From Candidatus Brocadiaceae bacterium (lineage in GTDB: Bacteria; Planctomycetota; Brocadiia; SM23-32), in contig JAAYEJ010000045.1 of assembly GCA_012728835.1 (NCBI GenBank), positions 36,475 to 100,474 on the forward strand: a stretch of DNA of 64,000 nucleotides, in the 5' to 3' direction. The stretch's first letter is position 1, and each line of letters begins with the position of its first letter. The notes below the pieces were generated by a model. The model was given only the letters and a program-made list of their open reading frames with translations, was not told where the DNA came from and did no database searches. The translations under genes and the position numbers were made by a program. Shown in pieces: positions 1 through 64,000 of the stretch.

Positions 1-1529
1 AGGCCGTGGCGGCGTACGCCCACAGGGGGCGCCCGCTGGGCGTCGCCGATCCGGAGGTCGACGAGTTCGTGGCGGCGGCCCTGTTCGCCACGCTCACCAA
101 CGTGAACTTCGACCCCGAGCCGCTGGCCGCCATGATCCGGCGCGCCGGTGTGCTGCGCGACCGCACGCGGGAACGATACCGGGCGGCCTGCGACCGGGCC
201 GGCCGGCCGGCCGAAGAGCCCCGGTGGGCGGCCGACTGGTCCCCGGCGAGCGACCTTGCCGGCCTGGTCCGCCAGGGACGCAACGTCGGCATCCGGGCCA
301 GGATCGACAGGCTGGGCGAGACGGCGGCCGGCCTGCAGGAGCTGATCACCTACGGCCTGAAGGGCGTGGCCGCCTACCTGGACCACGCGCGCATCCTGGG
401 CAAGACGGACGAAGCGGCCGACGCCCGGCTGGACGGACTGCTGGACTACCTGGGCGGCTGCCCCACCGACGTGAACGACCTGACGGCGAAGGCCCTCGAG
501 ACCGGCGAGCTGAACCTGCAGGCGATGGAGCTGCTCGACGCCGCCAACACCGGCGCCTACGGGCACCCCGAGCCGACGTCCGTGCGCGTGACGCCCGTCA
601 GGGGCAAGGCCATCGTGGTCTCCGGGCACGACCTGCGCGACCTGGAGGCACTGCTCAGGCAGACCGAGGGCAAGGGCATCAACGTCTACACGCACGGTGA
701 GATGCTGCCGGCCCACGGCTACCCCGGCCTGAAGAAGTACCGGCATCTGGTCGGCAACTACGGCGGGGCCTGGCAGGACCAGCGCAAGGAGTTCGACGCC
801 TTCCCCGGCGCCATCCTGATGACCACGAACTGCATACAGAAGCCCACGGACGGCTACATGCACCGCATCTTCACCTGCGGCGTGGTCGGCTGGCCGGGGG
901 TGACGCACGTCGCGGACCGGGACTTCACCCCGGTCATCGAGGCCGCCCTGGCGGAGGACGGGTTCGCCGAGGACGCGCCCGAGAAGTCCATCCTGGTCGG
1001 CTTCGCACGCCAGGCCGTGCTGAGCGTGGCCGACAAGGTCGTCGAGGCCGTCAGGAGCGGCGCCGTGCGCCGCTTCTTCCTGATCGGCGGCTGCGACGGC
1101 GCCCGGCCCGGACGCAACTACTACACCGAGCTGGCCCAGGCCGTGCCGGACGACTGCGTGATCCTGACGCTCGCGTGCGGCAAGTACCGGTTCAACAAGC
1201 TCGAGTTCGGCGACATCGGCGGCATCCCGCGCCTTCTGGACGTGGGGCAGTGCAACGACGCCTACTCGGCCATCCGGATCGCGGTAGCGCTGGCGAACGC
1301 CTTCGAGACGGACGTCAACAGCCTGCCGCTCTCGCTCGTCCTGTCGTGGTATGAGCAGAAGGCCGTGGCGATCCTGCTGACGCTCCTGCACCTGGGCCTG
1401 CGCGGCATGCGGCTGGGCCCCAGCCTGCCGGCCTTCGTCAGCCCGGCGGTGCTGGGGGTGCTGCAGGAGAAGTTCGACCTGAAGCCGATCACCACACCGC
1501 AGGAGGACCTGGCGGCCATGCTGGCGTAG
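1..1529 (+). CDS. hcp: hybrid cluster protein / hydroxylamine reductase (Hcp), C-terminal 507 aa; 5' end lies outside the window
   Basis: ORF 6..1529. Conserved Hcp C-terminal motifs are present: NCIQKPTDGY, FLIGGCDGA, CGKYRFNKLEFGDIGGIPRLLDVGQCNDAYSAI. High-GC codon usage (GC3). Confidence 0.85.
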   Translation, partial: AVAAYAHRGRPLGVADPEVDEFVAAALFATLTNVNFDPEPLAAMIRRAGVLRDRTRERYRAACDRAGRPAEEPRWAADWSPASDLAGLVRQGRNVGIRARIDRLGETAAGLQELITYGLKGVAAYLDHARILGKTDEAADARLDGLLDYLGGCPTDVNDLTAKALETGELNLQAMELLDAANTGAYGHPEPTSVRVTPVRGKAIVVSGHDLRDLEALLRQTEGKGINVYTHGEMLPAHGYPGLKKYRHLVGNYGGAWQDQRKEFDAFPGAILMTTNCIQKPTDGYMHRIFTCGVVGWPGVTHVADRDFTPVIEAALAEDGFAEDAPEKSILVGFARQAVLSVADKVVEAVRSGAVRRFFLIGGCDGARPGRNYYTELAQAVPDDCVILTLACGKYRFNKLEFGDIGGIPRLLDVGQCNDAYSAIRIAVALANAFETDVNSLPLSLVLSWYEQKAVAILLTLLHLGLRGMRLGPSLPAFVSPAVLGVLQEKFDLKPITTPQEDLAAMLA

Positions 1530-1543
1530 CCGCCGGAAGTCAT

Positions 1544-2914
1544 TCAGAACGGTTCTTCGACGGCGCCCTGGGCAGGACGGCAGACGAACAGGGCGCCGTC
1601 GGGGGCCGGCGGCCGCCGGGCGTAGAAGTCCCGGCGGAGTGCGCGCAGGATGTCGTCCGCTGCGCCCACGGGCGCCAGCGCGACGGCGAAGCCGCCCAGC
1701 CCGGCGCCGGTCAGGCGTGCCCCGAGCGCCCCGGCGTTGCGCATGATCCCCACGAGCTGGTCCAGCTCGGGACAGCTCACCTCCATGTCGGCGGCGCAAC
1801 TGGCGTGCGACTGGTCCATCAGCCGGCCCAGGGCCGGCATGTCGCCCGTCTCCAGGCAGCGCTCGGCCCGCCGCGTGCGCGCCGCCTCGCTGAAGACGTG
1901 CCGGCAGCGGCTCAGCACCTTCAGGCCGTCGGCCGGCACCGACAGGATGCGTCCGTCGCTCATGCGCAGGAACGTCTGCGCGAACCGCGCGGGGTCCATC
2001 CCCAGGGCGTCGGCCGCGTCGGCCGGCGCGAGCCCTTCGCGCCCGTCCACCAGGGCGTGCAGTCGCCGGGGCAGTTCCTCCTCGGCGTCGGCGACCAGCG
2101 GGGCCAGGTCGCTGAGCCGCCGGGCGGGCGCCGCGCCCGACGCGCGGACGCCCAGGGCGCGGGCGAGCAGGTGTGCGCCCACGCGGCACTCGATCACGCG
2201 GCGGTTGTAGGCCAGGCGCTGTTCGGCGGTCTTGCGCGCCTGCACCGTGCTGTGCGCCGCGATGATGCAGTGGCCCGGCGGGAACGGCAGGTGGGCGGCC
2301 CGCAGCGGATGGAACTCGACCTTCAGCACGTACCCCCGGCGGGCCAGCAGGCAGGCCGCCTGGTCCATGCCGCCGCCCTGGGTGCCGACGTAGTGCTCGG
2401 CCTCGGCCATGCGTTCGGCCATGGCGTGAGGCTCGAGGGGCAGGCGGTTGACTGCGGCGAAGGCCAGTCCTACGGCGACAACCAGCGCCGTGGAGGACGA
2501 CAGGCCCGAGGCGGGCGGCAGGTCGCTGTGGACCAGGCAGTCCATGCCGTGGAGTGTGCCGGCGGGGCGGCCCTGCTCGATTGCCAGACGGGTCAGCGAC
2601 TCGACGGCGGCCTTGGCGTAGTTCCCCCAGTCGCCGATCTCAGAAGGCGGGATGGTCTCGGCGACGTCGAAGGATCGGTCGCCGAAGGCCGCCTCGGCGG
2701 CGTTGTGCAGCCGGACCGCCGTGTCGCCGCGGGGGGCCGCGGCCAGCCGGACGGCCTGGGGGACCGCCAGGGGCAGGACGGGGTACCCGTTGTAGTCGAC
2801 GTGTTCGCCGATCAGGTTCACGCGCCCGGGCGCGCATACACGCCATGCGGGCGCCCGGCCGAACTCGCGCTCGAACCCCCGCCGCACGTCCGTCCATCGG
2901 TCTGCTCCGTCCAT
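1544..2914 (-). CDS. galK: galactokinase (GHMP kinase family)
   Basis: Galactokinase signature GRVNLIGEHVDYNGY, GHMP motif GLSSSTALVVAVGLA and C-terminal GAGLGGFAVAL. The likely start is MDGADRW (ATG about 2914) preceded by CAGGAG. The Arg-rich ORF extension up to 3076 is probably not translated. Confidence 0.85.
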   Translation of the reverse strand: MDGADRWTDVRRGFEREFGRAPAWRVCAPGRVNLIGEHVDYNGYPVLPLAVPQAVRLAAAPRGDTAVRLHNAAEAAFGDRSFDVAETIPPSEIGDWGNYAKAAVESLTRLAIEQGRPAGTLHGMDCLVHSDLPPASGLSSSTALVVAVGLAFAAVNRLPLEPHAMAERMAEAEHYVGTQGGGMDQAACLLARRGYVLKVEFHPLRAAHLPFPPGHCIIAAHSTVQARKTAEQRLAYNRRVIECRVGAHLLARALGVRASGAAPARRLSDLAPLVADAEEELPRRLHALVDGREGLAPADAADALGMDPARFAQTFLRMSDGRILSVPADGLKVLSRCRHVFSEAARTRRAERCLETGDMPALGRLMDQSHASCAADMEVSCPELDQLVGIMRNAGALGARLTGAGLGGFAVALAPVGAADDILRALRRDFYARRPPAPDGALFVCRPAQGAVEEPF

Positions 2915-3106
2915 CGGCTGCTCCTGGGGAACGGGATGCGGCAATTGTAGGGCGTTGCCCGTGCGGTTGCCACCGCCGGCGGAGCGGCGTGACCGAGGAT
3001 TCCGCCCTCCCGCAAGCCCTTGCGTGCACGGAGGTTGCGCCGGATGCCTGGCGGGCTGCTCCCGGGCGGGGTACACTCATCTCACACCAGAACATGGGAG
3101 GACGGC

Positions 3107-3475
3107 ATGGAACGCCCTGCCAACGGAGAGTCCCACTACGCCACGCTGGCCGTCAGCCCGGACGCCACGGGCCAGGAGATCAAGCGGGCCTACCGCCGCA
3201 AGGTGCGGGAGCTGCACCCGGACGTGAAGACGCGCCCGTGCAATGTGGAGCAGTTCCAGGCCGTGCGGCGCGCCTACGAGGTCCTCGCCGACCCCGACGA
3301 GCGGGCCTTCTACGACCTGCTGATGGGGTTCGGCCCGCGGACCGCGCGCCCGCGCGTCTACCGCCGGAGCTTCGAGCACCTGTTCGACAGCCTCTTCAGC
3401 GGTCTGCACACGGCCGTCAACAACACCGCCGAGCAGTGGATGCAGATGGATCCGCCGCGCCGGGAGGCCGGCTGA
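3107..3475 (+). CDS. small J-domain (DnaJ-like) protein
   Basis: J-domain with HPD motif (HYATLAVSPDATGQEIKRAYRRKVRELHPD). There is no Zn-finger or C-terminal DnaJ domains. The start is taken at the internal MERPANG. Confidence 0.7.
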   Translation: MERPANGESHYATLAVSPDATGQEIKRAYRRKVRELHPDVKTRPCNVEQFQAVRRAYEVLADPDERAFYDLLMGFGPRTARPRVYRRSFEHLFDSLFSGLHTAVNNTAEQWMQMDPPRREAG

Positions 3476-3487
3476 GACGTCGGGGCC

Positions 3488-5488
3488 TTACGGCCCGCCG
3501 ACGTTCTGGATCATGTAGACGCGGAGCGCCTCGGCCGGGAACGTGCCGTCACCCGCCGATACGCGACGGCTCGCGAGGACGTCGAAGACGTCCGCGTCCT
3601 CGGCCACGGGGCAGGAGAACGGCTCGAAACACCAGAGCACCCGCACGTCCGGGTCGACGCCCGTCCAGATGACTCCCCGGTCCTCCGGCAGCATGCGGGA
3701 CCGTTCCATGTGCTCGCGCAGCGCCTGACACGCCTGGTTGATGGGCGCCACGCCGGTATGCCACCAGTCGGCGCGGCGGCTGCCCCGGCGGCTGCGCGGC
3801 TCGCAGGGCAGCGCGTAGCCCAGCCGATGCGCACAGGCGCGGAAGTAGACCTCCACGGGGTCGACACTGCGCCCGGAGGCCGCATCGGGCGGGTACTCCA
3901 GGATGCTGTCGCGGAACATGTACTCCCGCCCCTTCAGCGTTTCGTACGGGACACTCCGCAGGCAGCCGGGCACGGCCCCGGGCGCCGTCTGCAGGCAGCC
4001 GAAGCCCATGCGGGCAATGTCCGCGATCAGCGCCGTGCGGGCTCCAAACAGGCTGCGCACCCGCCCCTGCGCGCCGGCGCCCGAAGCGGCCTGGCCCACC
4101 CGGCGGTCGAACTGACCGGCATACCCGGCAAGGGCACCGTCGCCGAACAGGGCGTCGATGCCCAGTCCTGCTCGCACCCGTCGCAGGTGCTCACGCAGAA
4201 GGCCGCCGTCCTGGCCGCGCAGCGCAAGGGAGACCAGTTCCCGACCATCTGCGCCCGGGCTGAGCGGGCGCGGCGGCTGCGGTGCGTCCGTGTCCGTCTC
4301 CATGCAGGCCGCCACCAGCCAGGGCTCGCTGCAGTCCAGCAGGGACGCGGCCACCTGCGCACCCCTCTGGTGCGCATGGTCGACGATGCGGCGGATCTGC
4401 CGGCAGGCCTCCCGGCCGGCACGTTCGTCGGGCCGGGCCGGAGCGAAGTGGCGGCACAGCCCGACCACGTAGATGCGTGTGCAGCCGGCCCGGGCCAGCC
4501 GGTCGATGCCGCTCTGCAGCGTCTGCAGGGTGAACCCGTCGGCGGGGTTGAGGCTTCCGCCGGGCATGAGGGGCTCCGGCGCCACGCCGAGCCGGACCGC
4601 CGCCTGCCGCTGGAGATCCTCACGGACGGCGCAGTACTGATCCGAACGCTCGGCGGGCGACGTCGTCGGGAGGTCGGCCGCCAGCACCTGCTGGGCGGGG
4701 AACTCCAGGGCGCCCCCCAGGTCGCCGCAGAGCTGGTGCCAGTGCACGATGTGGTTCCGGCCGGCGTCCTTCTGGAAGAGCGAGAGGCAGTGGAACGGGG
4801 ACTCGAAGCAGGTCACGAGCAGGCTCTGGTCATCGAACTGGAACGTGAATCCCTGCAGCACGGAGAAGTACGGGAGGAACTGCCGGACGCGTCCGCCGCC
4901 GTGCCAGGCGGTCGTGTACCGATCGGACAGGGCGGTGAAGTGCCTCTGCGGTTCGTCGCCGGGGCCGGCCATCCAGAAGGACGTGCCCGTGGCGCGGGCG
5001 CCCAGCTCCCACGATGCGCGGTCGTGGATGCGGCAGGCATGGTGCTTGCGCGAGGTGTACTTGTAGGAGTAGGAGAAGCCGCAGAACGCGATCCCGCCGA
5101 TGGTCCGCTGCACCGCTCTGAGGACGACCCGCAGGGCACCTCCCCGGTCGCGCGACGCCTCCTGGTCCCAGGGGCCGACGTTCCAGACCTCCTCCCCGTC
5201 CGCGCCGGTCCACTCCGTGCGCCCGTGCCGGTGCACGAAGGGGATCAGGTCCAGCGTCAGCGACTCGTCGCGGCCCGGCCGGATCTCGCGCAGTTGCAGG
5301 CGGCTGACCTCGAACCCGTCGGCCGTGCGGATCAGCGGCAGCACGGGGAGTTCGGCCGACCGCAGCTTGCGGCGGCGCCACCTCACCTGGCCCAGGCCCG
5401 CGTAGTCCCCGTCCTTCTTCAGAATGTCCACCGTGATGCCGTTGCGGAATCGGACGCGGCAGCCCTTTTCGAACTCGAGGAGTTCCAT
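3488..5488 (-). CDS. hypothetical protein (about 665 aa), no family recognised
   Basis: Long ORF with protein-like composition. The + strand ORF 3710..5506 is Ala/Arg/Gly-rich shadow. Start chosen at MELLEFEKG with AAGG 8 nt upstream; the alternative is 5554. Confidence 0.55.
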   Translation of the reverse strand: MELLEFEKGCRVRFRNGITVDILKKDGDYAGLGQVRWRRRKLRSAELPVLPLIRTADGFEVSRLQLREIRPGRDESLTLDLIPFVHRHGRTEWTGADGEEVWNVGPWDQEASRDRGGALRVVLRAVQRTIGGIAFCGFSYSYKYTSRKHHACRIHDRASWELGARATGTSFWMAGPGDEPQRHFTALSDRYTTAWHGGGRVRQFLPYFSVLQGFTFQFDDQSLLVTCFESPFHCLSLFQKDAGRNHIVHWHQLCGDLGGALEFPAQQVLAADLPTTSPAERSDQYCAVREDLQRQAAVRLGVAPEPLMPGGSLNPADGFTLQTLQSGIDRLARAGCTRIYVVGLCRHFAPARPDERAGREACRQIRRIVDHAHQRGAQVAASLLDCSEPWLVAACMETDTDAPQPPRPLSPGADGRELVSLALRGQDGGLLREHLRRVRAGLGIDALFGDGALAGYAGQFDRRVGQAASGAGAQGRVRSLFGARTALIADIARMGFGCLQTAPGAVPGCLRSVPYETLKGREYMFRDSILEYPPDAASGRSVDPVEVYFRACAHRLGYALPCEPRSRRGSRRADWWHTGVAPINQACQALREHMERSRMLPEDRGVIWTGVDPDVRVLWCFEPFSCPVAEDADVFDVLASRRVSAGDGTFPAEALRVYMIQNVGGP

Positions 5489-5642
5489 GTCGAGCCTTGG
5501 CGCTGAAGCGAAGTGGGGCCGATCCCTTATAGGGCGCACGGTGGGGCTTTGCAAGCGACTGCGCGGCGGGCCCTCAATGGGCAGCGCCGGGCGCCTGGCA
5601 CGGACGCCTCAGCGGGGCCGTGGCGGGCGGCTGCCGGGAATC

Positions 5643-7034
5643 TCAGCGCAGGGCGCGCGCGCGCTGAAACGCCGCCTGCGCCTCGCTGCCGCCCAGTCCG
5701 CTCTGGAGTGCGCGCACGTAGCTGTCGTACGCGGCCCGGCGGCGGCCGGCCTGCTCGTAGCAGACGGCCATCATGTACTGCAATAGGGCGACGTTCGGAT
5801 TTGCCGACGCCACCTTCTCCAGGGCCGGCAGGGCCTCGGCGTAGCGGCCCAGATGATAGCGGGCCGCCCCGAGGCCGAACCAGGCGACCGCGCCGGACGG
5901 GAAGCCGCGCGCGGCGACGGCGAACTGCCGTTCGGCCTCCGCGTACCGTTCCATGGCGAAGTGCACCAGCCCGAGGCCGGTGTTCGCCGGCACGTACCGG
6001 GGGTCGACGCGCCGGGCGCCTTCGTAGGCCTTCCGGGCGGCCTCGGCGCGTCCGAGCTTGAGCAGGGCGTCGCCTCTGAGCACGTGGAACGGCGCCTGGT
6101 CCGTCCGCATGGCCAGGGCCTCTTCGGCTGCGGCCAGTGCTTCGGCCGCCCGTCCTTCCTTCAGCAGCTTGCGGCCCCGGTCGTGCGGCTCGAAGGCCTC
6201 ATTGACCTGCTGGAGCCGCCGCAGCCTCCGGCGCCAGCGGGCGGCGTAGATGCCGTCGCCCTGCACGTAACGCCCGTCGAGCTTCTTCTCCTCGATCACC
6301 CCCTGGGTTTCCCGCAGGCGGTCCGGCGCCTCCGGGTGGGTGGCCAGGTAGCGGTCCAGGACGGACTTGCGGTCGCTGCCCAGCGAGGCCAGGAGCCGCT
6401 GCATGGACAGCGCCTCCCGGGGGTCCCAGCCGGCCAGCGCCATGTAGTAGGTGCCGACGCGGTCGGCCTGCCGCTCCTGCTCGCGGCTGTAGGAGAGCCC
6501 CAGGACGCCGACGCCGATCTGCCCGGCGCCGACGGCCAGGCGGCCGGCGAGCGAATCCCCCGCCGCCACGTCGGCCACGCCCACCACCACCTGGGTCAGC
6601 ATCCCCTGGGTCAGTCTCTGGGCCGAGTGGCCGGCGGCCACGTGGGCCAGTTCGTGCCCCATCACGGCGGCGAACTGCGCCTCGTTCTCGAGCTTCGCCA
6701 GGAACCCGCGCGTCGCGTAGACATGCCCGGGCAGGGCGAACGCGTTCACGGCCGACGTGTTCAGAATCGTGAAGTCCACCGGCATATCCGCGCGGTGGGA
6801 GGTGGCGTGCAGCCGCAGAACGATCGTGCCCAGGTAGACGTTCAGGTCCGGATCGTGATACTCGCCGTCGTACATGAACATCACGTCCGGATGCGCCCGG
6901 TGGCCGAGGGCCAGCTCGTTGTCCGGCGAGACAAACATCAGCTCGCCGCGGCCCGTCACGGGGTTCGTGCGGCAGCCGGCCGCCCCCGCCAGCAGCATCA
7001 GCGCGGTCAGGCACAATGCGCAGCGTCGGTTCAT
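5643..7034 (-). CDS. M48-family Zn metallopeptidase with C-terminal TPR repeats (BepA/YfgC-like), lipoprotein signal
   Basis: HEXXH motif (MGHELAHVAAGH), TPR-like C-terminal half and signal/lipobox MNRRCALCLTALMLLAGAAGC. The start codon overlaps the stop of the upstream small ORF (ATGA). Confidence 0.8.
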   Translation of the reverse strand: MNRRCALCLTALMLLAGAAGCRTNPVTGRGELMFVSPDNELALGHRAHPDVMFMYDGEYHDPDLNVYLGTIVLRLHATSHRADMPVDFTILNTSAVNAFALPGHVYATRGFLAKLENEAQFAAVMGHELAHVAAGHSAQRLTQGMLTQVVVGVADVAAGDSLAGRLAVGAGQIGVGVLGLSYSREQERQADRVGTYYMALAGWDPREALSMQRLLASLGSDRKSVLDRYLATHPEAPDRLRETQGVIEEKKLDGRYVQGDGIYAARWRRRLRRLQQVNEAFEPHDRGRKLLKEGRAAEALAAAEEALAMRTDQAPFHVLRGDALLKLGRAEAARKAYEGARRVDPRYVPANTGLGLVHFAMERYAEAERQFAVAARGFPSGAVAWFGLGAARYHLGRYAEALPALEKVASANPNVALLQYMMAVCYEQAGRRRAAYDSYVRALQSGLGGSEAQAAFQRARALR

Positions 7035-7216
7035 CGCCCCACCTCGATGACGTAGTCGGGCTTGCCGGAGTCCGGATCGACGTAGGTGAGGTGCCGTTCC
7101 AGGGTCTCCAGTCGGGGGGAGCGGATCGGCTCGCGCTCGACGATGCGGCGGCTGATGTGGCAGCCCGATCCGCCCAGGGCGGCCAATACGACTGCGGCGA
7201 GCCAGACACCACGCAT
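7031..7216 (-). CDS. small putative lipoprotein (about 61 aa), translationally coupled to the M48 peptidase
   Basis: MRGVWLAAVVLAALGGSGC lipobox. AGGAA RBS. ATGA stop/start overlap with the downstream peptidase. Confidence 0.5.
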   Translation of the reverse strand: MRGVWLAAVVLAALGGSGCHISRRIVEREPIRSPRLETLERHLTYVDPDSGKPDYVIEVGR

Positions 7217-7464
7217 CGTTTGTTCCTTTCCGAATTGTCCCCGGTTTCGAGGATACTCCATTGTCTCCCGGAGGACAAGCCGTGCGGGGGCGCAGGGCAA
7301 GGACGCTCGGCGCTACCCGCAGTGGCCGGCGCGGCCGTCTCCGCGGGGGTCCGCCTCTTTGACAGGGCGGCGGCGGGCGCGTATGATGCCGGGCGCAGGA
7401 CGTGGCCGCGCCGCATGGAGCCCCGCGTCTTAACTTCCCACACACTCAAGGCTTATGGTGTGCA

Positions 7465-9657
7465 ATGCCCCCGTCTTCCGCCCGCATCACCGCCGGACTG
7501 ACCGAGTCGCAGAAGGAGGCCGTCTGCTTCGGCGAGGGGCCGCTGCTGGTCGTGGCCGGCGCCGGAAGCGGCAAGACGCGCGTGATCACACACCGCATCG
7601 CCCATCTGCTCGGCGGGGGCGTGGCCCCCGAGAACGTCGTGGCCGTCACCTTCACGAACAAGGCCGCCGACGAGATGCGCCGCCGCGTGGAGGCCCTGGT
7701 CGGGCGCAGCGTGCAGGTGAGCACGTTCCACAGCTTCTGCGCGCTGCTGTTGCGGCGTCATGCAACGCGCCTGGGCCGCGCGGAGGGGTTCACGATCTAT
7801 GACCGCGCCGACTCGATGCGCGTGGTGCGGCGTGTGATCAAGGACCTGGAGCTGGACCCGGCCACGTTCAGCCCCACGGCCGTGCTGAACTACATCTCGC
7901 TGCACAAGGACCGCGTCGAAGGCCCCGAACAGTGCGCGCAGAGCGCCCTCGGCTACCAGGACGAGGGCTTCGTGCGCGCCTACCGCGCCTACGAGGCCCG
8001 GCTGGTCGAGAGCAACGCGATGGACTTCGACGACCTGCTGCTGAAGGTCCTGGACCTGTTCCGCACCTGCCCGGACGTCCTGGCCCGCTACCAGGACCGC
8101 TACGTGCACGTGCTCGTGGACGAGTACCAGGACACGAACCTGCCGCAGCACCTGATCGCGCGTGCGCTCCAGGGCAAGCACCACAACATCACCGCCGTCG
8201 GCGACCCCGATCAGATGATCTACACCTGGCGCGGCGCGCGCCTGGAGAACCTGATGGAGTTCGAGGAGGACTTCCCCGGCGCGCAGGTGGTCACACTGGA
8301 GCGGAACTACCGCTCCTCGGGCTGCATCCTGAAGGCATCCTCCGCCTGCATCGAGTTCAACATCTACCGCCGCCCGAAGCAGCTCTGGACCGAACGTGAG
8401 GACGGCGCCCGCGTCCTCCTGGGGGAGTTCGCCGATTCCTACGCCGAGGGCCGGTGGGTGGCCCGGCAGGTCAGCGACCTGATCGAGGGCGGCACTGCCC
8501 CGGGCGACATCGCCGTCTTCTACCGGACCAAGCAGCAGTCGCTGCCGGTCGAGGATGCGTTCGCCGGCCTGTCGCTCCCCCACCAGGTGGTGGACAGCGT
8601 GGGCTTTTTCGACCGCCGGCCGGTCAAGGACATCACCGCCTACCTGCGGCTGATCGTCAACCCCCGCGACGACGAGGCGTGCCTGCGCGTCATCAACACC
8701 CCCGCGCGCGGCATCGGCGCGCGCAGCGTCGAGCGGCTGATGGCGGCGGCGGCGCCCCGCGGCGTGAGCCTGATGGAGGCCGTGCGCGACGTGGGCGACT
8801 GCCCGGGCCTGAGCGCGCGAGCGCGCCAGGCCGTGGGGGGCTTCCGGGAACTGCACCGCGATCTGTCGGCGCTGGACGAGACGTCGATGGCCACGCTGAT
8901 CGGCCGGCTCGTGGCGCGCATCGAGTACCTGGAGCGCCAGTCGGCCGAGGAACGCGCCGATACCGAGGAGACCGTCGACCAGTTGATCGGCTATGCGAAG
9001 CAGTATGACGAACGCGCGCCGGAGGGCGGGCTGATGGGCTTCCTGGAGCAGGCCGCGCTCGTGAGCGACGTGGACGGCTGGAACGCCCAGGCCGGCGCCG
9101 TGCCCTTCATGACGCTGCATTCGGCCAAGGGCCTGGAGTTCGACGCGGTGTTCATCGTGGGCGTCGAGGAGGACGTGCTGCCGCACCGCCGGGCGCTGGA
9201 CGACGACCAGCACGGCACCGAGGAAGCGGCCGTGGAGGAGGAGCGGCGGCTGTTCTACGTGGGCATGACGCGCGCGCGCCACCGGCTGTTCCTCACCCAT
9301 GCGCGCACCCGCACGCTGCGCGGACGCACGGAGGCGGCCGAGCCCTCGCGCTTCCTGGGCGAACTGCCCGGCGACTGCGTGGAACTCGTCGAGGCGACGC
9401 CGCCCACGCCGGCCCCGGCCGCCGCCTTCGCCCGGGAGATGGACTACGTTCTGAAGGACAAGAAGATTGCGCTCCGCATCCTGGACGGCGACGGCACCCG
9501 CCTGGCGCGCGGCGCGCGCGTGAGCCATCCGCGCTTCGGGGAGGGCATGATCCTGTCCACCGAGTCCATGGGCGCCCGGCACGTGGTGCGCGTGAACTTC
9601 TTCAACCACGGCACGATGTCGCTCGTGCTCGGGCCGGACGAGGTTGGCGTCGGGTAG
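7465..9657 (+). CDS. ATP-dependent DNA helicase, UvrD/PcrA/Rep family
   Basis: Walker A GAGSGKTRVITHRIAHLL. Motifs VAVTFTNKAADEMRRR, LVDEYQDTN and YRS. C-terminal Tudor-like tail. Confidence 0.9.
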   Translation: MPPSSARITAGLTESQKEAVCFGEGPLLVVAGAGSGKTRVITHRIAHLLGGGVAPENVVAVTFTNKAADEMRRRVEALVGRSVQVSTFHSFCALLLRRHATRLGRAEGFTIYDRADSMRVVRRVIKDLELDPATFSPTAVLNYISLHKDRVEGPEQCAQSALGYQDEGFVRAYRAYEARLVESNAMDFDDLLLKVLDLFRTCPDVLARYQDRYVHVLVDEYQDTNLPQHLIARALQGKHHNITAVGDPDQMIYTWRGARLENLMEFEEDFPGAQVVTLERNYRSSGCILKASSACIEFNIYRRPKQLWTEREDGARVLLGEFADSYAEGRWVARQVSDLIEGGTAPGDIAVFYRTKQQSLPVEDAFAGLSLPHQVVDSVGFFDRRPVKDITAYLRLIVNPRDDEACLRVINTPARGIGARSVERLMAAAAPRGVSLMEAVRDVGDCPGLSARARQAVGGFRELHRDLSALDETSMATLIGRLVARIEYLERQSAEERADTEETVDQLIGYAKQYDERAPEGGLMGFLEQAALVSDVDGWNAQAGAVPFMTLHSAKGLEFDAVFIVGVEEDVLPHRRALDDDQHGTEEAAVEEERRLFYVGMTRARHRLFLTHARTRTLRGRTEAAEPSRFLGELPGDCVELVEATPPTPAPAAAFAREMDYVLKDKKIALRILDGDGTRLARGARVSHPRFGEGMILSTESMGARHVVRVNFFNHGTMSLVLGPDEVGVG

Positions 9658-9661
9658 GTCG

Positions 9662-10636
9662 TCAACTCAGGCGGGGATAGACACGCAGAACCGTCGCCGA
9701 CAGCGCCAGCGCGGCGGCCACGGCCGCGGCTGCGGCCACTGCGACCGCGCGGCCCAGGCGCCCCATGGGCACCCTCCGGGGGGCCGGGGTCTCGTGCCGC
9801 TCCAGGGCGTCCACCTGTGCGAACGCCCGCTCGATCGCCCCGGCGTCGGACGCGCGGACGTACAGGCCCCCCGTCCGGCGCGCCACCGCCTCCAGCTCCG
9901 CTTCGTCGAGCGCGTAGGGCTTCATCTCCATGCGCACGCGCCCCGACGGCATGCGCGCCGGGATCGGCACGGGGCCGTCGGACCCGACCCCGAGCGCGTA
10001 GATGCGCACCCCGCGGGCGGCGGCAGCCAGCGCGGCGTCGCCGGGCGTCACCTCGCCGGCCGTGTTGCACCCGTCGGTCAGCAGCACGAGCGCTCCCCCG
10101 CGCGGCATGCGGGCCGCCGCCAGCGCGATCGCCTCGCCCAGCGCCGTGCGCTTGCCCAGCACCTCCGGCCGCAGGTGGCCGAGCAGAGCCCGGGCGATCT
10201 CGCGGTCGAACGTCAGCGGGCACTGCGTGACGGCCCGGTTCCCGAAGGCGATCAGGCCGACGCGATCGCCGCTGCGCCGGGCCAGGAAGGCGTCGGCATG
10301 CCGGCGCAACACCTCCATGCGGTCGGCCGGCCGGCCGTCGAGCTGCAGGTCCAGGCCACGCATGCTCTCGGAGACATCGAGCGCCAGCACGATGTCGCGC
10401 GCCATGCGGCGGTCCTCCGCGCCGGCCGTCCGCCGGCAGGGGCCCGCTGCGGCCACAACCGACAGCACGGCAGCCGCGCCGCAGAGCAGAGCGGGCAGCC
10501 CGAGCAGCCGCACGCGCACGCCGCCCGGTCGCGGCACGGGCGGCAGAGGCGGCCGGTCGCCCGTGCGCCTGCGGGCGAGCAACGCCGCGACGGGCAGCAG
10601 CAGGAGCAGCAGCCGGGGCGTCTCAAACTGCATCAC
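9662..10636 (-). CDS. BatA-like membrane protein with von Willebrand factor A domain
   Basis: N-terminal TM segments and a VWA/MIDAS motif (DVSESM ... GTALGEAI ... LLTDG). Confidence 0.75.
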   Translation of the reverse strand: MMQFETPRLLLLLLPVAALLARRRTGDRPPLPPVPRPGGVRVRLLGLPALLCGAAAVLSVVAAAGPCRRTAGAEDRRMARDIVLALDVSESMRGLDLQLDGRPADRMEVLRRHADAFLARRSGDRVGLIAFGNRAVTQCPLTFDREIARALLGHLRPEVLGKRTALGEAIALAAARMPRGGALVLLTDGCNTAGEVTPGDAALAAAARGVRIYALGVGSDGPVPIPARMPSGRVRMEMKPYALDEAELEAVARRTGGLYVRASDAGAIERAFAQVDALERHETPAPRRVPMGRLGRAVAVAAAAAVAAALALSATVLRVYPRLS

Positions 10637-11183
10637 AGCCCCCCCCGTAGTCCAGTCCGTCGTGCCGCTGCGTCAGCACGGCGGCAACAAACGCCAGGTC
10701 GGCGCGCCGCCGGTCCTCAGGGACGTCGGCTGCCGCGTATTCGGCCGCCTCGACGCGTTGCCAGAAGGCCTCCCACCCCTCCGCCGGGCGGCCGGCCGGC
10801 GCGGGGCGTGCGGCCATCTGCCGGGGCGTGCACGCCGTCGTCCCCAGAGCCGTGCGGACGCTGCGCGCCAGGTGTGCGTAGAACTCGCCGGGGGGCAGTG
10901 CGAGGGATCGTTCGTCGGGCGGACCCGGTGCCGAGGGCGGCGGCCCGCCGGCCCGGCGGCCCAGGCGGCCGCGCCGGATCAGCCAGTAGAACCCGACGGC
11001 GCCGAATCCGGCGGCGATCAGGCCGGCGGGAAGCTGCCGGGAGGGCGCCTCCGGGGATGCGGCGCGGTCCAGAGGGCCGTAGACGTCCCGGATCTCGTCC
11101 GCTGCCTCCGCAACGGCCGCCAGTGCCAGGAGCCCTGCGCACAGAACGGCTGCCGGAACCGCCAGTCGCCCGAGGGCCGTCAT
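10623..11183 (-). CDS. DUF4381-like membrane protein found upstream of batA in Bat clusters
   Basis: Two TM segments. It sits directly upstream of BatA and overlaps it by 14 nt. The start is uncertain (11183-11240). Confidence 0.45.
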   Translation of the reverse strand: MTALGRLAVPAAVLCAGLLALAAVAEAADEIRDVYGPLDRAASPEAPSRQLPAGLIAAGFGAVGFYWLIRRGRLGRRAGGPPPSAPGPPDERSLALPPGEFYAHLARSVRTALGTTACTPRQMAARPAPAGRPAEGWEAFWQRVEAAEYAAADVPEDRRRADLAFVAAVLTQRHDGLDYGGGCDAV

Positions 11184-11320
11184 ACCGCACGCTCCCATTG
11201 CCGTTGCCGGCAGTCTACTGCGTGCGGCGGCGGGCTGCAACCGGGCGGGCCAGGCGTGCGGTCCGTTGCATTCGGTGCGAACGCCTGCTATAAAGGCCGT
11301 ACGTCCGCTCGGGAGCCGCC

Positions 11321-11884
11321 ATGAACTGGAAGAGCCATCTGGTCACGTTCGTGCTGATCTTCGTGGTCGTCGTGCTGTTCGCCCAGACGTGCCGTCCGCG
11401 CACGGGGCCCGGCGCCGGCGCGCCGCCGGACGCGCGCTACGTCACGCTCACGCTCGAGGGCCGGCCGCCCGGCCTCAGCGAGCTGTCGTATGAAGTGCGG
11501 GCCGAACTGGCTGACACGCCGGAGGCGCGGTGGCGGGGTCTGGCGGGCCGCCAGGGGCTGGCGCCCGGGCATGGGATGCTCTACGTCTACCCGGAACTCC
11601 AGAGGCCCCGGTTCAGTGAAGAGGCCACCGGGTTCCCGCTCTCCATCGCCTTTCTGCACGAGGACGGGACGATCGGCGAGATCCACGACACGGCCGCCCA
11701 CGATCCGGCCGTTGTCCAGCCCGCCGAGCCCGTGCGCCACGTGCTGGAGGTGCGGGCGGGGTGGTTCGCGGACCGCGGCGTCGGCCCCGGCGCGCGCTTC
11801 CGGATGCCCGACCTGCAGGCCCCGCCCGCCGCCGAGCCGCCGGCGCCGCCGGAGGGACCGGGCGAACCGACGGCGCCCGAGTAG
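11321..11884 (+). CDS. DUF192 (COG1430) family protein with N-terminal signal anchor and Pro-rich C-terminal tail
   Basis: TM start MNWKSHLVTFVLIFVVVVLF. The DUF192 core is GMLYVYPE...PLSIAFL. Confidence 0.6.
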   Translation: MNWKSHLVTFVLIFVVVVLFAQTCRPRTGPGAGAPPDARYVTLTLEGRPPGLSELSYEVRAELADTPEARWRGLAGRQGLAPGHGMLYVYPELQRPRFSEEATGFPLSIAFLHEDGTIGEIHDTAAHDPAVVQPAEPVRHVLEVRAGWFADRGVGPGARFRMPDLQAPPAAEPPAPPEGPGEPTAPE

Positions 11885-12019
11885 CCGACCGAGGGCTCCC
11901 CGCCCGCCGCGCCCGCTTCGGGGACCACACCGCGCACGGCGTCAAGGCGTTGACTTGGGGGCGGCGTCGGCTTAGTCTGGGGGCAGGATGTTCCACTGGA
12001 GGAAGGGGGGCTTGCCGCA

Positions 12020-12769
12020 ATGAAACGCGTTCTGATGGTCGTCGTCCTGATTGCCGTCTGCGGCGCCCTGGCCTGGCGCTTCGCCCCGGGCTGCCGTCAA
12101 CAGGCCGCTGACCTGTACGGCCGCCACGCGGGCTGGACCGAGGAGGCGCGCCGTGCGGACCCCGTCGGGTTCATCGAGCACGCCGAGCGCAATCTCCATG
12201 GGCACCTGGCGGCCATGCAGCGCACCACGCGCGACCTGGCTGCCGCCCGCGAGCGTCTCAAAGTGGCCGCCGACCATGCGCGCGCGTCGTCCGAGGCGGC
12301 CGGCGAACTGGCCGAGTCGTTCCGGGCCGCCTACCGGAAGGCCGAGGCCGAGGGCGGCTATCCCGCGCGGCTGGAGGGGCGCGACTACAGCCGTGCGGAG
12401 CTGATCGAGCAGGTGCGCCTGATCCTGCAGCAGCGGACCGACAGCGGCGAGGCCGTCGTCCAACTGGATCGCACCGCCGAGGAGGCGGCCCGGCGCGAAC
12501 TGGAACTCGTGGGCCAGATCGCGCGCATCAAGGCGACCCTCGACATGCTGCCCGCCCAGCGCGAGATCGCGCGCGCCCGCGAACTGACCGGCCAGACCGA
12601 GAAGACGTGGGGCGAGGTGAACGCGCTGATGGACCGGAACGAGGAGCTGCTGACGAGTTCGCCCGTGCGGACGGTGGACGAACTCCTGGCCCACCGGGCC
12701 GAGGCCGCGCAACCGGCGGCCGGGGAGGCGGACGCGGACGTGATGGCGTTCCTGGAGGCGGAGCAATGA
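12020..12769 (+). CDS. signal-anchored coiled-coil protein, function unknown (PspA-like composition)
   Basis: GGAGGAAGGGGGG RBS. N-terminal TM then a long Ala/Arg/Glu-rich coiled coil. Upstream TTGACT-N17-TAGTCT promoter-like motif around 11961-11990. Confidence 0.6.
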   Translation: MKRVLMVVVLIAVCGALAWRFAPGCRQQAADLYGRHAGWTEEARRADPVGFIEHAERNLHGHLAAMQRTTRDLAAARERLKVAADHARASSEAAGELAESFRAAYRKAEAEGGYPARLEGRDYSRAELIEQVRLILQQRTDSGEAVVQLDRTAEEAARRELELVGQIARIKATLDMLPAQREIARARELTGQTEKTWGEVNALMDRNEELLTSSPVRTVDELLAHRAEAAQPAAGEADADVMAFLEAEQ

Positions 12770-13578
12770 GCGCGTTCCGCTGGGGCATGGTGGCGGTGGG
12801 CGCCTTCCTGGCCCTGTACGCCGCCGCAACGCTGCTGCGGGCGCGGGGCGAGGCCCACCAGCGTCGCACGACGATGGGCTGCGGCTTCGTGCTGCTGGCC
12901 GGGCTGGTGTGGGGCTACGCGCTGGGCGGATTCCTGGATGACCCGTGGGGTGCCAGGCGGCTCGGCATGGCGTTCGCCCTGGTCCTGCCGGCGCTGGCGG
13001 CGCTGGCCAACCCCGGGCGGCGCGGCATCGTCATGGCGATGGCCATGCTCGTGGTCGCCGTTGCGCTGGGGGCCGACCAGGTGGCGCCCCTGCTGCGGCG
13101 GGTGCACAGGACGCCGTCGGGGCGGGTGGCCGGGAAGGTCTCCGGCACGCTGGAAGAGGCGCGCGCACGGATCGAGAGCACTCGTGCGGTCCTGGCCGAC
13201 CTGGAGGCCGAACGGGCCGATCTGCGCCGCGCGGTGCAGGCGACCGGACACCGCGACTTCGAGTCCCTCGCGGCGGACCCGCAGGCGTATACGCTGCTGA
13301 CGGAACTGGCCGAGGTGGACCGGCTGCTGGAGTCGGCCCGGACGCGGCTGGAGCGGCTGAGCGTTGACGTGCCCCGGCTGGAGTCAGCCCTGAGGCGCCT
13401 GGAGCGGTTCGAGCGCGCGGAGGCCGCGACCGGCGAAGAGGTCGCCCGGGCCGAGATCGAGCAGATCGTGGCGCGGCTCCAGGCGGAGGCCGTGGAGACC
13501 GGCCCGGTGACGGTCGAGGAGCACATGCAGCGCCAGGCGCTTCGCGCGATGTTCGAGGCCGAATTCGAGCCGAGGTGA
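12766..13578 (+). CDS. integral membrane (4 TM) + coiled-coil protein, function unknown
   Basis: ATGA overlap with the upstream gene (translational coupling). Four hydrophobic helices followed by a coiled coil. Confidence 0.55.
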   Translation: MSAFRWGMVAVGAFLALYAAATLLRARGEAHQRRTTMGCGFVLLAGLVWGYALGGFLDDPWGARRLGMAFALVLPALAALANPGRRGIVMAMAMLVVAVALGADQVAPLLRRVHRTPSGRVAGKVSGTLEEARARIESTRAVLADLEAERADLRRAVQATGHRDFESLAADPQAYTLLTELAEVDRLLESARTRLERLSVDVPRLESALRRLERFERAEAATGEEVARAEIEQIVARLQAEAVETGPVTVEEHMQRQALRAMFEAEFEPR

Positions 13579-13620
13579 CAGGCGGCAGGCCCCAGGTGAT
13601 GGGGGATGCACAGGCGGCGC

Positions 13621-14805
13621 TCACAGCCGTGGGATCTCCACCTCCGCTCCCGCCTTCTCGTCGGAGAGATAGGCCGCGTAGATCGTCGCCACGGTGTCGA
13701 TGCCCAGGTCGAGGTCGCATTGCGGGCGGGCGCCGGTCGCGGCGCAGGTCATGAAGTCCTGCAGCTCGGCCTGGTAGCCCATCGTGAAGTTCTCGTCCGG
13801 CGCGGCCTGCACCCAGCCCTCCTGCGTGCTGATCTTCTCCATCAGGTAGACGTCGGCCATCTGCTCGGCCTTCGGGTTGTAGGTGTCCATCAGGCCGGCA
13901 GGGCTCAGGAGGCAGCGGGTGCGGTGGTTGTTGGCGAAGACCTCCACGTAGTCGTACACGCCGCCCAGGCAGAGTTCGCTCGTGACCACGTCGCCCACGG
14001 TGCCGTCGCTGAACGTCACGTGCATGAAGCCGTAGTCCTCGATGTCGTGGTAGTCCGTGCGGATGTGGCCGGCGTCGCGGTATTTGGGCAGGCGCGTGAT
14101 CTGGTGCGTGCGGGCGCAGACGCGTGTGGGCCGGATCGGACGTCCGTCGCGCGCCATGCCCTCGATGCGCTTCAGGTAGAGCAGGCCGCCGAGCGGATGG
14201 CAGCCCTTTCCGATGAGGGAGCCGCCGCCGGCGAAGCGCCAGATGCCGTAGACGGGCGAGGCGGAGCCGTTGTGGGATTCCTCGCCGATCATGCGCAGGA
14301 TCTGCGCGGCGCTCTTCTCGACGATCTCACGCTCCTTCTGGATGCTGGGCGCGTAGATGTAGTTCTCCGCGTAGCCGAAGAAGACGCCCGCCTTGCGCAC
14401 GGCGTCGGCGATGCGCCGCAGACGCCCGACGACGGCGTCGAGCATGGGCGCCTTCGGGGCGAGGTCGCCGCGGTAGTCCTCGCCGGCATCGGGTGGGCCG
14501 AAGAAGCCGGTCAGGGGCTTCTCGCAGATGATGCCCTTGCCAGCCTCGACGGCGGCCAGGATGCCTTCCTCATGGGCGTACGGCGGCGAGCAGAGGTCGA
14601 CGACATCGACGTGGTCGAGCATGGAGTGCAAATCGTCAAAGACGGGGATGCCGTGCGTCTCGCCGAAGGCGCGGCGGCTTTCCTCCCGCAGGGACGTGAC
14701 GCCCGTGACTTCCACGCGCACGCCATGCACGCGCCGAAGACACTCCAGGTGAAAGCGGCCCGCAAACCCGACCCCGACGATCCCCACGCGCAACGTCTTC
14801 ATCAT
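13621..14805 (-). CDS. Gfo/Idh/MocA family NAD(P)-dependent oxidoreductase
   Basis: Rossmann motif VGIVGVGFAGRFH, EKP motif and GGGAG RBS. Confidence 0.85.
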   Translation of the reverse strand: MMKTLRVGIVGVGFAGRFHLECLRRVHGVRVEVTGVTSLREESRRAFGETHGIPVFDDLHSMLDHVDVVDLCSPPYAHEEGILAAVEAGKGIICEKPLTGFFGPPDAGEDYRGDLAPKAPMLDAVVGRLRRIADAVRKAGVFFGYAENYIYAPSIQKEREIVEKSAAQILRMIGEESHNGSASPVYGIWRFAGGGSLIGKGCHPLGGLLYLKRIEGMARDGRPIRPTRVCARTHQITRLPKYRDAGHIRTDYHDIEDYGFMHVTFSDGTVGDVVTSELCLGGVYDYVEVFANNHRTRCLLSPAGLMDTYNPKAEQMADVYLMEKISTQEGWVQAAPDENFTMGYQAELQDFMTCAATGARPQCDLDLGIDTVATIYAAYLSDEKAGAEVEIPRL

Positions 14806-14985
14806 TGTCTCCCGTGTATGTGTACGTGGAACCGTCCCCGCACTTGATCTCATCGTCCATTCGCCGATCGCGAGGATGACGGCGATATCCTCGGCACCCA
14901 CAGACTATGCCCTGCGAGTGGCAGTCCCGGATCATTCACCACTGAAACACTGCGTACAAGGAAGAGGGCCTCCTGAGCGGCTGCA

Positions 14986-15294
14986 ATGGGCTCGAAACCT
15001 CAATCTCGCGTCCCCAGCCGAGGAGGCCTTCGCGTGACAGGCTGTTCGCGGCAGCTGACCTTCAGTTTCTATCAGGATAAGCGCCTGGTCGCCGATTTCA
15101 AGGGCGGCCAGATCTCTTCCGACGCCGGCCTCCTGTCCCCGCGCGCCCTCGATGAGAAGCTGGGTTGGACAGCCCAGGCCGCCGGCGTGATAGATGAACG
15201 CGAAGGCAGATCGGCCACGGGGCTCCGCCTCTGCCTTCTGCTCAACTTCGGAGCTTCGAAGGTTCAGGTGAAGCGTGCCGTCAACCGCCGATGA
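14986..15294 (+). pseudogene. IS1380-family transposase, N-terminal remnant only (about 100 aa of about 450)
   Basis: FKGGQISSDAGLLSPRALDEKLGW matches the conserved IS1380 N-terminal block (FDGGxLTSDGGL...LGL). It is then frameshifted or truncated. No DDE domain follows. Confidence 0.55.
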
Positions 15295-15624
15295 ACGCCG
15301 ATAAACGCAGATAGAGTGGACACGTTGTCCGAGCACGCGCTTGAGCGCCACCGCAGACTGATCCTGCACGCCGCGACGCACCCGCCCTGGATCAGGGAGG
15401 CGCGCTACCCGGCTTGCGAACAGGGCGAGCAAACGGGTCGCGAGCCCGAAGGCCGAGTCCCGAAGGGATGCAGCGGCCCGCCGGCGTGACCGGAAGACCG
15501 AGCACGGTTGCCGGCGCGGAAAGCGCCCGAACGGCTTTGACAATCGCTCCGAACCGCGGTAGGTTGACAGGCTGGCCCGGACTTTCCAGTCCCAGTCTCT
15601 CCCGTACCCGCAGGAGGCCGCACG

Positions 15625-16671
15625 ATGGCCAAGAAGACGGTGAAGGTCGGCGTGATCGGAACGGGCGGAATCGCCACCGTCCAGGCGAAGAGCCTGTCCA
15701 AGCTCGAAGGCGTCGAGATCGTCGCCGGCTGCGACATCGATCCCGAGCACTTGAAGACGTTCTGCGACACCTACGGGGTCGAGAAGCGGTTCGAGGACTA
15801 CAACGACCTGGTCAGACTGCCCGAGTTGGACGCCGTGACCGTCTGCACGCCCAACTACGTGCACAAGGACCCGACGATCGCCGCCCTGAAGGCCGGCAAG
15901 CACACCATGGTCGAGAAGCCGATGGCCATGAACGCCGCCGAGGCGCAGGCGATGATCGACGCGGAGACCGGGAGCGGCAAGACGCTGACGATGGGCTTCC
16001 AGTTCCGGCTGCGGCCGGACGCTCAGGCGCTGAAACGCTTCGCCAACGACGGGCGGTTGGGCAAGGTGCTGTTCGTGCGCTGCCAGGCCCTGCGGCGGCG
16101 CGGCATCCCGAGCTGGGGCGTCTTCGGCCAGAAGCACCTCCAGGGCGGCGGACCGCTGATCGACATCGGCGTGCACATCATCGAATGCGCCCACTTCCTG
16201 ATGGGGGAGCCGAGGCCCGTCGCCGCCAGCGCGCAGACCTACACCTACCTGGGCAACAAGAAGCCCGTCACCGATGCCCCGTGGGGCAACTGGGACTGGG
16301 AGACCTACACCGTCGAGGACCTGGCCGTCGGCATGATCCGGTTCGAGAACGGCGCCGTCATGTCCATCGAGTCCAGCTTCGTCGCGCACATCAAGGAGAA
16401 CGTCTTCACCTGCCAGCTCATGGGCGAGAAGGGCGGCTGCCTCCTGACCCCGACGGAACTCTACACCGATGACGCCGGCGTCATGGTGGACATCGAACCC
16501 TCCTACGTCGGCAAGTGGGACTCGATGGACCGCAAGATCAGCGACTGGATCGGGCGCGTCCGAGGTGAGGTCGAGACCCAGTGCCCGAGCAACGCGGGCC
16601 TGATGGTGCAGAAGATCCTGGACGGCCTCTACGCCAGCGCCGAGGCCGGCCGCGAGGTCGCGATCGACTGA
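15625..16671 (+). CDS. Gfo/Idh/MocA family oxidoreductase (paralog of 13621..14805)
   Basis: VGVIGTGGIA Rossmann motif, EKP motif and GCAGGAGG RBS. TTGACA-containing promoter-like motifs around 15545-15585. Confidence 0.85.
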   Translation: MAKKTVKVGVIGTGGIATVQAKSLSKLEGVEIVAGCDIDPEHLKTFCDTYGVEKRFEDYNDLVRLPELDAVTVCTPNYVHKDPTIAALKAGKHTMVEKPMAMNAAEAQAMIDAETGSGKTLTMGFQFRLRPDAQALKRFANDGRLGKVLFVRCQALRRRGIPSWGVFGQKHLQGGGPLIDIGVHIIECAHFLMGEPRPVAASAQTYTYLGNKKPVTDAPWGNWDWETYTVEDLAVGMIRFENGAVMSIESSFVAHIKENVFTCQLMGEKGGCLLTPTELYTDDAGVMVDIEPSYVGKWDSMDRKISDWIGRVRGEVETQCPSNAGLMVQKILDGLYASAEAGREVAID

Positions 16672-16762
16672 GCGCGGGAGACCGTTCCGGGGCCTCGCCC
16701 CCGGCTGTGTCGTGCCCGGCCCCGCCCAGGCGGGGCCGGCTTCGCTCAGGGAGGGATGTGGC

Positions 16763-18187
16763 ATGCCCGCCATGCCCAACGTTCTGTTCGTCACCACGGA
16801 CCACCTGCGGGCCGACCTGCTGGGCTGTGCCGGCGATCCCGTCATGCAAACGCCGGAGATCGACGCCCTGGCGCAGCATTCCGTCCGCCTGACCGACCAC
16901 TTCGCGCAGAACCCCGTCTGCCACCCGTCGCGCGCCTCCATGATGACCGGCCGCTACCCGTGCCACCACGGCGTCCGCTGGAACTTCAACGACCTGAGCG
17001 AGAACGAGATCACGCTGCTGGAGCACTTCAAGCGGAACGGCTACACGACGGCCACCATCGGCAAGTACCACCTGGACCAGCGGCGCTTCCGCGCGGCGAT
17101 CGACCACCACGAGGCGGCGTCGATCCGCAACATGAACCCGGACAACCCGTTCGTCCAGTACGTGAGGTCGCGGGGCCACGAGTACAGGACCGGATTCGAC
17201 CTGCCCCGGTTCCGCGAGCGGCTCGGCGCGGTGCCGCAGCCGGACCAGCCGGAGGACTGCCACCTCGACGCCTACGTGGGCAGGAAGACGTGCGAGTACC
17301 TGAAGCGCCTGGACGGCGGGCAGCCGTTCTTCCTCTGGCTGGGCTTCTACGGGCCGCACCACCCCTACGTGCCCTCGGGCCGGTTCGCGACGATGTATGA
17401 TCCCGACGAGGTGCCGCCCTTCCACCGGTCGGAGGACGACCTCCGCAAGAAGCCCGTCGAGTACCGCCTCTACCGGCAGGCGGAGGCGCACAAGTACTTC
17501 GGCTTCGCCGAGGCGTCCGAACGGACGTTCCGCGAGATGAAGGCCGCCTACTACGGCATGGTCTCGCAGATCGACTGGCAGCTCGGCCTCGTGCTCGAGA
17601 CGCTGCGGGAACAGGGTCTGGCGGACGATACCGTCGTGGTCTTCACCAGCGACCACGGAGAGTGCTGCGGCGACCACGGCATGCCGGCGAAGGCGCCGTT
17701 CCTGCTCGACTGCATGCTGCACGTGCCGTGCATCATCCACGCGCCGGGCGGCCGGCAGGGCCGGGAGTGCAGCGAACTGACGGAGTCTGTGGACCTGTAC
17801 CCGACGATCTGCCGCCTGGCCGGCCTCGACGTGCCGGAGTGCGTGCAGGGGCGGGACCTGAGCGCGCTGGTCACCGGCGATGCATCGAACTACCGGCCGC
17901 GCGAGGCCGTCTACGCGGAAGCCGTGGACAAGCGCTGCCTCCGCACGCGCGAATGGAAGCTCATCCACTACCCGAACAAGCCGTACGGGGAACTCTACCA
18001 CCTGGCCGAGGACCCGCACGAGCTGAACAATCTCTACCACGAACGCCCCGACGTGCGCGAGCCGATGACGGTGCAGTACTACCGACACCTGGACGCCATC
18101 GAGGACTTCAGGCACCCGAGCTACGCCCGCTTCACCGGCACCGATCCTGACGCAGGCGATGAAGTGACGCACTACCTGACGTGGTAG
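16763..18187 (+). CDS. formylglycine-dependent sulfatase (arylsulfatase family)
   Basis: C-x-P-x-R sulfatase signature (CHPSRASMMTGRYP). GGAGGG RBS. Confidence 0.85.
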   Translation: MPAMPNVLFVTTDHLRADLLGCAGDPVMQTPEIDALAQHSVRLTDHFAQNPVCHPSRASMMTGRYPCHHGVRWNFNDLSENEITLLEHFKRNGYTTATIGKYHLDQRRFRAAIDHHEAASIRNMNPDNPFVQYVRSRGHEYRTGFDLPRFRERLGAVPQPDQPEDCHLDAYVGRKTCEYLKRLDGGQPFFLWLGFYGPHHPYVPSGRFATMYDPDEVPPFHRSEDDLRKKPVEYRLYRQAEAHKYFGFAEASERTFREMKAAYYGMVSQIDWQLGLVLETLREQGLADDTVVVFTSDHGECCGDHGMPAKAPFLLDCMLHVPCIIHAPGGRQGRECSELTESVDLYPTICRLAGLDVPECVQGRDLSALVTGDASNYRPREAVYAEAVDKRCLRTREWKLIHYPNKPYGELYHLAEDPHELNNLYHERPDVREPMTVQYYRHLDAIEDFRHPSYARFTGTDPDAGDEVTHYLTW

Positions 18188-18314
18188 AACGGGCCGTCAG
18201 CCCACGTTCCCGGGCCCCTTCATCGCCGTGCTCTTCCAGGCCGGCCCCTGGAACGTCCGGACGCGCTGGATCACCCGAGCGGCGCGGACGCCGGGCACTG
18301 GGGAGGCGCCGGCG

Positions 18315-19193
18315 TCAGGCGTGGCGCGGAGCGCCGGCGCCGTCCAGCAGGAGCGTCTCGCCCACCGTGCAGCCGATGTCGCGGGCGATGACGGGGCACT
18401 TGGCCTTCAGCAGGAAGCAGACGGGCGCGGCCGCGTCGCTCAGCGTTTCGTAGTTCGCCTGTCCCTTGGCGATGACCAGGTCGGCCGTCGCAAACAGCGC
18501 GCGGAACTCCTCCGAGCAGTCCTCCAGCACGGTACCGGGGATGGCGCTGCCCGTGCTCACCACACGCAGCCCTTCCGGCAGGCCGGCCTGCGCGGCATCC
18601 TCCAGCGTCGCATCGTTGATGATGGGCCCGCCCTTGACGGCGAGCGTGACGTCCGCGCACGGGAGAAAGGGTATGAACAGGCCGTCGAAGACGATCTCCC
18701 CGGCGTTGTCGGCCAGGTAGAGGACGCGCCGGGCCGACTCGACCCGCCGACGGAACTTCGGCACGGGCAGGCCGCGGACAGGGGCGGCGAGCGTCTGCTC
18801 GATGGTGCGTTCGACCAATTGTTCATCGGGTTTCAGGTGGCGGCGCGCCCCCCAGTCCATGATGTTGCCGGCGATGGCGATGCGCAGGGCCGTCTCGAAG
18901 GGGTCGTCCGAGTTGCGTACGAGCAGGCGCATCCGCGGCACGAGCGCGTGCGCGTGAGCATTCGCGTCGTCCTTCACCTGCCGGTAGGGATCGGCGCAGC
19001 CGGTCTGCTCTCGGATCAGCCGGTGGATGCGGGCCGCCATCGGCGGCGGCGGTTCGTCGTCCGGGAAGTCGCCCAGGAACTGAAGCGCCCGGCGCATGAT
19101 GCGCATGCGCAGTCCATGGTCGTCGGTCACCATCGAGACGGCGTCGAGCGTCTGCTGCACGAAGCAGGGAAGGCATTCCAGGTAGGTCTTCAC
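18315..19193 (-). CDS. DUF89 / ARMT1-like (damage-control phosphatase family) protein
   Basis: Family-typical N-terminus YLECLPCFVQQ. GTG start with GGGAGA RBS. The upstream 200 codons of the track ORF are Arg-rich shadow. Confidence 0.65.
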   Translation of the reverse strand: MKTYLECLPCFVQQTLDAVSMVTDDHGLRMRIMRRALQFLGDFPDDEPPPPMAARIHRLIREQTGCADPYRQVKDDANAHAHALVPRMRLLVRNSDDPFETALRIAIAGNIMDWGARRHLKPDEQLVERTIEQTLAAPVRGLPVPKFRRRVESARRVLYLADNAGEIVFDGLFIPFLPCADVTLAVKGGPIINDATLEDAAQAGLPEGLRVVSTGSAIPGTVLEDCSEEFRALFATADLVIAKGQANYETLSDAAAPVCFLLKAKCPVIARDIGCTVGETLLLDGAGAPRHA

Positions 19194-19222
19194 GGGGGGT
19201 CTCCCTGGAGGAACTCGGCGGA

Positions 19223-21088
19223 TCAGCCGGCCCCGAGTTCCTTCTCCATCTCCTGCCAGAGTGCCCGCACGGCCGTCGCGGCCGGCCCGCGGCCGTGTTC
19301 CACGAGGTTGCGGCCGGCGCAGAGGGCTTCGTTGACATTGGGATCGAAGGGGATCCGGCCGATGACGCGGGCGCCGTATTGGGAAGCCATCGCGCGGATG
19401 CGCTCGGCCTGCTCCGTGTTGAGGTCGCACTTGTTGATGCAGATCACGCTCTGCACGCCGAAGTGCCGGCAGAGCTGCAGGGCACGTTCCATGTCGTGCA
19501 CGCCGGAGACGGTCGGCTCGGTGACGATCAGGGCCAGGTCGGCGCCCGAGACGGAGGCGATGACGGGGCAGCCGGTCCCCGGCGAGCCGTCGTTGATGAT
19601 CCTGGACTGCCCGCCGTCGGCGGCCAGGTCCGATGCGCGCTCGCGCACGTGCGTCACCAGCTTGCCGGAGTTCTCCTCGGCGATGCCCAGCCGCGCGTGC
19701 GACATCATGCCGTGGCACGTCTCGGAGACGTAGCTCTGCCCCGTGCAGTTGTCGGTGACGTCGATGGCCCCGATCGGGCAGACGTGTCCGCAGAAGCCAC
19801 AACCCTCACAGGCGAGGTCGTTCACGGCGTAGGCGGTGGGCGTTCCGTCGGCGGCATACACGGGATCGATGGCGTCGAAGTGGCAGTGCGCAGCGCACAC
19901 GCCGCAGGCGACGCACTGCGCGGAACGGATCGTCGCCTTCTTTCCACCGTAGAAGTCCTGCGCTTCCAGAACGCGCGGCCTGAGCAGCAGATGCAGGTCG
20001 GCGGCGTCCACGTCGCAGTCGGCCATGACCTTGTCATCGCTCAGTGCGGCCAACGCGGCCGTCACCGTCGTCTTGCCCGTGCCGCCCTTGCCGCTGATGA
20101 CGGTGCACTCCCGGTATGTCCTGCCGCTGCCCGAGCGCGGCGGGGCCGTCTCGGCCGGCGCTGTCTGCGTGTTCCATACCTCCGCCGGAGCGGCCGGCGG
20201 TTCCTGTGTCGACAGCTCGACCATGCGCCGGTAGACGGACAGCAGTTCGTCCGCCACCTCCGGGAAGGCGTCGATCAGCAGGTCGCCGCGCGAGTAGGTC
20301 TCCGCGTACTTCCGGCTGAACGGGATGCGGCCGATGATGGGCACGCCGACGCGGTCAGCGTATTCCCGGATGATGGTGTCCCGTCCGTCGGATCGGTTCA
20401 CCACGATGCCCGTGGGACGGCGCAACTCGAGCGCCAGGCCGACCGCCAGGCCCAGGTCGTTGAGCCCGAAGGGCGTCGGTTCGGTAACGAGGATCACCGC
20501 GTCGGCATCCCGCACGGCCTCCACCACCGGGCAGGCGGTGCCCGGGGCGGCATCGATCAGCGTCAGGCCCTCGTCGGCCGCGTGCTGCTTGACGCCGCGC
20601 ACGACCGCGGGCGCCAGGGGCTCGGCCACGTTCAGCAGGCCGTGGGCGAAGTAGAACTCGCCGGAGCCGGGGTCCGCCTCCACCGTGCCGATGACCACCT
20701 CGTGCTCGCTCAATGCGCCTTCGGGGCAGATGTAGCTGCAGAGCCCGCACGCGTGGCAGAGTTCGGAGAAGATGAGCACGTTGGGTGTCGGGGGACCGTC
20801 CTCGGACGGCTTGTTGACAACCGCGATGGCGTTGTAGTTGCACGCCTCCTGGCACTTCCTGCAGCCGGTGCACCGCTCAGGGTCCCATTGCGGGCGTCGC
20901 ACCGCGACGTCTTGCCTTTCGGAGAAGTGCGGGTGAACGAACAGGTGATCGTTCGGCTCCTCGACGTCGCAGTCAAGGAGGCGGACCGGCTGCCGGATGC
21001 TGTCGCCGCGCGTCAGGGCGGCGGCCATGTTGACCGCGACCGTCGTCTTGCCCGTGCCGCCCTTGCCGCTGGCGATGGTAATGACCAT
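19223..21088 (-). CDS. tandem fusion of two MinD/ParA-type P-loop ATPases, each carrying an inserted 2x[4Fe-4S] ferredoxin domain (COG1149-like)
   Basis: Two GKGGTGKTT Walker A motifs (aa 8 and about 330). Four CxxCxxCxxxCP ferredoxin motifs. Confidence 0.8.
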   Translation of the reverse strand: MVITIASGKGGTGKTTVAVNMAAALTRGDSIRQPVRLLDCDVEEPNDHLFVHPHFSERQDVAVRRPQWDPERCTGCRKCQEACNYNAIAVVNKPSEDGPPTPNVLIFSELCHACGLCSYICPEGALSEHEVVIGTVEADPGSGEFYFAHGLLNVAEPLAPAVVRGVKQHAADEGLTLIDAAPGTACPVVEAVRDADAVILVTEPTPFGLNDLGLAVGLALELRRPTGIVVNRSDGRDTIIREYADRVGVPIIGRIPFSRKYAETYSRGDLLIDAFPEVADELLSVYRRMVELSTQEPPAAPAEVWNTQTAPAETAPPRSGSGRTYRECTVISGKGGTGKTTVTAALAALSDDKVMADCDVDAADLHLLLRPRVLEAQDFYGGKKATIRSAQCVACGVCAAHCHFDAIDPVYAADGTPTAYAVNDLACEGCGFCGHVCPIGAIDVTDNCTGQSYVSETCHGMMSHARLGIAEENSGKLVTHVRERASDLAADGGQSRIINDGSPGTGCPVIASVSGADLALIVTEPTVSGVHDMERALQLCRHFGVQSVICINKCDLNTEQAERIRAMASQYGARVIGRIPFDPNVNEALCAGRNLVEHGRGPAATAVRALWQEMEKELGAG

Positions 21089-21129
21089 GGTACTTCACTC
21101 CCATGAACTCGGATGGCATACGACTCCGG

Positions 21130-22023
21130 CTATGCGTTCGGCGCGGCCGAAGGGGACTCGCTCGCTTCGATGATCTGTTCGACCACGCGGAGGAACGCCT
21201 GCCCCGCCGCGGTCTCGGCGCCACCCCTGACGAACGGCACGCCGTCCTCGCACGCCTGCATCAGCGTGGGGTCGAGCGGGATGCGGCCCAGGAAGGGCAC
21301 GCCGGCCCTGCCGGCCATCGCCTCCCCGCCTCCGGCCCCGAACACATCGGTGCTCTTGCCGCAGTGCGGGCAGACGAATCCGCTCATGTTCTCCACCACG
21401 CCGAGAACGGGCAGGTGGAGCTGCCGGCAGAAGCCGATGCACTTGCGCACGTCGGCCAGGGCCAGCTCCTGAGGCGTCGTCACGACGACGCCGCCGGTGG
21501 CGCCCGGTATGAGCTGGCAGACCGACAGCGGTTCGTCGCCCGTGCCGGGCGGCAGGTCGACGATCAGGTAGTCCAGCTCCCCCCATTCCACGTCCGCAAG
21601 GAACTGACGCAGCACGTTCATCTTCAACGGGCCGCGCCAGATGACGGCGTCGTCCTTCTGGCGAAGCAGGAACGCGATGGACATGACCTGAAGGCCCGGG
21701 CCACAGGGCGCGGGCAGGATCTTCTGCCCGTCCGAGAGCAGGTGAGTCTCGTCCAGCCCCAGGATCTTCGGCACGCTGGGGCCATGGAAGTCGGAGTCCA
21801 GCAGGCCCACCTTCCGGCCCGTCATGGCCAGGGCGACGGCCAGGTTTGCCGCCACGGTGCTCTTGCCGACGCCGCCCTTTCCGGACATGACGGCCACGGT
21901 GTGCTTGATGCCGGCCACCTGCTGCCGGAGGCGGCGCTCCTGTTCCTGACGTTCCTGCATCTGGTCTGGCCGGGCATTCCCGGCCCCGGAGGGCTCCTCA
22001 ACGGACTGCTCTGGGTCAGGCAT
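21130..22023 (-). CDS. mrp: Mrp/ApbC/NBP35-family Fe-S cluster carrier ATPase
   Basis: SGKGGVGKST Walker A. Conserved CPHC (GFVCPHCG) cluster-ligand motif. Confidence 0.85.
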   Translation of the reverse strand: MPDPEQSVEEPSGAGNARPDQMQERQEQERRLRQQVAGIKHTVAVMSGKGGVGKSTVAANLAVALAMTGRKVGLLDSDFHGPSVPKILGLDETHLLSDGQKILPAPCGPGLQVMSIAFLLRQKDDAVIWRGPLKMNVLRQFLADVEWGELDYLIVDLPPGTGDEPLSVCQLIPGATGGVVVTTPQELALADVRKCIGFCRQLHLPVLGVVENMSGFVCPHCGKSTDVFGAGGGEAMAGRAGVPFLGRIPLDPTLMQACEDGVPFVRGGAETAAGQAFLRVVEQIIEASESPSAAPNA

Positions 22024-22088
22024 GGGTTGTGCGTCCTTCCATAGATGTGGTCTTTCGGCACGTCACGTGATCGGCGCGCGGGGAGGCG

Positions 22089-22448
22089 TCAGCGGAAGAA
22101 CCCGTCCCGCCACCAGAGGAAGTAGCCCCAACGCGAGTCAAGGTTGTATCCGTCCGCGTCCGTGCCGGCCGGTGCTTCGTCGTCCGCCTCAAGGAGCATC
22201 CTGCACGGTTCGCCGAACACAAGCAGACGGTAGGCGCCGTTGATGGCGGCAAAGCGGCGGGCCGCATCGGGGTCGCCCGCCTTGCGGTCCGGGTGGTTCT
22301 CCTTGCAGGCCCGTCGCCAGGCACGCTTCAGTTCCTCGGGCGGGGCGTCCTCCGGCACGTCCAGGATGCGGCGCGCGATCCTGCGCGCGCGCACCTCGCG
22401 TTCGAGCCGGTCCTGGAACTGGGAATCGTCCACCCTCAGACCCGCCAT
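22089..22448 (-). CDS. small J-domain protein (about 120 aa)
   Basis: J-domain LKRAWRRACKENHPDRKAGDPDAARRFAAINGAYRLL with HPD. The start is at the internal MAGLRVDD. The ORF upstream of it is Arg-rich shadow. Confidence 0.6.
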   Translation of the reverse strand: MAGLRVDDSQFQDRLEREVRARRIARRILDVPEDAPPEELKRAWRRACKENHPDRKAGDPDAARRFAAINGAYRLLVFGEPCRMLLEADDEAPAGTDADGYNLDSRWGYFLWWRDGFFR

Positions 22449-22474
22449 CCTGTCGCTCAGGGCCGTGCGGCTTC

Positions 22475-22978
22475 CTATTCGAGCTCTGCGTCCTGCAGGT
22501 ATTGTCGAATGCACAGTTCGCACGCCTGCCGTTCGGAGCCTCCCCGGGCGAACCGGCGGAACTCCTCCAGCCAGCTGTCTCCCTCGTCGCGCCGGCGGCC
22601 GACAAAGGCGAGGAAGCAGACGAGCCGGTCCAGCGTCTCGCGATCGATCGCATGCTCCATCCTGCACGCCATGGAGTCGGATCGTTCGGCCTCCAGGCCG
22701 AGCACGCCCTCAAGGAAGTCCCTGATGACGCGGTGCCTCAGCAGGATGCGCCCCGCCCGTTCGCGCCCCTCAGGCGAAAGCGTGACCGGCTCATAGGGCT
22801 CGTAGTTGACGAGCCCCTTGTCGGAAAGGCTCTGGAGCGCCGTGGTTACGGCCGACTTCGCCACGTTGACCATGGCAGAGATGTCGCGCACGCGGGCAAA
22901 GCGCTTCTCCCGCTCAAGCCGGTAAATGGCCTCCAGATAGTCCTCCAACGCGGCACTCAGTTGCCCCGTCAACGCCAT
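22475..22978 (-). CDS. DtxR/MntR-family metal-dependent transcriptional repressor
   Basis: N-terminal HTH (LEDYLEAIYRL...RVRDISAMVNVAKSAVTTALQSL) plus a metal-binding/dimerisation domain. GGAGGA RBS. Confidence 0.85.
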   Translation of the reverse strand: MALTGQLSAALEDYLEAIYRLEREKRFARVRDISAMVNVAKSAVTTALQSLSDKGLVNYEPYEPVTLSPEGRERAGRILLRHRVIRDFLEGVLGLEAERSDSMACRMEHAIDRETLDRLVCFLAFVGRRRDEGDSWLEEFRRFARGGSERQACELCIRQYLQDAELE

Positions 22979-22997
22979 GGCCGTTCCTCCAACTCGT

Positions 22998-23050
22998 TGT
23001 TCTACTAACAGAACATTATACTCCCTGGCGAACATAATGCAAGCGAACGG
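22998..23050 (-). promoter_or_regulatory. sigma70-like promoter (TTGCAT-N16-TATAAT on the minus strand) with an 18-bp palindrome TGTTCT-N6-AGAACA between -10 and RBS of the DtxR-family gene; candidate autoregulatory operator
   Basis: Perfect inverted repeat at 22998..23015. Locally AT-rich in a GC-rich genome. A divergent TTGAAC-N17-TATACT motif for the + strand gene lies at about 23090-23125. Confidence 0.45.
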
Positions 23051-23173
23051 GCTGGTGAACGCGGCAGGCGCCACTGTTGTACCAGAACGCACGTTGAACG
23101 GCGGTCACGGCCGCACTATACTCCGGCGGTCTGAAGGCGGAACGGCCGGCACGATCGCTACGAGGGCTGACGC

Positions 23174-23617
23174 ATGAAGATCGAACACATGGGCTTCATC
23201 GTGCAGGCGCCGATCGACATGGGCGCCTGGTATGCGGAACACCTGGGCTTCCGGATCGTCGTCCGCAACGGCGACAACGACCAGGGCTCGACGTGGCTGG
23301 CCGACGATGCCGGCGCCCTTCTGATCGAACTGGGTGCGACACCGACCACTCCGCCGGTGGATTTCGCGTCGCTGGCGCCGCTCCAGGTGCATCTGGCCGT
23401 TGCCAGCGAGGACGCGGAGGAGGACAGCCGGCGGCTGCAGGCAGCCGGCGCGGCCTTCGTCGAGCGCTGCGCCAGCGCTCCGGGCGACACGATCCTGCTG
23501 CTGCGCGACCCATGGGGCATGGCGATCCAGCTCGTCCAGCGCGGTCCCGACAGCCCCTTCCGCCGTAGCGCTTCCTCAGCGTGCTACTTTGAGTCAGGGC
23601 ACTGCCATGCCGATTGA
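23174..23617 (+). CDS. VOC/glyoxalase-family protein
   Basis: Glyoxalase-like fold signature (MKIEHMGFIVQ...HLAV). Confidence 0.65.
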   Translation: MKIEHMGFIVQAPIDMGAWYAEHLGFRIVVRNGDNDQGSTWLADDAGALLIELGATPTTPPVDFASLAPLQVHLAVASEDAEEDSRRLQAAGAAFVERCASAPGDTILLLRDPWGMAIQLVQRGPDSPFRRSASSACYFESGHCHAD

Positions 23618-24665
23618 GACGGACGCAATTCTGGAGGTTCTGGCCGAACTGGTGGCCGCGCGAGGCCCGTGCGGCCATGAGGACGAGGTGGACGCCGTCT
23701 GCCGGCGCCATCTGGAGCCCTTCTGCGACGAAGTGACCACCGACCCGGCCGGGAACGTCGTCGGCCTGATCCGCGGCCAGAGCCGCGAGCCCGGCGTCAA
23801 GGTGATGGCGCACAAGGACGAGCTGGGCGCCTACGTGAAGCGCATCGAGGACGACGGGCGGCTCAGTGTGCGGCCCCGCGGGTTCCTGTATCGGCGCTTC
23901 GGAGACGGGCCGGTGGACGTTCTGCCGGACAGCGGGGAGCCCATCCCGGGCGTGATCGGGCTCGGCCCGCGCCATGCGTCCGAGAACCCCGGCGAGCCCC
24001 GCGACGGCAAGGAGGTCTCGTGGGAGGCCGTCCGCGTGAACACGCGCCTGAGCCGCGACGAGCTGCGGGTGCGCGGCGTTCACGCGGGCTCCCGCGTCGT
24101 GGTCGGTCGCAGCCGCCGGCGGCTGTTCTTCTTCGAGGACTGCGTGGGCAGCTATTTCCTGGACGACCGCGCGGGCATCGCCCTGATGCTGGCGGCGGGC
24201 GCCGAGGTCCGCCGGGGCGGCCCGCCCCCGTGTGACGTGCACTTCATCTGCTCGTCGTTGGAGGAGATCGCGGGCGGCGCGGCCGCGTATGCGTCGCACT
24301 CCCTGCCCGGGGAGATCCTGCTCGCGCTCGACGTCGCCCCGGCCGCACCCGAGTATGACGTCCCACTCGACGCGATGCCCGTCATCCTCGTCAGCGACCA
24401 GCAGTCGGTCTACTCCCGTGCGGTCTGCCGGGCCCTGGCCGAGGCCGGCGAGGCGGCCGGGACAGGATCACGCTACGCGGCCGTCGAGCATTACGGCTCG
24501 GATGCGTCCTGTGTGCGGAAGACGGGCGGCGCGGCGCAGATCGGCTGCCTGGGCCTGCCGACGGACAACACGCACGGGTTCGAGGTGTGTGTGCGGGAGG
24601 GCCTGACGAACTGCGCGAAGCTGCTGGCGGCCTACCTGCAAACGGGCGGTAGCGGTTCCGCTTGA
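23607..24665 (+). CDS. M42-family metallopeptidase (FrvX/aminopeptidase-like)
   Basis: M42 motifs: HEDEV, MAHKDELG, DDRAG, EEIAGGAA. Eleven-nucleotide overlap with the upstream gene. Confidence 0.75.
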   Translation: MPIETDAILEVLAELVAARGPCGHEDEVDAVCRRHLEPFCDEVTTDPAGNVVGLIRGQSREPGVKVMAHKDELGAYVKRIEDDGRLSVRPRGFLYRRFGDGPVDVLPDSGEPIPGVIGLGPRHASENPGEPRDGKEVSWEAVRVNTRLSRDELRVRGVHAGSRVVVGRSRRRLFFFEDCVGSYFLDDRAGIALMLAAGAEVRRGGPPPCDVHFICSSLEEIAGGAAAYASHSLPGEILLALDVAPAAPEYDVPLDAMPVILVSDQQSVYSRAVCRALAEAGEAAGTGSRYAAVEHYGSDASCVRKTGGAAQIGCLGLPTDNTHGFEVCVREGLTNCAKLLAAYLQTGGSGSA

Positions 24666-24675
24666 CGTACGCAAG

Positions 24676-24701
24676 AGGGGCCGGCAACGCCGCCGGCCCC
24701 T
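24676..24701. terminator. GC-rich hairpin (10-bp perfect stem AGGGGCCGGC/GCCGGCCCCT), candidate bidirectional terminator between convergent genes
   Basis: Perfect inverted repeat in a 66-bp convergent intergenic region. No U-tract. Confidence 0.4.
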
Positions 24702-24731
24702 GTCGCTTCACGCACACGCTTCAGCAGGAAA

Positions 24732-25721
24732 TCACTGCTGCGGAGGCATCGGGGCTCCCGGCGCCATCCCGCCCTGCATCATGCCCTGCTGCATCTGCTG
24801 CAGGGCCGCGACCATGGCGGTGAGTTCGGCCTCGCTCAACTGGGTGGCCAGCCGCACTGTGGCGCCCTCGCCGTAGATCCGCGCGTTGTCGATCAGCGGA
24901 CGGAAGGGCTGGAACATCATGGCCATGAAGTTCGACGGCTGCGCCATCTGGGCCTTGACGCCGTTCAGGCCCTCCGCGCCCTGAGCGGCGACCTGCACGG
25001 CGGTGGCGGCGTCGGCCAGCTCGAGCAGGCCGTTGATGGACAGCCCGGCGGGCATCGAGACGCCAAGGGCCACCCCCTTGGTGCCGGCCAGCCAGGCGGG
25101 CGCGTTGGGGTCGGCCTGGGCCTGGGCCTTGAGGTCGTCGGTCAGGACGAAGGCCCCCTGGATCGGCTCGCGGAGATACGGGGAGGCCAGTTGCCGGGCT
25201 GCCTTGAGATCGTCGCGAGCCTGGCCCCTGAACGCCACGATCCCCTTGGCCAGGCTGGCCTGGGTGGACCCGAACAGAAGCGTGGTGTCGTCGGCGACGA
25301 CCAGCATGGGCGACTCGCCGGGGCCGGCGGCATGGTCCAGGGCATAGGCCGCCATGCCCTCGACGGTGGTCGCCTGCCCCGTCAGGAACTGGGCGACATC
25401 CTCGCGGATCGTCTCGGTGCCCTTCACGAGGCCGCTCACTTCCGGCGGGCCTCCCTCGGCTCCCGGCAGCACGAACAGGACGAACTGGTCGAGCTTCTGC
25501 ACGTCCACCGGCACGGGCATGCCCTGCCTCAGGCTCTGAGCCAGCGGAGAGCCGAGCAGCCTGGGCATGTCGACGAGCAGGTAACCGACGGAACCCGCCG
25601 GCGCCTGGTCCAGCAACTGGAGCCGCGCCCGGGGCGGGGCGACCACGGCAGTCTGCGCGTGAACCGCGAAGGCCGACATCAGCAGGCAGACAACACAGAA
25701 CAGCAGCTTGGCATGCTTCAT
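24732..25721 (-). CDS. secreted hypothetical protein with Gln/Met/Gly-rich C-terminal tail
   Basis: Signal peptide MKHAKLLFCVVCLLMSAFAVHA. No family recognised. Confidence 0.55.
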   Translation of the reverse strand: MKHAKLLFCVVCLLMSAFAVHAQTAVVAPPRARLQLLDQAPAGSVGYLLVDMPRLLGSPLAQSLRQGMPVPVDVQKLDQFVLFVLPGAEGGPPEVSGLVKGTETIREDVAQFLTGQATTVEGMAAYALDHAAGPGESPMLVVADDTTLLFGSTQASLAKGIVAFRGQARDDLKAARQLASPYLREPIQGAFVLTDDLKAQAQADPNAPAWLAGTKGVALGVSMPAGLSINGLLELADAATAVQVAAQGAEGLNGVKAQMAQPSNFMAMMFQPFRPLIDNARIYGEGATVRLATQLSEAELTAMVAALQQMQQGMMQGGMAPGAPMPPQQ

Positions 25722-26138
25722 GGGGTTCAATCCTGCCTCTCTATGCACACTCGCTGGGAAATCCCCTGTCGTCCGGTCGGGCAGCCATGCATCGCCGCCC
25801 ACCGACACCGGAAGGCAATCCATCGGTCCTGCGCCGGCCCCTCCTCTGGCCATGATCGCAGAAATCGCGTTCGGCAGCCGTCCGACGCTCCAGGCCGGGC
25901 GCTCAAACCATGCCCGAATAGTACGCGCGCCGGGCCGGTCTGTCAAGGTGAAAACCGGGGGGGCCGCCCCGAGGCTCGTCTGCGGGCGGCACGGTCCGTG
26001 CCCCGCCCCGCGCCCGTCGGACACCCCGCGTGCAAAAAATGAGCCTTGACTTCCCCGGGCGTCGCGCTATCATCGGTTATTGGCGGTGGGGGCACCAGGG
26101 GGAGATGTTTGGTCGCCGTTTGGGAATGGGAGGCGTTC

Positions 26139-26549
26139 ATGACGGCAAACGACTTGGTCGGGCAGGTGATGGCGCAGTTGGGTGTCGGCGAGGACCAGGC
26201 GAAGGGGGGAGCCGGCCTTCTTCTGAAACTGGCCAGAGAGAAGCTGGGCGGCGACTTCGCCGAGGTCACCAAGGTCGTGCCCGACGTGCAGGGTCTGATC
26301 GATTCGGCCCCCGAGACCGGCGGTATGGGCAAGCTCGTGGGCCGGTTGGCCGGCACGCTGGGCGGTGCAAAGGCGGGCGGCCTGGGCGGCCTCGCCGATC
26401 TGGCCGGGGGCTTCAGCAAGCTCAAGCTGGACCCCGGCATGATCGAGAAGTACGCGGGCGTCATACTCAGCTTCGTCAAGAGCAAGGGCGGGCCCGCTGT
26501 GATGCAGATACTCTCCAAGGTGCTGAAGGGCGGCGGGGCCGCATCCTGA
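26139..26549 (+). CDS. DUF2780-like small protein
   Basis: GGGAGG RBS. Gly-rich sequence similar to the DUF2780 family. TTGACT-N16-TATCAT promoter-like motif around 26048-26075. Confidence 0.5.
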   Translation: MTANDLVGQVMAQLGVGEDQAKGGAGLLLKLAREKLGGDFAEVTKVVPDVQGLIDSAPETGGMGKLVGRLAGTLGGAKAGGLGGLADLAGGFSKLKLDPGMIEKYAGVILSFVKSKGGPAVMQILSKVLKGGGAAS

Positions 26550-26600
26550 GTCCGGAGAGCGTGAACGCAGCAGCACAGGAACTCGAACGGAGGGAGTACG

Positions 26601-27005
26601 ATGGCGAAGCTGGTCGATATCGAGGGCATCGGTCCGGCCTATGAGGCCAAGCTCAAGGAGGCCGGCGTCACGACGGTCGAGGACCTCCTCAAGAAGGGCG
26701 CAACGCCCAAGGGTCGCACGGACCTGGCCGCGGCCACCGCAATCAGCGGCAAGAACATCCTCCGCTGGGTGAACCACGCGGACCTCTTCCGCATCCACGG
26801 CGTCGCCGGCGAATACGCGGAACTGCTGGAAGCGGCGGGCGTGGACACGGTGGCCGAACTCGCGCGGCGCCGTCCCGACAACCTCCTGGCCGCCATGACG
26901 AAGACGAACGAAGAGAAGAAGCTCGTCCGTGTGGTGCCGTCGGCAGCCATGGTCACCAAGTGGGTCGAGGAAGCCAAGTCGCTGCCGCGCGCCGTGGAAT
27001 ACTGA
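26601..27005 (+). CDS. DUF4332 domain protein (helix-hairpin-helix type)
   Basis: GGAGGG RBS. LVDIEGIGPAYEAKLKEAGVTTVEDLL HhH-like motif duplicated. Confidence 0.6.
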   Translation: MAKLVDIEGIGPAYEAKLKEAGVTTVEDLLKKGATPKGRTDLAAATAISGKNILRWVNHADLFRIHGVAGEYAELLEAAGVDTVAELARRRPDNLLAAMTKTNEEKKLVRVVPSAAMVTKWVEEAKSLPRAVEY

Positions 27006-27129
27006 CGGCCGTCGCGCCCTGACGTGAGCCGATGCGGAGATGGAGCGCAACGGAAGCCCGGGTGGCGTCCCGAGCCCGTTGCGCTCCTCTCGTCTTCAGC
27101 GCTTCCCGGCATGCGCGCCCGCAGACGGC

Positions 27130-28986
27130 TCAGGTGATGGTCTCGAAACCGGTGATGACCGGCGGCACCGCGAATGCGTTCCCGTTGCCTTCGATCTCCA
27201 GGGAGTCGAGGCCGGCAGCACCGTCGAGGGCGGCCGATCCCTCGACGGTGATGGCGCCGGCAGGTCCGACCTCCGCACGGTCATCTCCCGCGCCCATCCG
27301 CACGTTCAGTCTGCCGCCGAACGCGGAGGCGTACAGCGCCATCCAGTCGTCTTCCGTCCCCGTGTCGAGCAGGAAATCCCCTCCGAAGGAGGACGACACC
27401 CCCACAACCACGGTGTCGATGCCCCCGCCGGTCTTCACCGACGTCCGACCGCCGACGGTCAGTGCGAACAGTTGGACGGAGTCGGCGCCCGTGCCTGTGG
27501 CGATCGTGAGGTCGGCTCCGATTCCGGTGGGGTCCAGCACGATGTTGCTCGCGCCGGCACTCTTGTAGGCGACACTCACGCCGCCCCCCACTCCGGACCC
27601 GACGAGCGAGAAGGTGTTGACCCCCTCACCGCCGGCCACCTTCACGTTGCCGTTGATGCCGCTGTCGTAAATGTTCGTGGCACCGCCGCCGGCGCGGTTG
27701 CTGATTATCAGGTCGGCTCCGATGCCGGCGCTCTCAACGACGACAACGGCATTCCCCGTCCCGCTCCGGAAAGAGACACTGCCGCCCGCGCCGGAGGTGC
27801 CGCCGAAGACGATGTTGCTGCTCCCGTCGCCCTTGCGCACGGTCACGTTGCCGCCGACGTCGGCGTTGTCCATGACCAGGCTGTCGTCACCGGATCCGTT
27901 CGCGATGCCGACATGGCCGCCGAAGTCGCTGTCACTCAGAACGATGCTTCCGCCGCCGTGACCATTGTTCACGGCCAGCCCCCCGCCGACGCCCGTTCCA
28001 CTCACCACCAGGTTGTCGCTGCCGTCGCGCGCAGCGATCTTCACCGTCCCGGCAACGCCGCTGTCGACCAGGACGCCCGTGCTGTCGCCGGCGCCGTTGC
28101 CCACGCGGAGACTGCCCGCCACGCCCGTTCCGTTCAGGACGAAGCTGTCGAAACCATCCTTGTTCGTGAACTTCGCGGAGCCTCCGATGCTGCTGTACGC
28201 CAACGCGGCCGCGTTGTTGCCGTTTCCGCTGCTGACCGTCACCTTGCCGGCGACATCCACCGAATCGAGCACGAGGTGGTCGTCGCCGTCCGCACCGGCG
28301 GCCTTGAACGAACCTCCCACGCCGGAATCGTGCAGGACCGTCGCGCTCCCCCCGGCGCCGGTGGCCACGCTCACACGGCCGGCGACGTCCGTCGCGTCCA
28401 GCGTCACCGTGTCGTGGCCATCTCGGTTCTTCACCAAGACCGCCCCGCCGACGCCGCTCCCGTTCAGGACGACCCCGCTGCCCCCGCTTCCGTTCGCTAT
28501 CACCACATTCCCGGTGATGGTGGAGCCCTGAACGACGCTGTTGTCAATCCCGTCGCCGTTCTTCACCCGGAGGCCGCCGCCCACCGAGCTGTTGAGGACT
28601 GTGAGCTGGTTGTCGCCCGTGCTGCCGTCGAAGGCCACGTGACGGGGAGCATTGACGCCCTCCAGCCTGGCCCGATCGTTGCCATCCCCCATCGCGATGA
28701 TCACGTCCCTTCTGACGCCGGACAGAACGACCGAACCGGCAGGGCCGCCACCGGTGTCGATCAGCGTGCCGTCCGTGCCCGTGATGCGCATCTGACCGGC
28801 GGCCAGGCCAGCCTGGTCGATCACGACGCTGTTGTCCTGAACGTCGCCCGTCAGGATCAGGTTGCCGGCACCCGACAAGGCAACCAGCACGGTCCCCGAC
28901 AGCAGCAGCCGCGGCTCCAGCGTCTCAAGGACCAGCCGGCTCCGACGGCGTCCCTCATCTCGCCCGACCCCAGGCCTCACTGTCAT
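27130..28986 (-). CDS. secreted Gly/Asp-rich repeat protein (about 22 copies of an approximately 25-aa repeat) with N-terminal LEPRLLLS motif
   Basis: GGGAGG RBS. N-terminus MTVRPGVGRDEGRRRSRLVLETLEPRLLLSG. Periodic motif G-x-G-x-D-x-x-V-L-x-x-S-x-V-G-G throughout. Confidence 0.75.
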   Translation of the reverse strand: MTVRPGVGRDEGRRRSRLVLETLEPRLLLSGTVLVALSGAGNLILTGDVQDNSVVIDQAGLAAGQMRITGTDGTLIDTGGGPAGSVVLSGVRRDVIIAMGDGNDRARLEGVNAPRHVAFDGSTGDNQLTVLNSSVGGGLRVKNGDGIDNSVVQGSTITGNVVIANGSGGSGVVLNGSGVGGAVLVKNRDGHDTVTLDATDVAGRVSVATGAGGSATVLHDSGVGGSFKAAGADGDDHLVLDSVDVAGKVTVSSGNGNNAAALAYSSIGGSAKFTNKDGFDSFVLNGTGVAGSLRVGNGAGDSTGVLVDSGVAGTVKIAARDGSDNLVVSGTGVGGGLAVNNGHGGGSIVLSDSDFGGHVGIANGSGDDSLVMDNADVGGNVTVRKGDGSSNIVFGGTSGAGGSVSFRSGTGNAVVVVESAGIGADLIISNRAGGGATNIYDSGINGNVKVAGGEGVNTFSLVGSGVGGGVSVAYKSAGASNIVLDPTGIGADLTIATGTGADSVQLFALTVGGRTSVKTGGGIDTVVVGVSSSFGGDFLLDTGTEDDWMALYASAFGGRLNVRMGAGDDRAEVGPAGAITVEGSAALDGAAGLDSLEIEGNGNAFAVPPVITGFETIT

Positions 28987-29419
28987 GACCGTCGCCTCCC
29001 GAAAGGTGCAGGATGCCGAGTCTCCGACCGGGCATTCTACCCACCGGATTCTGCCGGCACAAGGATGCTCTTCTACAGCGCCGATCGGAAGGGCGTGCGG
29101 CTATTCCACACCCCTTCCACGGGCTGTCAGGTCAGCCGGAATCTTCAAGGAGGTCCGACGCTGCAGTGTTGGGGGCCGGGCGCCACTTCGAATGCTGCGC
29201 CTCACTGCCGGGCTCTGGACCCGGGTCAGGCGCCGGCTCCACCAGGGTGACGCCCTCCGGCTCGCGGGTTGACGGAGCAGCCGACGGTCCGCTGAGCCGG
29301 CCCCAACACCCGTCCGGCCTCCCCGCGCGTGCCCTGGGTGCCCCTGCGGTCGATCACCACAGACCGCAGCGCCTGCTCCGCCAGGTTGGTGACCGTTCAC
29401 GGATTTCCTGAGAATCCGC

Positions 29420-29671
29420 CCTCGACGTTGTCGTATGCTGCCGGTGGTGTGCGCCGGCCCGGACGCTCAGGGCATCCCGGACCACTGCGACTACCCGGTT
29501 CACGACAGCAAGCTGGAGGGAATCAGCAACAGGATCAAGGTTGTCAAGCGCGGGGCCTACGGCCATCACGACGATCGCTGCTCTCCCCTGCAGGTCGATC
29601 AGGCATTCGACCCCGAACCGCCCGCACTTCTCAGGAGATGGACCTTTCCGAGAGCGGCCTCATCCCCCTGA
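29420..29671 (+). pseudogene. ISL3-family transposase, C-terminal remnant
   Basis: VHDSKLEGISNRIKVVKRGAYGHHDD matches the conserved ISL3 C-terminal block (EGxNNKIKxxKRxAYGFR). The rest of the transposase is absent. Confidence 0.55.
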
Positions 29672-29708
29672 GGCAGCCCGCTCCAGGAGTCCAGGCAAGG
29701 ATACGCTC

Positions 29709-31370
29709 ATGCACGCAGATGACGGGATCGGGGTGGAGGTGCGGGAGGCCGCGCGGATGGTGGTCCCGGAGGATGCGGCCATCTCCCCGCCGGCAACGAG
29801 ACTCGACCGTATCTTGCCCTGGGTGGTCGCCGGCATCGCCGTGTCCGCCGCCATTCTCGCTGTGAAGCTCACGCTCATCCGGCCCTACTGCACGGGCGAC
29901 TCGGCGAGCTACCTGGGCGCCGCGCGCAACCTGGCGGCAGGGCGGGGGCTGACGATCCCGTGGGGCACGCCGACCGACCGGCCGCTCGTACACTTCCCGC
30001 CGCTGTACCCCGCCGTGCTCGGCGCCGTCGGCTCCCTCGGGCCGGACCCCCTCGTTGTGAGCCGGTGGATGAACGCCGTGCTCCTGGGACTGAACGCTGC
30101 GCTCGCGGCGCTGGCCGTCTACGGCACGACCAGAAACCGGGCGCTCTCGTGCCTGGCGGCGGTGCTGATGGCCGCATCGCCCGTCATGCTGCGCATGCAT
30201 ACGGCGGCGCTGTCCGAGCCGCTGTTCGTCTTCCTCCTGCTGGCCGCGCTGGCGGCGCTGCACGCGTACGCCCGGCGGCCCAGTCGCCGGCTCTTCCTCC
30301 TCGCCTGTGACGCCACGGCGCTGGCGCTGCTGTGCCGCTGGGCGGGCGCGCCGCTGGTGGCAACGGGCGCTCTGGTCGTCTGCGCGTTTGGCGCGGGCGG
30401 CCTGTGGAAGCGGCTCGCGCGGGCGGCGGCGTTCGGGTTGCTCAGTTGCCTGCCCGCCGGCCTCTGGATGCTCAGGAACCTCCGGCTGGGCGGCACCGCG
30501 ACGAACAGGACGTGGGCGGCCCACCCGGTCACCCGACAGCAGATCGACGACGCGCTCCGCGCCGTCTCCGGATGGGGTGTGCCGGGGTTCCGGCCCGGCA
30601 CCACCCTGCAGCACTCGCTCATTCCGTTGGGGCTGCTCTGCCTGGCTGCCGTGTGCTTCGCTCTGTACCTCACGCTCCGGCGCGGGAACGTCCCGGTGGG
30701 GGAGCGGCTGCGCCACCTCCCCTGGGCGTACGCGGCCTTCCTCGTCACCTACTGCGCATTCCTCCTGGTCAGCGTCTCCTACTGCGACCGCCTGACGCCC
30801 CTGGACAACCGCATCCTGCTGCCCGCGTATGCGGCGTGGCTCGTGGGCGTGCTTGCGGTGTGGCCGGGCGCCTGGATGTGGGAGGCCCGGCGGTGGGCGG
30901 CGCGCAGGCTGCCCCTGCTGCCGTGGCTTGCCATAGCCGTGATGCAGGTGCACGCCGGCGCGCGATTCGCCGAGTTCGAGCACAACAGGACGCGCCTCTC
31001 GGCGAGTTCCTGGAACGTGCGGGAGACGCGCGCCGCCATGTCCGTGCCGTGGGACCGGCCGGTGTACAGCAACCGGCCGGAGGACTACTACATCTACGTG
31101 AACAAGGTCGTGAAGGAATGGCCTTCGCCGCTCGACGTGTGGTCGGGCCGTCCGGCGCCCGGCTACAAGGAGAAGCGCGACGCCGCCGTCCGGGAACTGA
31201 CGGAGTCCGGCGGGCGGCTCGTCCTGCTCGGCACGTCCATGAAGCCCTGGCTGGATCGCGACCAGATTCCGCAGGACGTGCCGCTGGTGCGGCTCCAGGA
31301 TGAGGGGAAGGTGCACGTCTACGCCGTGGGCACGCAGCCCGCGCGGCGGGGCTGGCCCTGGCAGAGGTAG
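29709..31370 (+). CDS. polytopic membrane protein, GT-C fold glycosyltransferase-like (PMT/ArnT family 39/83-like)
   Basis: At least 11 predicted TM helices with periplasmic loops. General similarity to ArnT/PMT_2 type proteins. The start is at the internal MHADDG (AAGGA RBS). Confidence 0.5.
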   Translation: MHADDGIGVEVREAARMVVPEDAAISPPATRLDRILPWVVAGIAVSAAILAVKLTLIRPYCTGDSASYLGAARNLAAGRGLTIPWGTPTDRPLVHFPPLYPAVLGAVGSLGPDPLVVSRWMNAVLLGLNAALAALAVYGTTRNRALSCLAAVLMAASPVMLRMHTAALSEPLFVFLLLAALAALHAYARRPSRRLFLLACDATALALLCRWAGAPLVATGALVVCAFGAGGLWKRLARAAAFGLLSCLPAGLWMLRNLRLGGTATNRTWAAHPVTRQQIDDALRAVSGWGVPGFRPGTTLQHSLIPLGLLCLAAVCFALYLTLRRGNVPVGERLRHLPWAYAAFLVTYCAFLLVSVSYCDRLTPLDNRILLPAYAAWLVGVLAVWPGAWMWEARRWAARRLPLLPWLAIAVMQVHAGARFAEFEHNRTRLSASSWNVRETRAAMSVPWDRPVYSNRPEDYYIYVNKVVKEWPSPLDVWSGRPAPGYKEKRDAAVRELTESGGRLVLLGTSMKPWLDRDQIPQDVPLVRLQDEGKVHVYAVGTQPARRGWPWQR

Positions 31371-31988
31371 CTGTCCCTGTTCGCGCGCGTCGGTCGCCGT
31401 CGTTCCGTCGCCCGGAGGTGTCCCCGCACGCAGTCGCGGGACTGGTTCCGCCGCGCCCTGAAGGCGGCCCTGGCGGACCTCACGGCAGATGGGCAGCGGA
31501 AGAAGAAGCAGTTGTCCAGCCGGCAAGGCGACCTGAAGGTGATGCAGGAGCGGCTGCTGAACGCCTACCTGGCCGGCGCGGTGGAGGAGCAGACCTTCCG
31601 AGCGAAGTCGGCGGAGCTGAAGGTCGAGCAGGAGAGGGCGGCGGAAGCGGTGGAGCGCGCTCGCGGGGACATGGACGCGTCTCGCGGGGACATGGCGCTA
31701 CGGGTCTTCGATTGGGCGCAAAGACTCGGGGAACTCTGGCGCGGTCTGAACATCGAGCGCCGGCGGGCGATTCTGGAGACGGTATGCTCCAACCGGCTGC
31801 TGGACGACGTAAGTCTGCGCCTGGAAAAGAGAAAGCCCTTCGAGGTTCTCGCCAAAGGGCCGGAATGCCAGAGTGGTACCCCCGACTGGCCACACTTCCA
31901 GCGCGCCGTGGCCGAATTCACCATAGCCTTCGAGCTCCCCCATCCATGCCTGCTGCGTGCTGACGAACTCGCACGCGAATGGCTCTGA
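31371..31988 (+). pseudogene. large serine recombinase, C-terminal coiled-coil region only (N-terminal catalytic domain missing)
   Basis: In-frame translation from 31371 gives ...LKAALADLTADGQRKKKQLSSRQGDLKVMQERLLNAYLAGAVEEQTFRAKSAELKVEQE... This is typical of the C-terminal coiled coil of large serine recombinases. The frame begins directly after the stop of the upstream gene. Confidence 0.5.
31787..31881 (+). repeat. direct repeat copy 1 (about 95 bp, about 84% identical to 33285..33379), inside the recombinase remnant
   Basis: tccaaccggctgctggacgacgtaagtct...ggccggaatgccagagtggtacccc. Confidence 0.8.
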
Positions 31989-32017
31989 GGTCGGCGTGGC
32001 TCGTTGTCGTCGCACAG

Positions 32018-32638
32018 TCATCGCCAGGTGATGGGCTTACGGAGTTCGTATCCGTCGGCCTTGAGCACCGGATCCGGCAATTGGCTTGCGGCTATTCGTG
32101 CCCGGTTGATGTGCAGAAAACCGCTTGCACGCCGCTGCAGTTCGGCGGAGTATCGTTTCGGAGGAAAAGCCACCACGACCTGCTTCTGCGGCCACTCGCG
32201 ACGGACCACCTGGACAGGGCCAGCAAGATCGCTGTCAGCGGACACGAGAAGTGCCGTGTCGAATTCACCGCGCATGGCGTCGAGAAGCATCTGCACTGCG
32301 ATGTTCACGTCGGTTCCCTTCTCCTCGTGGTCTGTCCACCGGTTCGAGCACTTGAAGCATGTCCGCTCCTTGTTGAGGTAGTGCCCGTAGTGGATGACGA
32401 TATCCGAATGCGCCTGGAGCGCCTCGAGGTAAGTATTCTGGCGGTGGGGCTTGTCTGGATCGGACGGTGTCCCTGACACGCGAGCCGTGAAGTAGTTGAC
32501 ACGTGCCAGCTCCTGGTGCGGTTTCAGAAGCGCTCGGATAAGACCTTCGATGTCCAGCCAAAGGAAGCGCTGCCAGCCAGCTTGCCGCAGGCCGAAGTAC
32601 AGGTTAAATCCGTCAATGTAGGCGACCAGCCGTTGCAC
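32018..32638 (-). CDS. NYN-domain (PIN-like) predicted ribonuclease
   Basis: VAYIDGFNLYFGL N-terminus and conserved acidic residues (DxD...SAD) typical of the NYN/LabA-like family. Confidence 0.6.
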   Translation of the reverse strand: MQRLVAYIDGFNLYFGLRQAGWQRFLWLDIEGLIRALLKPHQELARVNYFTARVSGTPSDPDKPHRQNTYLEALQAHSDIVIHYGHYLNKERTCFKCSNRWTDHEEKGTDVNIAVQMLLDAMRGEFDTALLVSADSDLAGPVQVVRREWPQKQVVVAFPPKRYSAELQRRASGFLHINRARIAASQLPDPVLKADGYELRKPITWR

Positions 32639-32737
32639 GTGGGCCCTCTAGAGCGGGAACGGATTCACCGGCCAGCGTCCCGACAGCGCCAGGACGAGAG
32701 CAGGCAAGCAAAGCAGAAGAAAAAGCGTGAGCCATGC

Positions 32738-32834
32738 TTGACGCCTGCTGCCGAGGCGGGTATTATACTAGAAGAAGCTGCCCCGCCAAGGATAGCATCC
32801 TTGGCTCAACGCCCCGAAAGGGGCGTTTCTTTGT
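32738..32834 (+). ncRNA. candidate small RNA: consensus promoter TTGACG-N17-TATTAT, about 60-nt transcript with two hairpins, the second a terminator-like stem-loop followed by TCTTTGT
   Basis: -35 at 32738-32743 and -10 at 32761-32766. Hairpin 1 CCAAGGAtagcaTCCTTGG at 32786-32804. Hairpin 2 AACGCCCCgaaaGGGGCGTT at 32808-32827 plus U-rich tail. AT-rich island in a 70% GC background. Confidence 0.3.
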
Positions 32835-33284
32835 ACCGCCGCAGCCTCTCAAGGCCCCTCGCTTACCTGGCCTGAACCTCCAGGGAGGTCACGTAGGTCT
32901 CCGTGTGGAGCCGCTGTTCGACCTCCGACAGGGACTACGTCAGCATCCTCGCGGCGTGGACGCGCTGCGACGTCAGACCCCGGCGACGGATAACGCGCAG
33001 GAGCGCCAGCACGGACGGGGAGGCGTGGCAGTGGCTGTGGAAGAATACATGCCTCTCGAAGGACGCGCTGAGAGACGCGAGTGGCGTGCCCGCCAAGAGG
33101 CTTGAGGCCAAGCTCGATGCGCTCATCGCGAACCGGATCATCTACCCGGATGGCACCGTCAACTCGTTCGTCGCGTTCTCCGGCTTCTCGGCGTTGACGC
33201 TCCTGCCCGGAACGCGCTGCATGCTCCCGTCGCGGCCAGCGCGCAGCCTGATTCCTAACCAGATTGGGCCGATGCGGCCCTCGT

Positions 33285-33379
33285 TCCAACCGTACCCTGG
33301 ACGACGTAAGTCTTTGCCTACAAAAGAGATGGCCCTTCGACGCGCTCGCCGAAGGGCCGGAATGCCAGGGTGGTACCCC
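33285..33379 (+). repeat. direct repeat copy 2 (3' end of the recombinase reading frame), overlapping the 3' end of tRNA-Arg on the opposite strand
   Basis: Translates in frame as LDDVSLCLQKRWPFDALAEGPECQGGTP..., matching copy 1's LDDVSLRLEKRKPFEVLAKGPECQSGTP. It ends in tggtacccc, the tRNA 3' end. Confidence 0.8.
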
Positions 33380-33446
33380 GTGCAGGATTCAAACCTGCGG
33401 CCTTCGGCTCCGGAGGCCGACGCTCTATTCGCTGAGCTAACGGGGC
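33371..33446 (-). tRNA. tRNA-Arg (anticodon CCG), CCA encoded
   Basis: Manual fold. Acceptor GCCCCGU/ACGGGGU, D-arm GCUC/GAGC, anticodon stem UCGGC/GCCGA with loop CUCCGGA, T-arm GCAGG-UUUGAAU-CCUGC, discriminator A, CCA. About 76 nt. Confidence 0.85.
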
Positions 33447-33579
33447 ACCGCTGAGGTCGATTATACAGCCCGGCGATGCTCTTGCCAAGCGCCCGCCCGG
33501 CGGTTGTCCGTCGGCAGGACTGCCCCCCCGACCCGCGGCCGAGGACGGCCGCGCGACTCCGTTGCTGTTGAAACGCTCG

Positions 33580-34941
33580 CTACCCGTCAGGGGCGGCGTC
33601 GGGCGGGTCGCCCGGCCGGCGGGTGCCTGCCATCACCTGGCGGAGCACTTCGAGGGCCCTCTCGAACTGCACGTCCCGGAAGTCCTTGCCCGGTTCGTCC
33701 GGCCCTTCGGGGATGTCTTCTTCCTCGGCGGCGGACTCCTCGGGCGGATGGGGCGGGTACTCGGTCTTCCGGGTCAGGAAGGTGTAGAGCTTGCGGTTCT
33801 CGGCGTCCGAGAGGCGCATCTCGATGTCCGGGACGACGCCCCTGCCCTCGATCATGTGGTCGTTCGGCGTGTAGTAGCGGGCGACGGTGAGTTTGATGGC
33901 GCTCTGGTTGTGGGGGTTGTCCATGACCTGCTGCACGCTCGCCTTGCCGTAGGTCGTCTCGCCAACCAGCACGGCGCGGCGGTGGTCCTGAAGGGCGCCG
34001 GCGACGATCTCCGAACCGCTGGCGCTCAGGCGGTTGACCAGCAGGACGAGGGGCAGGTCCAGGTCGGAGCGGGAACGGCGGGCCTCGTGCACGACCTCGT
34101 TCTGGCGGGGGGCGCGCACCGTGACGATCGCGCCGCCGTCGAGGAATCGGTCCGCCAGTGCGTTGGCCGCGTCGAGCAGGCCGCCCGGGTTGAAGCGCAG
34201 GTCCAGAATCAGGCCGCGCATGCCCTGGCGCTGCAGGTCCTCGAGGGCCGCCGCCAGGTCCTTGGAGACGGCTTCGCTGAAGTAGGGGATGTAGATGTAG
34301 CCGATCCGGTCTTCGTGGTCGATGATCTCCACGGCGCGGACGCCCGGGATCTTGATGATCTCGCGGGTGACGGTGATATCGCGCTCTTCCTCCTCCTCCT
34401 CCTCGCCGCGCAGGATCGTGATCGTGATCCGGGTGCCGGGCGGGCCGCGGAGGATCTCCAGCACCTCATGCACGTCCTTCATGTCGGCCACTTCGGTGAC
34501 CGTTCGGGTGGATTCTTCACGCACGCGGATGATGCGGTCGTGCGGCAGGACGCCGAGCCGGGCTGCCGGGGTGCCGGCGATCGGTTGCTCGACGTGGATG
34601 ACGCCGGCCGGCGGGTCGAAGGTGATCTGGATGCCCAGCCCCCCGAACTCCCCTTTCAGGTCGGCCTCGGTCTCCCGGCGCATGGCGGGCGGCCAGAAGG
34701 CGCTGTGCCGGTCGAGCTTGCTCATCATGCCCGCGCAGGCGCCCTCGAGCAGGGCCTCGTGGCTGATCTCATCGACCGAGCGGCCTTCGATCTCGCGCAC
34801 GAGCCACATGACCGGCTCGACGAAGCCCTCGATCAGGTCCGGCTGTTCGGCGGATCGGGCGGGAAGGGCCGCCGGCAGCAGCCCGAGCGCCAGCCCGGCG
34901 GCGACACCGATCCAGACATCTCGCATTGACCGTCGTCTCAT
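33580..34941 (-). CDS. S41-family C-terminal processing peptidase (CtpA/Prc-like)
   Basis: Signal peptide, PDZ region and S41 catalytic region (GGLLDAANALADRFL, LVNRLSASGSEIVAGALQD, LVGETTYGKASVQ). Confidence 0.85.
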   Translation of the reverse strand: MRRRSMRDVWIGVAAGLALGLLPAALPARSAEQPDLIEGFVEPVMWLVREIEGRSVDEISHEALLEGACAGMMSKLDRHSAFWPPAMRRETEADLKGEFGGLGIQITFDPPAGVIHVEQPIAGTPAARLGVLPHDRIIRVREESTRTVTEVADMKDVHEVLEILRGPPGTRITITILRGEEEEEEERDITVTREIIKIPGVRAVEIIDHEDRIGYIYIPYFSEAVSKDLAAALEDLQRQGMRGLILDLRFNPGGLLDAANALADRFLDGGAIVTVRAPRQNEVVHEARRSRSDLDLPLVLLVNRLSASGSEIVAGALQDHRRAVLVGETTYGKASVQQVMDNPHNQSAIKLTVARYYTPNDHMIEGRGVVPDIEMRLSDAENRKLYTFLTRKTEYPPHPPEESAAEEEDIPEGPDEPGKDFRDVQFERALEVLRQVMAGTRRPGDPPDAAPDG

Positions 34942-34950
34942 GGTTCCGTC

Positions 34951-36288
34951 CTATCCGGCGGCTGAGACCGCCGCCAGGGCTTCGGCGGGGACGGGTTCGA
35001 GTGCGCCGCGCAGGTGTTCGACGGCCCGCTGCAGCTGCACGTCCACAAACGGCTCCTGCGGTTCGGCGGCCGTCTCCGGGGCCGGGGGCCGGCTCGGGCC
35101 GGCGCGTCCGGCCAGGTGGGCGGCCAGCCGGCGGACGTCGTCCGGCGGGAGTTCCACGGCGACGTCGGGCGTGAGCCCGCCGCTTCTGGGGTCCTCGCGG
35201 TCGCGCTCGATCTCCTGGCCGTTGGGGCGCACGTAGTGGGCGACAGCCAGCCGGATCGTGCTGCCGTCGTATGGGCACCGGATGTCCATGCGCAGGCTGC
35301 CGCGGCCGAGCGTGGGCTCGCCCACGAGCGTCGCGCGGCCGTTGTCGGCCAGGGCGGCGGCCATCATCTCGGCGGCTTCGGCGGTGCGGACGTTCACCAG
35401 CAGGGCCAGCTTCATGTCCGGGAAGGCGTCTCCCGGTTCGGCGCTCTGCGAGACCTCGCGATCGCCGCGGCCCCGGGCGCTCAGGAGGACGCCCTCGTCG
35501 AGCAGCAGGTCGGCACACATCAGGGCCGCGTCGAGCGGTCCGCCGGGGTTGAAGCGCAGGTCCAGCACCGCCGACCGGGCGCCGAGGTCCTTGAGCTTCG
35601 CCAGGCCGTCGGAGATCAGACCGACCGTCCGTTCGTCGAAGTGCGTCAGGGCCATGTAGCCGATCTCCGGATCGGCATCCAGTATCTGAACGGCCTGGAC
35701 GCTCGGCGTCGGCGTCAGGGCGCGTGTCAGCTCCACCTCGCGCTCCGGCCGGCCGGGCCGCACGACGGTCAGGACGACCCGGGTGCCCGGTTCGCCACGG
35801 AGGGCGCGCACGGCGTCGTAGGTGGTGCGGAAGTCCTCGGCCTCAAGTTCCTCTCCGTCGGGCGTCTCCCGGATCTTGACGATGAAGTCGCCCGTGAGAA
35901 GCCCTTCCTGAAAGGCCGGGCGTCCCTGGATCGTGCCGTCGATGGCCACGACCTTGCCCAGGGGCAGGAAGCGGGCGGTCAGGCCCAGTTCGGGGACGGA
36001 GCCGCCGGCCGACCGGCCGTAGCGTTCGGTCATCTCGGCCGGCAGGTAGAGCCCGCCGGGGTCGACCTGCTCGATCATGCCCTGGTAGGCGCCCTCCAGG
36101 AGCAGGCTGCGGTCCACGTCTTCGACGTAGTAGCTCTCGATCTGATCCAGGAGCCACGTCAGGGGCCGGAAGAACTGCCGGACGAGCAGTTCGGACTCGC
36201 TCTCGTCGGCCCGCACGTACACCGCATGAACGGCGAGGCTCGCCGCAAGACCCAGCACGAGGCCCGCACAGATGCCCTTCCATCGCAT
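34951..36288 (-). CDS. S41-family C-terminal processing peptidase (paralog of 33580..34941)
   Basis: The same S41 motifs (LVGEPTLGRGSL). Signal peptide MRWKGICAGLVLGLAASLAVHA. GGGAGG RBS. Confidence 0.85.
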   Translation of the reverse strand: MRWKGICAGLVLGLAASLAVHAVYVRADESESELLVRQFFRPLTWLLDQIESYYVEDVDRSLLLEGAYQGMIEQVDPGGLYLPAEMTERYGRSAGGSVPELGLTARFLPLGKVVAIDGTIQGRPAFQEGLLTGDFIVKIRETPDGEELEAEDFRTTYDAVRALRGEPGTRVVLTVVRPGRPEREVELTRALTPTPSVQAVQILDADPEIGYMALTHFDERTVGLISDGLAKLKDLGARSAVLDLRFNPGGPLDAALMCADLLLDEGVLLSARGRGDREVSQSAEPGDAFPDMKLALLVNVRTAEAAEMMAAALADNGRATLVGEPTLGRGSLRMDIRCPYDGSTIRLAVAHYVRPNGQEIERDREDPRSGGLTPDVAVELPPDDVRRLAAHLAGRAGPSRPPAPETAAEPQEPFVDVQLQRAVEHLRGALEPVPAEALAAVSAAG

Positions 36289-36590
36289 GACGGCCTCACC
36301 TCCCGGCTCGAGGCACACACGCCCCCCTCGTGTTGTCGATGATACGGCAGCCCGGAGGGACCGTCAAGCGTGGCGCGGCACCCATCGCCGCCCTTCGGGG
36401 CCGGGGAGTCCGTGCCAAGGCGCCTCCGCGCACGAACGCGCTGGCACGTCCGCGGGCATTCTGGTAGGCTTGTCATGTCCTGGGAGCCGCTCTTCACACC
36501 CCCTGCAGGCCCGACGCGGCGCCCGCCCCCGATGGTCGCTACTCATGAGGTCCCGAGATGGTGCCGAGATCAGGACGGCCGGCCGACACA

Positions 36591-37376
36591 ATGACGTCTC
36601 CCCAGATGGCCGCGCACCGACGCGACGGCGGGATCCTGCTGCTGCCGGTGGGCTGCTTCGAGATGCACGACAGGCACGTGGGGCTCTCCTGCGACACGTT
36701 CCTGGCCGAGGCGGCCTGCCGTGTGCTGGCCGAGGAATGGCGGGCGGCCATCCTGCCGCCGATCGTGTTCACCTACCCGGGCGCAACCACGCGGTGGCCG
36801 GGAAGTTGCGCCATCCGGCCCCGGGAGACGCTCGACTACATCATCGCCGTCGTCAAGGGCATCCTTCGGAACGGCGGCCGGCGGCTGGTCCTGGTGGGCT
36901 GGCACGGGCCGAACGGGCCGATCATCCAGGTGGCGCTGCGGCAGGTGTTCGAGGAGACGGGCGAGCTGCCGATCCTGTTCATGCCGAACGAGGGCGAGTT
37001 CTACCGGAAGATCGAGGAGGAGTTCGGCCGGCCGCACGGCGAGGCCGCCTGGTACCTGGCCTCGCTGGAGATCTGCGGACGGGCCGACGAGTTCGATCCG
37101 GCCGTCAGCGAGGCGGACGAGCACCCGCGCGACGTGCCGACGTTCCCCAGCCTCCGCAAGCTGGCCAGGCACGGCGTCAGCGCCCCCTACGTGTTCGTGA
37201 CGCCCTGGAGCCACGTCGGCTGGTGCTCCGGTCTGACCCGGGCCGACGCGCCGCGTCTGGCGGAACTCTACCGCGAATGGCTCCTCTCCCAGGCGCGGGG
37301 CCTGCCGGAGGACTACGAGGAGTTCCGCCGGGACATGGCGGCGGCGATGGAGCAGGAGCCCTGGAACGAGATGTGA
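36591..37376 (+). CDS. creatininase-family amidohydrolase
   Basis: The family N-terminal motif (ILLLPVGCFEMHDRHVGLSCDT) aligns with LLLPVGSxEQHGPHLPLGTD. Confidence 0.65.
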   Translation: MTSPQMAAHRRDGGILLLPVGCFEMHDRHVGLSCDTFLAEAACRVLAEEWRAAILPPIVFTYPGATTRWPGSCAIRPRETLDYIIAVVKGILRNGGRRLVLVGWHGPNGPIIQVALRQVFEETGELPILFMPNEGEFYRKIEEEFGRPHGEAAWYLASLEICGRADEFDPAVSEADEHPRDVPTFPSLRKLARHGVSAPYVFVTPWSHVGWCSGLTRADAPRLAELYREWLLSQARGLPEDYEEFRRDMAAAMEQEPWNEM

Positions 37377-37422
37377 CGGTCGCGAAGGCTGACTGAACTG
37401 AACCGAGACGGAAGGAGCAACG

Positions 37423-40146
37423 ATGAGGACCGGCCGGGTGGGGATGGCTCTTCTGGTTCTGCTGGCGGTGGCGGTCGGGGCGGCCCGAGGGCAGGAGGCC
37501 CCGGACGCGGCGGACGGCGGCACGGTCGTGCTGAACACCTACGGCATCTGGCGCTTTCACTGCACGCTGGCGCCGCCCGTGATCGCGGACGGGGGGGAGG
37601 TGACGCTCCGGCACGCGTGGCTGAACTACAAGACGCCCGGGCCCGCCGAAGGCTGGACGGCGCCGGGCTTCGACGACGGCACCTGGCACCGCGGCCCGGC
37701 GGCCCTGGCCACGAAGTCGGCCCTGGTGGCGCGCGTCTGCCTGCGAGGCAAGTTCCAGGTCACCGATCCGGCGGCCGTCGGCGCGCTGTCGCTCTGGGCG
37801 GCCTACCGCGGCGGCCTGATCGTCTACGTGAACGGCACGGAGATCGCGCGCCGGCACATCGCCGCCGGGCAGGAACTGGCCGACGGGCCCGCCGGCGAGG
37901 AGCGCGAGGAGGCCGCCCTGCCGATCCCGTCCGACCTGCTGCGGCCGGGCACCAACGTGCTCGCGCTCGAGGTCGTGCGCGCACCCTACCCGGAGGCGAC
38001 CGAGGACAACGTGTACGAGGAGAACTCGTGCCAGATACTGCGCGTGCGGTTGACGGCCGACGGGGCGGGCGGGCTGGTGCCGAACGCCGTGCGTCCGGAC
38101 GGGTTCCAGGTGTGGACCGCCGATCCGCTGGCCGTGGACCTCAACGTGGACTTCGGCGACCGCGCCGAGGGGGTGCGGCCCGTGGTGATCGTCGGGGCGA
38201 GGAACGGGATCTTCACGGGCAAGGTGGGCGTCGGCTCGACGACGCCGATCCGCGGGCTCAAGGCGACGGCCGGCGATCTGACCGGAGACGGCGGCAGCAT
38301 CCCGTCCGCCAACGTGCAGGTGCGCTACGGCATCCCGTGGGGCGACTATCGCCACGTGAACGCAGGCCAGCGCCGGCTGCCCACGCCGTACATGACGAAG
38401 ACGATGCGGCTGGGGGCGCTTGCCGAGCAGCCGCAGGCGGAGTTCCCGGTGCTGCCCGAGCCGAAGGAGTACCAGCAGCTGACGTTCGCGCCCGACGCAA
38501 AGGACGTGCCGTCGCCCGACGGCGCCGTCGTGCCGGTATGGATCCGCGTCCGCGTCCCCGCCGACGTCGAGGCCGGCACGTACGCGGGCACGGTAAGTAT
38601 CGAGGCCGAGAGCGTCGAGGCCGTCGACGTGCCCGTCGAGGTGCGTGTCGCCGACTGGACGCTGCCCGACACGCAGGGCCTGCACACGTTTGTGGACATG
38701 ATCCAGGGGCCCGACACCCTCGCGCTCGAGTACGACGTGCCGCTGTGGAGCGACGAGCACTGGCGCCTCATCGCCGAGTCGTTCCGCCTGATCGGCGAGA
38801 CGGGTGCGCGCACCGTCTACATCCCGCTGATCGTGCACACCAACTTCGGCAACGAGGAGTCCATGGTGCGCTGGGTTCGGACGGGGGAGGGCACCTACGA
38901 CTACGACTTCTCGATCATGGACCGCTACCTGGACGTGGCCACCGAGAACATGGGCACGCCGAAGCAGGTGATCTTCGTCGTGTGGGACGTCTACATGATG
39001 CCGGCCGACACGCTGGAGTCGGCGACGCGCAGCCGGGCGAAGGACACCGCCCGGAACCTGGAGAAGCTGGGCGCCGCCTACGGCAAGGGGCCCCGCGTGA
39101 CGGTGGTTGACCCGGCCACGGGGCAGGTGGAGATCGCTGAGCTGCCGACGCACTTCGACGCCGACGCCAGCCGGCCGCTGTGGAAGCCGCTCTTCGACCG
39201 ACTGCACGAACGGATGGCGGCCCGCGGCCTGCAGGACGCGATGATGATCGGCGTGCAGCACGACACGTGGGCGACCGAGGCGGAACACGCCTTCTTCCAG
39301 GAGGTCACCGGCGATCTGCCGTGGGTGATCCACGCGCACGAGGGCGCGGCGTTCAACAAGCGGCAATACGGCATATCGAAGCTCGGCTACCAGGCGCTCG
39401 TCTGGAAGGTCACGTTCTCCGACGACAACGCGGGGCGGCCGAAAGGCTACCGCGGCGGGATCAAGAGCCACATGGGCTGGGCGCGCCCCGACCTCGTCGG
39501 GCAGTTCGACCGCGCCAACTCGCGCGAGAACAGCCCGAACGTCTTCTGGCTGTGCCTGGCGGAGACGGCGATCACAGGGTCGCAGCGCGGCACCGGGCGT
39601 CTGGGCGCGGACTACTGGAAGGTGCTCAAGGACCGGCGCGGGAGCCGCGTGGGACGCAGCCACGAACGCTATCCCGAGAGCAGCTGGCGCAACCTGTTCA
39701 TCCCGGAGGCCATGCTGGCGCCCGGGCCGAACGGCCCGCTGGCGACCGACCGGCTCGAGGCCTACCGGCTCGGCATCCAGGAATGCGAGGCGCGGATCGT
39801 CCTGGAGTACGCCATGGACCGCGCCCGCGAGGACATCGGCGAGGACCTGGCGACGCGCTGCGAGGACTACCTGACCCGGCGGCACATGGCGATGTGGCTG
39901 GCGCTCAGCTCCCTGAACCTCTTCTACGACCACCCCGGCGCGTCGTGGGGCCCCACCTACATGGCCGGCTACTGGCGCAACGGCGGCAACATCGGCGGCA
40001 GCGACTGGTACCTCGGCGCCGGCCACCGGGAGTTGACCGAGGAGCTGTTCGCGCTGGCCGGGGAGGTGACGCGGGTGATCGGCCCGCTGCCGGCCGACGT
40101 GACCCGGCCGGGGAACTGGGAGACGTTCGACCGCGAGCACAGGTGA
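37423..40146 (+). CDS. large secreted protein (907 aa), possibly glycoside-hydrolase-like; no confident family
   Basis: Signal peptide MRTGRVGMALLVLLAVAVGAARG. Protein-like composition. The antisense 987-aa ORF is Arg/Ala-rich shadow. Confidence 0.6.
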   Translation: MRTGRVGMALLVLLAVAVGAARGQEAPDAADGGTVVLNTYGIWRFHCTLAPPVIADGGEVTLRHAWLNYKTPGPAEGWTAPGFDDGTWHRGPAALATKSALVARVCLRGKFQVTDPAAVGALSLWAAYRGGLIVYVNGTEIARRHIAAGQELADGPAGEEREEAALPIPSDLLRPGTNVLALEVVRAPYPEATEDNVYEENSCQILRVRLTADGAGGLVPNAVRPDGFQVWTADPLAVDLNVDFGDRAEGVRPVVIVGARNGIFTGKVGVGSTTPIRGLKATAGDLTGDGGSIPSANVQVRYGIPWGDYRHVNAGQRRLPTPYMTKTMRLGALAEQPQAEFPVLPEPKEYQQLTFAPDAKDVPSPDGAVVPVWIRVRVPADVEAGTYAGTVSIEAESVEAVDVPVEVRVADWTLPDTQGLHTFVDMIQGPDTLALEYDVPLWSDEHWRLIAESFRLIGETGARTVYIPLIVHTNFGNEESMVRWVRTGEGTYDYDFSIMDRYLDVATENMGTPKQVIFVVWDVYMMPADTLESATRSRAKDTARNLEKLGAAYGKGPRVTVVDPATGQVEIAELPTHFDADASRPLWKPLFDRLHERMAARGLQDAMMIGVQHDTWATEAEHAFFQEVTGDLPWVIHAHEGAAFNKRQYGISKLGYQALVWKVTFSDDNAGRPKGYRGGIKSHMGWARPDLVGQFDRANSRENSPNVFWLCLAETAITGSQRGTGRLGADYWKVLKDRRGSRVGRSHERYPESSWRNLFIPEAMLAPGPNGPLATDRLEAYRLGIQECEARIVLEYAMDRAREDIGEDLATRCEDYLTRRHMAMWLALSSLNLFYDHPGASWGPTYMAGYWRNGGNIGGSDWYLGAGHRELTEELFALAGEVTRVIGPLPADVTRPGNWETFDREHR

Positions 40147-40371
40147 CTACTCGACGCCCCCGCGCTCGCGCAGGACGTCGGCCAGGTCGGCGTGGCCCGC
40201 CAGGACGGCCAGGCCGCTGGGCGTGCGGCTTTGCAGATCGGCCGCGTTGACGTCCGCGCCGCGTTCCAGGAGCAGTTCGACGAGGTCGCGCCGGCCCGCC
40301 TCGGCGGCGAGGTGCAGGGCCGTGCGGCCCTCCGCATTCCGCGCATGTACGTCGGTCTCACCGGCCGGCAA
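40147..40371 (-). CDS. small ankyrin-repeat protein (2 repeats), start uncertain (possible TTG)
   Basis: NAEGRTALHLAAEAGRRDLVELLLERGADVNAADLQSRTPSGLAVLAGHADLADVLRERG. Only the 3' approximately 75 codons of the 558-aa track ORF look real. Confidence 0.35.
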   Translation of the reverse strand: MPAGETDVHARNAEGRTALHLAAEAGRRDLVELLLERGADVNAADLQSRTPSGLAVLAGHADLADVLRERGGVE

Positions 40372-40436
40372 TTGCTCGACGAGGGGCCGGCATGCGGAAG
40401 CCGGGCGCGGTCGACGGCGGTCTGGGGCTGCCGGCC

Positions 40437-42881
40437 TCAGTAGCCCATGGCCTTCATGGCGGCTACGGCGAAGATATACTGCGCCTGTGTGTAGACGCAC
40501 GCCTCGGTGTGGCGGTAGTAGCCGTACTCGTCGATGTGGGCCATAACGCCCGCGTTCCAGAAGCCGCTCATGCCCGGCACGACGATGCCGGGCACGGCCG
40601 CCGGTTCGTAGCCGAAGAGCGCGTGCAGGTGCACGCTGTAGACGTGCCGGGGCTCCGGCAGGCCGAGCCCGATGACATACGCGGTGTCGCAGGCCGGATG
40701 CAGGCCGAAGAGCCACATCATTCCGCGCAGCGCCGTCGACGGTGGCGTCAGGTCCGGCACGACCTTGGAGAGCCAGTAGGTGTCGAAGGCCCGTATGGCG
40801 CAGGTTCCGGCCATGCCCCACTCGCCGCTGTCGTACCAGTAGAAGGGCCACGGCCGGCGGGCGGCCACGTCGGCCTGGCCGGCCGCCGCCCGGCGGATGG
40901 TCGCCTCGACAACCTGCTTCAGTTCGCCGTCGGCCAGCCTGGGGTGAAGGCGGGCCAGCGACGGCACGGGGTACCAGAACTTGCCGACGGTCGTGCGCCG
41001 GGCCTGCGGCCACTCGAAGGTCAGCTCGGGCAGGGAGGGGGCCAGCTCGCGCACGACGTCCAGATACGCCTCCTGGCCGGTGGTCAGGTACAGCTCGATG
41101 GCGGCGGCGATGGCCGTGCCGTCGGGCTCGCGGCCGTACGCCTCCGAGGCGCAGTAGCCGGTGCCGGCCCGGTAGACGGGCTCGTGCGTGCGGAAGTAGT
41201 CGAACGCGGCGCGGGCGGCCGCCAGGCAGCGCTCGGCCAGCTCGGGGCGGACGGCACGCAGCACCCGGCCGGCCGCCGCGAGCGACATGGCCTGCACAAG
41301 CTGTACGTCCGCATGGTAGTCCACGTACAGGAGGCGTTCGTCGCCCGTGCCCGGGCGGCCGTCGGTGAGCGCCTCCAGGACCCGTCCGCTGCGCTGGGGT
41401 GTCTCGGCGCAGACCCCGCCGTAGACGAGCCCGTCCGGCTGCTGCACGCTGAGCAGCCAGAGGGCGCCCCACTCGACCTGCTGAAGCACGTCCGGCGTGC
41501 CGTCCGGGCGGGCGGCCGTGAAGGTACGCGCCGCCACGTCCAGCGTGGCCGCATCGCGGTCGATCCCGAATTCCTCGTAGGCCAGCGACAGCATCCAGAC
41601 GACGAACCCCTGCGCGTGCACGTTCAGGTCGCAGTCGCCGGCGTCGTGCCATCCGCCCAGGTCCAGGGGCACGTGTTCGCCCGGCCGGTGGGGCGCCGGC
41701 CCGGGGCTGTGGGACCGGAAGCCGTCGGGGCCCACGTGGTTGTGCGGCGCCACGACCGCGTCGTCCACGTGGCAGGCCCCGTGGCCGGTCACGGCCGGGC
41801 CCAGGTCGACGGCGGCATGGCACATGAAGAACGGGAGGGCGCAGTCCAGCGTCGCCTCATAGAGGCGGTCCTCGAAGATGCTCGTCCGGATCGGGAAGTA
41901 GTCGGTGGCGCCGCCGGACCAGACGACGCGGTAGTCGCCGGGCGTGCGCACGTCCGTGAAGTCGAACGCGGCGTACGCGCCCTGGGCCACTGTGGAGGTC
42001 TGCGTGGGGCCGAAGCGGCCGTGCTTGACGACCCGCCCCTGGCCGTCCTCCAGGCGCACCTCGTCGGCGGGGCGCGGATCGCCCTCGGCCCATTCGAGCA
42101 TGACGGCCTTCTCGCCCGCGACCGGGTAGCCGATGCGGCACCAGCGCACGGCCCGGCCGGGCGGCGTCTCGGCCGGCCGGGGCAGCGTGATGAAGAACTC
42201 GGTCGTCTCGCGCTCGCCCCTGGGCAGGCCCATGCCGACGACGTAGGCCGGGGTCCGGTATCGCCGCTGGTCGCCGAGCGTGATGCCGTCGGCGCATTCG
42301 AAGGTCACGTTCAGCGACGGGTGGTCGGGGCGGCATTCGAGGCGGGTCATGCCGCTCGGGAAGCGGTTCTCGGGGGAGTATTCGAGCGGGTAGGCGAACT
42401 CCCGCCCGTCGGCGCGGCCGCGGGCGCCGCCAAACCGCTCGACCGGCAGGAGCACCTGGAAGTTGCCCCAGACGCCCTCCGGCCAGTCGCCCGTGCGGCG
42501 GATGCGCACGCGGATACGGTCGCCGTCGATGTCTATCCTCTGTTCGAAGGCGACCTGGGAGCCGCGCACACGGCCCGTGAAGGTCACGGCGCCCGGCGCA
42601 CGCTCGGCGCGCTTGTCGACCAGGTCCCGGAAGGTCGTGAAGCCGTTGAGGCCGCAGAAGATGCCCATGTTGTGCAGGAGGGGCTTGCTGTCGAAGACGA
42701 TGTGCACGCCCCCGTTGTCGTCCGTGCAGACCAGGTAGGCGCCCTGGCGGATCAGGCCCCGTCGGGCGGGCTGGGGGCCCTCCGCCGGGTCGGCGCAGGC
42801 CGGCCGGGCCGGCGGCATCAGCACAAGGCAGGACACCAGGGCGAGCAGACACCCCATGGGGCGGGTCATCATTCGTTTCCT
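40437..42881 (-). CDS. glycoside hydrolase family 9 protein with N-terminal Ig-like (CelD_N-type) domain and signal peptide
   Basis: GH9 motif LDLGGWHDAGDCDLNVHAQGFVVWMLSLAYEEFG (GGWYDAGD). C-terminal D...Y..TEA..Y signature region. Signal peptide MMTRPMGCLLALVSCLVLMPP. AAAGGAAA RBS. Confidence 0.8.
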   Translation of the reverse strand, partial: RKRMMTRPMGCLLALVSCLVLMPPARPACADPAEGPQPARRGLIRQGAYLVCTDDNGGVHIVFDSKPLLHNMGIFCGLNGFTTFRDLVDKRAERAPGAVTFTGRVRGSQVAFEQRIDIDGDRIRVRIRRTGDWPEGVWGNFQVLLPVERFGGARGRADGREFAYPLEYSPENRFPSGMTRLECRPDHPSLNVTFECADGITLGDQRRYRTPAYVVGMGLPRGERETTEFFITLPRPAETPPGRAVRWCRIGYPVAGEKAVMLEWAEGDPRPADEVRLEDGQGRVVKHGRFGPTQTSTVAQGAYAAFDFTDVRTPGDYRVVWSGGATDYFPIRTSIFEDRLYEATLDCALPFFMCHAAVDLGPAVTGHGACHVDDAVVAPHNHVGPDGFRSHSPGPAPHRPGEHVPLDLGGWHDAGDCDLNVHAQGFVVWMLSLAYEEFGIDRDAATLDVAARTFTAARPDGTPDVLQQVEWGALWLLSVQQPDGLVYGGVCAETPQRSGRVLEALTDGRPGTGDERLLYVDYHADVQLVQAMSLAAAGRVLRAVRPELAERCLAAARAAFDYFRTHEPVYRAGTGYCASEAYGREPDGTAIAAAIELYLTTGQEAYLDVVRELAPSLPELTFEWPQARRTTVGKFWYPVPSLARLHPRLADGELKQVVEATIRRAAAGQADVAARRPWPFYWYDSGEWGMAGTCAIRAFDTYWLSKVVPDLTPPSTALRGMMWLFGLHPACDTAYVIGLGLPEPRHVYSVHLHALFGYEPAAVPGIVVPGMSGFWNAGVMAHIDEYGYYRHTEACVYTQAQYIFAVAAMKAMGY

Positions 42882-43744
42882 TTCTGCTGTGAGGGGCTGG
42901 GCTCCACGCGGACCAGGCGGCCGGGCAGGCTGCCGCACTCGAGCAGCCGGGCCAGGCGGCGCATGGGCCGTTTGAGGAAGAAGCCCTGGATCTGCACGCG
43001 TCCGCCGGCAATGGCCTCGCGGATCGGGGCGGGCGGGAAGAACATCTCGCCGTCGATCAACATGGCCATCTGCCGGCCCGCGTGCAGGGCCGTCACCGCC
43101 GCAAACCGCCGTTCGTCCTCCTGGTGGAACTCGAACGTCAGCAGGACGGCCCGCTGCGCGCCGACGGTGTCGAACCCCACGTGCCGGAACCCGTCCACGG
43201 CCATGACCGGCTCGCGCAGCACGGCGTAGTGATGCGGGACGGCCTTCAGCTCGTTCAGGCGGGTCAGGATGTGGCGGCGTTCGGTGTAAACCTTCACCTC
43301 GTAGCCGTCCGGCAGCCTCTCCGGGCCGTCGACGACCTGCGCGTCGGGGTGCCGGAGGCGGAACTCGGCGCGCCCCTGCATGGCGAGCCATGCCAGGGCG
43401 TAGTCGGGGCTCTGGCGGCACCGCACGGAGAACTCGAGGCGATCGGGCGGCAGGGCGCGCACGGCGCAGCGGCCCAGTTCCAGGTCGGTCCGGAGGGCCT
43501 TCAGGCGGTTCGAGACGATCTCGACCGTGCGGTTCAGGGCGTCCGGCGACGGGGCGGCCTCGGGGGTCTCCAGCCGGTAGACGACCACGTGGGTGACGGT
43601 TGTGGCCCAGGTCCAGACAGCTGCGGCCACGGCGATGGCGCACACGCCGCCGATGGTGACGGCGAAGCTCCGGAGCAGGAACCGGCTGCGGGGCGAAGGA
43701 TGTGACACGATCGGGGCTCCCCTCCCGGTCGAAGGACGGGGCAC
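42869..43744 (-). CDS. membrane-anchored hypothetical protein
   Basis: One N-terminal TM (FAVTIGGVCAIAVAAAVWTW). It overlaps the GH9 start by 13 nt and abuts the lptB stop. Confidence 0.5.
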   Translation of the reverse strand: MPRPSTGRGAPIVSHPSPRSRFLLRSFAVTIGGVCAIAVAAAVWTWATTVTHVVVYRLETPEAAPSPDALNRTVEIVSNRLKALRTDLELGRCAVRALPPDRLEFSVRCRQSPDYALAWLAMQGRAEFRLRHPDAQVVDGPERLPDGYEVKVYTERRHILTRLNELKAVPHHYAVLREPVMAVDGFRHVGFDTVGAQRAVLLTFEFHQEDERRFAAVTALHAGRQMAMLIDGEMFFPPAPIREAIAGGRVQIQGFFLKRPMRRLARLLECGSLPGRLVRVEPSPSQQKGNE

Positions 43745-43745
43745 T

Positions 43746-44546
43746 TCAGGACTCCACGGGGCCCTCGGTGTCTTCGGCCGCTGGGGCCGGCGGCTCCCGG
43801 CGCGGCTGCAGGTCGATGTGTTCGGCGCGGATGCGGTCTCCCAGGTAGCTTTGGCGGGCGATCGGGTCTTCCAGAATCTCCTGCGCCGTGCCCTGAGTGA
43901 CGATCTTGCCCTCGCTGAGGATGTAGGCGCGGTCGGTGATGCGCAGGGCCTCGAGCACGTTATGATCGGTGATCAGGACGCCGATGCCCCGGTATTTGAG
44001 GCCGACGACGAGGTCCTGGACCTCCCCGACGGCGATGGGGTCCACGCCGGTGAACGGTTCGTCCAGGAGGATGATCTTCGGGTCGCCGCAGAGCGCGCGG
44101 GCGATCTCGAGCCGGCGGCGCTCGCCGCCGCTGAGGCTGTAGGCGGGCTGGTCGCACAGGTGCTCCAGGCCGAACTCCTCGAGCATCTCGTCGGTCTTGG
44201 TTCGGCGCTCGGCCGCTCCACGCCCCTGCATCTCCATGACGGCCAGCAGGTTCTCGGCCACGCTCATGTTCTGGAAGAGGCTCGGCTCCTGGGCCAGGTA
44301 GCTCATGCCGAGGCGCGCCCGGCGGTACATGGGCAGGCGGGTGACGTCGGTGCCCTGGAAGAAGACGGTTCCGCCGGCCGGGCGCACCAGGCCGATGCAC
44401 ATGCGGAAGGCCGTCGTCTTGCCCGCGCCGTTCGGCCCGAGCATGCCCACCGACTCGCCGTCGTCGACGTTGAAGCTGACGTGGTCGACCACGGCGCGGC
44501 GGCTGTAGTGTTTGACGAGTTCTCGGGCCTCGAACAGCATCGGCAT
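43746..44546 (-). CDS. lptB: LPS export ABC transporter ATP-binding protein LptB
   Basis: Walker A GPNGAGKTT, signature LSGGERRRLEIARAL, Walker B ILLDEPFTGVDP and an LptB-type C-terminal extension. Confidence 0.8.
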   Translation of the reverse strand: MPMLFEARELVKHYSRRAVVDHVSFNVDDGESVGMLGPNGAGKTTAFRMCIGLVRPAGGTVFFQGTDVTRLPMYRRARLGMSYLAQEPSLFQNMSVAENLLAVMEMQGRGAAERRTKTDEMLEEFGLEHLCDQPAYSLSGGERRRLEIARALCGDPKIILLDEPFTGVDPIAVGEVQDLVVGLKYRGIGVLITDHNVLEALRITDRAYILSEGKIVTQGTAQEILEDPIARQSYLGDRIRAEHIDLQPRREPPAPAAEDTEGPVES

Positions 44547-44767
44547 TCGCAACCCAGGGTGCGAGGTGCGCGGGCATAACGGAGACCCTATTCTATCGCG
44601 ACGGGGCGCGGCGTTCAACGGGCCGGGGGCGTCGGCCGGGCGTCGGCCGTGGGCGGCTAACCGCCCCGGGGCCAACGGGTTGGGGGGCCGGGAGTTCTTG
44701 CAAACGCGGGGGCCTTTCACTATAATCGCCGGGGTTCAGAACTTGAGAGCATGGGGAACTCCGCCTA

Positions 44768-46461
44768 TGGCCACTCGCAAACCCATCGGGCAGCTGCTGT
44801 TGGAAAAGGGCCTTGTAGAGAAGGAGCAGATCCAGCGGGCTCTGGAGTATCAGCAGAAGTCGGGCGAGAAGCTGCGGCTGGGCGAGATCCTGGTCCGATT
44901 CGGATACGTCACCGCAACCGACGTCCTCAAGTGCGTCGGCGAGCAGTTCGACGTGCGCGTGGTGGACCTGAACAAGGTCCGGCCCGAGGTGGAGGCCGTC
45001 GACGCCGTCCCGCGCAACACCGCCCGGATGCACGGGATCCTGCCGCTGAAGAAGACAGGCAACGCGATCGTGGTCGCCATGGACGACCTGGACCTGTGCG
45101 CGATCGACAACCTGAAGTTCATCCTGAACATGGACGTCAAGCCGGTCCTGGCGGCCGCCGACGACATCAAGGACGCGATCGAGCGCTTCTACGGCGGCGA
45201 AGAGTCCACGATGGACAACATGCTGCGGGAGTTCACCGAGGGCGAGGCGGTCGCCGAGAACGGGACGACCCAGATGATCGGCGACGAGGGCGATGACGCC
45301 CCGCTGGTGCGCCTGGTGTTCCTGATCGTCAGCGACGCCGTCCAGGCGCGCGCCAGCGACATCCACGTGGAGCCGATGACCAACCGCCTGCGCGTCCGCT
45401 ACCGCATCGACGGCGTCTGCCAGGAGGTGGAGTCGCCCCCGAAGCGCCTGCAGAACTCGATCATCGCCCGCCTGAAGCTGATGGCCGGCATGGACCTGGC
45501 CGAGAAGCGGAAGCCGCAGGACGGCCGTATCCCGCTGGTCATCAACGGGCAGTCGCTCGACCTGCGTGTGAGCGACATCCCCACGACGGACGGCGAGAGC
45601 ATCGTCATGCGTATCCTGAGCAAGGAGGCCGCGCGCGTCAGCCTCGTGGAGCTGGGCTTCCACCCGTCCGACCTGGAACACTTCGAGCGCATCATCCGGC
45701 GGCCGAACGGCATCTTCCTGGTCACGGGCCCGACCGGCAGCGGCAAGACGACGACGCTCTACAGCGCCCTGAACGAACTGAACCGTCCGGACACGAAGAT
45801 CATCACCGCCGAGGACCCGATCGAGTACACGTTCCCCGGCATCAACCAGTCCCAGGTCCAGACGGACATCAACCGCACGTTCCCGGTCATCCTGCGCGCC
45901 ATGCTCCGGCAGGCGCCGGAGATCATCCTGGTCGGGGAGATCCGCGACGAGGAGACCGCCGAGATCGCCGTCCGGGCGGCCCTGACCGGCCACCTTGTCT
46001 TCAGCACCCTCCACACGAACGACGCCCCCAGCGCCATCCCCCGTCTGATCGACATGGGGATCAAGCCCTACATGGTCGCCTCGTCCGTGCAGGCCATCAT
46101 GGCCCAGCGGCTGATCCGGACGATCTGCACGAACTGCAAGGAGCCGTACGAGTATCCCGAACGCCAGCTCCGGGCCGTCGGGCTCGATCCGGAGAGCGTC
46201 GAAGGCATCACCCTCTACCGCGGCGCCGGCTGCAACCGCTGCAACGGGTCCGGCTATCACGGCCGGCTGGGCATCTTCGAACTCATGGAAATGAACGCGG
46301 ACCTGCGCAACCTGACGTTCGCCAAGGCCGCCACGGGCGAGATCCGCGAGAAGGCCCGCTCCTTCGGCATGCTGACCCTGATGGAAGACGGGCTGCGCAA
46401 GGTCATCCAGGGCGTCACGACGATCGACGAAATCCTGCGCGTCGCCGGAGGCGTGGAATAG
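44768..46461 (+). CDS. GspE/PilB-family secretion/pilus-assembly ATPase with N-terminal MshEN-type domain
   Basis: Walker A VTGPTGSGKTTTLYSAL, Asp/His boxes and tetracysteine C-terminus. N-terminal RLGEILVRFGYVTATDVLKCVGEQ fits the MshEN c-di-GMP-binding motif. Confidence 0.85.
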
Positions 46462-46553
46462 GAGCCGGTCGGCGCCGAACGGGTCGCACGGCGCCGGCGG
46501 GAGGGTCCTGCCGGTGCTCGTAATGGTACCTTCAGTCCAGGTGTTCGCCGACT

Positions 46554-47618
46554 ATGATCCAGATTGACAAGCTGCTGTCCACCGCCATCAAGCGCGAGGC
46601 CGAGGACATCGTGCTGACCGTCGGCCGGCCGCCGATGCTGCGCTTGAACGGAGCCCTGGAGCCCCTGGCAACCCAGACGCTGACCAGCGAAGACACGACC
46701 GGGCTGGTCAAGTCCATCGCCTCCGAACGGTATCAGCAGGAACTGCAGGAGATGGGGTCGGCCGACTTCGGCTTCAACTTCCAGGACAAGGCCGCCTTCC
46801 GCGTCGGTGCCTTCCGTCAGCAGGGTCGCATCGCCATCGTCCTGCGGATGATCCCCTCGAAGATCCGGACCTTCAGCGAACTGGGGCTCGGCCCCGTCGT
46901 GCAGGAGTTGCTGTTCCGCCCCCGCGGCCTGGTCCTGGTCACCGGCCCGACCGGCAGCGGCAAGACCACGACGCTGGCCACGATGGTGGACCACATCAAC
47001 AACAACCGCAAGGTGCACATCCTGACGATCGAGGACCCGATCGAGTACCGGCACCCGCATCGCAAGAGCATCGTCAGCCAGCGCGAGGTGGGCGTGGACG
47101 TGCCGGCATTCGGCGAGGCCCTGCGCCGCGCCCTGCGGGAGTCGCCGGACGTGATCCTGGTCGGCGAGATGCGGGACCTGGACAGCACCCGCCTGGCCAT
47201 CAGCGCCGCCGAAACCGGCCACCTGGTCCTGTCGACCGTCCACACGCAGAGCGCACAGAGCACCGTCGAGCGGATCATCGACGAGTTCCCGCCCCAGCAG
47301 CAGGCGCAGATCCGCATCCAGCTCGCCAACAGCCTGCTGGCCGTGCTGGCGCAGACGCTCGTGCCGCGCCTCGGCGGAGGCATGGTGGCCGCCTACGAAG
47401 TGCTGCTGGTCACCAACGCCGTGCGCCACCTGATCCGCGACAACAAGACGTTCCGCATCGACTCGACGATCCAGACGGGCCGCGACCGGGGCATGCAGCT
47501 GCTCGACGATCACCTGCTGCAGCTCTACAAGGAAGGCATCATCGAGCGCACCGACGTGCTGACCCGCTGCCGCTACCCGGAGGAGGTCTCCAACAGCCTC
47601 AAGGCCCTGGAGGTCTGA
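46554..47618 (+). CDS. pilT: twitching-motility ATPase PilT
   Basis: PilT N-terminal domain, GPTGSGKTTTLATMVDHIN Walker A and AIRAALRQDPDVILVGEMRD-like box. Confidence 0.85.
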   Translation: MIQIDKLLSTAIKREAEDIVLTVGRPPMLRLNGALEPLATQTLTSEDTTGLVKSIASERYQQELQEMGSADFGFNFQDKAAFRVGAFRQQGRIAIVLRMIPSKIRTFSELGLGPVVQELLFRPRGLVLVTGPTGSGKTTTLATMVDHINNNRKVHILTIEDPIEYRHPHRKSIVSQREVGVDVPAFGEALRRALRESPDVILVGEMRDLDSTRLAISAAETGHLVLSTVHTQSAQSTVERIIDEFPPQQQAQIRIQLANSLLAVLAQTLVPRLGGGMVAAYEVLLVTNAVRHLIRDNKTFRIDSTIQTGRDRGMQLLDDHLLQLYKEGIIERTDVLTRCRYPEEVSNSLKALEV

Positions 47619-47656
47619 CATCCCGCTCAGGTAACCCGTTGGGGTGGAAACAAGCA

Positions 47657-49384
47657 ATGGCGCAAGACCGCGAGAGACGCAGGAAGCTGCTGGGCCGGAT
47701 CCTGAAAGAGATGAACCTGGTCACCGAGAGCCAGATTCAGGAAGCGCTCGCCATCCAGAAGCAGTCCGGCGGCGCCATCGGCGAGGTCCTTGTCGAGCGC
47801 GGCTACATCACGCGGGACGACCTGACCCTTGCGCTGGCCAGCCAGGCCGGCATGGAAGTGGTCGAACTGGATGACCTGGACATCCCCGCCGAGGTCATCA
47901 GCCGCGTCTCCCCCTCGGTCGCCCAGGTCTACAAGGTCGTGCCCGTCCGCTTCCGCGACGGCGTGCTCACCGTCGCCCTGGCCGACCCGACACACCTGAA
48001 GACCCTGGACGACCTGCGCTTCCTGCTCAACTGTGACCTGCGCGGCGCCGTGGCGACCCCCGCCTCCGTCGACCGCGCGATGAGGAAGTACTACGACACG
48101 CAGGAGAACGTCTCCGACGTCCTGAGCCAGCTCCAGGAAGACGTCGAGGAGGCGTTCCAGGACCTGCCCGACACGAGCCAGTCCATCGAGCTGGAAAGCC
48201 TCGAGGAAATGGCCAACATCGCGCCCGTGATTCGGCTCCTGAACCTGATCCTCCTGCAGGCCATCCAGGACCGCGCCAGCGACATCCACTTCGAGCCGTT
48301 CGAGGACGAGTTCAAGGTCCGCTACCGCGTCGACGGCGTCCTCTACGAAATGGTGCCCCCTCCCAAGCACCTCCACGTGGCCATCACCAGCCGTATCAAG
48401 GTCATGACCGGCTCCATGGACATCGCCGAGCGGCGCGTCCCTCAGGACGGCCGGATCGAGCTGAACATCCTCGGCAGCCCGGTCGACCTGCGTGTCTCCA
48501 CCCTGCCCACGATGTTCGGCGAAAGCGTCGTGCTGCGCGTGCTGGACCGCCGCATGGTCGCGCTGGACGTCAACGAGCTGGGCCTGCGGCGCATCGACAT
48601 GGACGGCCTGATGGCGCTGGTCAACCGGCCGCACGGCATCGTCCTGTGCACCGGCCCCACCGGCTCCGGGAAGACCACCACACTCTACGCGGCGCTCAAG
48701 GAGCGCAACGACATCGGCACGAAGATCATCACGGCCGAAGATCCCGTCGAATACGACATCGAGGGGATCATGCAGATGGAGGTCCACCCCGAGATCGGCG
48801 TGGAGTTCGCCACGGCCATGCGCTTCTTCCTGCGCCAGGATCCCGACGTGATCCTCGTCGGCGAGATCCGCGACCGCGAAACCGGCGAAATGGCCATCCA
48901 GGCCTCGCTGACCGGCCACCTCGTCTTCAGCACCCTCCACACCAACGACGCCCCGACGGCCATCACGCGTCTGATCGACCTGGGCCTGGAGCCCTACCTG
49001 ATCAACGCCACACTCGAGGGCATCATCGCCCAGCGCCTCGTGCGCCGCATCTGCGCCAACTGCCGCGAGGAGTACGAGCCGACGCCCGACGCCATCCTGT
49101 CCATCGGTGTGCGCCCCGAAGACGTCAAAGGCAAGAAGTTCTACCGCGGCCGCGGCTGCGACCGGTGCAACAACATCGGCTACTACGGCCGTATGGGGGT
49201 CTTCGAGGTGCTCGTCATCAACGACGAGCTGCGCGAGATGATGCTCTCGGGCGCCTCGACGCAGGAGATCCGCTCGGCCGCCCGCCGCACCGGCTGCCGC
49301 TCCCTGCGCCAGAGCGGCCTGCTGGCCATCTACGACGGCCAGACCACCATCGAGGAGATCTCCCGCTCCACCATCGCCGAGTAA
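47657..49384 (+). CDS. second GspE/PilB-family ATPase with MshEN-like N-terminus
   Basis: CTGPTGSGKTTTLYAAL Walker A and tetracysteine motif. N-terminal AIGEVLVERGYITRDDLTLALASQ half-motif. Confidence 0.85.
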   Translation: MAQDRERRRKLLGRILKEMNLVTESQIQEALAIQKQSGGAIGEVLVERGYITRDDLTLALASQAGMEVVELDDLDIPAEVISRVSPSVAQVYKVVPVRFRDGVLTVALADPTHLKTLDDLRFLLNCDLRGAVATPASVDRAMRKYYDTQENVSDVLSQLQEDVEEAFQDLPDTSQSIELESLEEMANIAPVIRLLNLILLQAIQDRASDIHFEPFEDEFKVRYRVDGVLYEMVPPPKHLHVAITSRIKVMTGSMDIAERRVPQDGRIELNILGSPVDLRVSTLPTMFGESVVLRVLDRRMVALDVNELGLRRIDMDGLMALVNRPHGIVLCTGPTGSGKTTTLYAALKERNDIGTKIITAEDPVEYDIEGIMQMEVHPEIGVEFATAMRFFLRQDPDVILVGEIRDRETGEMAIQASLTGHLVFSTLHTNDAPTAITRLIDLGLEPYLINATLEGIIAQRLVRRICANCREEYEPTPDAILSIGVRPEDVKGKKFYRGRGCDRCNNIGYYGRMGVFEVLVINDELREMMLSGASTQEIRSAARRTGCRSLRQSGLLAIYDGQTTIEEISRSTIAE

Positions 49385-49399
49385 CCGGCGGCACGAGGA

Positions 49400-49532
49400 G
49401 ATCCAGATCGCTGGCATCCTCAGATTCGCCCCGAACGACGGCCCCAAAGACGCGCACGTCGCGGGCGCCGTGCGTGGCGGCGATACGGAGGATCGCTTCG
49501 CGTCTCTTCACTATGTCGGAGTAAGCAGCCAT
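49400..49532 (-). pseudogene. MNT-type nucleotidyltransferase (toxin-antitoxin antitoxin-like), truncated after about 45 aa by the 3' end of the PilB gene
   Basis: MAAYSDIVKRREAILRIAATHGARDVRVFGAVVRGESEDASDLDLLV matches minimal nucleotidyltransferase N-termini (GS...D.D motif). The downstream sequence is antisense of pilB. No HepT partner. Confidence 0.5.
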
Positions 49533-49606
49533 CGAATCCACCTTCACGGGAAACGATGCCGTTCTACCACCCGAGCCCGTGCTGCCTCCACCTGTCGATG
49601 GCCCGC

Positions 49607-50191
49607 TCACGCGCCGGCGAGAAGCATCTCGATGCCGCGGCGCACGATCATGACGCCGATGGCCGCCAGGAGCAGGCTGGCCAGCTTCGAGAGGGCCTTC
49701 GAGCCCGCCTTGCCCAGCACCCGGTTCAGCCCCGGCGAGACCCAGAACAGCCCCCCGGCGATCAGCACGTTCACCGTCAGCGCCGCGGCCGTCGGCACGA
49801 TCCCGTGCTGATTCAGCAGCAGCAGGGACGTTGTCAGGACGGCCGGCCCTGCGATGAGCGGTACCCCGAGCGGCACGGCCCCCAGGCTGTCCGGATCGAC
49901 CTGCCGCTCCGTCTTCTCCACCGTCACCAGGTCGCGCACGGACAGCACGAACAGCAGCGTGCCGCCGGCCACCATGAAGTCGGCGATCGAGACTCCCAGC
50001 AGCGCGAGCACCGCCTTGCCCACGGCCAGGAACAGCAGCCCCACGGCCAGGGCGACCACCAGCGATTGCAGGATGATCCGATGCAGGCGCGGCCCGCTCA
50101 GCCCCTCCGTCAGCCCCACGAACATCGGCGTCACGCCCATGGCGTCCACGGCCACGAACAGCGGAACGAAGCAGAGCCAGAAGTCCCTCAC
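49607..50191 (-). CDS. MarC-family (UPF0056) integral membrane protein
   Basis: GTG start with GGAGGGG RBS. Six TM helices. MarC-like N-terminus FVPLFVAVDAMGVTPMF. Confidence 0.7.
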   Translation of the reverse strand: MRDFWLCFVPLFVAVDAMGVTPMFVGLTEGLSGPRLHRIILQSLVVALAVGLLFLAVGKAVLALLGVSIADFMVAGGTLLFVLSVRDLVTVEKTERQVDPDSLGAVPLGVPLIAGPAVLTTSLLLLNQHGIVPTAAALTVNVLIAGGLFWVSPGLNRVLGKAGSKALSKLASLLLAAIGVMIVRRGIEMLLAGA

Positions 50192-50861
50192 GGCCGCCCC
50201 TCCCCTTCCGGCGCCTCCACGTCCAGCAGCCGCGCGATCAGCCCCGGCAACTCGCACGCGCTCTGCGCCAGGGCATCGGCGGCCGACAGATCCGCGGCGG
50301 TGCCCATGCCGTAGGTGACGCCGATGGCGGGCAGACCGCCGGCGTGCGCCGCGTCCACGTCGATCTCGCGGTCGCCGACCATCACGGCCGGGCGAGCGGG
50401 CAGGCGCACGAGCAGTTCACGGATCATGGATGCCTTGCTGTCGCCGTCGCGCTCCAGGTGACGGATTGCGCTGAAGAACGGCCGCAAACCGAACCCGTCG
50501 ACGACGGCGTCCACGTAGGGCTTCGGGCCGTTCGTGCAGATGGCCAGCGTCGTGCCCTGCGCGCGGAGGGCAGCGAGGACCTCCGGCACGCCCGGGTACA
50601 GCCCGCCGGCCTCGGTGACCAGAGCGGTCTCGCGGTCGTCCACCTCCGCCGCGATGCGCGGGCCGAGGTCCGGCCCGGCCAGGGAGCACAGCCAGGCGTG
50701 CAGTTCGGGCGTCGGCCGGCCGATGAACGGCCGGATCGCCTCGGGAGGCGGCGCCGGCAGGCCGTGCGCCTCGAAGGTGCGCTGCACGGCCGGCACCGTC
50801 ACGACGTCCGCCCGGAAAAGCGTGCCGTCCAGGTCGAATATGGCAAGTCCCCTGCGCGTCA
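50188..50861 (-). CDS. HAD-superfamily hydrolase (phosphoglycolate phosphatase-like)
   Basis: Motif I FDLDGTLF, motif II ICTNG and motif III GD-E-D. AGGAG RBS. Confidence 0.8.
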
Positions 50862-51010
50862 TGACGCTCCTGTCCGTGATCCCCATCTCACCGTCGCGGC
50901 CACCACAGCATACGCGCACCCGCGGGCCGATGCACGTGCATGCGACACTTGCAGGAAGGGCCGCATTTGCGGATAATGTTCCGGCCCCTATCCTGCGTAA
51001 GGACCGCAGC

Positions 51011-52408
51011 ATGCGATACGTCTCCACACGCGGCGGCGTGGCGCCGATCGCCTTCCAGCCGGCTGTGCTGATGGGGCTGGCTGACGACGGCGGCCTGCTG
51101 ATCCCGGAGTCCATCCCCGACGTTTCCGACCGCCTCGACGACTGGCGGGCGCTGGACTATCCCGCCCTCGCGTTCGAGGTCATGCGCCTGTACGCCACGG
51201 ATGTGCCGGACGAGGGACTGCGCACGCTGGTCGAGGCGACCTACGGGGCATCATACGGCGGGCCGGTTGCGCCCACGGTGCAGGCGGGCCCGCTGCACGT
51301 GCTGGAGCTGTTCCACGGGCCGACGCTGGCCTTCAAGGACGTCGCGCTGCAGTTCCTGGGCAACCTGTTCTCGCATATCCTCGGCCGCACGGGCCGCCGT
51401 CTGAACATCCTGTGCGCCACCAGCGGCGACACCGGCAGCGCCGCCATCTACGGCTGCCGCGGCCGCCCGGGCATCGACATCTTCATCCTGCACCCGCACG
51501 GACGCGTCTCGCCGATTCAGGAACGTCAGATGACGACGGTCCTGGACGAGAACGTCCACAACATCGCGATCGAGGGCATCTTCGACGACTGCCAGGCCAT
51601 CGTGAAGACGCTCGCCTCGGACCTCGAGTTCAAGGCGGCCGCCTCGCTCGGGGCCGTCAACTCCATCAACTGGGCGCGCGTGCTGGCACAGATCGTGTAC
51701 TACTTCCGCGCCTGCTTCGACACCTGTGCGGCCACCGGCGCCGACCGCGTCCGCTTCTGCGTGCCGACGGGCAACTTCGGCGACATCCTGGCGGCCTGGT
51801 ACGCCCTGCGCATGGGCCTCCCCATCGAACGCCTGATCCTGGCCACGAACGAGAACGACATCCTGGCCGGCTTCTTCCGCACCGGACGCTACGAACGCGG
51901 CGCGCTCCACAGAACCCTGGCCCCGGCGATGGACATCCAGGTCTCCAGCAACTTCGAGCGCTACCTCTATCACCGGGTCGGACGCGACGCCGGCCGGCTC
52001 CGCACGCTGATGCAGGAGTTCGCACGCTCGGGCGCCCTGGCCATCGATCCCGGGCCGGACGGCGTCGTCGATGCGGAGTTCGTTGCGGATTCATGCACCA
52101 TGGACGACTGCCTGGACACGATCCGCCGCTGGCACCGGGACCACGGCTACCTGCTGGACCCGCACACGGCCGTCGGCGTGGCGGTCGCCGCGCGGCGCAT
52201 CGCCGCGCGGCAGGATGCCGGCAGCCCCATCGTCTGCGTCGGCACGGCCCATCCGGCCAAGTTCCCGGACGCCATTCGCCGGGCCACGGGCCGGGACCCG
52301 GCGCCTCACCCGGCCATCGACGCCCTCATGGACCGGCCGACGCGCTGCGCTGTGCTCCCCAACGACCCGGAGGCCGTCCGTCGGGCCATCCTCAGCGCCC
52401 TGGCGTGA
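51011..52408 (+). CDS. thrC: threonine synthase
   Basis: MRYVSTRG N-terminus, PLP-lysine motif PTLAFKD and CATSGDTGSAA. Confidence 0.9.
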   Translation: MRYVSTRGGVAPIAFQPAVLMGLADDGGLLIPESIPDVSDRLDDWRALDYPALAFEVMRLYATDVPDEGLRTLVEATYGASYGGPVAPTVQAGPLHVLELFHGPTLAFKDVALQFLGNLFSHILGRTGRRLNILCATSGDTGSAAIYGCRGRPGIDIFILHPHGRVSPIQERQMTTVLDENVHNIAIEGIFDDCQAIVKTLASDLEFKAAASLGAVNSINWARVLAQIVYYFRACFDTCAATGADRVRFCVPTGNFGDILAAWYALRMGLPIERLILATNENDILAGFFRTGRYERGALHRTLAPAMDIQVSSNFERYLYHRVGRDAGRLRTLMQEFARSGALAIDPGPDGVVDAEFVADSCTMDDCLDTIRRWHRDHGYLLDPHTAVGVAVAARRIAARQDAGSPIVCVGTAHPAKFPDAIRRATGRDPAPHPAIDALMDRPTRCAVLPNDPEAVRRAILSALA

Positions 52409-52448
52409 GAGGGCGCAGCTGGCCAGGACTCGGTGCGCGCGCGGTCCC

Positions 52449-52477
52449 TTTGCGCGTGCCGGACTCGGGCAGTATAA
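52449..52477 (+). promoter_or_regulatory. sigma70-like promoter TTGCGC-N17-TATAAT upstream of thiC
   Basis: Consensus -10 hexamer with 17-nt spacer in a 157-nt intergenic region. Confidence 0.4.
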
Positions 52478-52565
52478 TCGCCTCGGGCCGGCATCCGCCG
52501 TGTGTCCACTCTCGAATCGGCCTGCGGACGGCCGGCGACCGGCCGGATTGCGGAGCAGTATCATT

Positions 52566-53837
52566 ATGACACAGCTTCAGACTGCCAGAGACGGCCGGAT
52601 CACCCCCCTCATGCGCGAGGCCGCCGCCGCCGAGGGCCTGGAGGCGGAGGAACTGCGCCGGCGGATCGCGGACGGTTCCGTGGTCCTGCCGGCCAACGTC
52701 GCCCGACCCGGCCTCCGCGCGGTGCCCATCGGCGCAGGGCTCCGCACGAAGGTGAATGCCAACATCGGCACCTCGCCGGACGGTGGGAGCATGGCGGGGG
52801 AGCTGGAGAAGCTCCGGCGCGCCGTCGAAGCCGGCGCCGATGCCGTCATGGACCTGAGCACGGGCAGCGATCTGGACGCCGTGCGGGATGCGGTGGCGGC
52901 GCACTGCCCGGTGCCGCTGGGCACGGTGCCCATCTACCAGGCCGCCATCGAAGCCGGCGGGCCGGAGAAGCTGACCGCCGCCGGCTACCTGAGGGCATTC
53001 GAACGGCACGCGGCCGGCGGCGTGGACTTCGCCACCGTGCATGCGGGCGTCCGGCGGGCCGCCATGCCGCTGGTCGAACGCCGCGTAATGGGCGCCGTCA
53101 GCCGGGGCGGCGTCTTCCTGCTCAAATGGATGGCCGCGCACGGACGGGAGAGCTTCCTGTACGAGCAGTTCGACGACGTCCTGGCGATCGCCCGTGCGCA
53201 CGACGTGACGATCAGCCTGGGCGACGGCCTTCGGCCCGGCTGCATCGAAGACGCGACCGATGAGGCCCAGCTTCACGAGCTGTCCGTGCTGGGCGAGCTG
53301 ACTCAGCGCTGCCGCGAGGCGGGCGTGCAGGTCATGGTCGAGGGGCCGGGACACGTCCCGTTGAACGAGATCGAGCGGAACGTGCGCCTGGCCAAGGAAC
53401 GGTGCGCCGGAGCGCCGTTCTACGTGCTCGGCCCGCTGCCGACGGACGTGGCGCCCGGCTTCGACCACGTGGTGGCCGCCATCGGCGGCGCGCTGGCGGG
53501 CGCCCATGGGGCCGACTTCCTCTGCTACGTCACGCCGAAGGAACACGTGGGGCTGCCGGGCCCCGAGGACGTGGCCCAGGGCGTGACGACGGCCCGCATC
53601 GCGGCCCACGTCGCAGACGTGGCCAAGGGCGTCCGAGGCGCCCGCGAGTGGGACGGCGCCATGGCCCGGGCCCGCGCCGCACGCGACTGGAGCGCCATGG
53701 CCGAGCATGCGCTGAGCCCCGACCGGTTCTCCGAGATGCTGGCCGGCGAGAAGAAGGAAGACCGCTGCTCCATGTGCGGCGAGTTCTGCGCCGTCAAACT
53801 CTACATGGACGACCTCGGCAGGCGGACAGAGGGCTGA
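52566..53837 (+). CDS. thiC: phosphomethylpyrimidine synthase
   Basis: Conserved ThiC blocks (NANIGTSPD, TVPIYQA, GDGLRPG) and the C-terminal CxxCxxxxC (CSMCGEFC) radical-SAM-like cluster motif. Confidence 0.9.
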   Translation: MTQLQTARDGRITPLMREAAAAEGLEAEELRRRIADGSVVLPANVARPGLRAVPIGAGLRTKVNANIGTSPDGGSMAGELEKLRRAVEAGADAVMDLSTGSDLDAVRDAVAAHCPVPLGTVPIYQAAIEAGGPEKLTAAGYLRAFERHAAGGVDFATVHAGVRRAAMPLVERRVMGAVSRGGVFLLKWMAAHGRESFLYEQFDDVLAIARAHDVTISLGDGLRPGCIEDATDEAQLHELSVLGELTQRCREAGVQVMVEGPGHVPLNEIERNVRLAKERCAGAPFYVLGPLPTDVAPGFDHVVAAIGGALAGAHGADFLCYVTPKEHVGLPGPEDVAQGVTTARIAAHVADVAKGVRGAREWDGAMARARAARDWSAMAEHALSPDRFSEMLAGEKKEDRCSMCGEFCAVKLYMDDLGRRTEG

Positions 53838-53892
53838 GGGCGCCGTTCGGGCGGACGGGGGCGCGAATCCCCCGGGCTGCCGGGGAGGACAT

Positions 53893-54816
53893 ATGGGGAG
53901 CTTCGACACGGATGTCTCGGTTCTCAGGGAAGAGATCGCCGAGCTGCGGCACACGCGCAACGCCGTCATCCTCGCGCACTACTACCAGCGGCCGTCGGTC
54001 CAGCACATGGCCGACTACACCGGCGACTCCCTGGAGCTGAGCCGGATCGCTGCCGAGACGAGTGCGGACGTCATCGTCTTCTGTGGCGTGCGCTTCATGG
54101 CCGAGACGGCCGCCATCGTCAACCCCACGCGCACCGTTCTGCTGCCCGAGCCGGCGGCGGGATGCGGCCTGGCCGAGATGGCCGGCGCGGAACTGATCCG
54201 GCGCAGACGCGGCGAACTCCCCGCCAACACCGCCGTGGTCAGCTACGTCAACACCTCCGCCGAGGTCAAGGCGGAATCCGACATCTGCTGCACCTCCGCC
54301 AACGCGGTCGCCGTCGTCGAGTCCCTCCCCCACGAACACATCCTGTTCGTCCCGGACCGCAACCTGGCCTCATACGTGGCCGAACAGACCGATAAGCACA
54401 TCATCCCCTGGGACGGGCACTGCTACGTGCACGATCCCAACATCAGCACGGGCACCGTGCGCGAGCTGAAGCGCCTCCACCCGCACGCCGTCGCCATGGC
54501 CCATCCGGAGTGCAATCCCGCCGTGCGACGTCTGGCGGATTTCGTCGGCAGCACCTCCCAGATGCTTCGCTACGCGGCCGAATCGGAGAAGGACTCGTTC
54601 ATCGTCGCCACCGAAGAGGGGTTCGTCCAGACCCTGCTGGACCGCAATCCGCAGAAGGAGTTCTTCTCGACCGGGAGCGTCTGCGCGTCCATGCACCTGA
54701 CCACGCTGACATCCGTCCGCCGGGCCCTCGACCGCATGAGCAACGTCATCCGGGTGCCCGAACCCGTGCGGGAGAAGGCGGCCGCCGCGCTGAACCGCAT
54801 GCTGGAAGTCCGGTAG
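53893..54816 (+). CDS. nadA: quinolinate synthase
   Basis: NadA motifs (ILAHYYQ, VVFCGVRFMAET, three conserved Cys). GGGGAGGA RBS. Confidence 0.9.
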   Translation: MGSFDTDVSVLREEIAELRHTRNAVILAHYYQRPSVQHMADYTGDSLELSRIAAETSADVIVFCGVRFMAETAAIVNPTRTVLLPEPAAGCGLAEMAGAELIRRRRGELPANTAVVSYVNTSAEVKAESDICCTSANAVAVVESLPHEHILFVPDRNLASYVAEQTDKHIIPWDGHCYVHDPNISTGTVRELKRLHPHAVAMAHPECNPAVRRLADFVGSTSQMLRYAAESEKDSFIVATEEGFVQTLLDRNPQKEFFSTGSVCASMHLTTLTSVRRALDRMSNVIRVPEPVREKAAAALNRMLEVR

Positions 54817-54857
54817 ATGCCCGCCGCCCGGCCGCTCGAGGCGGGGGGAGAGCGCCC

Positions 54858-55697
54858 ATGACGACCGCCATCGGCATCGACGTGGGCAGCGCCGCCGTGA
54901 AGGTGATGGCCCTTGTCGACGGACGCCCCGCAGCCTGGCTGGAGGAGCCCACCCGCCCCGCCGTGGCCGAGCAGAGCCGCGCGCTCGCAGGGCAGGCGCT
55001 CGACCGGATGGGCCTGTCGGCCGGCGCCGAGGCCGTGCCACTGTGTGCCACCGGCTACGGCCGCAACCTCGTGCCCGGCGCCCGCACGCGCATCAGTGAG
55101 ATCATGGCCAACGCGGCCGGCGCCGCCTGGCTGGCCGACCACTGGGCGGAGCTGCGCGGCCTCTTCGGCGCCCCGCCGAACCCCCCGCACCTCGGCGGAG
55201 GCTTCCGTACCATCCTGGACGTGGGCGGCCAGGACAACAAGGTCATCGTCCTGGATCCGGACGGCATGATCCGCGACTTCTTCATGAACGACCGATGCGC
55301 GGCGGGCACGGGACGCTTCCTGCAGGTGATGGCCCGGGTGCTGGAACTGGACCTGGCCGGCCTGGACGATCTGGCGCTGTGCGCCGGGAAGCCGGCGCCC
55401 ATCACCAGCGCCTGCACCGTCTTTGCGGAGTCCGAGGTGATCTCCCTCCTGGCCGAGGGGGTGGCCCGCGAAGAGGTCGCCGCCGGCGTGTTCGCCAGCG
55501 TGGCCGCCGGCGTGGCCGCCCTGCCGGCCGCGGGCGCCTGGCAGGAACCGCTGCTGTTCGACGGGGGGCCCTCGCGCAGCCGCGCCCTGCAGGCGGCCCT
55601 GGCCCACCGGCTGGGCATCCAGCCGGCCGTGGCGCCCTGCGGCCAGTTCACCACGGCGCTGGGGGCCTGCCTGATGGCGGATGCCGCTGCCGGATGA
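54858..55697 (+). CDS. BadF/BadG/BcrA/BcrD-family ATPase (2-hydroxyacyl-CoA dehydratase activator, HgdC-like)
   Basis: IGIDVGSAAVK N-terminus and both cluster-ligand Cys motifs (NDRCAAGTGRF; SACTVFAESEVISL). Confidence 0.85.
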   Translation: MTTAIGIDVGSAAVKVMALVDGRPAAWLEEPTRPAVAEQSRALAGQALDRMGLSAGAEAVPLCATGYGRNLVPGARTRISEIMANAAGAAWLADHWAELRGLFGAPPNPPHLGGGFRTILDVGGQDNKVIVLDPDGMIRDFFMNDRCAAGTGRFLQVMARVLELDLAGLDDLALCAGKPAPITSACTVFAESEVISLLAEGVAREEVAAGVFASVAAGVAALPAAGAWQEPLLFDGGPSRSRALQAALAHRLGIQPAVAPCGQFTTALGACLMADAAAG

Positions 55698-55781
55698 CCG
55701 TTGGACTCTGCGCGTTCAAGGGTTATGATCGACAGAAGGCTGCATGAGGCAACGGGCCACTGGTTCCTGAGGGGGGGGCTG

Positions 55782-57056
55782 ATGAAACGGGCAGTCTGCG
55801 TGATACTGGCGATCGGTCTGGCTGCCGCCGCAGCGGCGGCCCAGCAGGGGACGGCCGCCCCCGTCGTGGGGGAGGTCAAGATCCCCGTGCGCCACTACAA
55901 GAGCCTGTCGCCCAACGTCGTCTACCGCGCCGCACTCGACGGCGTGAACGCCGACGTGCGCTTCCGCGACGCGTACGCGGGCCGGGCCGACGTGCCCGCG
56001 GGGCTCGGCACCGTCAGGGCCCGGGGCGGCGACCATCCCGTCGCCGTCGCCTTCCGCACCCAGGCCGGACTGCTGTGCCTGGTGCCGTCCACCGGCCTGG
56101 AGGCCCTGCGGAACCTGTTCCGCCTGCCGCCGCAGCAGCCGCTGACGCCGCAGGTGCTCCGAGGCCCCCTGGCCGTGAACGCAGGCCAGCAGATCACGGT
56201 CGAAGGCGCCCTGGTCGGCAAGGGAACCGCTCAGAAGCTGGTGCTGGTCGACTCCGTGTTCACCTACGACGCCCAGGTCCCCGAGGTCCAGCGCGAGGTG
56301 GAGCTGCTCTGGCAGGGCGCGACTGCGCCCTTCGTGATCGACCGGCCCGGCCGTGTGGCCGTCTCCGTGCCGTGCGCGGCCGTGCCGGGGCAGACGGTCG
56401 AGGCCGCCGTCACCGTTGAGGCCCTGTCGCCCGATGCGCTCCTGGACCGCCTGGCCGCGGTCACGGCCGTCCGCGAGGGCCGGCCCGGCACGCGGAAGGC
56501 CTACGGGCAGTACGACGCCAACACCGTCTACCGCCATGCGTCGGCCGACAACCCCGTCAACGTGGACTTCACGGACACCGTCTCGGGCGTCTTTCGCACG
56601 GGCCTGCCTCGCGAACTCCTGACGGTCAGGGCGCTGCGCAACGACATGCTGGTCGACCTGCCGACCGGTCTCGCCTTCGAGGTGGCCAGCCAGGTGGTCT
56701 GCCTGGTGCCGTCGGACATGCCCACGCCGCTGGCGCGCGCATCCACGGCCGTCCCGGGCGAACGCGTGCGGATCCGCGGCACCACGGCCGGCCGCCGGGG
56801 CGGCTACTCGATCGTGTCGGTGGACTACGTGGGCTTCCCGGAGCAGGATGCGGAGGCTCGCGACGCCTGGCTGGTCCGGTTGGAGTGGCCGGGCACGCGG
56901 CCGAGGGAGTTCTGGGACTTCGGCCTCTACCGGCTCAGCGACCTGCCGTGTCCGGGCGCGCCGGCCCGCACGCAGGCGCTCCAGGTGTTCCTCAGCGAGT
57001 TCCGGCGGCTGGAGGTCGCCGTGCCGGTCCCTGCCGGGGCCGGCGCCGGGGGCTGA
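55782..57056 (+). CDS. secreted hypothetical protein with internal two-fold domain duplication
   Basis: Signal peptide MKRAVCVILAIGLAAAAAAAQ. Repeated LCLVPSTG / VCLVPSDM-containing modules. Confidence 0.55.
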   Translation: MKRAVCVILAIGLAAAAAAAQQGTAAPVVGEVKIPVRHYKSLSPNVVYRAALDGVNADVRFRDAYAGRADVPAGLGTVRARGGDHPVAVAFRTQAGLLCLVPSTGLEALRNLFRLPPQQPLTPQVLRGPLAVNAGQQITVEGALVGKGTAQKLVLVDSVFTYDAQVPEVQREVELLWQGATAPFVIDRPGRVAVSVPCAAVPGQTVEAAVTVEALSPDALLDRLAAVTAVREGRPGTRKAYGQYDANTVYRHASADNPVNVDFTDTVSGVFRTGLPRELLTVRALRNDMLVDLPTGLAFEVASQVVCLVPSDMPTPLARASTAVPGERVRIRGTTAGRRGGYSIVSVDYVGFPEQDAEARDAWLVRLEWPGTRPREFWDFGLYRLSDLPCPGAPARTQALQVFLSEFRRLEVAVPVPAGAGAGG

Positions 57057-57066
57057 GGGCGCCCGC

Positions 57067-57672
57067 TCAGGACTGCGCGTCGGCGGCCAGTTCCCTGCCG
57101 CGCGCCATGGCGCGTTCGTTGAGGTCCAGCAGTTCCGGGCGCCGGCGGCCCAGCAGTTGGGCCATTGCGGCCTGGCATGCCTCGAGCCCGACCAGTTGCG
57201 TCAGGCGCAGGAGCGCGCCGAGCATGATGACGTTCGCGACGCGGACGTCGCCCATCTCGGCGGCGATCTCGGTGGCCGGCAGGCGCACGAGCCGCCGGGC
57301 GGCCCCCGCGCCGTCCGGGCCGACCACGACCGTCGAGGCGTTCACCAGCATCAGGCCGTCCGGCCTGAGCAGGGGCGCGAAGCGGTCGTAGGAGGGCTGG
57401 CTGAGGACCACGAGGGTGTCCGCCTGCTCCACCACGGGGCTGTAGATCGTGCCCGTGCCGATGACGATCTGGCAGTTCGCCGTGCCGCCGCGTACTTCCG
57501 CTCCGTAGGACTGCATGTAGGTGACGTTCTTGCCCTCATGCATGGCGGCGGTGCAGAGCAGCTTGCCCAGCGTCATGATGCCCTGGCCGCCGAAGCCGGC
57601 CACGATCAACCTGCATTCGTCCGTCTCGGGTAGAACGGCCACGTGCGGGAACCTCCAGTGGGGGCGGCTCAC
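57067..57672 (-). CDS. 2-oxoacid:ferredoxin oxidoreductase, gamma subunit
   Basis: IVAGFGGQG motif. GTGA start/stop overlap with the beta subunit. Confidence 0.8.
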   Translation of the reverse strand: MSRPHWRFPHVAVLPETDECRLIVAGFGGQGIMTLGKLLCTAAMHEGKNVTYMQSYGAEVRGGTANCQIVIGTGTIYSPVVEQADTLVVLSQPSYDRFAPLLRPDGLMLVNASTVVVGPDGAGAARRLVRLPATEIAAEMGDVRVANVIMLGALLRLTQLVGLEACQAAMAQLLGRRRPELLDLNERAMARGRELAADAQS

Positions 57673-58442
57673 TGCCCGGCCTTCACGTCGCGGATGATCC
57701 CGACGGGGAAGGTCTTCGTCAACTCATCCTGAACGTAACGGCATGCCTCGGCCGGCGTCATGCGCCAGTAGGTCGGACAGGGCGAGAGCACTTCGATCAG
57801 GGCGAACCCGACCCCGTCCATCTGGTAGCGGAAGGCCTTCTTCAGCAGGGCCTTGGTCCGGCGGATGCTGGACGGGTCGGCCAGCATGGTGCGCGCCAGC
57901 AGGGCCGGAGCGTCCAGCCGGTCCAGGAGTTCGCAGACGCGGATGGGGTAGCCCATCTCCACGTCGCGGCCCCGCGGGCTGGTCGTCGTCTTCTGGCCGA
58001 TCAGAGTCGTCGGCGCCATCTGGCCCTGGGTCATGGCGTACACGGTGTTGTTGATGAAGATCACGGTGATCTTCTCGCCCCGGTTGGCGGCGTGGATGGT
58101 CTCGGCCATGCCGATCGAGGCCAGGTCGCCGTCGCCCTGGTAGGTGAAGACCACCTTATCCGGATGAATGCGCTTGATGGCCGTGGCCACCGCGGGGGGG
58201 CGGCCGTGCGCCGCCTCGCTCCAGTCGATGTCCACGTAGTCATAGGCCAGCACGGCACAGCCGACGGGGGCGATGCCGATGGTCCGCTCGCGGATGTCCA
58301 GCTCGGCGAGCAACTCGGCCAGCAGGCGGTGCATGATGCCGTGGCCGCAGCCGGCGCAGTAGTGCGTGCTGACGTCCAGAAGCGCCCCGGGGCGCTCGTA
58401 AAGGGCGTCGCGGGCGGTCTTCTGCACATCCTGTGTACTCAT
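57669..58442 (-). CDS. 2-oxoacid:ferredoxin oxidoreductase, beta (TPP-binding) subunit
   Basis: CxGCG and GDGD TPP-binding motifs (HYCAGCGHG, TYQGDGDLASIG). Confidence 0.85.
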   Translation of the reverse strand: MSTQDVQKTARDALYERPGALLDVSTHYCAGCGHGIMHRLLAELLAELDIRERTIGIAPVGCAVLAYDYVDIDWSEAAHGRPPAVATAIKRIHPDKVVFTYQGDGDLASIGMAETIHAANRGEKITVIFINNTVYAMTQGQMAPTTLIGQKTTTSPRGRDVEMGYPIRVCELLDRLDAPALLARTMLADPSSIRRTKALLKKAFRYQMDGVGFALIEVLSPCPTYWRMTPAEACRYVQDELTKTFPVGIIRDVKAGQ

Positions 58443-58461
58443 CTGCCCCTTCCTCCGGGCC

Positions 58462-59526
58462 TCAGGCGAAGAAGTCCTCGATCGCGCGCACGACCTCGGC
58501 GGCGGTCGGCACGCGGCCGCCCATCCGGCCCAGCAGTCTCACGGGCGTGGCGCCGTCAATGGCCAGACGCACGTCCTCGATCAGTTGGCCGGCGCTCAGT
58601 TCCACGCTCAGCACCCCGCGCGCCCCCTGGGCCTGCCGGGCCAGGGCGGCATACGGGAACGGCCAGAGCGTGATCGGCCGGAACAGGGCGACGCTCAGCC
58701 CCAGCGAGGCGGGCGGCTGTTCCACAACCTGGCGACAGATGCGCGCCGGCGTGCCGTAGGCCACCAGCACGACGTCGGCGTCCGGCGGGCCGACCTGCTC
58801 AGAGCGCGTCTCCTCCGCGCAGATGCGGTCATACTTGGCCTGGATGCGCTCGTTCAGCTCGGCCAGGGCGTCCACCGTGTGGCGGTAGGAGCGGATGGTG
58901 TTCCGCGCACGGCCGGGCTCGCCGGTCAGCGCCCAGGGCTTCTCCGGAGGCGACGGGGGCGGCAGGTGGTCGAAGCGCGTCGGCTCCATCATCTGGCCCA
59001 GCAGCCCGTCGCTGAGCACCACGACGGGGTTGCGGTAACGGTCTGCAAGGTCGAACGCGTCGTAGGTCAGGTCGCAGACCTCCTGCACGGACGCCGGCGC
59101 CAGGCAGAGCGTGCGGTAGTCGCCATGGCCGCCGCCGCGCGTGCTCTGGAAGTAGTCGCCCTGGGACGGGGCGATGTTGCCCAGCCCCGGCCCGCCCCGC
59201 TGCACGTTCACGATGACGGCGGGCAGCTCGCTGCCGGCCAGGTAGGAGATGCCTTCCTGCTTCAGGCTGACGCCCGGGCTGCTGGACGAGGTCATCGTCC
59301 GCGCGCCGGCCGCCGATGCGCCGTAGACCATGTTGATGGCCGCCACTTCGCTCTCGGCCTGGATGAAGGTGCCGCCGCGCAGCGGCAACTGGTCCGCCAT
59401 GAAGGCGGTCAGCTCGTTCTGCGGGGTGATCGGATACCCGGCGTAGAGCCGGCAGCCCGCGCGGATGGCCGCCTCGCCCGCCGCTTCGTTGCCGCTGATG
59501 AGAACCCGTCCTTCGTTGTCCTGCAC
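58462..59526 (-). CDS. 2-oxoacid:ferredoxin oxidoreductase, alpha subunit
   Basis: The N-terminal GNEAAGEAAIRAGCRLYAGYPITP block is typical of KorA/PorA. Confidence 0.85.
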   Translation of the reverse strand: MQDNEGRVLISGNEAAGEAAIRAGCRLYAGYPITPQNELTAFMADQLPLRGGTFIQAESEVAAINMVYGASAAGARTMTSSSSPGVSLKQEGISYLAGSELPAVIVNVQRGGPGLGNIAPSQGDYFQSTRGGGHGDYRTLCLAPASVQEVCDLTYDAFDLADRYRNPVVVLSDGLLGQMMEPTRFDHLPPPSPPEKPWALTGEPGRARNTIRSYRHTVDALAELNERIQAKYDRICAEETRSEQVGPPDADVVLVAYGTPARICRQVVEQPPASLGLSVALFRPITLWPFPYAALARQAQGARGVLSVELSAGQLIEDVRLAIDGATPVRLLGRMGGRVPTAAEVVRAIEDFFA

Positions 59527-59558
59527 GGCCTTATCCTATCCTGTTGCAGTGCCGGGGA

Positions 59559-59816
59559 CTATTTCGTCGCGGACGCGTCCGCCTTGCCGGTCCGGCGGCC
59601 GATGCGAAACACCTCCACCGCCGCGTCGGGACAGACCGCCGTGCACCGCAGGCAGCCGGTGCACTCCACGTCGGGCTGGACGACGGCCGCCTGCACGCCG
59701 CGCTTGTTCGGGCGGGGGTCAATGACCAGCTTGCCGTGCTCGCAGAACGCCACGCAGAGGCCGCAGCCCTTGCAGTAGCGCTCCAGGATGATGACCTCGA
59801 ATCGTCTATCTGTCAT
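59559..59816 (-). CDS. 2-oxoacid:ferredoxin oxidoreductase, delta subunit (2x[4Fe-4S] ferredoxin)
   Basis: Two CxxCxxCxxxCP motifs in 85 aa, directly upstream of the alpha subunit. Confidence 0.8.
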   Translation of the reverse strand: MTDRRFEVIILERYCKGCGLCVAFCEHGKLVIDPRPNKRGVQAAVVQPDVECTGCLRCTAVCPDAAVEVFRIGRRTGKADASATK

Positions 59817-60648
59817 AGCGCGGTTGCCCTCTCCAGTCCAACTTGTTCTCCAGCGTGCTGAAGAAGGCGTTCCTTCCCGTTTGAATCAGCTTGAGCGGGC
59901 GGTCCGCCTTGCGCACGCGGACCGCGTCGCCTTCGCGCAGTTCCTCGTTCACCTGGCCGTCTACGGTCAGGCCCGGACGCTCGGCCCACTGCCGCGGCAC
60001 GATGGCCAGCGTCAGGTGCGCGGGCAGCACCAGCGGGCGGTTGCTCAGGGTGTGCGGGCAGATGGGGGCAACGACCATGGCCTCCATGTCCGGGTGCACG
60101 ATGGGACCGCCGGCCGCCAGGCTGTGCGCCGTCGAGCCCACGGGCGTCGCCACGATCAGTCCGTCGGCACGGTAGGTCACCATCGGCTCGCCGCCCACCT
60201 CCAGGTCCAGCGTGATGATGCGCGAGAGCGACGTGCGGCCGACGACCACGTCGTTCAGCCCGACGGTCGAGAGCACCGTTTCGCCGTCCCGCACCAGTTC
60301 GCAGGCCAGCATCATGCGGTCAACCACCAGGCAGCGCCCGTCCAGGACGTCGGCGAGCACGGCCTGACTGCTCTCGGCGTCCGTTTCGGTCAGGAAGCCG
60401 AACTTCCCCAGGTTCACGCCCAACAGCGGTATGCCGTGCGGCGCCAGATCGCGCGCGGCGCGCAGCACGGTGCCGTCGCCGCCGAGCACCAGGGCGAAAT
60501 CGGCCCCGCCGGGCCCGACCGGGACCTCCAGGTCCAGGTCCACACGCACCTCGGCCCGCCGGGCCAGCCAGGGCTCGAGTTCGGCCACGGCCCTGTGGAC
60601 GGCGTCCTTGGCGCGGTTTCCGACGATGATGACCTTCTTCGGTGCCAT
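59806..60648 (-). CDS. nadK: NAD(+) kinase
   Basis: GGDGT motif (LVLGGDGTVLRAA) and conserved NadK C-terminal region. Confidence 0.85.
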   Translation of the reverse strand: MAPKKVIIVGNRAKDAVHRAVAELEPWLARRAEVRVDLDLEVPVGPGGADFALVLGGDGTVLRAARDLAPHGIPLLGVNLGKFGFLTETDAESSQAVLADVLDGRCLVVDRMMLACELVRDGETVLSTVGLNDVVVGRTSLSRIITLDLEVGGEPMVTYRADGLIVATPVGSTAHSLAAGGPIVHPDMEAMVVAPICPHTLSNRPLVLPAHLTLAIVPRQWAERPGLTVDGQVNEELREGDAVRVRKADRPLKLIQTGRNAFFSTLENKLDWRGQPRYDR

Positions 60649-60669
60649 CGGCTCTCGCAGGGACGCCGC

Positions 60670-60936
60670 CTACTGCGCCGGCCCCTCGAACGGCTCCTCC
60701 TTCAGGTCTCCGTCGAGCGTCTCCACCAGCTTGCGGACCTTCAGCTCGGCCTCTCCCAGCAACGTCTGGCAGCGCTGGAAGGCGGCAATCCCTTCCTCGT
60801 ACAGCCGCAGCGACTCGTCGAGGGTCAGGTTGCCCTCCTCGAGGCGTCGCACGATCTCCTCCAGCTTCCGGAGGGCCTCCTCGAAGGTCGGCGCCGCGTC
60901 CTCGGACGCCTGGCGGGCGCTCTCGTCGTCAGCCAT
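60670..60936 (-). CDS. xseB: exodeoxyribonuclease VII small subunit
   Basis: FEEALRKLEEIVRRLEEGNLTLDESLRLYEEG is the canonical XseB helix. The start is at the internal MADDES. Confidence 0.75.
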   Translation of the reverse strand: MADDESARQASEDAAPTFEEALRKLEEIVRRLEEGNLTLDESLRLYEEGIAAFQRCQTLLGEAELKVRKLVETLDGDLKEEPFEGPAQ

Positions 60937-61201
60937 CGGGAACCCCGGTCCTGGAGTGAACGCAGCCCGCCGGCATGTCCGCCGCCACACGCGGGCTCGT
61001 CGCCATTATAGTGTACGGCCCGGGGGCAATGGAAGCTCCCCCTTCACCGTCCCGGTGCCGGCAGGTCCGGTGGAGGGCCGGCGAGCACGTCCGGCCCGAT
61101 TGCGCGGGGTGGCCGTTTGCGGTAACATGGCCGTTGTGGCGCCGGCGGCACGGCGGGGGCGTCCGGGGCGTGCGGAGAGCCATTTGCAGGGAGGCGCTGG
61201 G

Positions 61202-61684
61202 ATGCCTGAACTGTTCTCGGCAAAGGAGCTGATCGAGGTGGCCATCCGGGAGGAGCATACCGGGGCCGTCTACTACCGGGCCGTGGCCGAGGCCGCGGGA
61301 ACGGACGAACTGGCGGCGTTCGCCATGACCGTGGCCCACATGGAGGACGAGCACGAGGCCGAGTTCCGGTCGCTGCTGGAGAGCCTGGGGCCGCCGCGGC
61401 CGCCGGCGGAGTCCTACGAGGGCGAGTACGGGGCCTACATGGCCTATCTGCTGGAGGGCCGCATCTTTCCGACCGGGCGGGACGGGGTCGAACTGGCCCG
61501 AAACCAGCCCGACGACCGGTCGGCCGTCGAGACGGCCCTGGAGCTGGAGCGCAACACGCTCCTGTTCTACCACGAGATGCTGCCGTTCGTGCCCGAAGAG
61601 CACCATGACCTGCTCAACGGCATCATTGCGGAGGAGCGACAGCACGTGACGGACCTGGCCCGCTACCACCAGAGGCACTTCTGA
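61202..61684 (+). CDS. rubrerythrin/ferritin-like diiron-domain protein
   Basis: Two E..H-type motifs (EEHTGAVYY, EDEHEAEF; ELERNTLLFYHEM, EERQHV). Confidence 0.6.
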   Translation: MPELFSAKELIEVAIREEHTGAVYYRAVAEAAGTDELAAFAMTVAHMEDEHEAEFRSLLESLGPPRPPAESYEGEYGAYMAYLLEGRIFPTGRDGVELARNQPDDRSAVETALELERNTLLFYHEMLPFVPEEHHDLLNGIIAEERQHVTDLARYHQRHF

Positions 61685-61967
61685 ACGTCGTTGCGGAAGT
61701 CGCGGCGGGCTCGAGGGAGTCCGCAACGTCCTCAACGGCCGCCGGTTCCGTCAGGGGGGCCGCCTGGGCGTCCATGTGCCCGGCGATGCGTTCCAGCGCG
61801 TCGCGGATCTGCGTCAGCAGCTCCTGCCGGTCGTCCGCAACGGCCCGCATCTGCTCCACGTGCCGGTCGTTCAGGGCGGCCTGCAGGCTCGCGCGGACGG
61901 ACACGACGGTGGCGAAGAAGGCCAGGATCAGGCAGATGAGCCATCCCATCATCTGAGTCGTGTTCAT
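61623..61967 (-). CDS. small membrane-anchored protein translationally coupled (ATGA) to the upstream ABC exporter
   Basis: AAGGGGAGA RBS. TM MMGWLICLILAFFATVVSV followed by a short coiled coil. Confidence 0.5.
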   Translation of the reverse strand: MNTTQMMGWLICLILAFFATVVSVRASLQAALNDRHVEQMRAVADDRQELLTQIRDALERIAGHMDAQAAPLTEPAAVEDVADSLEPAATSATTFRSASGGSGPGPSRAVAPPQ

Positions 61968-63964
61968 TTCGTCTCCCCTTCCTGTGGAATTCGGGCGGGC
62001 GGGGCCTGCACGGGGGCTCCGGGGCCGTCCGCACTGGCGAACTGCATGCGACAGAGCCGGAAGTACTCGCCCTGCAGGGCCAGCAGTTCCTCGTGCGTGC
62101 CCTGTTCCACGATCCGGCCGCGGTGGAGGACCACGATGCGGTCGGCATGGCGCACCGTGGACAGGCGGTGGGCAATGACCAGCGTCGTGCGGCCCTCCAT
62201 GAGCGTCCCGAGCGCCTTCTGGACGAGCATCTCGGACTCGGCGTCCAGGCTCGACGTCGCTTCGTCCAGGATCAGGATGGGGGCGTTCTTCAGCAGGGCA
62301 CGGGCGATGGTGATGCACTGCCGCTGGCCGCCCGAGAAGCGGTCGCCGGCCTCCCCGGCGACCGTCTCATAGCCCTCCGGCAGGCCGCGGATGAACGCGT
62401 CGATATTGGCGGCGGCCGCCGCCTGGCGCACCTCCTCGTCGTCGGCGCCCGGCTTCCCGTAGCGGATGTTCTCGGCGATGGAGCGGTTGAACAGGAACGG
62501 ATGCTGCCCCACGATGGCGATCTGATCCATCAGGCTGTGGCGGCCCACATGGCGCACGTCGATGCCGCCGACCAGCACGGCGCCGTCGGTGACGTCGTAG
62601 AAACGGGGGATCAGGTCCAGCAGGGTGCTCTTGCCGGCCCCGGTCTCGCCGACGATGGCGTAGGTCTTGCCGGCCGGCACGAAGAGGCAGATGTCCTTCA
62701 GAACGGGTTCGTCGCCGTATGAGAACCAGACGTTGCGGTACTCGATGCCGTTGCCGACCGAGTCCAGGTCCACCGCGTCGGGGGCATCGCGGATGTCCGG
62801 TTCGGAGTCGACGATCTCGAACAGGCGGTTGACGCTGGCCGTGCTGCGCTGGAGCGAGTTGTAGGCCTTGACGATGCGGCGCACCCGGCCCTCGATCAGG
62901 CCCAGCGCGATGATGCAGCCGAGGGCCTCCTTCAGCTGCAGGCCGCGGTTGGCGACCAGCCAGTCGGCCACCATGAGCACCAGCGTCGTGGCCAGGACGC
63001 CTCCCAGGAAGTGCGGCAGCACGCCGGCCCAGGCCTCGCTGCGGACGAGCTTGAGGGCCCGCTGCACCTGGGCATGGTTCCGCGTCCGGAACTCCTCGCG
63101 CTCCGCCGTCTCCATGTGGAAGGCCTTGACCACGCGGATGCCGTTGAGCATCTGTGTGACGGCATCGGTCACATCGGCCAGCCTTTCCAGCATCTTGCCG
63201 GCTCGGCGCCGGATGCGGGAGCCGAAGCGGCTGATGACGAAGATGAACGGCGGGGCGGTCAGCGACGAGATCAGGGCCAGTTCGGGGCTGTACCACAGGG
63301 CCAGGCCAATGAACATGACCAGCATGAGCGGGTCCATGATGATCTTGCTGAAGATCACGCCGAGCGCCGTCTCGGTGCGGCTGATGTCGTTCGTGAGGCG
63401 GCTGACGATGTCGCCCGTGCGGTGGCGCGCGAAGTAGCTCAGGGACAGATCGCTGAGGCGGTCGAAGACGGCCACGCGCATGTCCGCAAGCACGTTCCAG
63501 ACCACGCGCCCGCTCAGGTACTCCTGCAGGAAGCCCGCCGCCAGGAACGGCGGGCCGATGGCGAACAGCAGCACGAGGGCGATGCGTGTCAGGCTCAGAT
63601 CATCCAGGAGCCAGGCGGAGACCCTCCGCACGATGGGCAGGCCCAGGAACCACTCCTTCGTCTTCTCCCTCAGGCCGGTGAAGGCCGGCTCCTGCGCGCC
63701 GTCGTGCCCGTCTTCCTCCGGCATGGGCGCGACCTCCGCCGGGACGACGGGCTCCGCGATCCGATCCGCCTGGACCGCCTGTGCGGGGGCGCCGTCGCTC
63801 CGGAATGCGTCGATCAGCGGATGGATCAGCAGCACCGCGCAGAGGGCGGCGGCCGAGTAGACCATCATGCAGCAGAGCGCCAGCACGATGGTCCGCCAGT
63901 AGGCGAACCCGTAGCGGTAGAAGCGCAGGAGATTCCTGTAGCTCTGTCCGGCACGTTCACGCAT
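61964..63964 (-). CDS. ABC exporter, fused permease/ATPase (MsbA-like) with about 60-aa periplasmic insertion
   Basis: Six-TM exporter domain. Walker A GETGAGKST, signature FSGGQRQCITIARAL and Walker B ILILDEATS. Confidence 0.85.
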   Translation of the reverse strand: MRERAGQSYRNLLRFYRYGFAYWRTIVLALCCMMVYSAAALCAVLLIHPLIDAFRSDGAPAQAVQADRIAEPVVPAEVAPMPEEDGHDGAQEPAFTGLREKTKEWFLGLPIVRRVSAWLLDDLSLTRIALVLLFAIGPPFLAAGFLQEYLSGRVVWNVLADMRVAVFDRLSDLSLSYFARHRTGDIVSRLTNDISRTETALGVIFSKIIMDPLMLVMFIGLALWYSPELALISSLTAPPFIFVISRFGSRIRRRAGKMLERLADVTDAVTQMLNGIRVVKAFHMETAEREEFRTRNHAQVQRALKLVRSEAWAGVLPHFLGGVLATTLVLMVADWLVANRGLQLKEALGCIIALGLIEGRVRRIVKAYNSLQRSTASVNRLFEIVDSEPDIRDAPDAVDLDSVGNGIEYRNVWFSYGDEPVLKDICLFVPAGKTYAIVGETGAGKSTLLDLIPRFYDVTDGAVLVGGIDVRHVGRHSLMDQIAIVGQHPFLFNRSIAENIRYGKPGADDEEVRQAAAAANIDAFIRGLPEGYETVAGEAGDRFSGGQRQCITIARALLKNAPILILDEATSSLDAESEMLVQKALGTLMEGRTTLVIAHRLSTVRHADRIVVLHRGRIVEQGTHEELLALQGEYFRLCRMQFASADGPGAPVQAPPARIPQEGETK

Positions 63965-64000
63965 CGGGACGATGACCTGACAAGGTGACGCAGAAAGAGA

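Follow-up and report, generated by a model that had tools for sequence, protein, structure and literature searches.

A five-gene planctomycete operon encoding a DtxR-family regulator, an Mrp ATPase and a double MinD-ferredoxin ATPase: a candidate compact variant of the ORP cluster

Results

Five co-directional genes behind a single predicted promoter

The window, by which we mean the whole 64-kb stretch of DNA analysed, carries five minus-strand genes in the order DtxR-family regulator, J-domain protein, Mrp ATPase, double MinD-ferredoxin ATPase and DUF89 phosphatase (Table 1). The gaps between them, from the regulator gene to the phosphatase gene, are 26, 65, 41 and 29 nt, and all five genes are present as the first-pass annotation described them, spacing included. 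A Shine-Dalgarno-like sequence precedes each gene, and a scan of the minus strand inside the operon found no promoter-like and no terminator-like site. The identical genes in identical order are found on independent metagenome contigs; this exact order is seen solely in contigs of the organism itself, its relatives having a shuffled gene content. The five genes are predicted to be a single transcription unit, read from one sigma-70-type promoter.

Table 1. Coordinates of the operon, its signals and its flanking genes
Feature	Position	Strand	Evidence
Sulfatase gene (convergent flank)	16712-18187	+	
Five-gene operon	18315-22978	-	ORF calls and Pfam
DUF89/ARMT1-like metal-dependent phosphatase, 292 aa from GTG	18315-19193	-	PF01937, 2.2e-72, 244 bits
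Double MinD-ferredoxin protein, 621 aa	19223-21088	-	Pfam CbiA, ParA and Fer4, each in several separate stretches
C half of double protein, about aa 325-621	19226-20116	-	
N half of double protein, about aa 1-293	20210-21088	-	
Mrp/NBP35 Fe-S carrier ATPase, MrpORP type, 297 aa	21130-22023	-	PF10609, 1.7e-98, 329 bits
Stand-alone J-domain protein, 119 aa, HPD present	22089-22448	-	PF00226, 3.6e-12
DtxR/MntR-family metalloregulator, 167 aa from ATG	22475-22978	-	PF01325, 7e-16; PF02742, 4e-16
GGAGGA ahead of the regulator ATG	22985-22990	-	
Sigma-70-type promoter with operator	22998-23042	-	Read from sequence
Inverted repeat TGTTCT-N6-AGAACA	22998-23015	-	
-10 element TATAAT	23015-23020	-	
Extra TGTTC half-site in the spacer	23030-23034	-	
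-35 element TTGCAT	23037-23042	-	
Glyoxalase gene (divergent flank)	23174-23617	+	

The end of the cluster had initially been set at 23092, which is the GTG of the longest open reading frame. The likely start is instead the ATG at 22978, and gene callers chose the same 167-aa start on the identical metagenome contigs; the stretch upstream is therefore promoter and operator rather than coding sequence. It holds a -35 and a -10 element separated by a 16-nt spacer. A generic promoter scan of the sequence did not call this promoter, because its -35 element fits at 3/6 bases only. The palindrome noted in the first reading, TGTTCTACTAACAGAACA, is present as described, extends over the expected transcription start, shares one base, the last, with the -10 element, and is the sole match in the window even at one mismatch (0.02 expected by chance). 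The claim of DtxR-family control gains from comparison: the layout TTGnnn-N2-TGTTC-N9-GTATAAT-GTTC-N8-GAAC-(G/A)TCAA is found again ahead of the regulator orthologue in 7 relatives, where the operator arms vary yet the inverted repeat is kept (e.g. GTTAGA/TCTAAC in L088).

A regulator with a mixed metal site

The regulator shares with DtxR, IdeR and MntR the two-domain core, a winged helix followed by a dimerisation and metal domain, and an operator in the form of an inverted repeat overlapping the promoter. It differs from them in lacking the SH3-like domain, in a tail of about 45 residues with conserved Cys122 and C153-x-x-C156, and in the short GTTC/GAAC operator arms set 8 nt apart, in place of the 19-bp iron box. 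In alignment, C105-x-x-E108-H109 occupies the position of DtxR Cys102/Glu105/His106, whereas Asp13 stands at the position of DtxR Met10, as does MntR Asp8. The best NCBIfam matches are MntR models (79 and 77 bits; cut-offs 153 and 138), and the protein falls below every NCBIfam equivalog cut-off. Across its subfamily (n=120) CxxEH is kept in 119 members, and F[VIL]C[FL] and the C-terminal CxxC in 105 each. Elsewhere this subfamily adjoins anaerobic metallo-maturation genes, namely RACo-type activases, CooC/CODH-ACS, and DUF89 in the company of DUF5320, radical SAM and Di-Nase genes. Any assignment of the sensed metal or of the direction of regulation is a guess here, with a ligand set that combines an Asp as in MntR with a Cys as in DtxR.

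Mrp and the double MinD-ferredoxin ATPase

In the Mrp protein the Walker A motif, GKGGVGKS, falls at residue 48, and CPHC at residue 218; the GenBank start lies 21 codons later, giving 276 aa. Its best NCBIfam model is MrpORP, which it matches with 384.7 bits across positions 3-255 of the 365 in the model (cut-off 450), compared with 250 bits for ApbC. The score stays under the MrpORP cut-off because the protein is the P-loop domain alone and lacks the C-terminal Di-Nase domain.

The double ATPase consists of two MinD/ParA-type (SIMIBI) halves, 31% identical to each other and each interrupted by a 2x[4Fe-4S] ferredoxin domain, an arrangement of COG1149 type. Both halves retain an intact signature-lysine Walker A (GKGGTGKT at residues 8 and 333), four CxxCxxCxxxC motifs lie at residues 73, 111, 392 and 427, and aa 308-322 form a disordered linker, the only part of the AlphaFold2 model (pLDDT 89, pTM 0.88) to fall below 50. 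The first-pass annotation was right about this architecture and wrong to call it unusual: more than 120 protein clusters cover the fusion at full length with 57-76% identity, and it occurs in 18 of 80 sampled species genomes.

In Foldseek searches each half resembles MinD, FlhG, FleN, ATPase-type HypB, NifH and BchL, the first three being the closest solved folds, and no chain in the PDB combines MinD with a ferredoxin insert. With NifH, BchL and CfbC the protein shares the SIMIBI fold, the nucleotide-sandwich dimer and Fe-S clusters. In each half an invariant Cys follows the Walker B Asp at a distance of seven residues (D179/C186 and D500/C507), just as Cys132 follows Asp125 in switch II of NifH. 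Those enzymes, however, hold a single [4Fe-4S] bridging the subunits, whereas here each half carries a two-cluster domain; the protein scores far below the NifH-family cut-offs of NCBIfam, and the operon encodes no partner reductase component. ArsA likewise joins two homologous deviant-Walker-A halves through a linker in one chain and was the sole fused-type Foldseek match to span both (9nbo, with a query-normalised TM-score of 0.39). Its sequence similarity is confined to the P-loop region, and ArsA lacks ferredoxin inserts, has a metalloid bound where its halves meet and works for a membrane pump.

The J-domain protein and the DUF89 phosphatase

A Pfam search of the J-protein found no domain besides PF00226. 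In family alignments the C-terminus is an aromatic tail that does not vary, Y-x-L-[DN]-x-x-W-G-x-F-L-W-W-R-D-x-[FY]-F, and a profile search collected 292 representatives at E<=1e-10, about 100 of the best 150 being full length by eye. Some proteins of the family carry a fused SAM methyltransferase, which resembles one encoded next to the ATPase genes. The parallel with HscB drawn in the first reading survives as an analogy, in that a small J-protein is encoded with Fe-S trafficking genes and presumably recruits Hsp70, but not as homology (18 bits against a cut-off of 198): the client-binding C-terminal part of HscB is replaced by the short aromatic tail, and, in contrast to HscB-HscA of the ISC system, the operon has neither a dedicated Hsp70 gene nor IscU. 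An orthologue lies between the two split MinD-ferredoxin genes in L056, others belong to DtxR-led operons in L088 and L091-L093, and one to a related operon in L094, on a contig that begins only downstream of the expected DtxR position. Outside this planctomycete clade the protein is rare (2/80 genomes), so it may be a lineage-specific add-on.

By sequence comparison, the phosphatase is a DUF89 protein of subfamily I, the archaeal and bacterial type, in which archaeal DUF89 structures have been placed (PMC9062747). It matches PDB 2FFJ (Archaeoglobus, 3.7e-49) and 2G8L (Pyrococcus PH1575, 3.8e-40) over its full length, and its conserved catalytic motifs DNAGE and KGQANYE and N-terminal CxxC align with both; of the two NCBIfam equivalog cut-offs for a 'damage-control phosphatase' it reaches neither (187 against 440, 172 against 500). 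Our literature search found no paper tying DUF89 to ORP-type clusters. No feature of the operon accounts for the place of the phosphatase in it.

Neighbourhoods of the ATPase pair

Among 80 species genomes, we recorded the genes near the ATPase pair. PF02579 (orange-protein/NifX-like) genes were found in 69, Mrp in 41, DUF5320 in 36, DUF89 within 6 kb in 24, a metallo-beta-lactamase fold in 23, NifU in 20, DUF134 in 18, radical SAM in 17 and DtxR in 6; every recurrent neighbour is a metal or Fe-S protein. DUF89 lies directly downstream of the pair in L030, L067, L085 and the metagenome relative L090. DtxR is the first gene in the planctomycete relatives L087, L088 and L090-L093, leads a cluster in L007 (Brocadiia) as well, and lies inside the cluster in L069 (Methanocellaceae); RACo-type ATP-dependent reductive activators share the DtxR-led operons of relatives. 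In L087, where the fusion is 68% identical, the orp gene set is present as Di-Nase, Mrp, fusion, sigma-54 PAS activator and another Di-Nase. No PF02579 gene occurs anywhere within the window, and none was found in 5-10 kb on each side of the fused-type loci L009, L010, L012 and L015. These associations support the earlier proposal that the genes concern Fe-S and metallocluster handling, and their recurrence across genomes points to a functional neighbourhood rather than chance juxtaposition.

Discussion

The first-pass annotation had not recognised this architecture as a described system. However, the Desulfovibrio ORP system has just such a core, an Mrp together with two MinD-type ATPases that carry 2x[4Fe-4S] inserts, namely MrpORP/Orp9, Orp3 and Orp4 (PMC6345978). 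In Desulfovibrio vulgaris Hildenborough the system comprises Orp3/DVU2103, Orp4/DVU2104, Orp5, Orp8 (the orange protein), Orp9 (MrpORP) and OrpR. Orp3 and Orp4 are paralogues that carry two [4Fe-4S] ferredoxin motifs each and co-purify, and MrpORP passes Fe-S clusters in vitro to apo-Orp3-Orp4-Orp8 (PMC6345978). The window shares with this system a CXXC-bearing Mrp/NBP35 ATPase encoded with two MinD-like ATPases of that kind, MrpORP as the best model for its Mrp, and an occurrence in anaerobic lineages; its close relatives carry the full set, PF02579 genes and sigma-54 PAS activator included. It differs in that the two ATPases are joined in one chain, an Orp4-Orp3-like fusion when compared with the literature descriptions of Orp3 and Orp4, in the added J-domain and DUF89 genes, and in its control, a single sigma-70-type operon with a DtxR-family regulator in place of two divergent sigma-54 operons with OrpR and IHF. 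On balance, we lean towards the view that the operon is a compact planctomycete variant of the ORP-type cluster of anaerobes, working by the mechanism set out below. Several observations count against this view, among them that the defining orange-protein/PF02579 component is absent from the window, being neither free-standing nor a Di-Nase domain fused to Mrp, that the Mrp stays under the MrpORP cut-off, and that the J-protein is rare elsewhere.

A mechanism consistent with these data would run as follows. The position and conservation of the operator suggest that the repressor, loaded with Fe2+ (or Mn2+) at a hybrid Asp/Cys-Glu-His site supplemented by a three-Cys tail, binds GTTC-N8-GAAC over -10/+1, and perhaps the extra TGTTC half-site too; it would then repress its own operon when metal is plentiful, and the operon would be on when metal, possibly Fe-S, is short. 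An Mrp dimer with a [4Fe-4S] bridged on CPHC would supply the double ATPase with clusters at its four ferredoxin-type sites, by analogy with the in vitro transfer between the Desulfovibrio homologues. Like ArsA, the double ATPase may act as a pseudo-dimer, here a covalently joined Orp4-Orp3-like pair, in which the binding and hydrolysis of ATP where the halves meet are coupled to the hand-over of electrons or clusters to a client. The HPD of the J-protein would trigger DnaK/Hsp70 ATPase activity while its aromatic tail docks on the machine or the client, aiding loading or release. In the weakest step, the DUF89 phosphatase might remove a phosphorylated by-product, most likely a nucleotide.

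The alternative to which we give some, though limited, credence departs from this mechanism only at the ATP-driven pseudo-dimer, and so largely overlaps with it. The double ATPase could be a reductase or activase like NifH, BchL, CfbC or RACo, in which ATP hydrolysis lowers the cluster potential and electrons are injected into a metalloenzyme or cofactor that has become oxidised, reducing or reactivating it; Mrp would then merely mature the double ATPase, and the operon would serve repair rather than cluster trafficking. Ferredoxin-type 2x[4Fe-4S] domains are usually electron movers, not cluster donors, and the inserts here are classical domains of this type, which favours a reductase at that step. 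NifH and BchL among the structural neighbours, the switch II-like Asp-Cys spacing, the RACo-type activators in relatives' DtxR-led operons and the CODH/ACS neighbours of the DtxR subfamily point the same way, as does the expression of Desulfovibrio ORP genes only at very low redox potential (PMC8359166). However, the operon encodes no acceptor enzyme. We consider it distinctly unlikely that the operon is the ATPase engine of a larger NifB/NifX/NifH-like pathway for a heterometallic or unusual Fe-S cofactor, with PF02579 carriers, a NifU scaffold, a radical SAM enzyme and a methyltransferase encoded elsewhere in the genome. The orange protein does bind a Mo-Cu-S cluster (PMC6345978), and the PF02579, DUF5320, metallo-beta-lactamase, NifU, DUF134 and radical SAM neighbours and the J-methyltransferase fusions fit such a pathway, but the window holds none of its genes, and several fused-type loci (L009, L010, L012 and L015) likewise are without PF02579 in their 5-10 kb flanks.

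In the literature ORP is called no more than 'putatively involved in cell division' (PMC6345978, PMC8359166); MrpORP is reported to localise to the poles, and Orp3 and Orp4 to have a C-terminal amphipathic helix like that of MinD (PMC6345978; PMC3897727). On that precedent, and given the fold similarity to MinD, FlhG and FleN, the double ATPase might act in positioning the septum or in polar localisation, as was first proposed for the ORP complex, its Fe-S domains serving only as a redox gate. We regard this as very unlikely here: no MinC, MinE or division gene lies in or near the operon, the NCBIfam MinD scores are far under the cut-offs (105 against 201.75 and 67 against 212.9), and the recurrent neighbours are of another kind. 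Least credible, and already disfavoured, is that five unrelated genes became adjacent and co-directional by accident. The restriction of the exact order to the organism's own contigs and the shuffled content in relatives would fit, but the pairwise associations with Mrp, DUF89, DtxR and the J-protein recur across phyla and archaea far above chance for single-copy genes, and the gaps are tight, with internal signals absent.

Returning to the ORP-type reading, the lack of an orange-protein/NifX-like carrier in the window implies that the ATPase core is self-sufficient or that carriers are encoded elsewhere in the genome. Most likely, metal represses this module, in which an ATP-driven pseudo-dimer receives its Fe-S clusters from Mrp and the J-protein recruits Hsp70.

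The operon is a variant of the ORP gene cluster

The five co-directional minus-strand genes named by the first-pass annotation are all present, and profile searches uphold its assignments: a DtxR/MntR-type regulator (PF01325, 58.6 bits; PF02742, 59.3 bits, both above cut-off), a minimal J-domain protein of 119 aa comprising a J-domain only, with its HPD motif (PF00226, 46.6 bits), an Mrp/NBP35 ATPase (PF10609, 329 bits), a double MinD–ferredoxin protein of 621 aa with two MinD/ParA-type P-loop halves, both of which have a two-cluster ferredoxin domain inserted (hereafter the fusion), and a DUF89/ARMT1-like phosphatase (PF01937, 244 bits). The short intergenic gaps also hold (26, 65, 41 and 29 nt), and each gene has a Shine-Dalgarno-like sequence of its own. 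The operon is flanked by a convergent sulfatase gene and a divergent glyoxalase gene. A promoter and terminator scan found no promoter-like or terminator-like site on the minus strand within the operon, and Rfam models run against 17900-23700 (E≤1) gave no riboswitch or leader, their sole match being a chance one outside the operon, so that a single transcript would be the simplest reading of this sequence.

GenBank proteins NLW50589-NLW50593 come from the same MAG. Among them, NLW50590.1 ('(4Fe-4S)-binding protein') has only 333 aa and begins at Met289 of the 621-aa ORF, so that either the N-terminal ATPase half is missing from the public annotation or a frameshift is present in that assembly; an intact 621-aa fusion ORF occurs on five other contigs. 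The Mrp start in GenBank lies 21 codons later, giving 276 aa. Roughly 3 kb downstream of the operon, sugar-dehydrogenase genes flank a DDE transposase remnant of 86–102 aa (a weak PF13701 match), and G+C around it is lower, 0.657 at 14–16 kb versus about 0.70 for the whole window.

Coordinates of the operon, its control region and features of the compared loci
Feature	Sequence	Position	Strand	Detail
Five-gene operon	window	18315-23092	-	regulator, J-protein, Mrp, fusion, DUF89
Fusion gene	window	19223-21088	-	621 aa
Regulator start, first-pass	window	23092	-	GTG
Regulator start, likelier	window	22978	-	ATG; 167 aa
Palindrome	window	22998-23015		TGTTCT-N6-AGAACA
Divergent promoter	window	23094-23122	+	TTGAAC, 17 nt, TATACT; sigma-70-like
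Sulfatase gene	window	ends 18187		convergent
Glyoxalase gene	window	starts 23174		divergent
Transposase remnant	window	~14986-15294	+	PF13701
Longer DtxR-led operon	L088	2074-9881
Longer DtxR-led operon	L091	5049-12893
Longer DtxR-led operon	L092	3751-10078
Longer DtxR-led operon	L093	4446-7775
Longer DtxR-led operon	L096	9001-10465
Methyltransferase gene	L012	7891-8673		beside ATPase genes
Methyltransferase gene	L056	12149-12868		beside ATPase genes
J-only gene	L027	5774-6142		227 nt downstream of ATPase pair
J-only gene	L051	10096-10392		a few kb from ATPase pair
Regulator and divergent operon	L097	1-9507		RACo, CooC, CODH (Prismane), ACS/CdhD

Among NCBIfam models, Mrp matches MrpORP best (384.7 bits, against 250 for ApbC) over model positions 3–255 of 365. 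For lack of the C-terminal Di-Nase (PF02579) domain the score does not reach the cut-off of 450. GKGGVGKS (residue 48) and CPHC (residue 218) are both present in the protein; Mrp/NBP35/ApbC proteins are defined by a Walker A sequence of deviant type, GKGGhGK[ST], and a conserved CXXC (PMC6345978). MrpORP (Orp9) is a member of the ORP (orange protein) complex in Desulfovibrio vulgaris (PMC6345978). In this complex the paralogues Orp3 and Orp4 both have a MinD-like C-terminal helix as well as two [4Fe-4S] ferredoxin motifs apiece (PMC6345978; PMC3897727), Orp5 and Orp8, the latter being the orange protein, belong to PF02579, and Orp3 co-purifies with Orp4 and Orp8 (PMC6345978). The D. vulgaris orp genes form two divergent sigma-54 operons under OrpR, a PAS/Fe-S redox sensor (PMC6345978; PMC8359166).

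Given MrpORP as best model and the ORP composition, the window fusion looks like an Orp4–Orp3-type pair joined in one chain. Compared with the Desulfovibrio orp genes, the two MinD-like ATPases with two ferredoxin motifs each are present but in a single polypeptide, the P-loop domain and CPHC of Mrp are present whereas its C-terminal Di-Nase domain is absent, the orange protein is absent, a J-protein and DUF89 are added, and control is predicted to be by DtxR rather than by sigma-54 with OrpR. A tblastn search with 142 PF02579-type ORFs from 69 loci and the relatives' Di-Nase genes detected no PF02579 gene in the 64-kb window, giving only spurious matches to the ferredoxin inserts of the fusion. 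No homologue of an enhancer-binding protein was present in the 64 kb, and tblastn did not find DUF5320, NifU, DUF134, radical SAM, CGGC, Fur, RACo (ATP-dependent reductive activator type), glutaredoxin, Cpn10, DUF5981, DUF1684, DUF1638 or methyltransferase genes there. The operon is an ORP-cluster variant with no orange protein in the 64 kb, fused ATPases, predicted DtxR control, a J-protein and DUF89. The initial interpretation of a functional, metal- and Fe-S-related cluster is partly supported: this portion stands, and the novelty then proposed gives way to membership of the described ORP family.

The ATPase pair is widespread and has recurrent neighbours

The fusion contains two GKGGTGKT and four CxxCxxCxxxC motifs, and its halves are 31% identical. 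Its AlphaFold2 model (pLDDT 89, pTM 0.88) shows disorder only in the linker, residues 308–322. With a signature-lysine Walker A in each half, the protein could plausibly form a nucleotide sandwich within one molecule; among solved structures Foldseek gave ArsA as the sole tandem-fused analogue, and a PDB sequence search returned no MinD structure with a ferredoxin insert. Besides the 16 ferredoxin cysteines, C40 and C186 of the N half and C507 of the C half are invariant across 22 homologues; lying outside the ferredoxin inserts, they might make up a further site for a metal or cluster where the two halves meet. C186 and C507 each follow a Walker B Asp (D179 and D500) by seven residues, the spacing of Asp125 and the cluster ligand Cys132 in switch II of NifH. 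MinD identity was rejected for the fusion, which scored 105 bits against 201.75 for minD_arch and 67 against 212.9 for minD_bact.

The fused double ATPase was at first considered unusual, which is not borne out, since at least 120 protein clusters of 600–650 aa cover its whole length at 57–76% identity, with Planctomycetota, Kiritimatiellia, Brocadiia, Krumholzibacteria and others among the named sources. When one genome per species was scanned, 80 loci were kept from at least 525 matches. Many phyla of bacteria and several lineages of archaea are represented; counted by ORFs, the pair is truly fused at 18 loci and split into adjacent genes at 62. To count neighbours, ORFs lying no more than 6 kb from the ATPase pair were clustered, and cluster representatives were confirmed by Pfam. 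PF02579 is found at 69 of the 80 loci (about two genes per locus), followed by Mrp (41), DUF5320 (36), DUF89 (24), the metallo-beta-lactamase fold (23), NifU (20), DUF134 (18), radical SAM (17), sigma-54 activators (15), CGGC (11), Fur (8), DtxR (6) and the J-protein (2). The neighbourhood conservation proposed earlier as a check is found, with PF02579, Mrp, DUF89 and DtxR recurring near the ATPase pair. In the window, as in Anaerolineaceae (L030), Clostridia (L067) and Omnitrophota (L085), the gene immediately downstream of the ATPase genes is DUF89; in Methanocellaceae (L069) DUF89 is immediately upstream of them.

Close-relative contigs carry fusions 68–76% identical to the window protein, or J-protein orthologues. 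Their DtxR-led operon varies in content, and the window operon is the most reduced among the versions compared, the relatives' extra genes being absent from the 64 kb. The longer planctomycete operons include a 94-aa Cpn10 (GroES-like) paralogue, a glutaredoxin/thioredoxin-like protein, small ferredoxins, DUF5981, DUF1684 and a RACo-like activase (Fer2 plus ASKHA ATPase), and therefore hold two co-chaperone-like genes (J-domain, Cpn10) within one metallo-operon. A DUF1638, methyltransferase and rhodanese-disulfide-reductase set is divergent from them.

Gene content of loci related by the fusion, the J-protein or the regulator
Locus	Genes
L087	DtxR, opposite-strand gene, DUF1684, Di-Nase, Mrp, fusion, sigma-54 PAS activator, Di-Nase; NifU further downstream
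L088 (Planctomycetes bacterium SM23_32)	DtxR, ferredoxin, glutaredoxin, Cpn10, ferredoxin, DUF5981, DUF1684, J-protein, Di-Nase, RACo-like ATPase, fusion
L090	DtxR, RACo, Mrp, pyridine-nucleotide disulfide reductase, response regulator, MFS, fusion, DUF89, zinc ribbon
L007 (Brocadiia)	DtxR, Di-Nase, Mrp, Di-Nase, fusion
L095	Fe/cobalamin-type ABC uptake system, FmdE, DUF89, regulator, two DUF5320 genes; further downstream, metallo-beta-lactamase-fold gene, radical SAM gene, Di-Nase gene
L096	RACo on one side of regulator; glutaredoxin and Cpn10 on the other
L097	ACS/CODH, CooC, RACo operon beside regulator

A dedicated J-protein and a DUF89 phosphatase accompany the ATPases

The J-protein belongs to a distinct family of 112–131 residues with invariant H52-P53-D54, and ends in a 19-residue aromatic tail that all members keep (Y-x-L-[DN]-x-x-W-G-x-F-L-W-W-R-D-x-[FY]-F). 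A profile of the family matched 292 of 1.84 billion representative proteins at E≤1e-10, and by estimate about 100 of the best 150 match over their full length. HscB identity was rejected (18.2 bits against a cut-off of 198), and the HscB-type C-terminal IscU-binding helical domain is absent from the protein. In three family members (P0285, P0305 and P0399) the WGxFLWWRExFF tail runs straight into a fused class I SAM methyltransferase, which resembles the enzyme encoded beside the ATPase genes at L012 and L056. The tail may be a docking or junction element for the methyltransferase. At L056 (Sedimentisphaerales) the two split ATPase genes have the J gene between them, and other small J-only proteins with Gly/Arg/Cys-rich tails are encoded near ATPase genes at L027, L031 and L051. 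The link between J-domain and ATPases is recurrent but patchy. The Gly/Arg/Cys-rich C-termini of the J-only proteins at L027 and L051, for example GGCRRRGFGRGVCGKW, recall the Gly/Arg-rich parts of DUF5320 proteins.

DUF89 enzymes of subfamily I reportedly prefer nucleotides, according to Huang et al. 2016. The DUF89 protein aligns over its full length with 2FFJ and 2G8L, with the DNAGE and KGxxNxE motifs conserved, which suggests a subfamily I phosphatase nearest the archaeal structures labelled as subfamily I (PMC9062747). A literature search, whose scope lay outside the founding ORP study (Fievet 2011) and Huang 2016, found no link of DUF89 to Mrp, MinD or ORP, and a search on DUF5320, DUF134 and PF02579 neighbourhoods yielded no relevant report; the IssA/thioferrate paper does not mention the neighbouring ATPases.

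The regulator represents a cysteine-rich DtxR subfamily with a candidate operator

In an alignment with MntR, the metal-ligand set of the regulator is a hybrid (Asp13, Glu16, His82, Cys105, Glu108, His109), mixing MntR-like and DtxR-like sites, whereas the MntR reference ligands are Asp8/Glu11/His77/Glu99/Glu102/His103. Asp13 occupies the position of DtxR Met10, and Cys105-x-x-Glu108-His109 that of DtxR Cys102/Glu105/His106. All NCBIfam equivalog scores are below cut-off. The protein has no SH3-like domain; in its place is a tail of about 45 residues, outside Pfam coverage, with a C-terminal CxxC and a further Cys in F-V-C-F. Among the best 120 homologues, 119 keep CxxEH, 105 the FxCF Cys and 105 the C-terminal CxxC. 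The subfamily is large (577 matches at E≤1e-8; homologues P0153-P0271) and shares three conserved extra cysteines, which could be a Zn or Fe-S site. Three more distant members, at L095, L096 and L097, were looked up from the regulator itself, and from their gene contexts the subfamily seems dedicated to anaerobic metallo-maturation genes. At L097 a B12-dependent methionine synthase gene follows the regulator.

The minus-strand control region reads, in order, TTGCAT (the −35), a 16-nt spacer, TATAAT, the palindrome, GGAGGA and ATG, with a perfect TATAAT (23015-23020) whose last base is the first T of the palindrome. The palindrome was correctly called and occurs once in the window, where chance alone would give 0.02 copies. 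The GTG initially assigned as the regulator start gives way to a likelier ATG, which would place the palindrome in the promoter, not in coding sequence. Upstream of the orthologous regulator gene at seven related loci, CTTGnnn-N2-TGTTC-N9-GTATAAT is common to all, and GTTC-N8-GAAC-(G/A)TCAA comes next in most of them. A third TGTTC half-site in the −35/−10 spacer is found in 7/8 aligned sequences, with TGTTG in L007. The inverted-repeat arms are GTTAGA/TCTAAC in L088 and ATGTT/AACAT in L091; these altered arms still pair, so the inverted repeat is kept while its sequence changes, as would be expected of an operator for a dimeric regulator. At L097, with another gene downstream, an identical GTTC-N8-GAACGTCAAC element lies upstream. 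Because the repeat sits over the −10/+1 region, we infer that the candidate operator mediates repression. A generic promoter scan missed the DtxR promoter, whose −35 fits only 3/6 bases, and we accept it on conservation among relatives, not on the scan.

The divergent promoter faces the glyoxalase gene, making the 195-nt intergenic region one of back-to-back promoters. The regulator might also act on the glyoxalase and peptidase M42 genes.

Discussion

The account with the most support is that of an operon repressed by metal, in which four parts work. Mrp would load Fe-S clusters onto the ATPase, an activity demonstrated only for the Desulfovibrio homologues, which form a physical complex and whose holo-MrpORP passes Fe-S clusters to the apo-complex in vitro (PMC6345978). 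The ATPase would act as an ATP-driven pseudo-dimer handing electrons or clusters to a client, the J-protein would recruit Hsp70, and DUF89 would, as a guess, remove a phosphorylated by-product.

The main rival leaves the rest of this account unchanged and makes the ATPase a NifH- or RACo-like reductive activator. By Foldseek each half of the fusion resembles NifH and BchL, and equally MinD, FlhG, FleN and ATPase-type HypB, a range that also takes in the weaker proposal of a MinD-like positioning system. For ORP itself the role stated is no more than 'putatively involved in cell division' (PMC6345978; PMC8359166), and no MinC or MinE gene is among the neighbouring genes here. The operon as a fragment of a larger cofactor pathway is likewise weaker. 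Weaker too is chance adjacency of the five genes: a single-copy gene should land in a given 12-kb stretch in far fewer than 1% of cases, from which we take the neighbour associations to be real.

Beyond the metal-repressed operon, a more far-reaching reading, which we regard as improbable, is that of a self-contained, Hsp70-assisted and ATP-driven machine for Fe-S loading or reductive repair that works without an orange-protein/NifX-like carrier, and in which the three-Cys tail of the new DtxR subfamily senses Fe-S or redox state and not only free metal. The widespread double ATPase of ORP clusters, of COG1149 type, would then be the real engine of an unrecognised anaerobe-specific route of metallocluster maintenance, with DUF89 and the dedicated J-protein as unnoticed parts.

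The orange-protein family is dispensed with in this 64 kb, which argues that the ATPase pair and Mrp are the functional core. A natural Orp4–Orp3 fusion has fixed stoichiometry and should ease biochemistry and structure determination. The DUF89 phosphatase, the dedicated J-protein and the Cys-rich DtxR subfamily with its recognisable operator are recurrent partners that are not discussed in the ORP literature examined. The locus and its relatives also give a regulatory prediction, induction on metal limitation, and a hint of the physiological setting of prokaryotic DUF89 subfamily I enzymes. ORP-type ATPases are encoded across very many kinds of anaerobic bacteria and archaea, and for the niche question of what they do the compact version should be experimentally useful.

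Follow-up and report, generated by a model that had tools for sequence, protein, structure and literature searches.

An earlier note on a 64-kb stretch of DNA (the window) described an open reading frame (ORF) at 27130-28986 as the gene for a large secreted repeat protein. This raises the questions of whether the ORF is a gene at all, what its repeats build and how the product would leave the cell. On balance, we think that its product is a rod-shaped β-solenoid protein that is exported and probably resides on the cell surface or outside the cell, in a bacterium that is assigned, indirectly, as Planctomycetota-like.

The gene and its surroundings

The ORF list contains the frame at exactly these positions, on the minus strand and 618 aa long (Table 1). 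High-GC DNA yields long ORFs on both strands, and here a 736-aa ORF on the plus strand overlaps the gene in antisense, as would suit a spurious ORF or a low-complexity artefact. However, GC1/2/3 of the 618-aa frame is 0.67/0.52/0.85, the pattern of a real gene, as compared with 0.83/0.55/0.67 in the antisense ORF; the decisive values are thus a GC3 of 0.85 against 0.67. A ribosome-binding site is present, homologues that share conserved caps number in the thousands, and the fold prediction is confident. Taken together, codon-position GC, the homologue scan and the fold prediction refute the spurious-ORF reading, which we credit with next to no chance of being correct, and the ORF is a genuine gene. 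An identical 618-aa gene call, with conserved gene context, is found in the ENA metagenome assemblies ERZ764845 and ERZ27268605. Neither the ORF list nor a six-frame reading gave an in-frame start between the upstream stop and the ATG, which excludes a hidden signal peptide upstream. The product contains 20.7% Gly, 12.9% Val, 8.1% Asp and no Cys, and is Gly/Asp-rich as described earlier.

Table 1. Features of the 618-aa gene and its product (positions in the window).
Feature	Position	Strand	Details
Coding sequence, complete	27130..28986	minus	618 aa + stop, ~59.6 kDa, pI ~4.5, no Cys
Shine-Dalgarno-like GGGAGG	28995..29000	minus	8 nt 5' of ATG; direct sequence reading
LEPR-XLL motif, proposed export/sorting signal	28873..28935	minus	residues 18-38, LVLETLEPRLLLS...; NF012209 match
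N-terminal cap sub-domain	28693..28896	minus	residues 31-98; pLDDT 86-98; invariant alignment columns
~22 coils x 22 residues	27223..28692	minus	residues 99-588; autocorrelation, repeat HMM, AlphaFold2 strands
C-terminal cap	27133..27222	minus	residues 589-618; pLDDT 90-97

The earlier note had also seen the gene as the first of an accessory region with remnants of mobile elements at its borders. This view found little support: the GC content of the gene is ordinary (0.67-0.69), it is flanked by core-type genes, and the sole trace of a mobile element is a 1.5-kb segment of lower GC at a tRNA-Arg, approximately 2.8 kb off and beyond another gene. No conserved partner gene emerged from the six gene neighbourhoods compared, and promoter, terminator and Rfam scans around the gene returned nothing. 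A PMT-like glycosyltransferase gene adjoins the gene here and is found at a distance of 7 kb in another of the family contexts, which we do not judge to be significant.

A capped array of 22-residue coils

BLOSUM62 autocorrelation of the protein gave z-scores of 11.3 at lag 22 and 12.0 at lag 44 relative to 200 shuffles, i.e. a periodicity far above chance. The period had previously been put at about 25 residues; autocorrelation, together with a spacing of exactly 22 over 13 consecutive units, corrects it to 22. In contrast, both the proposed number of about 22 units and the proposed motif G-x-G-x-D-x-V-x-L-x-x-S-x-V-G-G were borne out, with a repeat HMM fitting 22-23 units into one register between residue 99 and approximately residue 610. 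Position frequencies in the family define the unit as x-G-x-G-x-D-x-U-x-U-x-x-x-x-U-x-G-x-U-x-U-x, which contains one RTX-like turn (xGxGxD-x-U-x) per coil. At position 6 of the repeat, Asp alternates with Asn, Ser or Gly over 14 consecutive units, so that the array has a 44-residue super-repeat and Asp occupies this position in only roughly half of the coils. The register table shows the coils to be uniform and free of loop insertions. At the DNA level, Tandem Repeats Finder detected no tandem array, only an 18-bp element of 2.2 copies, which points to repeats of great age that have since degenerated.

The array is enclosed by two caps. The N-terminal cap carries the highest conservation in the family and follows the pattern G-x-V...G-x-L-x-L-T-G-D-x-x-D-N-x-V-V-I-D-Q-A-G-L...R-I-T-G-x-D-G-T; the C-terminal cap reads ...D-G-A-A-G-L-D-S-L-E-I-E-G-N-G-N-A-F-A-V-P-P-V-I-T-G-F-E-T-I-T, and the C-terminus given earlier, ...VPPVITGFETIT, is present in the 618-aa protein.

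The earlier suggestion of a regular solenoid agrees with structure prediction. AlphaFold2 run with a 60-sequence alignment returned a β-solenoid with three strands per 22-residue coil (pLDDT 89.7, pTM 0.82; pLDDT 71.7 with three sequences), in which residues 31 to 618 are solenoid and caps throughout. In the multi-module relative P0039 the N-cap motif recurs at the starts of internal modules and the GFE motif at their ends, which argues that the module is an autonomous domain. As modelled, residues 31-618 would form one such module, composed of the N-cap, about 22 stacked three-strand coils of 22 residues and a C-cap ending in GFE. Within each coil, the hydrophobic residues at positions 8, 10, 15, 19 and 21 are predicted to point inward, and there is a single Gly-rich, RTX-like turn, N-G-x-G-x-D.

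The closest solved folds are extracellular Ca2+-binding β-rolls and β-helices, and the resemblance is loose (TM 0.2-0.5). With the better model, the Foldseek list was headed by the S-layer protein RsaA (E 5e-4, probability 0.94) and the RTX part of CyaA. Region IV of the antifreeze protein MpAFP (MpAFP RIV; 3p4g) was the best match of the first model (probability 0.99, TMt 0.44-0.50) and recurred for the second; across its matches, probability ranged from 0.72 to 0.99, E from 0.026 to 0.33, TMt from 0.32 to 0.50 and rmsd from 6 to 10 Å. At the sequence level, a PDB search with the 618-aa protein found no match, a search with the family profile nothing meaningful (an EF-hand protein at E 0.25), and the repeat body as a whole matched no Pfam, NCBIfam or PDB sequence.

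MpAFP RIV is a Ca2+-dependent right-handed β-helix of 13 coils within a 1.5-MDa T1SS adhesin; its coils have 19 residues, an xGTGND turn and a Thr/Asx ice-binding face (PMC3492233). The two proteins have in common a single Gly-rich turn per repeat (xGTGND versus xGxGxD here) and, as predicted for the 618-aa protein, a parallel β-helix of short tandem coils, which, with the Foldseek ranking, could suggest an ice-binding or antifreeze β-helix. However, the 618-aa protein has about 22 coils of 22 residues, carries Asp in alternate coils only, and lacks the regular outward Thr/Asx ladder, coil positions 7-10 being mostly x-U-V-L; the Foldseek E-values are only 0.03-0.3, and no PDB chain is matched at the sequence level. 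We rejected this reading on the coil length and the absent ladder, and consider it very improbable.

Three-faced right-handed β-helices, such as CBM-54, pectate lyases and autotransporter passengers, are built of three strands and approximately 20-22 residues per coil, as is predicted for the 618-aa protein, and are surface proteins, as it may be. A polysaccharide-binding or -active β-helix of the CBM54 or pectate-lyase/PL6 type, directed at cell-wall or algal glycans, would accord with this coil geometry, with glycosidase-like domains fused in some relatives, with the presence of PL6 lyases among the Foldseek matches and with a weak match of the two-coil family profile to the CBM-54 coils of ChiW (5gzt_A, E 0.015). 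That last match is marginal for a low-complexity profile, and the PL6 matches do not exceed a probability of 0.16 or a TM of 0.19; the Beta_helix, Pectate_lyase and NosD models of Pfam remained unmatched in the 618-aa protein at E ≤ 1. Moreover, the coils are unusually uniform for this class and, having no loop insertions or catalytic loops, are unlikely to form a catalytic cleft. On these grounds the enzyme reading was rejected, and a glycan-directed β-helix in general seems to us improbable. Autotransporter and two-partner-secretion (TPS) passengers were also among the best structural neighbours in the PDB; this candidate was rejected because Pfam detected neither a β-barrel translocator nor an N-terminal TPS domain in the 618-aa protein, and residues 31-618 are all accounted for by solenoid and caps.

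RTX proteins consist of nonapeptide repeats, with 18 residues per turn and two rows of Ca2+. The β-rolls of CyaA and Caulobacter RsaA resemble the 618-aa protein in being acidic and Gly/Asp-rich with GxGxD turns, and it would share their extracellular location. As the earlier note had recognized, the repeat is nevertheless unlike the nonapeptide: there is one turn per 22-residue coil, PF00353 finds no match at E ≤ 1, and TM is ~0.2. By analogy with RTX β-rolls and MpAFP RIV, the row of Gly/Asp turns may bind Ca2+ and thereby stabilize the rod outside the cell, a proposal that draws on the RTX-like turn in each coil and on Ca2+-binding structural neighbours at low TM-scores. The lack of a PF00353 match, the restriction of the position-6 Asp to about half of the coils and TM values of 0.2-0.5 speak against it. 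The rod would measure about 22 x 4.8 Å, roughly 10 nm, and may serve as a structural, spacer or adhesive element of the surface; a non-enzyme role is suggested by the minimal coils, which lack long loops able to form an active-site cleft.

The N-terminal motif and the route of export

The LEPRLLLS string reported at the N-terminus is present at residues 23-30, preceded by a basic RRRSR at residues 13-17. NF012209 (LEPR-XLL) matches residues 18-38 with 27 bits (curated cutoff 17; E 2.3e-6), and the placement at the extreme N-terminus is that of the LEPR-XLL domain, whose members likewise combine a basic stretch with L-E-x-L-E-P-R-L-L-L-S within the first 30 residues. The related Pfam model PF07595 (Planc_extracel) stays below its gathering threshold in the 618-aa protein (12.1 versus 25.5 bits). 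Among 60 relatives, 14 match NF012209 and seven match PF07595 at E ≤ 0.01. Six-frame reading of the window found a LEPR motif in a plausible N-terminal position in this gene only. The motif defines approximately the first 30 residues and carries no information on the protein body.

Residues 17-30 (RLVLETLEPRLLLS) match the published consensus RRLxxExLExRxLLA, for which a role in export to the planctomycete cell surface was proposed (PMC8567305). T. immobilis has 52 genes whose products carry the equivalent motif LxLExLExRxxP; 20 of these proteins were seen by proteomics, eight of them solely in the SDS (envelope) fraction (PMC8567305). The claim of a planctomycete sorting motif can thus be retained in part: the motif is of a recognized sorting type, but since the LEPR-XLL name is also borne by Vibrio and Limnohabitans proteins, it is not restricted to Planctomycetota.

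AlphaFold2 assigned residues 1-30 a pLDDT of 45-55, which puts them outside the fold. Hydropathy analysis of the 618-aa protein revealed no classical signal-peptide h-region ahead of the motif, and in the family the median of the maximum 10-residue Kyte-Doolittle score before LE.R is 0.08. The sequence after LE.R is moderately hydrophobic (maximum 2.35 in the 618-aa protein, family median 1.73), and here the hydrophobic residues 27-47 are predicted to be folded strands. Judging from the sequence, residues 1-30, with the basic stretch and LEPR-XLL, may constitute a non-classical N-terminal sorting signal on which export would depend.

Several observations could also be read as those of a T1SS substrate of the RTX/RsaA kind, which would leave the cell by an ABC/MFP/OMP system with its C-terminus leading, fold with Ca2+ on the outside and perhaps form an S-layer-like lattice, leaving the LEPR N-terminus a part in retention or processing rather than in export. 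A canonical N-terminal signal peptide is absent; the protein is acidic (pI 4.5), Gly/Asp-rich and Cys-free; its C-terminus is conserved in the family; and type I secretion is the route of each of the top Foldseek matches (RsaA, CyaA RTX and MpAFP). In addition, a giant Vibrio protein is reported to have LEPR-XLL at its N-terminus and RTX and serralysin-type domains at its C-terminus (PMC10868602). Against this, PF00353 is matched neither by the 618-aa protein (E ≤ 1) nor by any of 60 relatives. Neither the vicinity of the gene, the rest of the window nor five further contexts of family members contained an HlyD, TolC or HlyB-type cluster, the sole ABC exporter in the window being encoded 33 kb away without an HlyD or TolC partner. 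Finally, GFE also ends internal modules of P0039, and this relative continues for approximately 110 residues beyond its last GFE; the motif thus has more the look of a structural cap than of a secretion signal at the terminus. Type I secretion is in our estimate an unlikely explanation, if marginally less so than the glycan-directed one.

LEPR-dependent export of a β-solenoid remains our preferred reading. A stronger version of it is that the family represents a new class of Ca2+-stabilized β-helix, in which every coil of 22 residues has one RTX-like turn, alternate coils form an Asp ladder and dedicated caps close the ends, and which is exported through LEPR-XLL and not by type I secretion. 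We regard this version as doubtful, with perhaps a modest chance of being right. If true, the family would parallel RTX proteins in function while using another secretion pathway, and LEPR-XLL sorting could be studied with this small (60 kDa) single-module protein as a minimal model cargo.

A large family that lacks a database model

Homologues were hard to find by words. A word-index search gave two matches with the whole protein, none with the N-terminal 154 residues and six with a 60-sequence profile; since low-complexity words swamp such an index, an exhaustive HMMER scan was needed. The full scan yielded 5460 cluster representatives when E ≤ 1e-3 was required; with the stricter limit of E ≤ 1e-10 there were 2729. 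Both counts are of clusters at 50% identity. GTDB genomes scanned with patterns from three sequences gave nothing, and with patterns from a seven-sequence alignment a single relative, in one Phycisphaerae MAG.

Almost all family members are unnamed or labelled 'hypothetical protein', and most share the LE.R N-terminus, the N-cap, the 22-residue period and the C-terminal GFE cap. The best period was 22 in 111 of the top 150 representatives. When the window protein was added to these, LE.R lay within the first 80 residues in 134/151, pI was below 5 in 144/151 (median 4.35), and x-[FWIVY]-E occurred within the last 14 residues in 87/151. The C-terminal consensus of the family is ...GGxGxDxL.....GNxF...P....FE.... 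In long members the module is fused to serpin, Calx-beta, M10, S8, glucoamylase-like, cyclophilin and PPC domains; in such larger relatives, the 22-residue-coil module may be the scaffold on which proteases, serpins and glycosidases are mounted.

Proteins that start with LEPR/LExR, often giant, number in the hundreds to thousands in Planctomycetes and several other phyla. The LEPR-XLL motif is already known as a proposed export signal; what lacks a database model is the 22-residue repeat body. The family is large and has one compact architecture, a LEPR motif followed by a capped β-helix of 22-residue coils, which databases do not model. If it is merely a structural surface rod, this would be an ordinary, though unannotated, β-solenoid. 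If Ca2+ binding is confirmed, coils of 22 residues would add a third geometry to the RTX-like Ca2+ β-helices of 18 and 19. Defining the family would allow the annotation of thousands of proteins, and the 618-aa protein offers a tractable single-domain substrate for studies of LEPR-dependent export.

Gene and repeat array

The 618-residue open reading frame is a real gene by its codon-position GC signature (0.67/0.52/0.85 in a window of ~70% GC); the antisense competitor, an overlapping plus-strand ORF of 736 aa, gave 0.83/0.55/0.67. A spurious ORF is effectively excluded. Two independent ENA metagenome assemblies (ERZ764845 and ERZ27268605) contain a gene call for the identical protein with the same neighbouring genes. 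A ribosome-binding site, GGGAGG, lies 8 nt 5′ of the ATG, and the absence of any earlier in-frame start after the preceding stop firmly fixes the N-terminus as MTVRPGVGRDEGRRRSRLVLETLEPRLLLS.... The protein (59.6 kDa, pI ~4.5) contains 20.7% Gly, 12.9% Val, 8.1% Asp and no Cys.

BLOSUM62 autocorrelation against 200 shuffles revealed sharp peaks at lag 22 (z = 11.3), lag 44 (z = 12.0) and lag 66, and thus a repeat period of 22 residues rather than the ~25 given in the earlier note. Its count of ~22 degenerate tandem repeats was accurate: a repeat HMM placed 22-23 units from residue 99 to ~610. The unit reads x-G-x-G-x-D-x-U-x-U-x-x-x-x-U-x-G-x-U-x-U-x, and residues 99-406, laid out 22 per line, kept the register with zero indels. 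Over these 14 consecutive coils (window 27769-28692), position 6 showed a perfect alternation of Asp with Asn/Ser/Gly, which explains why the 44-residue signal is slightly stronger than the 22-residue one; the 44-residue double coil may be the true evolutionary unit. Family-wide, the anticorrelation of neighbouring coils at this position was weaker yet significant (odds ratio 0.58, p = 0.0025). No tandem array was detected at the DNA level of the gene, so the repeat is old and diverged rather than a recent expansion.

Genomic setting

One flank of the solenoid gene carries DUF4332, DUF2780, M42 peptidase and Mrp/ApbC genes; on the other, a divergently transcribed PMT-like glycosyltransferase is followed by two S41 peptidases. 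The ~550-700 bp gap between the solenoid and glycosyltransferase genes (within 28987-31370) had no promoter-like, terminator-like or Rfam match. The context of the relative P0004 also includes a PMT/PMT_2 gene, with a GT2 gene, ~7 kb away, but four other contexts do not; O-glycosylation of the rod, which is rich in Ser/Thr, is conceivable but unsupported. Across the six family neighbourhoods compared, we found neither a shared partner gene nor a type I secretion system (T1SS).

The gene had been placed in an accessory stretch bounded by mobile-element remnants, a description that was not confirmed. GC is ordinary across the gene and the remaining window is largely core metabolism; the sole mobile-element trace is a tRNA-Arg segment (31788-33446) that starts 2.8 kb away, beyond the glycosyltransferase. 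There, a direct repeat flanks ~1.5 kb of lower-GC DNA (0.60-0.65) with an NYN-domain ORF and short gene fragments, and appears to be what is left of a small element that had integrated at the tRNA.

Elsewhere in the window, three T2SSE-family ATPase genes are syntenic, and share 50-60% amino-acid identity, with three on L001 (1-3960), the metagenome contig locus carrying the closest homologue, P0001; the organisms behind the window and P0001 are thus distantly related. Two further sizeable ORFs with coding-type GC3 lack a Pfam match, and the 430-aa one also had no NCBIfam match. A MrpORP/ApbC-like Fe-S carrier (384.7 bits, under the 450-bit equivalog cutoff) adjoins a 621-aa protein with two CbiA/ParA-type P-loop NTPase regions and 4Fe-4S ferredoxin domains.

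Features of the window
Feature	Position	Strand	Remark
Solenoid gene	28986 to 27130	minus	618 residues; from ORF list
PMT-like (GT39-type) membrane glycosyltransferase	29541-31370	plus	553 aa as called in ENA
Direct repeat, 95 nt	31788-31882 and 33285-33379		84% identical; includes tRNA-Arg(CCG) 3′ end
NYN-domain ORF	32018-32638	minus	inside the segment bracketed by the direct repeat
tRNA-Arg(CCG)	33371-33446	minus	
T2SSE-family ATPase genes	44512-49384		three consecutive; 649, 354, 581 aa
ORF without Pfam match	24732-26024	minus	430 aa
ORF without Pfam match	3488-5554	minus	688 aa
NTPase/ferredoxin protein region	19223-22023		

A family of capped solenoid modules

Neither the window protein nor 60 relatives and the profile built from them gave a Pfam, NCBIfam or PDB sequence match over the repeat body. 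When 1.84 billion cluster representatives were scanned exhaustively with HMMER, however, 5460 matched at E<=1e-3, of which 2729 passed E<=1e-10 and 187 passed E<=1e-30. The best period was 22 in 111 of the top 150 representatives. When the window protein was added to these (n=151), the repeat was found in every sequence, the median being 12 detectable units and the spacing mostly 22; 134 carried LE.R inside the first 80 residues, 144 had a pI<5 (median Cys content, 0.38%) and 87 had x-[FWIVY]-E within the last 14 residues. All ten cluster look-ups returned 'hypothetical protein' or no name, and the sole match obtained in a pattern-based scan of GTDB species representatives was a Phycisphaerae MAG. 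Taken with the N-terminal motif and the genes present, this match hints at a Planctomycetota origin of the window, short of proof.

The coils are framed by a conserved N-cap (G-G-x-L-x-I-T-G-D-x-x-x-N-x-I-x-I-D-Q-x-G-L...) and C-cap (...G-G-x-G-x-D-x-L...G-N-x-F...P....F-E). In P0039, a relative of 1816 residues, both motifs are found again at module boundaries inside the chain; they therefore cap the structure of a self-contained domain that can be reused, and are not terminal secretion signals. Long relatives fuse the module to serpin, Calx-beta, matrixin, subtilase, glucoamylase-like, cyclophilin, Beta_helix and PPC domains, a set typical of secreted proteins. On its JGI contig (sample 3300042731), the relative P0005 is one of four genes that follow each other on the same strand (822, 820, 825 and 491 aa) and lack a Pfam match; they are possibly a tandem array of paralogous solenoid genes.

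AlphaFold2 predicted the regular solenoid expected from the earlier note. With three sequences only, the core already reached pLDDT 80-95; with a 60-sequence family alignment, mean pLDDT was 89.7 and pTM 0.82, residues 31-618 being confidently placed and disorder confined to residues 1-30. Each unit is modelled as three strands (about positions 6-11, 14-15 and 19-22) with a two-residue turn, a G-G-x turn and a five-residue N-G-x-G-x turn between them, and hydrophobic positions 8, 10, 15, 19 and 21 alternate as an inward-facing core would.

Foldseek found no close PDB structure. For the 60-sequence model, the top matches were RsaA, an S-layer protein (E 5e-4, prob 0.94, TM ~0.2), and the CyaA RTX domain; for the three-sequence model, the top match was region IV of MpAFP (prob 0.99, TMt 0.44-0.50). 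Further down came PL6 lyases and the passengers of autotransporters and TPS systems. All are extracellular beta-rolls or beta-helices, the best ones Ca2+-binding. A carbohydrate-binding or carbohydrate-active beta-helix, suggested by the coil geometry and a marginal CBM-54 profile match (E 0.015), seems improbable. The closest design analogue is MpAFP region IV, a Ca2+-bound right-handed helix with one RTX-like turn per coil (PMC3492233); it has thirteen coils of 19 residues, whereas the window protein has 22-23 of 22. An ice-binding protein is effectively excluded. By analogy, the single row of RTX-like turns could plausibly bind Ca2+, which we rate about as likely as not.

Proposed export motif and role

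The LEPRLLLS sorting-type motif was borne out by NCBIfam NF012209 (LEPR-XLL domain), which scored 27 bits over residues 18-38 (curated cutoff, 17); Pfam's planctomycete model PF07595 stayed sub-threshold (12.1 vs 25.5 bits). The R-L-V-L-E-T-L-E-P-R-L-L-L-S stretch agrees with the consensus RRLxxExLExRxLLA. Mahajan et al. (PMC8567305), with reference to Studholme et al. (2004), describe it as a new type of N-terminal signal that has been proposed to export the cell-surface proteins of planctomycetes. In Tuwongella immobilis, the equivalent LxLExLExRxxP occurs in the proteins of 52 genes; proteomics detected 20 of these, eight solely in the SDS-soluble envelope fraction (PMC8567305). LEPR-XLL extends beyond the Planctomycetota: a giant RTX-type protein from Vibrio (PMC10868602) and a protein from Limnohabitans also bear the name. 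Among the relatives P0003-P0150, LEPRLLLS-like and LEERIAPA-like flavours precede the same N-cap, and may mark different lineages or sorting variants.

No hydrophobic segment precedes the motif in the window protein or its relatives, and the model assigns the moderately hydrophobic residues that follow to folded strands; hence the N-terminus is not obviously a signal peptide of the Sec or Tat type. The main rival, T1SS/RsaA-like secretion, would suit this lack of a classical signal peptide, an acidic protein without Cys and the best structural neighbours, but PF00353 matches are absent, the neighbourhoods compared hold no T1SS genes and the C-terminal motif of the module is also internal; we regard it as unlikely. 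Instead, the window protein is probably a rod-like beta-solenoid that is exported to the cell surface or the extracellular space. Its LEPR-XLL segment would direct export or sorting, and its body, a stack of 22 coils measuring some 10 nm, would have a structural, spacer or adhesive role.

The LEPR motif and the fold class are already known; the 22-residue, alternate-Asp, capped solenoid family is without a model, name or structure. The family would not surprise a specialist; its value lies in annotation and in providing a minimal LEPR cargo.

Follow-up and report, generated by a model that had tools for sequence, protein, structure and literature searches.

Two decayed large serine recombinase genes beside a tRNA-Arg(CCG) gene: a probable scar of two integrations side by side

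Features of the locus

The window analysed in this study is a stretch of 64,000 nucleotides, and the features of the locus within it are listed in Table 1. A direct repeat of 95 nt is present in two copies that are 84% identical and whose starts are 1497 nt apart (repeat search). The terminal 21 nt of the repeat, GGAATGCCAGRGTGGTACCCC, occur exactly twice in the 64-kb window, with an expectation of 0 from 100 shuffles. An earlier note, made from the sequence alone, had taken the ORF at 31371-31988 for the C-terminal part of a large serine recombinase (LSR) and had described a second, shorter LSR 3' end downstream at 84% identity; both readings hold. By tblastn, positions 31422-31979 correspond to residues 345-529 of the full-length LSR P0005 (48% identity, E 1e-45) and positions 33285-33437 to residues 464-514 of P0106 (76% identity); P0002-P0004 are further homologues of the first fragment. 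The homology begins near 31407 rather than at 31371, with indels in its first ~30 nt (31408-31436; frame comparison). No Pfam match was found for the ORF, and a search of its 205-aa product against Pfam and NCBIfam gave only noise (OmpH, PhyR); the LSR family was reached only via metagenomic homologues and a composite alignment.

The N-terminal two thirds of LSR gene 1 are deleted, and the deletion adjoins the end of the PMT-like gene upstream (29541-31370), directly at its stop codon. Only the part that follows the zinc ribbon, i.e., the coiled-coil and C-terminal part, is retained in the window, whereas PF07508 and PF13408 are borne by the full-length relatives. The N-terminal Resolvase domain (PF00239) with its serine nucleophile is absent from both fragments, as judged from Pfam and from the extents of homology, and both copies are therefore pseudogene remnants of family members. 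Beyond these two truncated fragments, no LSR match was found in the 64-kb window, and there is no functional integrase gene inside the island.

ARAGORN detected a single tRNA in the window, the intact tRNA-Arg(CCG) on the minus strand (RF00005, 66 bits), and an Rfam search of 30000-35000 with relaxed thresholds found only this tRNA. The second repeat copy runs into the convergent tRNA gene through a shared core, as had been proposed; the overlap with the tRNA 3' end is 9 nt, and TGGTACCCC is the antisense of GGGGTACCA. The intact tRNA and the displaced TGGTACCCC in repeat copy 1 form an Islander-type signature, which is found likewise at the related locus L088, where the outer flank is not part of an element.

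The repeat contains a hairpin and a T-run, features that would also suit a dispersed REP-like or terminator repeat with a chance likeness to a recombinase, an outcome that the earlier note had named as contrary to its own reading. However, the repeat is present in only two copies in 64 kb, copy 1 runs on into ~380 nt more of recombinase coding sequence, hundreds of full-length LSR genes have the repeated sequence as their in-frame 3' end, and recombinase homologues are abundant. Copy number, coding contiguity and the identity of the 3' end across the family refute the REP-like reading, the probability of which is negligible.

Table 1. Features of the tRNA-Arg(CCG) locus in the window.
Feature	Position	Strand	Basis or remark
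LSR gene 1, 3' fragment (pseudogene)	31407..31882	+	residues ~340-495 of a ~499-531-aa protein; tblastn P0005, P0106
Repeat copy 1: P arm (last LSR codons) and core TGGTACCCC (core 31874-31882)	31788..31882	+	
Terminator-type hairpin in repeat copy 1, then T-run on the minus strand	31834..31861	-	
P' arm of the inner element	31883..31988	+	shares homology with the tail of P0005/L006 and with attL of L088
NYN-domain (MARF1-like) RNase gene	32018..32638	-	PF01936 E 1.6e-12; PDLC04163 E 1.2e-85; phrog_7929 E 3.9e-40
Small-RNA unit, divergent from the NYN gene	32738..32837	+	promoter TTGACG-17-TATTAT 32738-32766; hairpin B 32785-32805; terminator hairpin A 32808-32827; U-run
Frameshifted pseudogene, conserved hypothetical family of ~135-143 aa	32850..33258	+	83% identical to P0123
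Repeat copy 2: P-arm stub of LSR gene 2 (residues ~464-495) and core, fused to the tRNA; attR junction	33285..33379	+	
Predicted intrinsic terminator of the tRNA-Arg transcript	33321..33358	-	antisense to recombinase codons KRWPFDALAEGP
tRNA-Arg(CCG), intact; last 9 nt GGGGTACCA = shared core	33371..33446	-	ARAGORN; Rfam RF00005

Interior of the inner element

The interior between the repeats has a length of 1.4 kb and carries an NYN/HEC-09 nuclease gene, a conserved small-RNA unit with two hairpins and a pseudogene disrupted by a frameshift. The nuclease gene and the promoter/terminator unit had been recognized from the sequence, and both were recovered; the pseudogene had been overlooked. 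The NYN protein belongs to the PADLOC candidate defence family HEC-09 and matches its model PDLC04163 over the full length (residues 1-206 against 1-203 of 203). The GC content is ~0.60 in the NYN gene and the interior and ~0.70 in the flanks; this difference and the match of the NYN protein to a phage protein family support a foreign origin of the interior. None of the 80 LSR loci contains a DNA or protein match to the NYN gene, the pseudogene or the inner segment, and the interior is therefore not standard cargo of the LSR family.

The region of the small-RNA unit has a predicted folding energy of -31.1 kcal/mol (z = -4.2), and a minus-strand promoter (32789-32762) overlaps the unit and faces the NYN gene. 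At four more distant NYN homologues (L118, L121, L123 and L124), no clear two-hairpin unit was seen. The RNA unit is divergent from the NYN gene in the group to which the window belongs, and a resemblance to ToxIN is seen only in co-oriented homologues; the module differs from ToxIN-like type III toxin-antitoxin systems in that it has a single two-hairpin RNA unit without repeats and an NYN protein, not ToxN. In relatives, the intact version of the pseudogene follows a DUF523/PF04463 gene. A small gene precedes all LSRs, and a comparison with it showed that the ORF at 32903 is not its homologue.

At L089 and L090, ~1 kb separates the NYN module from tRNA-Arg(CCG); a DUF523 gene lies in between, the terminator of the tRNA looks native, and there is no P arm. 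The possibility, prompted by these two loci, that the NYN gene is a native neighbour of tRNA-Arg was rejected for the window and L088, where the gene has the P stub on one side and the P'-core junction on the other. Given the state of L089 and L090, two clean integrations are nevertheless too simple a history for the interior.

The recombinase family and its attachment sites

A total of 692 relatives were found at E < 1e-5, and the top matches are proteins of ~499 aa with PF00239, PF07508 and PF13408, which agrees with the assignment of the two repeat copies as LSR 3' ends. There are 219 family loci in GTDB species genomes, nearly all of them in Planctomycetota. The ORF ends inside a convergent tRNA gene at 54 of the 80 fetched loci, at L007 and likewise in Symmachiella dynata, with the stop codon typically ~19 nt into the gene, in line with the idea of the earlier note that the 3' end of the integrase gene overlaps an attachment site in a tRNA. 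Independent remnants end in tRNA-Arg(CCG) at L001, L088 and L109 and in tRNA-Pro at L002. Literature searches for a description of this clade returned nothing relevant; the family is large, confined for the most part to Planctomycetota, tRNA-gene-inserting and apparently undescribed.

The LSR ORF of this family spans the crossover point. In the integrated state, the last ~6 codons and the stop codon (TGA in the T-loop antisense) are contributed by the tRNA gene, whereas at an attP-type junction the ORF continues into P' and gains ~30-40 different residues. The tRNA-derived ends (SRGDRI*, GTPCRIQTC...) are set against conserved, non-tRNA tails at the attP-like junctions, and an ORF that crosses the crossover point and encodes two C termini corresponds to an attachment site inside the integrase's own gene, as in Mx8 intP/intX. 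The two C-terminal forms may constitute an isoform switch.

Repeat copy 2 is an attR junction, in which the LSR end and the core are followed by the tRNA. Repeat copy 1 is an attP-like junction, in which the LSR end and TGGTACCCC are followed by the P' far arm of the next element. Window copy 1 and L006 have homologous tails, which part from copy 2 and L001 exactly after TGGTACCCC; the tail groups at attP-like junctions are conserved, and the P' arm of the window can be read as a 35-codon non-tRNA tail of the recombinase ORF (DWPHFQRAVAEF...AREWL*). The offset of the T-loop motif is fixed at 58 in 51/51 attR junctions, and GAAC is shifted by +5 nt in 7/10 attP-like junctions, including L006. 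In window copy 1 the motif is decayed, and the distance of the T-loop mimic TTCCAGCG from the core exceeds that in the tRNA by 5 nt. In known LSR sites, the zinc-ribbon-domain motif is shifted by 5 bp between attP and attB, and the attP half-site is longer (PMC3783163); the T-loop mimic placed 5 nt outward in the attP arms relative to attB follows this canonical geometry and, at the same time, would toggle the C terminus of the recombinase. The identity shared by attP and attB ranges from 9 nt (Arg type) to ~14 nt (Pro type), within which the sequence does not place the crossover dinucleotide.

The junction predicted for elements in tandem (LSR end, core, P'), which is the same as in window copy 1, was found in other arrays, intact in L075 and L066 and partly decayed in L009, and the earlier interpretation of the locus as the result of integration and decay is supported by this observation. 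Canonical LSRs recombine attP with attB only, and integration next to a resident element, at attR or attL, is unexpected (PMC3783163); the arrays may be the outcome of several successive integrations, of the mobilisation in trans of a mini-element that lacks an LSR, or of some other process. This restriction of canonical LSRs would be accommodated if the repeat were a local segmental duplication or had come about through homologous recombination of an incoming element with a resident one, or through an integrated dimer, and the nearly identical P arms of L075 (a 23-nt exact match and matching flanks) fit dimer integration or Campbell-type recombination. On the other hand, the two tandem recombinases of L066 clearly differ as proteins and also in their P arms, identity between the window copies is no more than 84%, and core 1 is followed by a bona fide P' arm, also found in L006 and L088, and not by a duplicated tRNA or flank; we consider these origins quite improbable for the window.

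L088 shows a single inner-type element with both of its ends, i.e., the tRNA, the P-arm stub, the small-RNA unit and NYN gene, the P' tail and GGTGGTACCA, beyond which a different flank with its own hairpin begins. When the sequences upstream of 55 LSRs were searched for exact matches to displaced tRNA ends, only the L075 array was recovered, most elements being longer than the 10-kb flank or their cores too short. Weak tblastn matches to tail peptides 5-6 kb upstream of the LSRs of L051, L055 and L071 were considered as attL and rejected, as they lack a core and fall within a conserved cargo gene. For the genome of the window, no intact recombinase, excised form or unambiguous empty site was found.

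A predicted terminator within the last recombinase codons

Downstream of the tRNA gene on the minus strand, a 12-bp hairpin (33358-33331) followed by ATCTCTTTTG begins 13 nt past the tRNA end; it has the form of an intrinsic terminator, a GC-rich hairpin with a U-run. A hairpin with a T-run was present in 59/59 folded sequences. In an alignment of 47 loci, whose sequences are related to one another and also constrained by coding, 96.5% of the cells are paired and 6/11 pairs change on both sides, values that were reached by 0/500 shuffles. Pair 33-42 is G.U in 40/47 loci and pairs on the tRNA strand only, and between the window stub and the L109 stub there is one compensatory change, C-G to T-A. 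At these 47 loci, the last LSR codons, which encode KRKPFDxLAE(R/G)P, thus correspond to a covarying hairpin and T-run on the tRNA strand.

Integration is expected to displace the native terminator of the tRNA, and the element would compensate for this with the same codons, whose tRNA strand would supply the GC-rich hairpin and a T-run 12-22 nt after the tRNA end. The element therefore appears, from these sequence features, to replace the terminator of the tRNA, and this role probably explains why the 95-nt stub was retained when the remainder of the gene disappeared. Such a dual-coded terminator would be a clear case of an element mending the gene that it disrupts. The corresponding hairpin of repeat copy 1 is a relic, since no tRNA lies upstream of it.

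History of the locus

The locus is best explained, with a probability of roughly 0.85, as what remains of two mobile elements, inserted next to each other into the tRNA-Arg(CCG) 3' end by LSRs that carry their own attP. Read from right to left, it would consist of tRNA-Arg, the core and the 95-nt stub of LSR gene 2 (attR), followed by the interior of the inner element (pseudogene, small-RNA unit and NYN/HEC-09 gene) and the P' of that element; leftmost would be the second core and then the last ~475 nt of LSR gene 1, cut by the deletion that reaches the PMT-like gene. Both recombinases are dead, and the elements are therefore immobile. In the related genome of L109, the LSR is truncated at the same point as in the window (residue ~464), and synteny with an S41 peptidase gene is also observed; the tRNA-adjacent stub is accordingly most simply regarded as common to both by descent, and the shared truncation point indicates that the decay took place long ago.

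The inner 1.5-kb unit (P', NYN gene, small RNA, pseudogene and P stub) might instead be a non-autonomous miniature element that kept both arms, rather than an element wrecked in place, and that was mobilized in trans by a helper LSR such as gene 1, with independent landings in the genomes of the window and L088. In agreement with this, L088 has an LSR-less unit of ~1.1 kb between the tRNA core and a second core with a different outer flank, L092 carries the NYN module at an unrelated site, and the P' tails of the window and L088 differ mostly at third codon positions (8/11/24 by position), which suggests that they diverged while the tail was still translated. However, vertical inheritance of an old deletion is the simpler account of the truncation point and S41 synteny shared with L109, the interiors of the window and L088 are unequal in length, the T-loop mimic is decayed in the P' arm of the window, and no circular or multi-copy form was seen. 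We regard a miniature element as unlikely and retain the two integrated and decayed elements as the explanation of the locus.

Implications

The feature in the window is an inactive remnant, a fossil, and its interest is at the level of the family. It explains the annotation of the recombinase fragment as a hypothetical protein, the origin of the NYN/HEC-09 gene and the conserved 95-nt stub next to tRNA-Arg. A joint reading, which we advance tentatively, is that of a widespread Planctomycetota LSR clade that uses tRNA 3' ends as attB and carries attP in its own last codons, with a triple-duty stretch of ~60 nt, a tail switch by a 5-nt shift, and the HEC-09 NYN RNase and the small RNA as a two-part module. 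If this is true, the ~60-nt stretch would encode the C-terminal peptide, restore the acceptor end of the tRNA and supply the tRNA terminator on the other strand, and the integrated and excised forms of the enzyme would differ by a tail of 30-40 residues that could bias directionality. Because attP lies in the 3' end of the LSR gene itself, attP and attB can be read directly from genomes, which makes the enzymes of this family attractive for integrase prospecting. In its passages on HEC-09, a preprint reports no protection against any phage tested, and its passages on HEC-09/NYN make no mention of an adjacent small-RNA unit (bioRxiv 10.1101/2024.01.29.577857); speculatively, the small-RNA partner may explain the missing defence phenotype.

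Comparison with known systems

The full-length relatives share the Resolvase, Recombinase and zinc-ribbon domains and the coiled coil with the LSR integrases of phages and ICEs (Bxb1, phiC31, A118/LI integrase and SPbeta), and the site geometry of the LI integrase, in which the recognition-type motif of the attP arm is displaced outward by 5 nt compared with that of the attB arm (PMC3783163), is matched. Unlike in known LSRs, the attP of this family is located inside the last codons of the recombinase itself, attP and attB share ~9-14 nt, and heterologous tandem arrays occur; the window, furthermore, holds dead C-terminal fragments only. The main text of the large 2022 LSR survey makes no mention of tRNA targets.

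In Islander/TIGER islands, the tRNA is intact, its 3' end is regenerated by the element, and a displaced copy of the tRNA 3' end marks the far boundary; in the 2015 Islander paper, only tyrosine integrases were known to target tRNA genes (PMC4383910). The present family is a clade of serine integrases with tRNA targets, a class thus said to be unknown at that time, and its repeat is lengthened by the recombinase's own 3' end. The phiRSM filamentous phages of Ralstonia use the serine recombinase ORF14 to integrate, in reverse orientation and with a 13-nt core, at the 3' end of a tRNA-Ser gene (UCG) (PMC3816273). They resemble the window family in that a serine recombinase integrates at the 3' end of a tRNA gene, but the enzyme is of the small resolvase/invertase type and belongs to an unrelated protein family, the attP is intergenic, and the host belongs to a different phylum.

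In Myxococcus phage Mx8 (intP/intX; tyrosine) and the streptococcal rumA ICEs (serine), the attachment site is located within the integrase gene, and integration alters the C terminus of the enzyme (PMC4701971), as it does here. In the family described in this study, however, the partner sequence comes from the antisense strand of a tRNA gene, a predicted terminator is specified by the shared codons as well, and the switch would proceed via a 5-nt register shift over the T-loop mimic, which places either TGA or F-E-P in frame.

Recombinase remnants at the tRNA-Arg gene

The feature at tRNA-Arg(CCG) is an inactive, partly exapted remnant of a family of elements carrying large serine recombinases (LSRs), and this family is a new variant of LSR integrative elements. 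The tRNA-Arg (Rfam, 66 bits) is the only tRNA gene in the window, and the copies of the 95-nt direct repeat are 84% identical and start 1,497 nt apart. The final 21 nt of the repeat occur exactly twice in the 64 kb and were not found in 100 shuffles. Copy 2 terminates in TGGTACCCC, which is the reverse complement of the nine 3'-terminal bases of the tRNA (GGGGTACCA). The coordinates and peptides of the earlier note proved correct; its observation of a repeat at tRNA-Arg(CCG) is confirmed by the repeat mapping, Rfam, and the shuffle test. Two tandem, paralogous S41 C-terminal processing peptidase genes lie directly on the 5' side of the tRNA, in synteny with the homologous loci L089, L090, L091, and L109 (L and P numbers denote fetched homologous loci and homologous proteins, respectively).

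Features of the decayed element and its flank
Feature	Position	Strand	Description
LSR gene 1 remnant	31371-31988		205-codon frame
Repeat copy 1	31788-31882		attP-like junction
Interior	31883-33284		GC 0.60 (flanks, ~0.70)
NYN gene	32018-32638	minus	PF01936; phrog_7929; full-length PADLOC candidate HEC-09 (E 1.2e-85)
Small-RNA unit	32738-32837	plus	Near-consensus promoter, hairpin B, terminator hairpin with U-run
Pseudogene	~32850-33258	plus	135-143-aa hypothetical family; at least 2 frameshifts; 83% identical to P0123
Repeat copy 2	33285-33379		attR junction, fused to tRNA
Candidate terminator hairpin	33358-33331		Followed by ATCTCTTTTG
tRNA-Arg(CCG)	33371-33446	minus	
S41 peptidase gene	33580-34941	minus	PDZ + Peptidase_S41
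S41 peptidase gene	34951-36318	minus	PDZ + Peptidase_S41

The 205-codon frame has no match in Pfam or NCBIfam. It has four metagenomic homologues, of which two were decisive: P0003 (L001) is a truncated gene with a zinc-ribbon-like segment at its start and an end that reads through tRNA-Arg(CCG), and P0004 (L002), whose contig also carries frameshifted fragments of resolvase and recombinase domains, terminates in tRNA-Pro(CGG). A composite alignment used as the query retrieved 692 relatives, the best of which are Planctomycetota proteins of ~499 aa with PF00239, PF07508, and PF13408, e.g., that of Symmachiella dynata. In tblastn, window positions 31422-31979 match residues 345-529 of P0005 (48% identity, E 1e-45), and positions 33285-33437 match residues 464-514 of P0106 (76% identity). 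Because of these matches, both copies are assigned by homology to the 3' end of an LSR gene, which bears out the serine-recombinase origin claimed in the earlier note. Copy 1 is preceded by ~380 nt more of LSR coding sequence; copy 2 is a stub only.

LSR genes that end in tRNA genes

In a comparison of 121 protein ends, almost all have the C-terminus ...KRKPFDxLAERPxLKNSRGDRI; in the DNA, the last LSR codons lie antisense to the T-arm and acceptor stem of a tRNA, with the TGA within GGATTTGAACC as stop codon. A scan of GTDB species genomes gave 219 loci, 80 of which were fetched. In 54 of these 80, as well as in S. dynata, a minus-strand tRNA begins where the LSR match ends, and the LSR ORF typically stops 19 nt within the tRNA. 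These are mainly tRNA-Pro (CGG, GGG, or TGG), together with Gln-CTG, Arg-TCG, and Met-CAT; a minor Arg(CCG) branch comprises the window, P0003, P0106, P0108, L088, and L109. Several of the remaining fetched contigs stop at the LSR/tRNA point; the contigs of L013, L028, L029, L049, L055, L071, L078, and others end within a few bases of it, which fits assembly breaks at a multi-state site or a repeated tRNA. In six loci (L018, L027, L047, L053, L067, and L070), ARAGORN detects no tRNA although the LSR ORF ends, at the usual offset, in a tRNA-like T-arm; past this arm or the anticodon arm, the sequence diverges. Such ends could reflect truncation of the tRNA, a secondary insertion, or an attP arm in which the tRNA-derived segment is longer.

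A small ORF of ~80 aa overlaps or abuts the start codon of almost every family LSR (9756-9998 in L007, the S. dynata locus, and at the corresponding place in almost all of L008-L087) and is absent from the window. Its product, with the motif WITDELLxETRRVWSxxYGRxISxxEAVEILxNVKRLAEVL, has no match in Pfam, PHROG, or PADLOC and may serve as a recombination directionality factor or as a regulator. The LSR match is ~2,350 nt instead of ~1,480 nt in L076 (10001-12348) and L082 (2279-4629), which suggests an ~870-nt insertion within the recombinase gene.

Tandem arrays and att-site geometry

In a four-way alignment, copy 1, L006 (which encodes the full-length P0005), copy 2, and L001 are alike as far as GTGGTACCCC; beyond this point, copy 2 and L001 continue as tRNA, and copy 1 and L006 continue in another sequence in which they are mutually homologous. 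Non-tRNA LSR tails of this kind were found in about a dozen proteins or loci and fall into conserved groups, e.g., [CW]RxFEP...F. We read these junctions as attP type, i.e., the P arm (the last LSR codons), the core, and the P' arm (the far arm of the element).

Junctions of the attP type arise between tandem elements, as in relatives. L075 (Planctomycetales ZRK34, complete genome) and L066 each have two LSR genes ~10 kb apart, with a non-tRNA tail on the upstream gene and a tRNA-Pro end on the downstream gene; in L009, the upstream LSR stub is decayed and the downstream gene is intact. Since the two enzymes of L066 are clearly different, arrays are heterologous in at least some cases. After decay, the window shows the same tandem architecture: LSR gene 1 comes first, then a core and the P' tail, followed by the interior, the 95-nt stub left of LSR gene 2, another core, and the tRNA. 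LSR gene 1 is truncated at approximately residue 340, where the deletion abuts a PMT-like gene. The full-length LSR relatives, the tRNA-ending ORFs, and these arrays support the interpretation of the locus as a decayed integrative element.

In L075, the two LSR genes enclose a complete ~10-kb element (1267-11478; CP050848). Its recognisably viral products are few: a prohead protease fused to the major capsid protein (phrog_4523, E 3.8e-73), an AAA_25/DUF669 helicase-primase-like protein, and little else. Such a size is low for a phage, and the element could be satellite-like. The S. dynata cargo differs from it (ParB-methyltransferase and HARE-HTH). Another repeated-junction architecture is seen in L030, in which the non-tRNA tail is duplicated (6450-6530 and 9716-9790; 92% protein identity), with the second tail 3.2 kb downstream of the LSR gene.

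With offsets counted from the K-P-F codons, the T-loop motif TT[TC][GA]A[AG]C is at offset 58 in 51 of 51 tRNA junctions, and GAAC is exactly 5 nt farther out in 7 of 10 attP-like junctions, after the shared ...GTCGGGGCGACTGG. The Arg-type attP of L006 has an equal 5-nt shift; in window copy 1 the motif has decayed to TTCCAGCG. For LI integrase and other LSRs, displacement of the zinc-ribbon-domain motif by 5 bp outward in attP compared with attB has been proposed as a site discriminator (PMC3783163); the deduced sites thus behave as LSR sites should. In the integrated state, the T-loop TGA is read in frame (R-I-stop); in attP it falls out of frame (F-E-P), so that a longer protein is encoded by the excised form. 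Differences between tails at the three codon positions number 8/11/24 for the window and L088 and 2/2/7 for L065 and L081; this third-position bias is modest evidence that the tails are translated. Mx8 intP/intX and the rumA ICEs of streptococci (PMC4701971) offer a parallel, from which we infer that the two LSR isoforms may differ in activity.

The 95-nt stub as a proposed tRNA terminator

On the tRNA strand, every family member folded has a GC-rich hairpin 12-22 nt past the tRNA end, followed by TTTCTCTTT. The hairpin arms correspond to the codons (K)PFD and AE(R/G)P, and the T-run is the antisense of E-K-R-K. In a 47-locus alignment, 96.5% of cells are paired and 6 of 11 pairs have changes on both sides; one pair (GC in 31 loci, CG in 11, UG in 5) couples the choice of R or G residue to the third, synonymous base of the Pro codon. 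These values were approached in none of 500 shuffles, nor in any slid register. Another line of evidence is a pair that is G.U in 40 of 47 loci and pairs solely in the tRNA-strand transcript. The covariation for a terminator hairpin is strong but not conclusive, because the sequences are related and coding-constrained.

The orthologous locus L109, identified by S41 synteny, lends independent comparative support to a terminator role. It has an equal stub with an equal truncation point, and therefore the deletion predates the divergence of the two. From TGGACGACG on, 66 of 73 stub positions are identical, one difference being a compensatory C-G to T-A stem change; the adjacent S41 gene has only 71% DNA identity. 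Integration would cut the tRNA off from its native terminator, for which the outer flank of L088 contains a displaced candidate; the element would bring a replacement, and this function would preserve the stub after the death of the recombinase.

Interior and history of the inner element

In L088, the inner unit occurs alone as tRNA, stub, small-RNA unit and NYN gene, P' tail, GGTGGTACCA, and a different flank; because of this, the P'/core boundary of the inner element is real and does not depend on LSR gene 1. Less probably, the inner unit was at some time mobilised in trans as a mini-element. In L107-L110, an intact homologue of the pseudogene follows a DUF523/PF04463 gene (2-thiouracil desulfurase family) and precedes the same P-arm stub and tRNA-Arg. 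In more distant genomes (L111-L115), homologues adjoin SPL (PF20903) and ParB-methyltransferase genes. L089 (8941-9848) and L090 (2650-3556) share the S41 synteny and have an NYN module ~1 kb from tRNA-Arg(CCG), behind a DUF523 gene. Their tRNA differs in its terminator, which looks native, and in having G73 rather than A73 as discriminator; a P arm is absent, and only a doubtful P' remnant is visible. This state may be ancestral, reverted, or rearranged.

The NYN-domain nuclease gene that the earlier note placed between the repeats is confirmed by PF01936, and its "small-RNA-like" label is supported by the comparative evidence of a conserved block and distant two-hairpin units. A block of ~95 nt is almost invariant in five related loci, whose NYN proteins differ by 22-25%; its parts are a promoter close to the consensus, a hairpin (9-bp stem, 3-nt loop), a 2-4-nt spacer, and a terminator hairpin with U-run. 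In window-type loci the block and the NYN gene are divergently transcribed. The same two-hairpin unit, with stems that differ in sequence, also lies immediately at the start of more distant NYN genes, in one orientation or the other; these homologues (34-53% identical) are from IMG/VR contigs, one plasmid each of Thermus oshimai and Leptospira, and a phage contig. Beyond the window, the unit was found in L088, L089, L091, L092, L093-L095, L097, L099, L101, L105, L117, L119, and L120. In hairpin B, pairing reaches 94% and both sides have changed in 6 of 9 pairs, but the alignment was anchored by hand on the hairpin and is thereby biased towards this structure; the unit has no Rfam match. In these sequence comparisons, HEC-09-type NYN RNase genes are accompanied by a two-hairpin RNA unit in Planctomycetota, Thermus, Leptospira, and phage contigs. 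The RNA might work as an antitoxin to the RNase, as a decoy, or in its regulation. The preprint in which HEC-09 was assayed reports no defence phenotype for it, and its HEC-09/NYN passages do not mention the small-RNA unit (bioRxiv 10.1101/2024.01.29.577857).

Comparison with known systems

The family-level mechanism and the NYN small-RNA lead matter more than the window locus itself. A literature search found neither this Planctomycetota LSR clade nor the dual-coded terminator described, which is weak evidence because its coverage was incomplete. An att site inside an integrase gene is already known from Mx8 and the rumA ICEs (PMC4701971). By domains and site geometry the family LSRs are standard; what is unusual is that they target tRNA genes. 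According to the Islander paper, no serine integrases with such targets were known (PMC4383910), and the main text of a 2022 LSR survey defines targets as protein gene clusters and does not mention tRNA (PMC10083194). A documented exception is the small serine recombinase of the phiRSM phages, which targets tRNA-Ser (PMC3816273).
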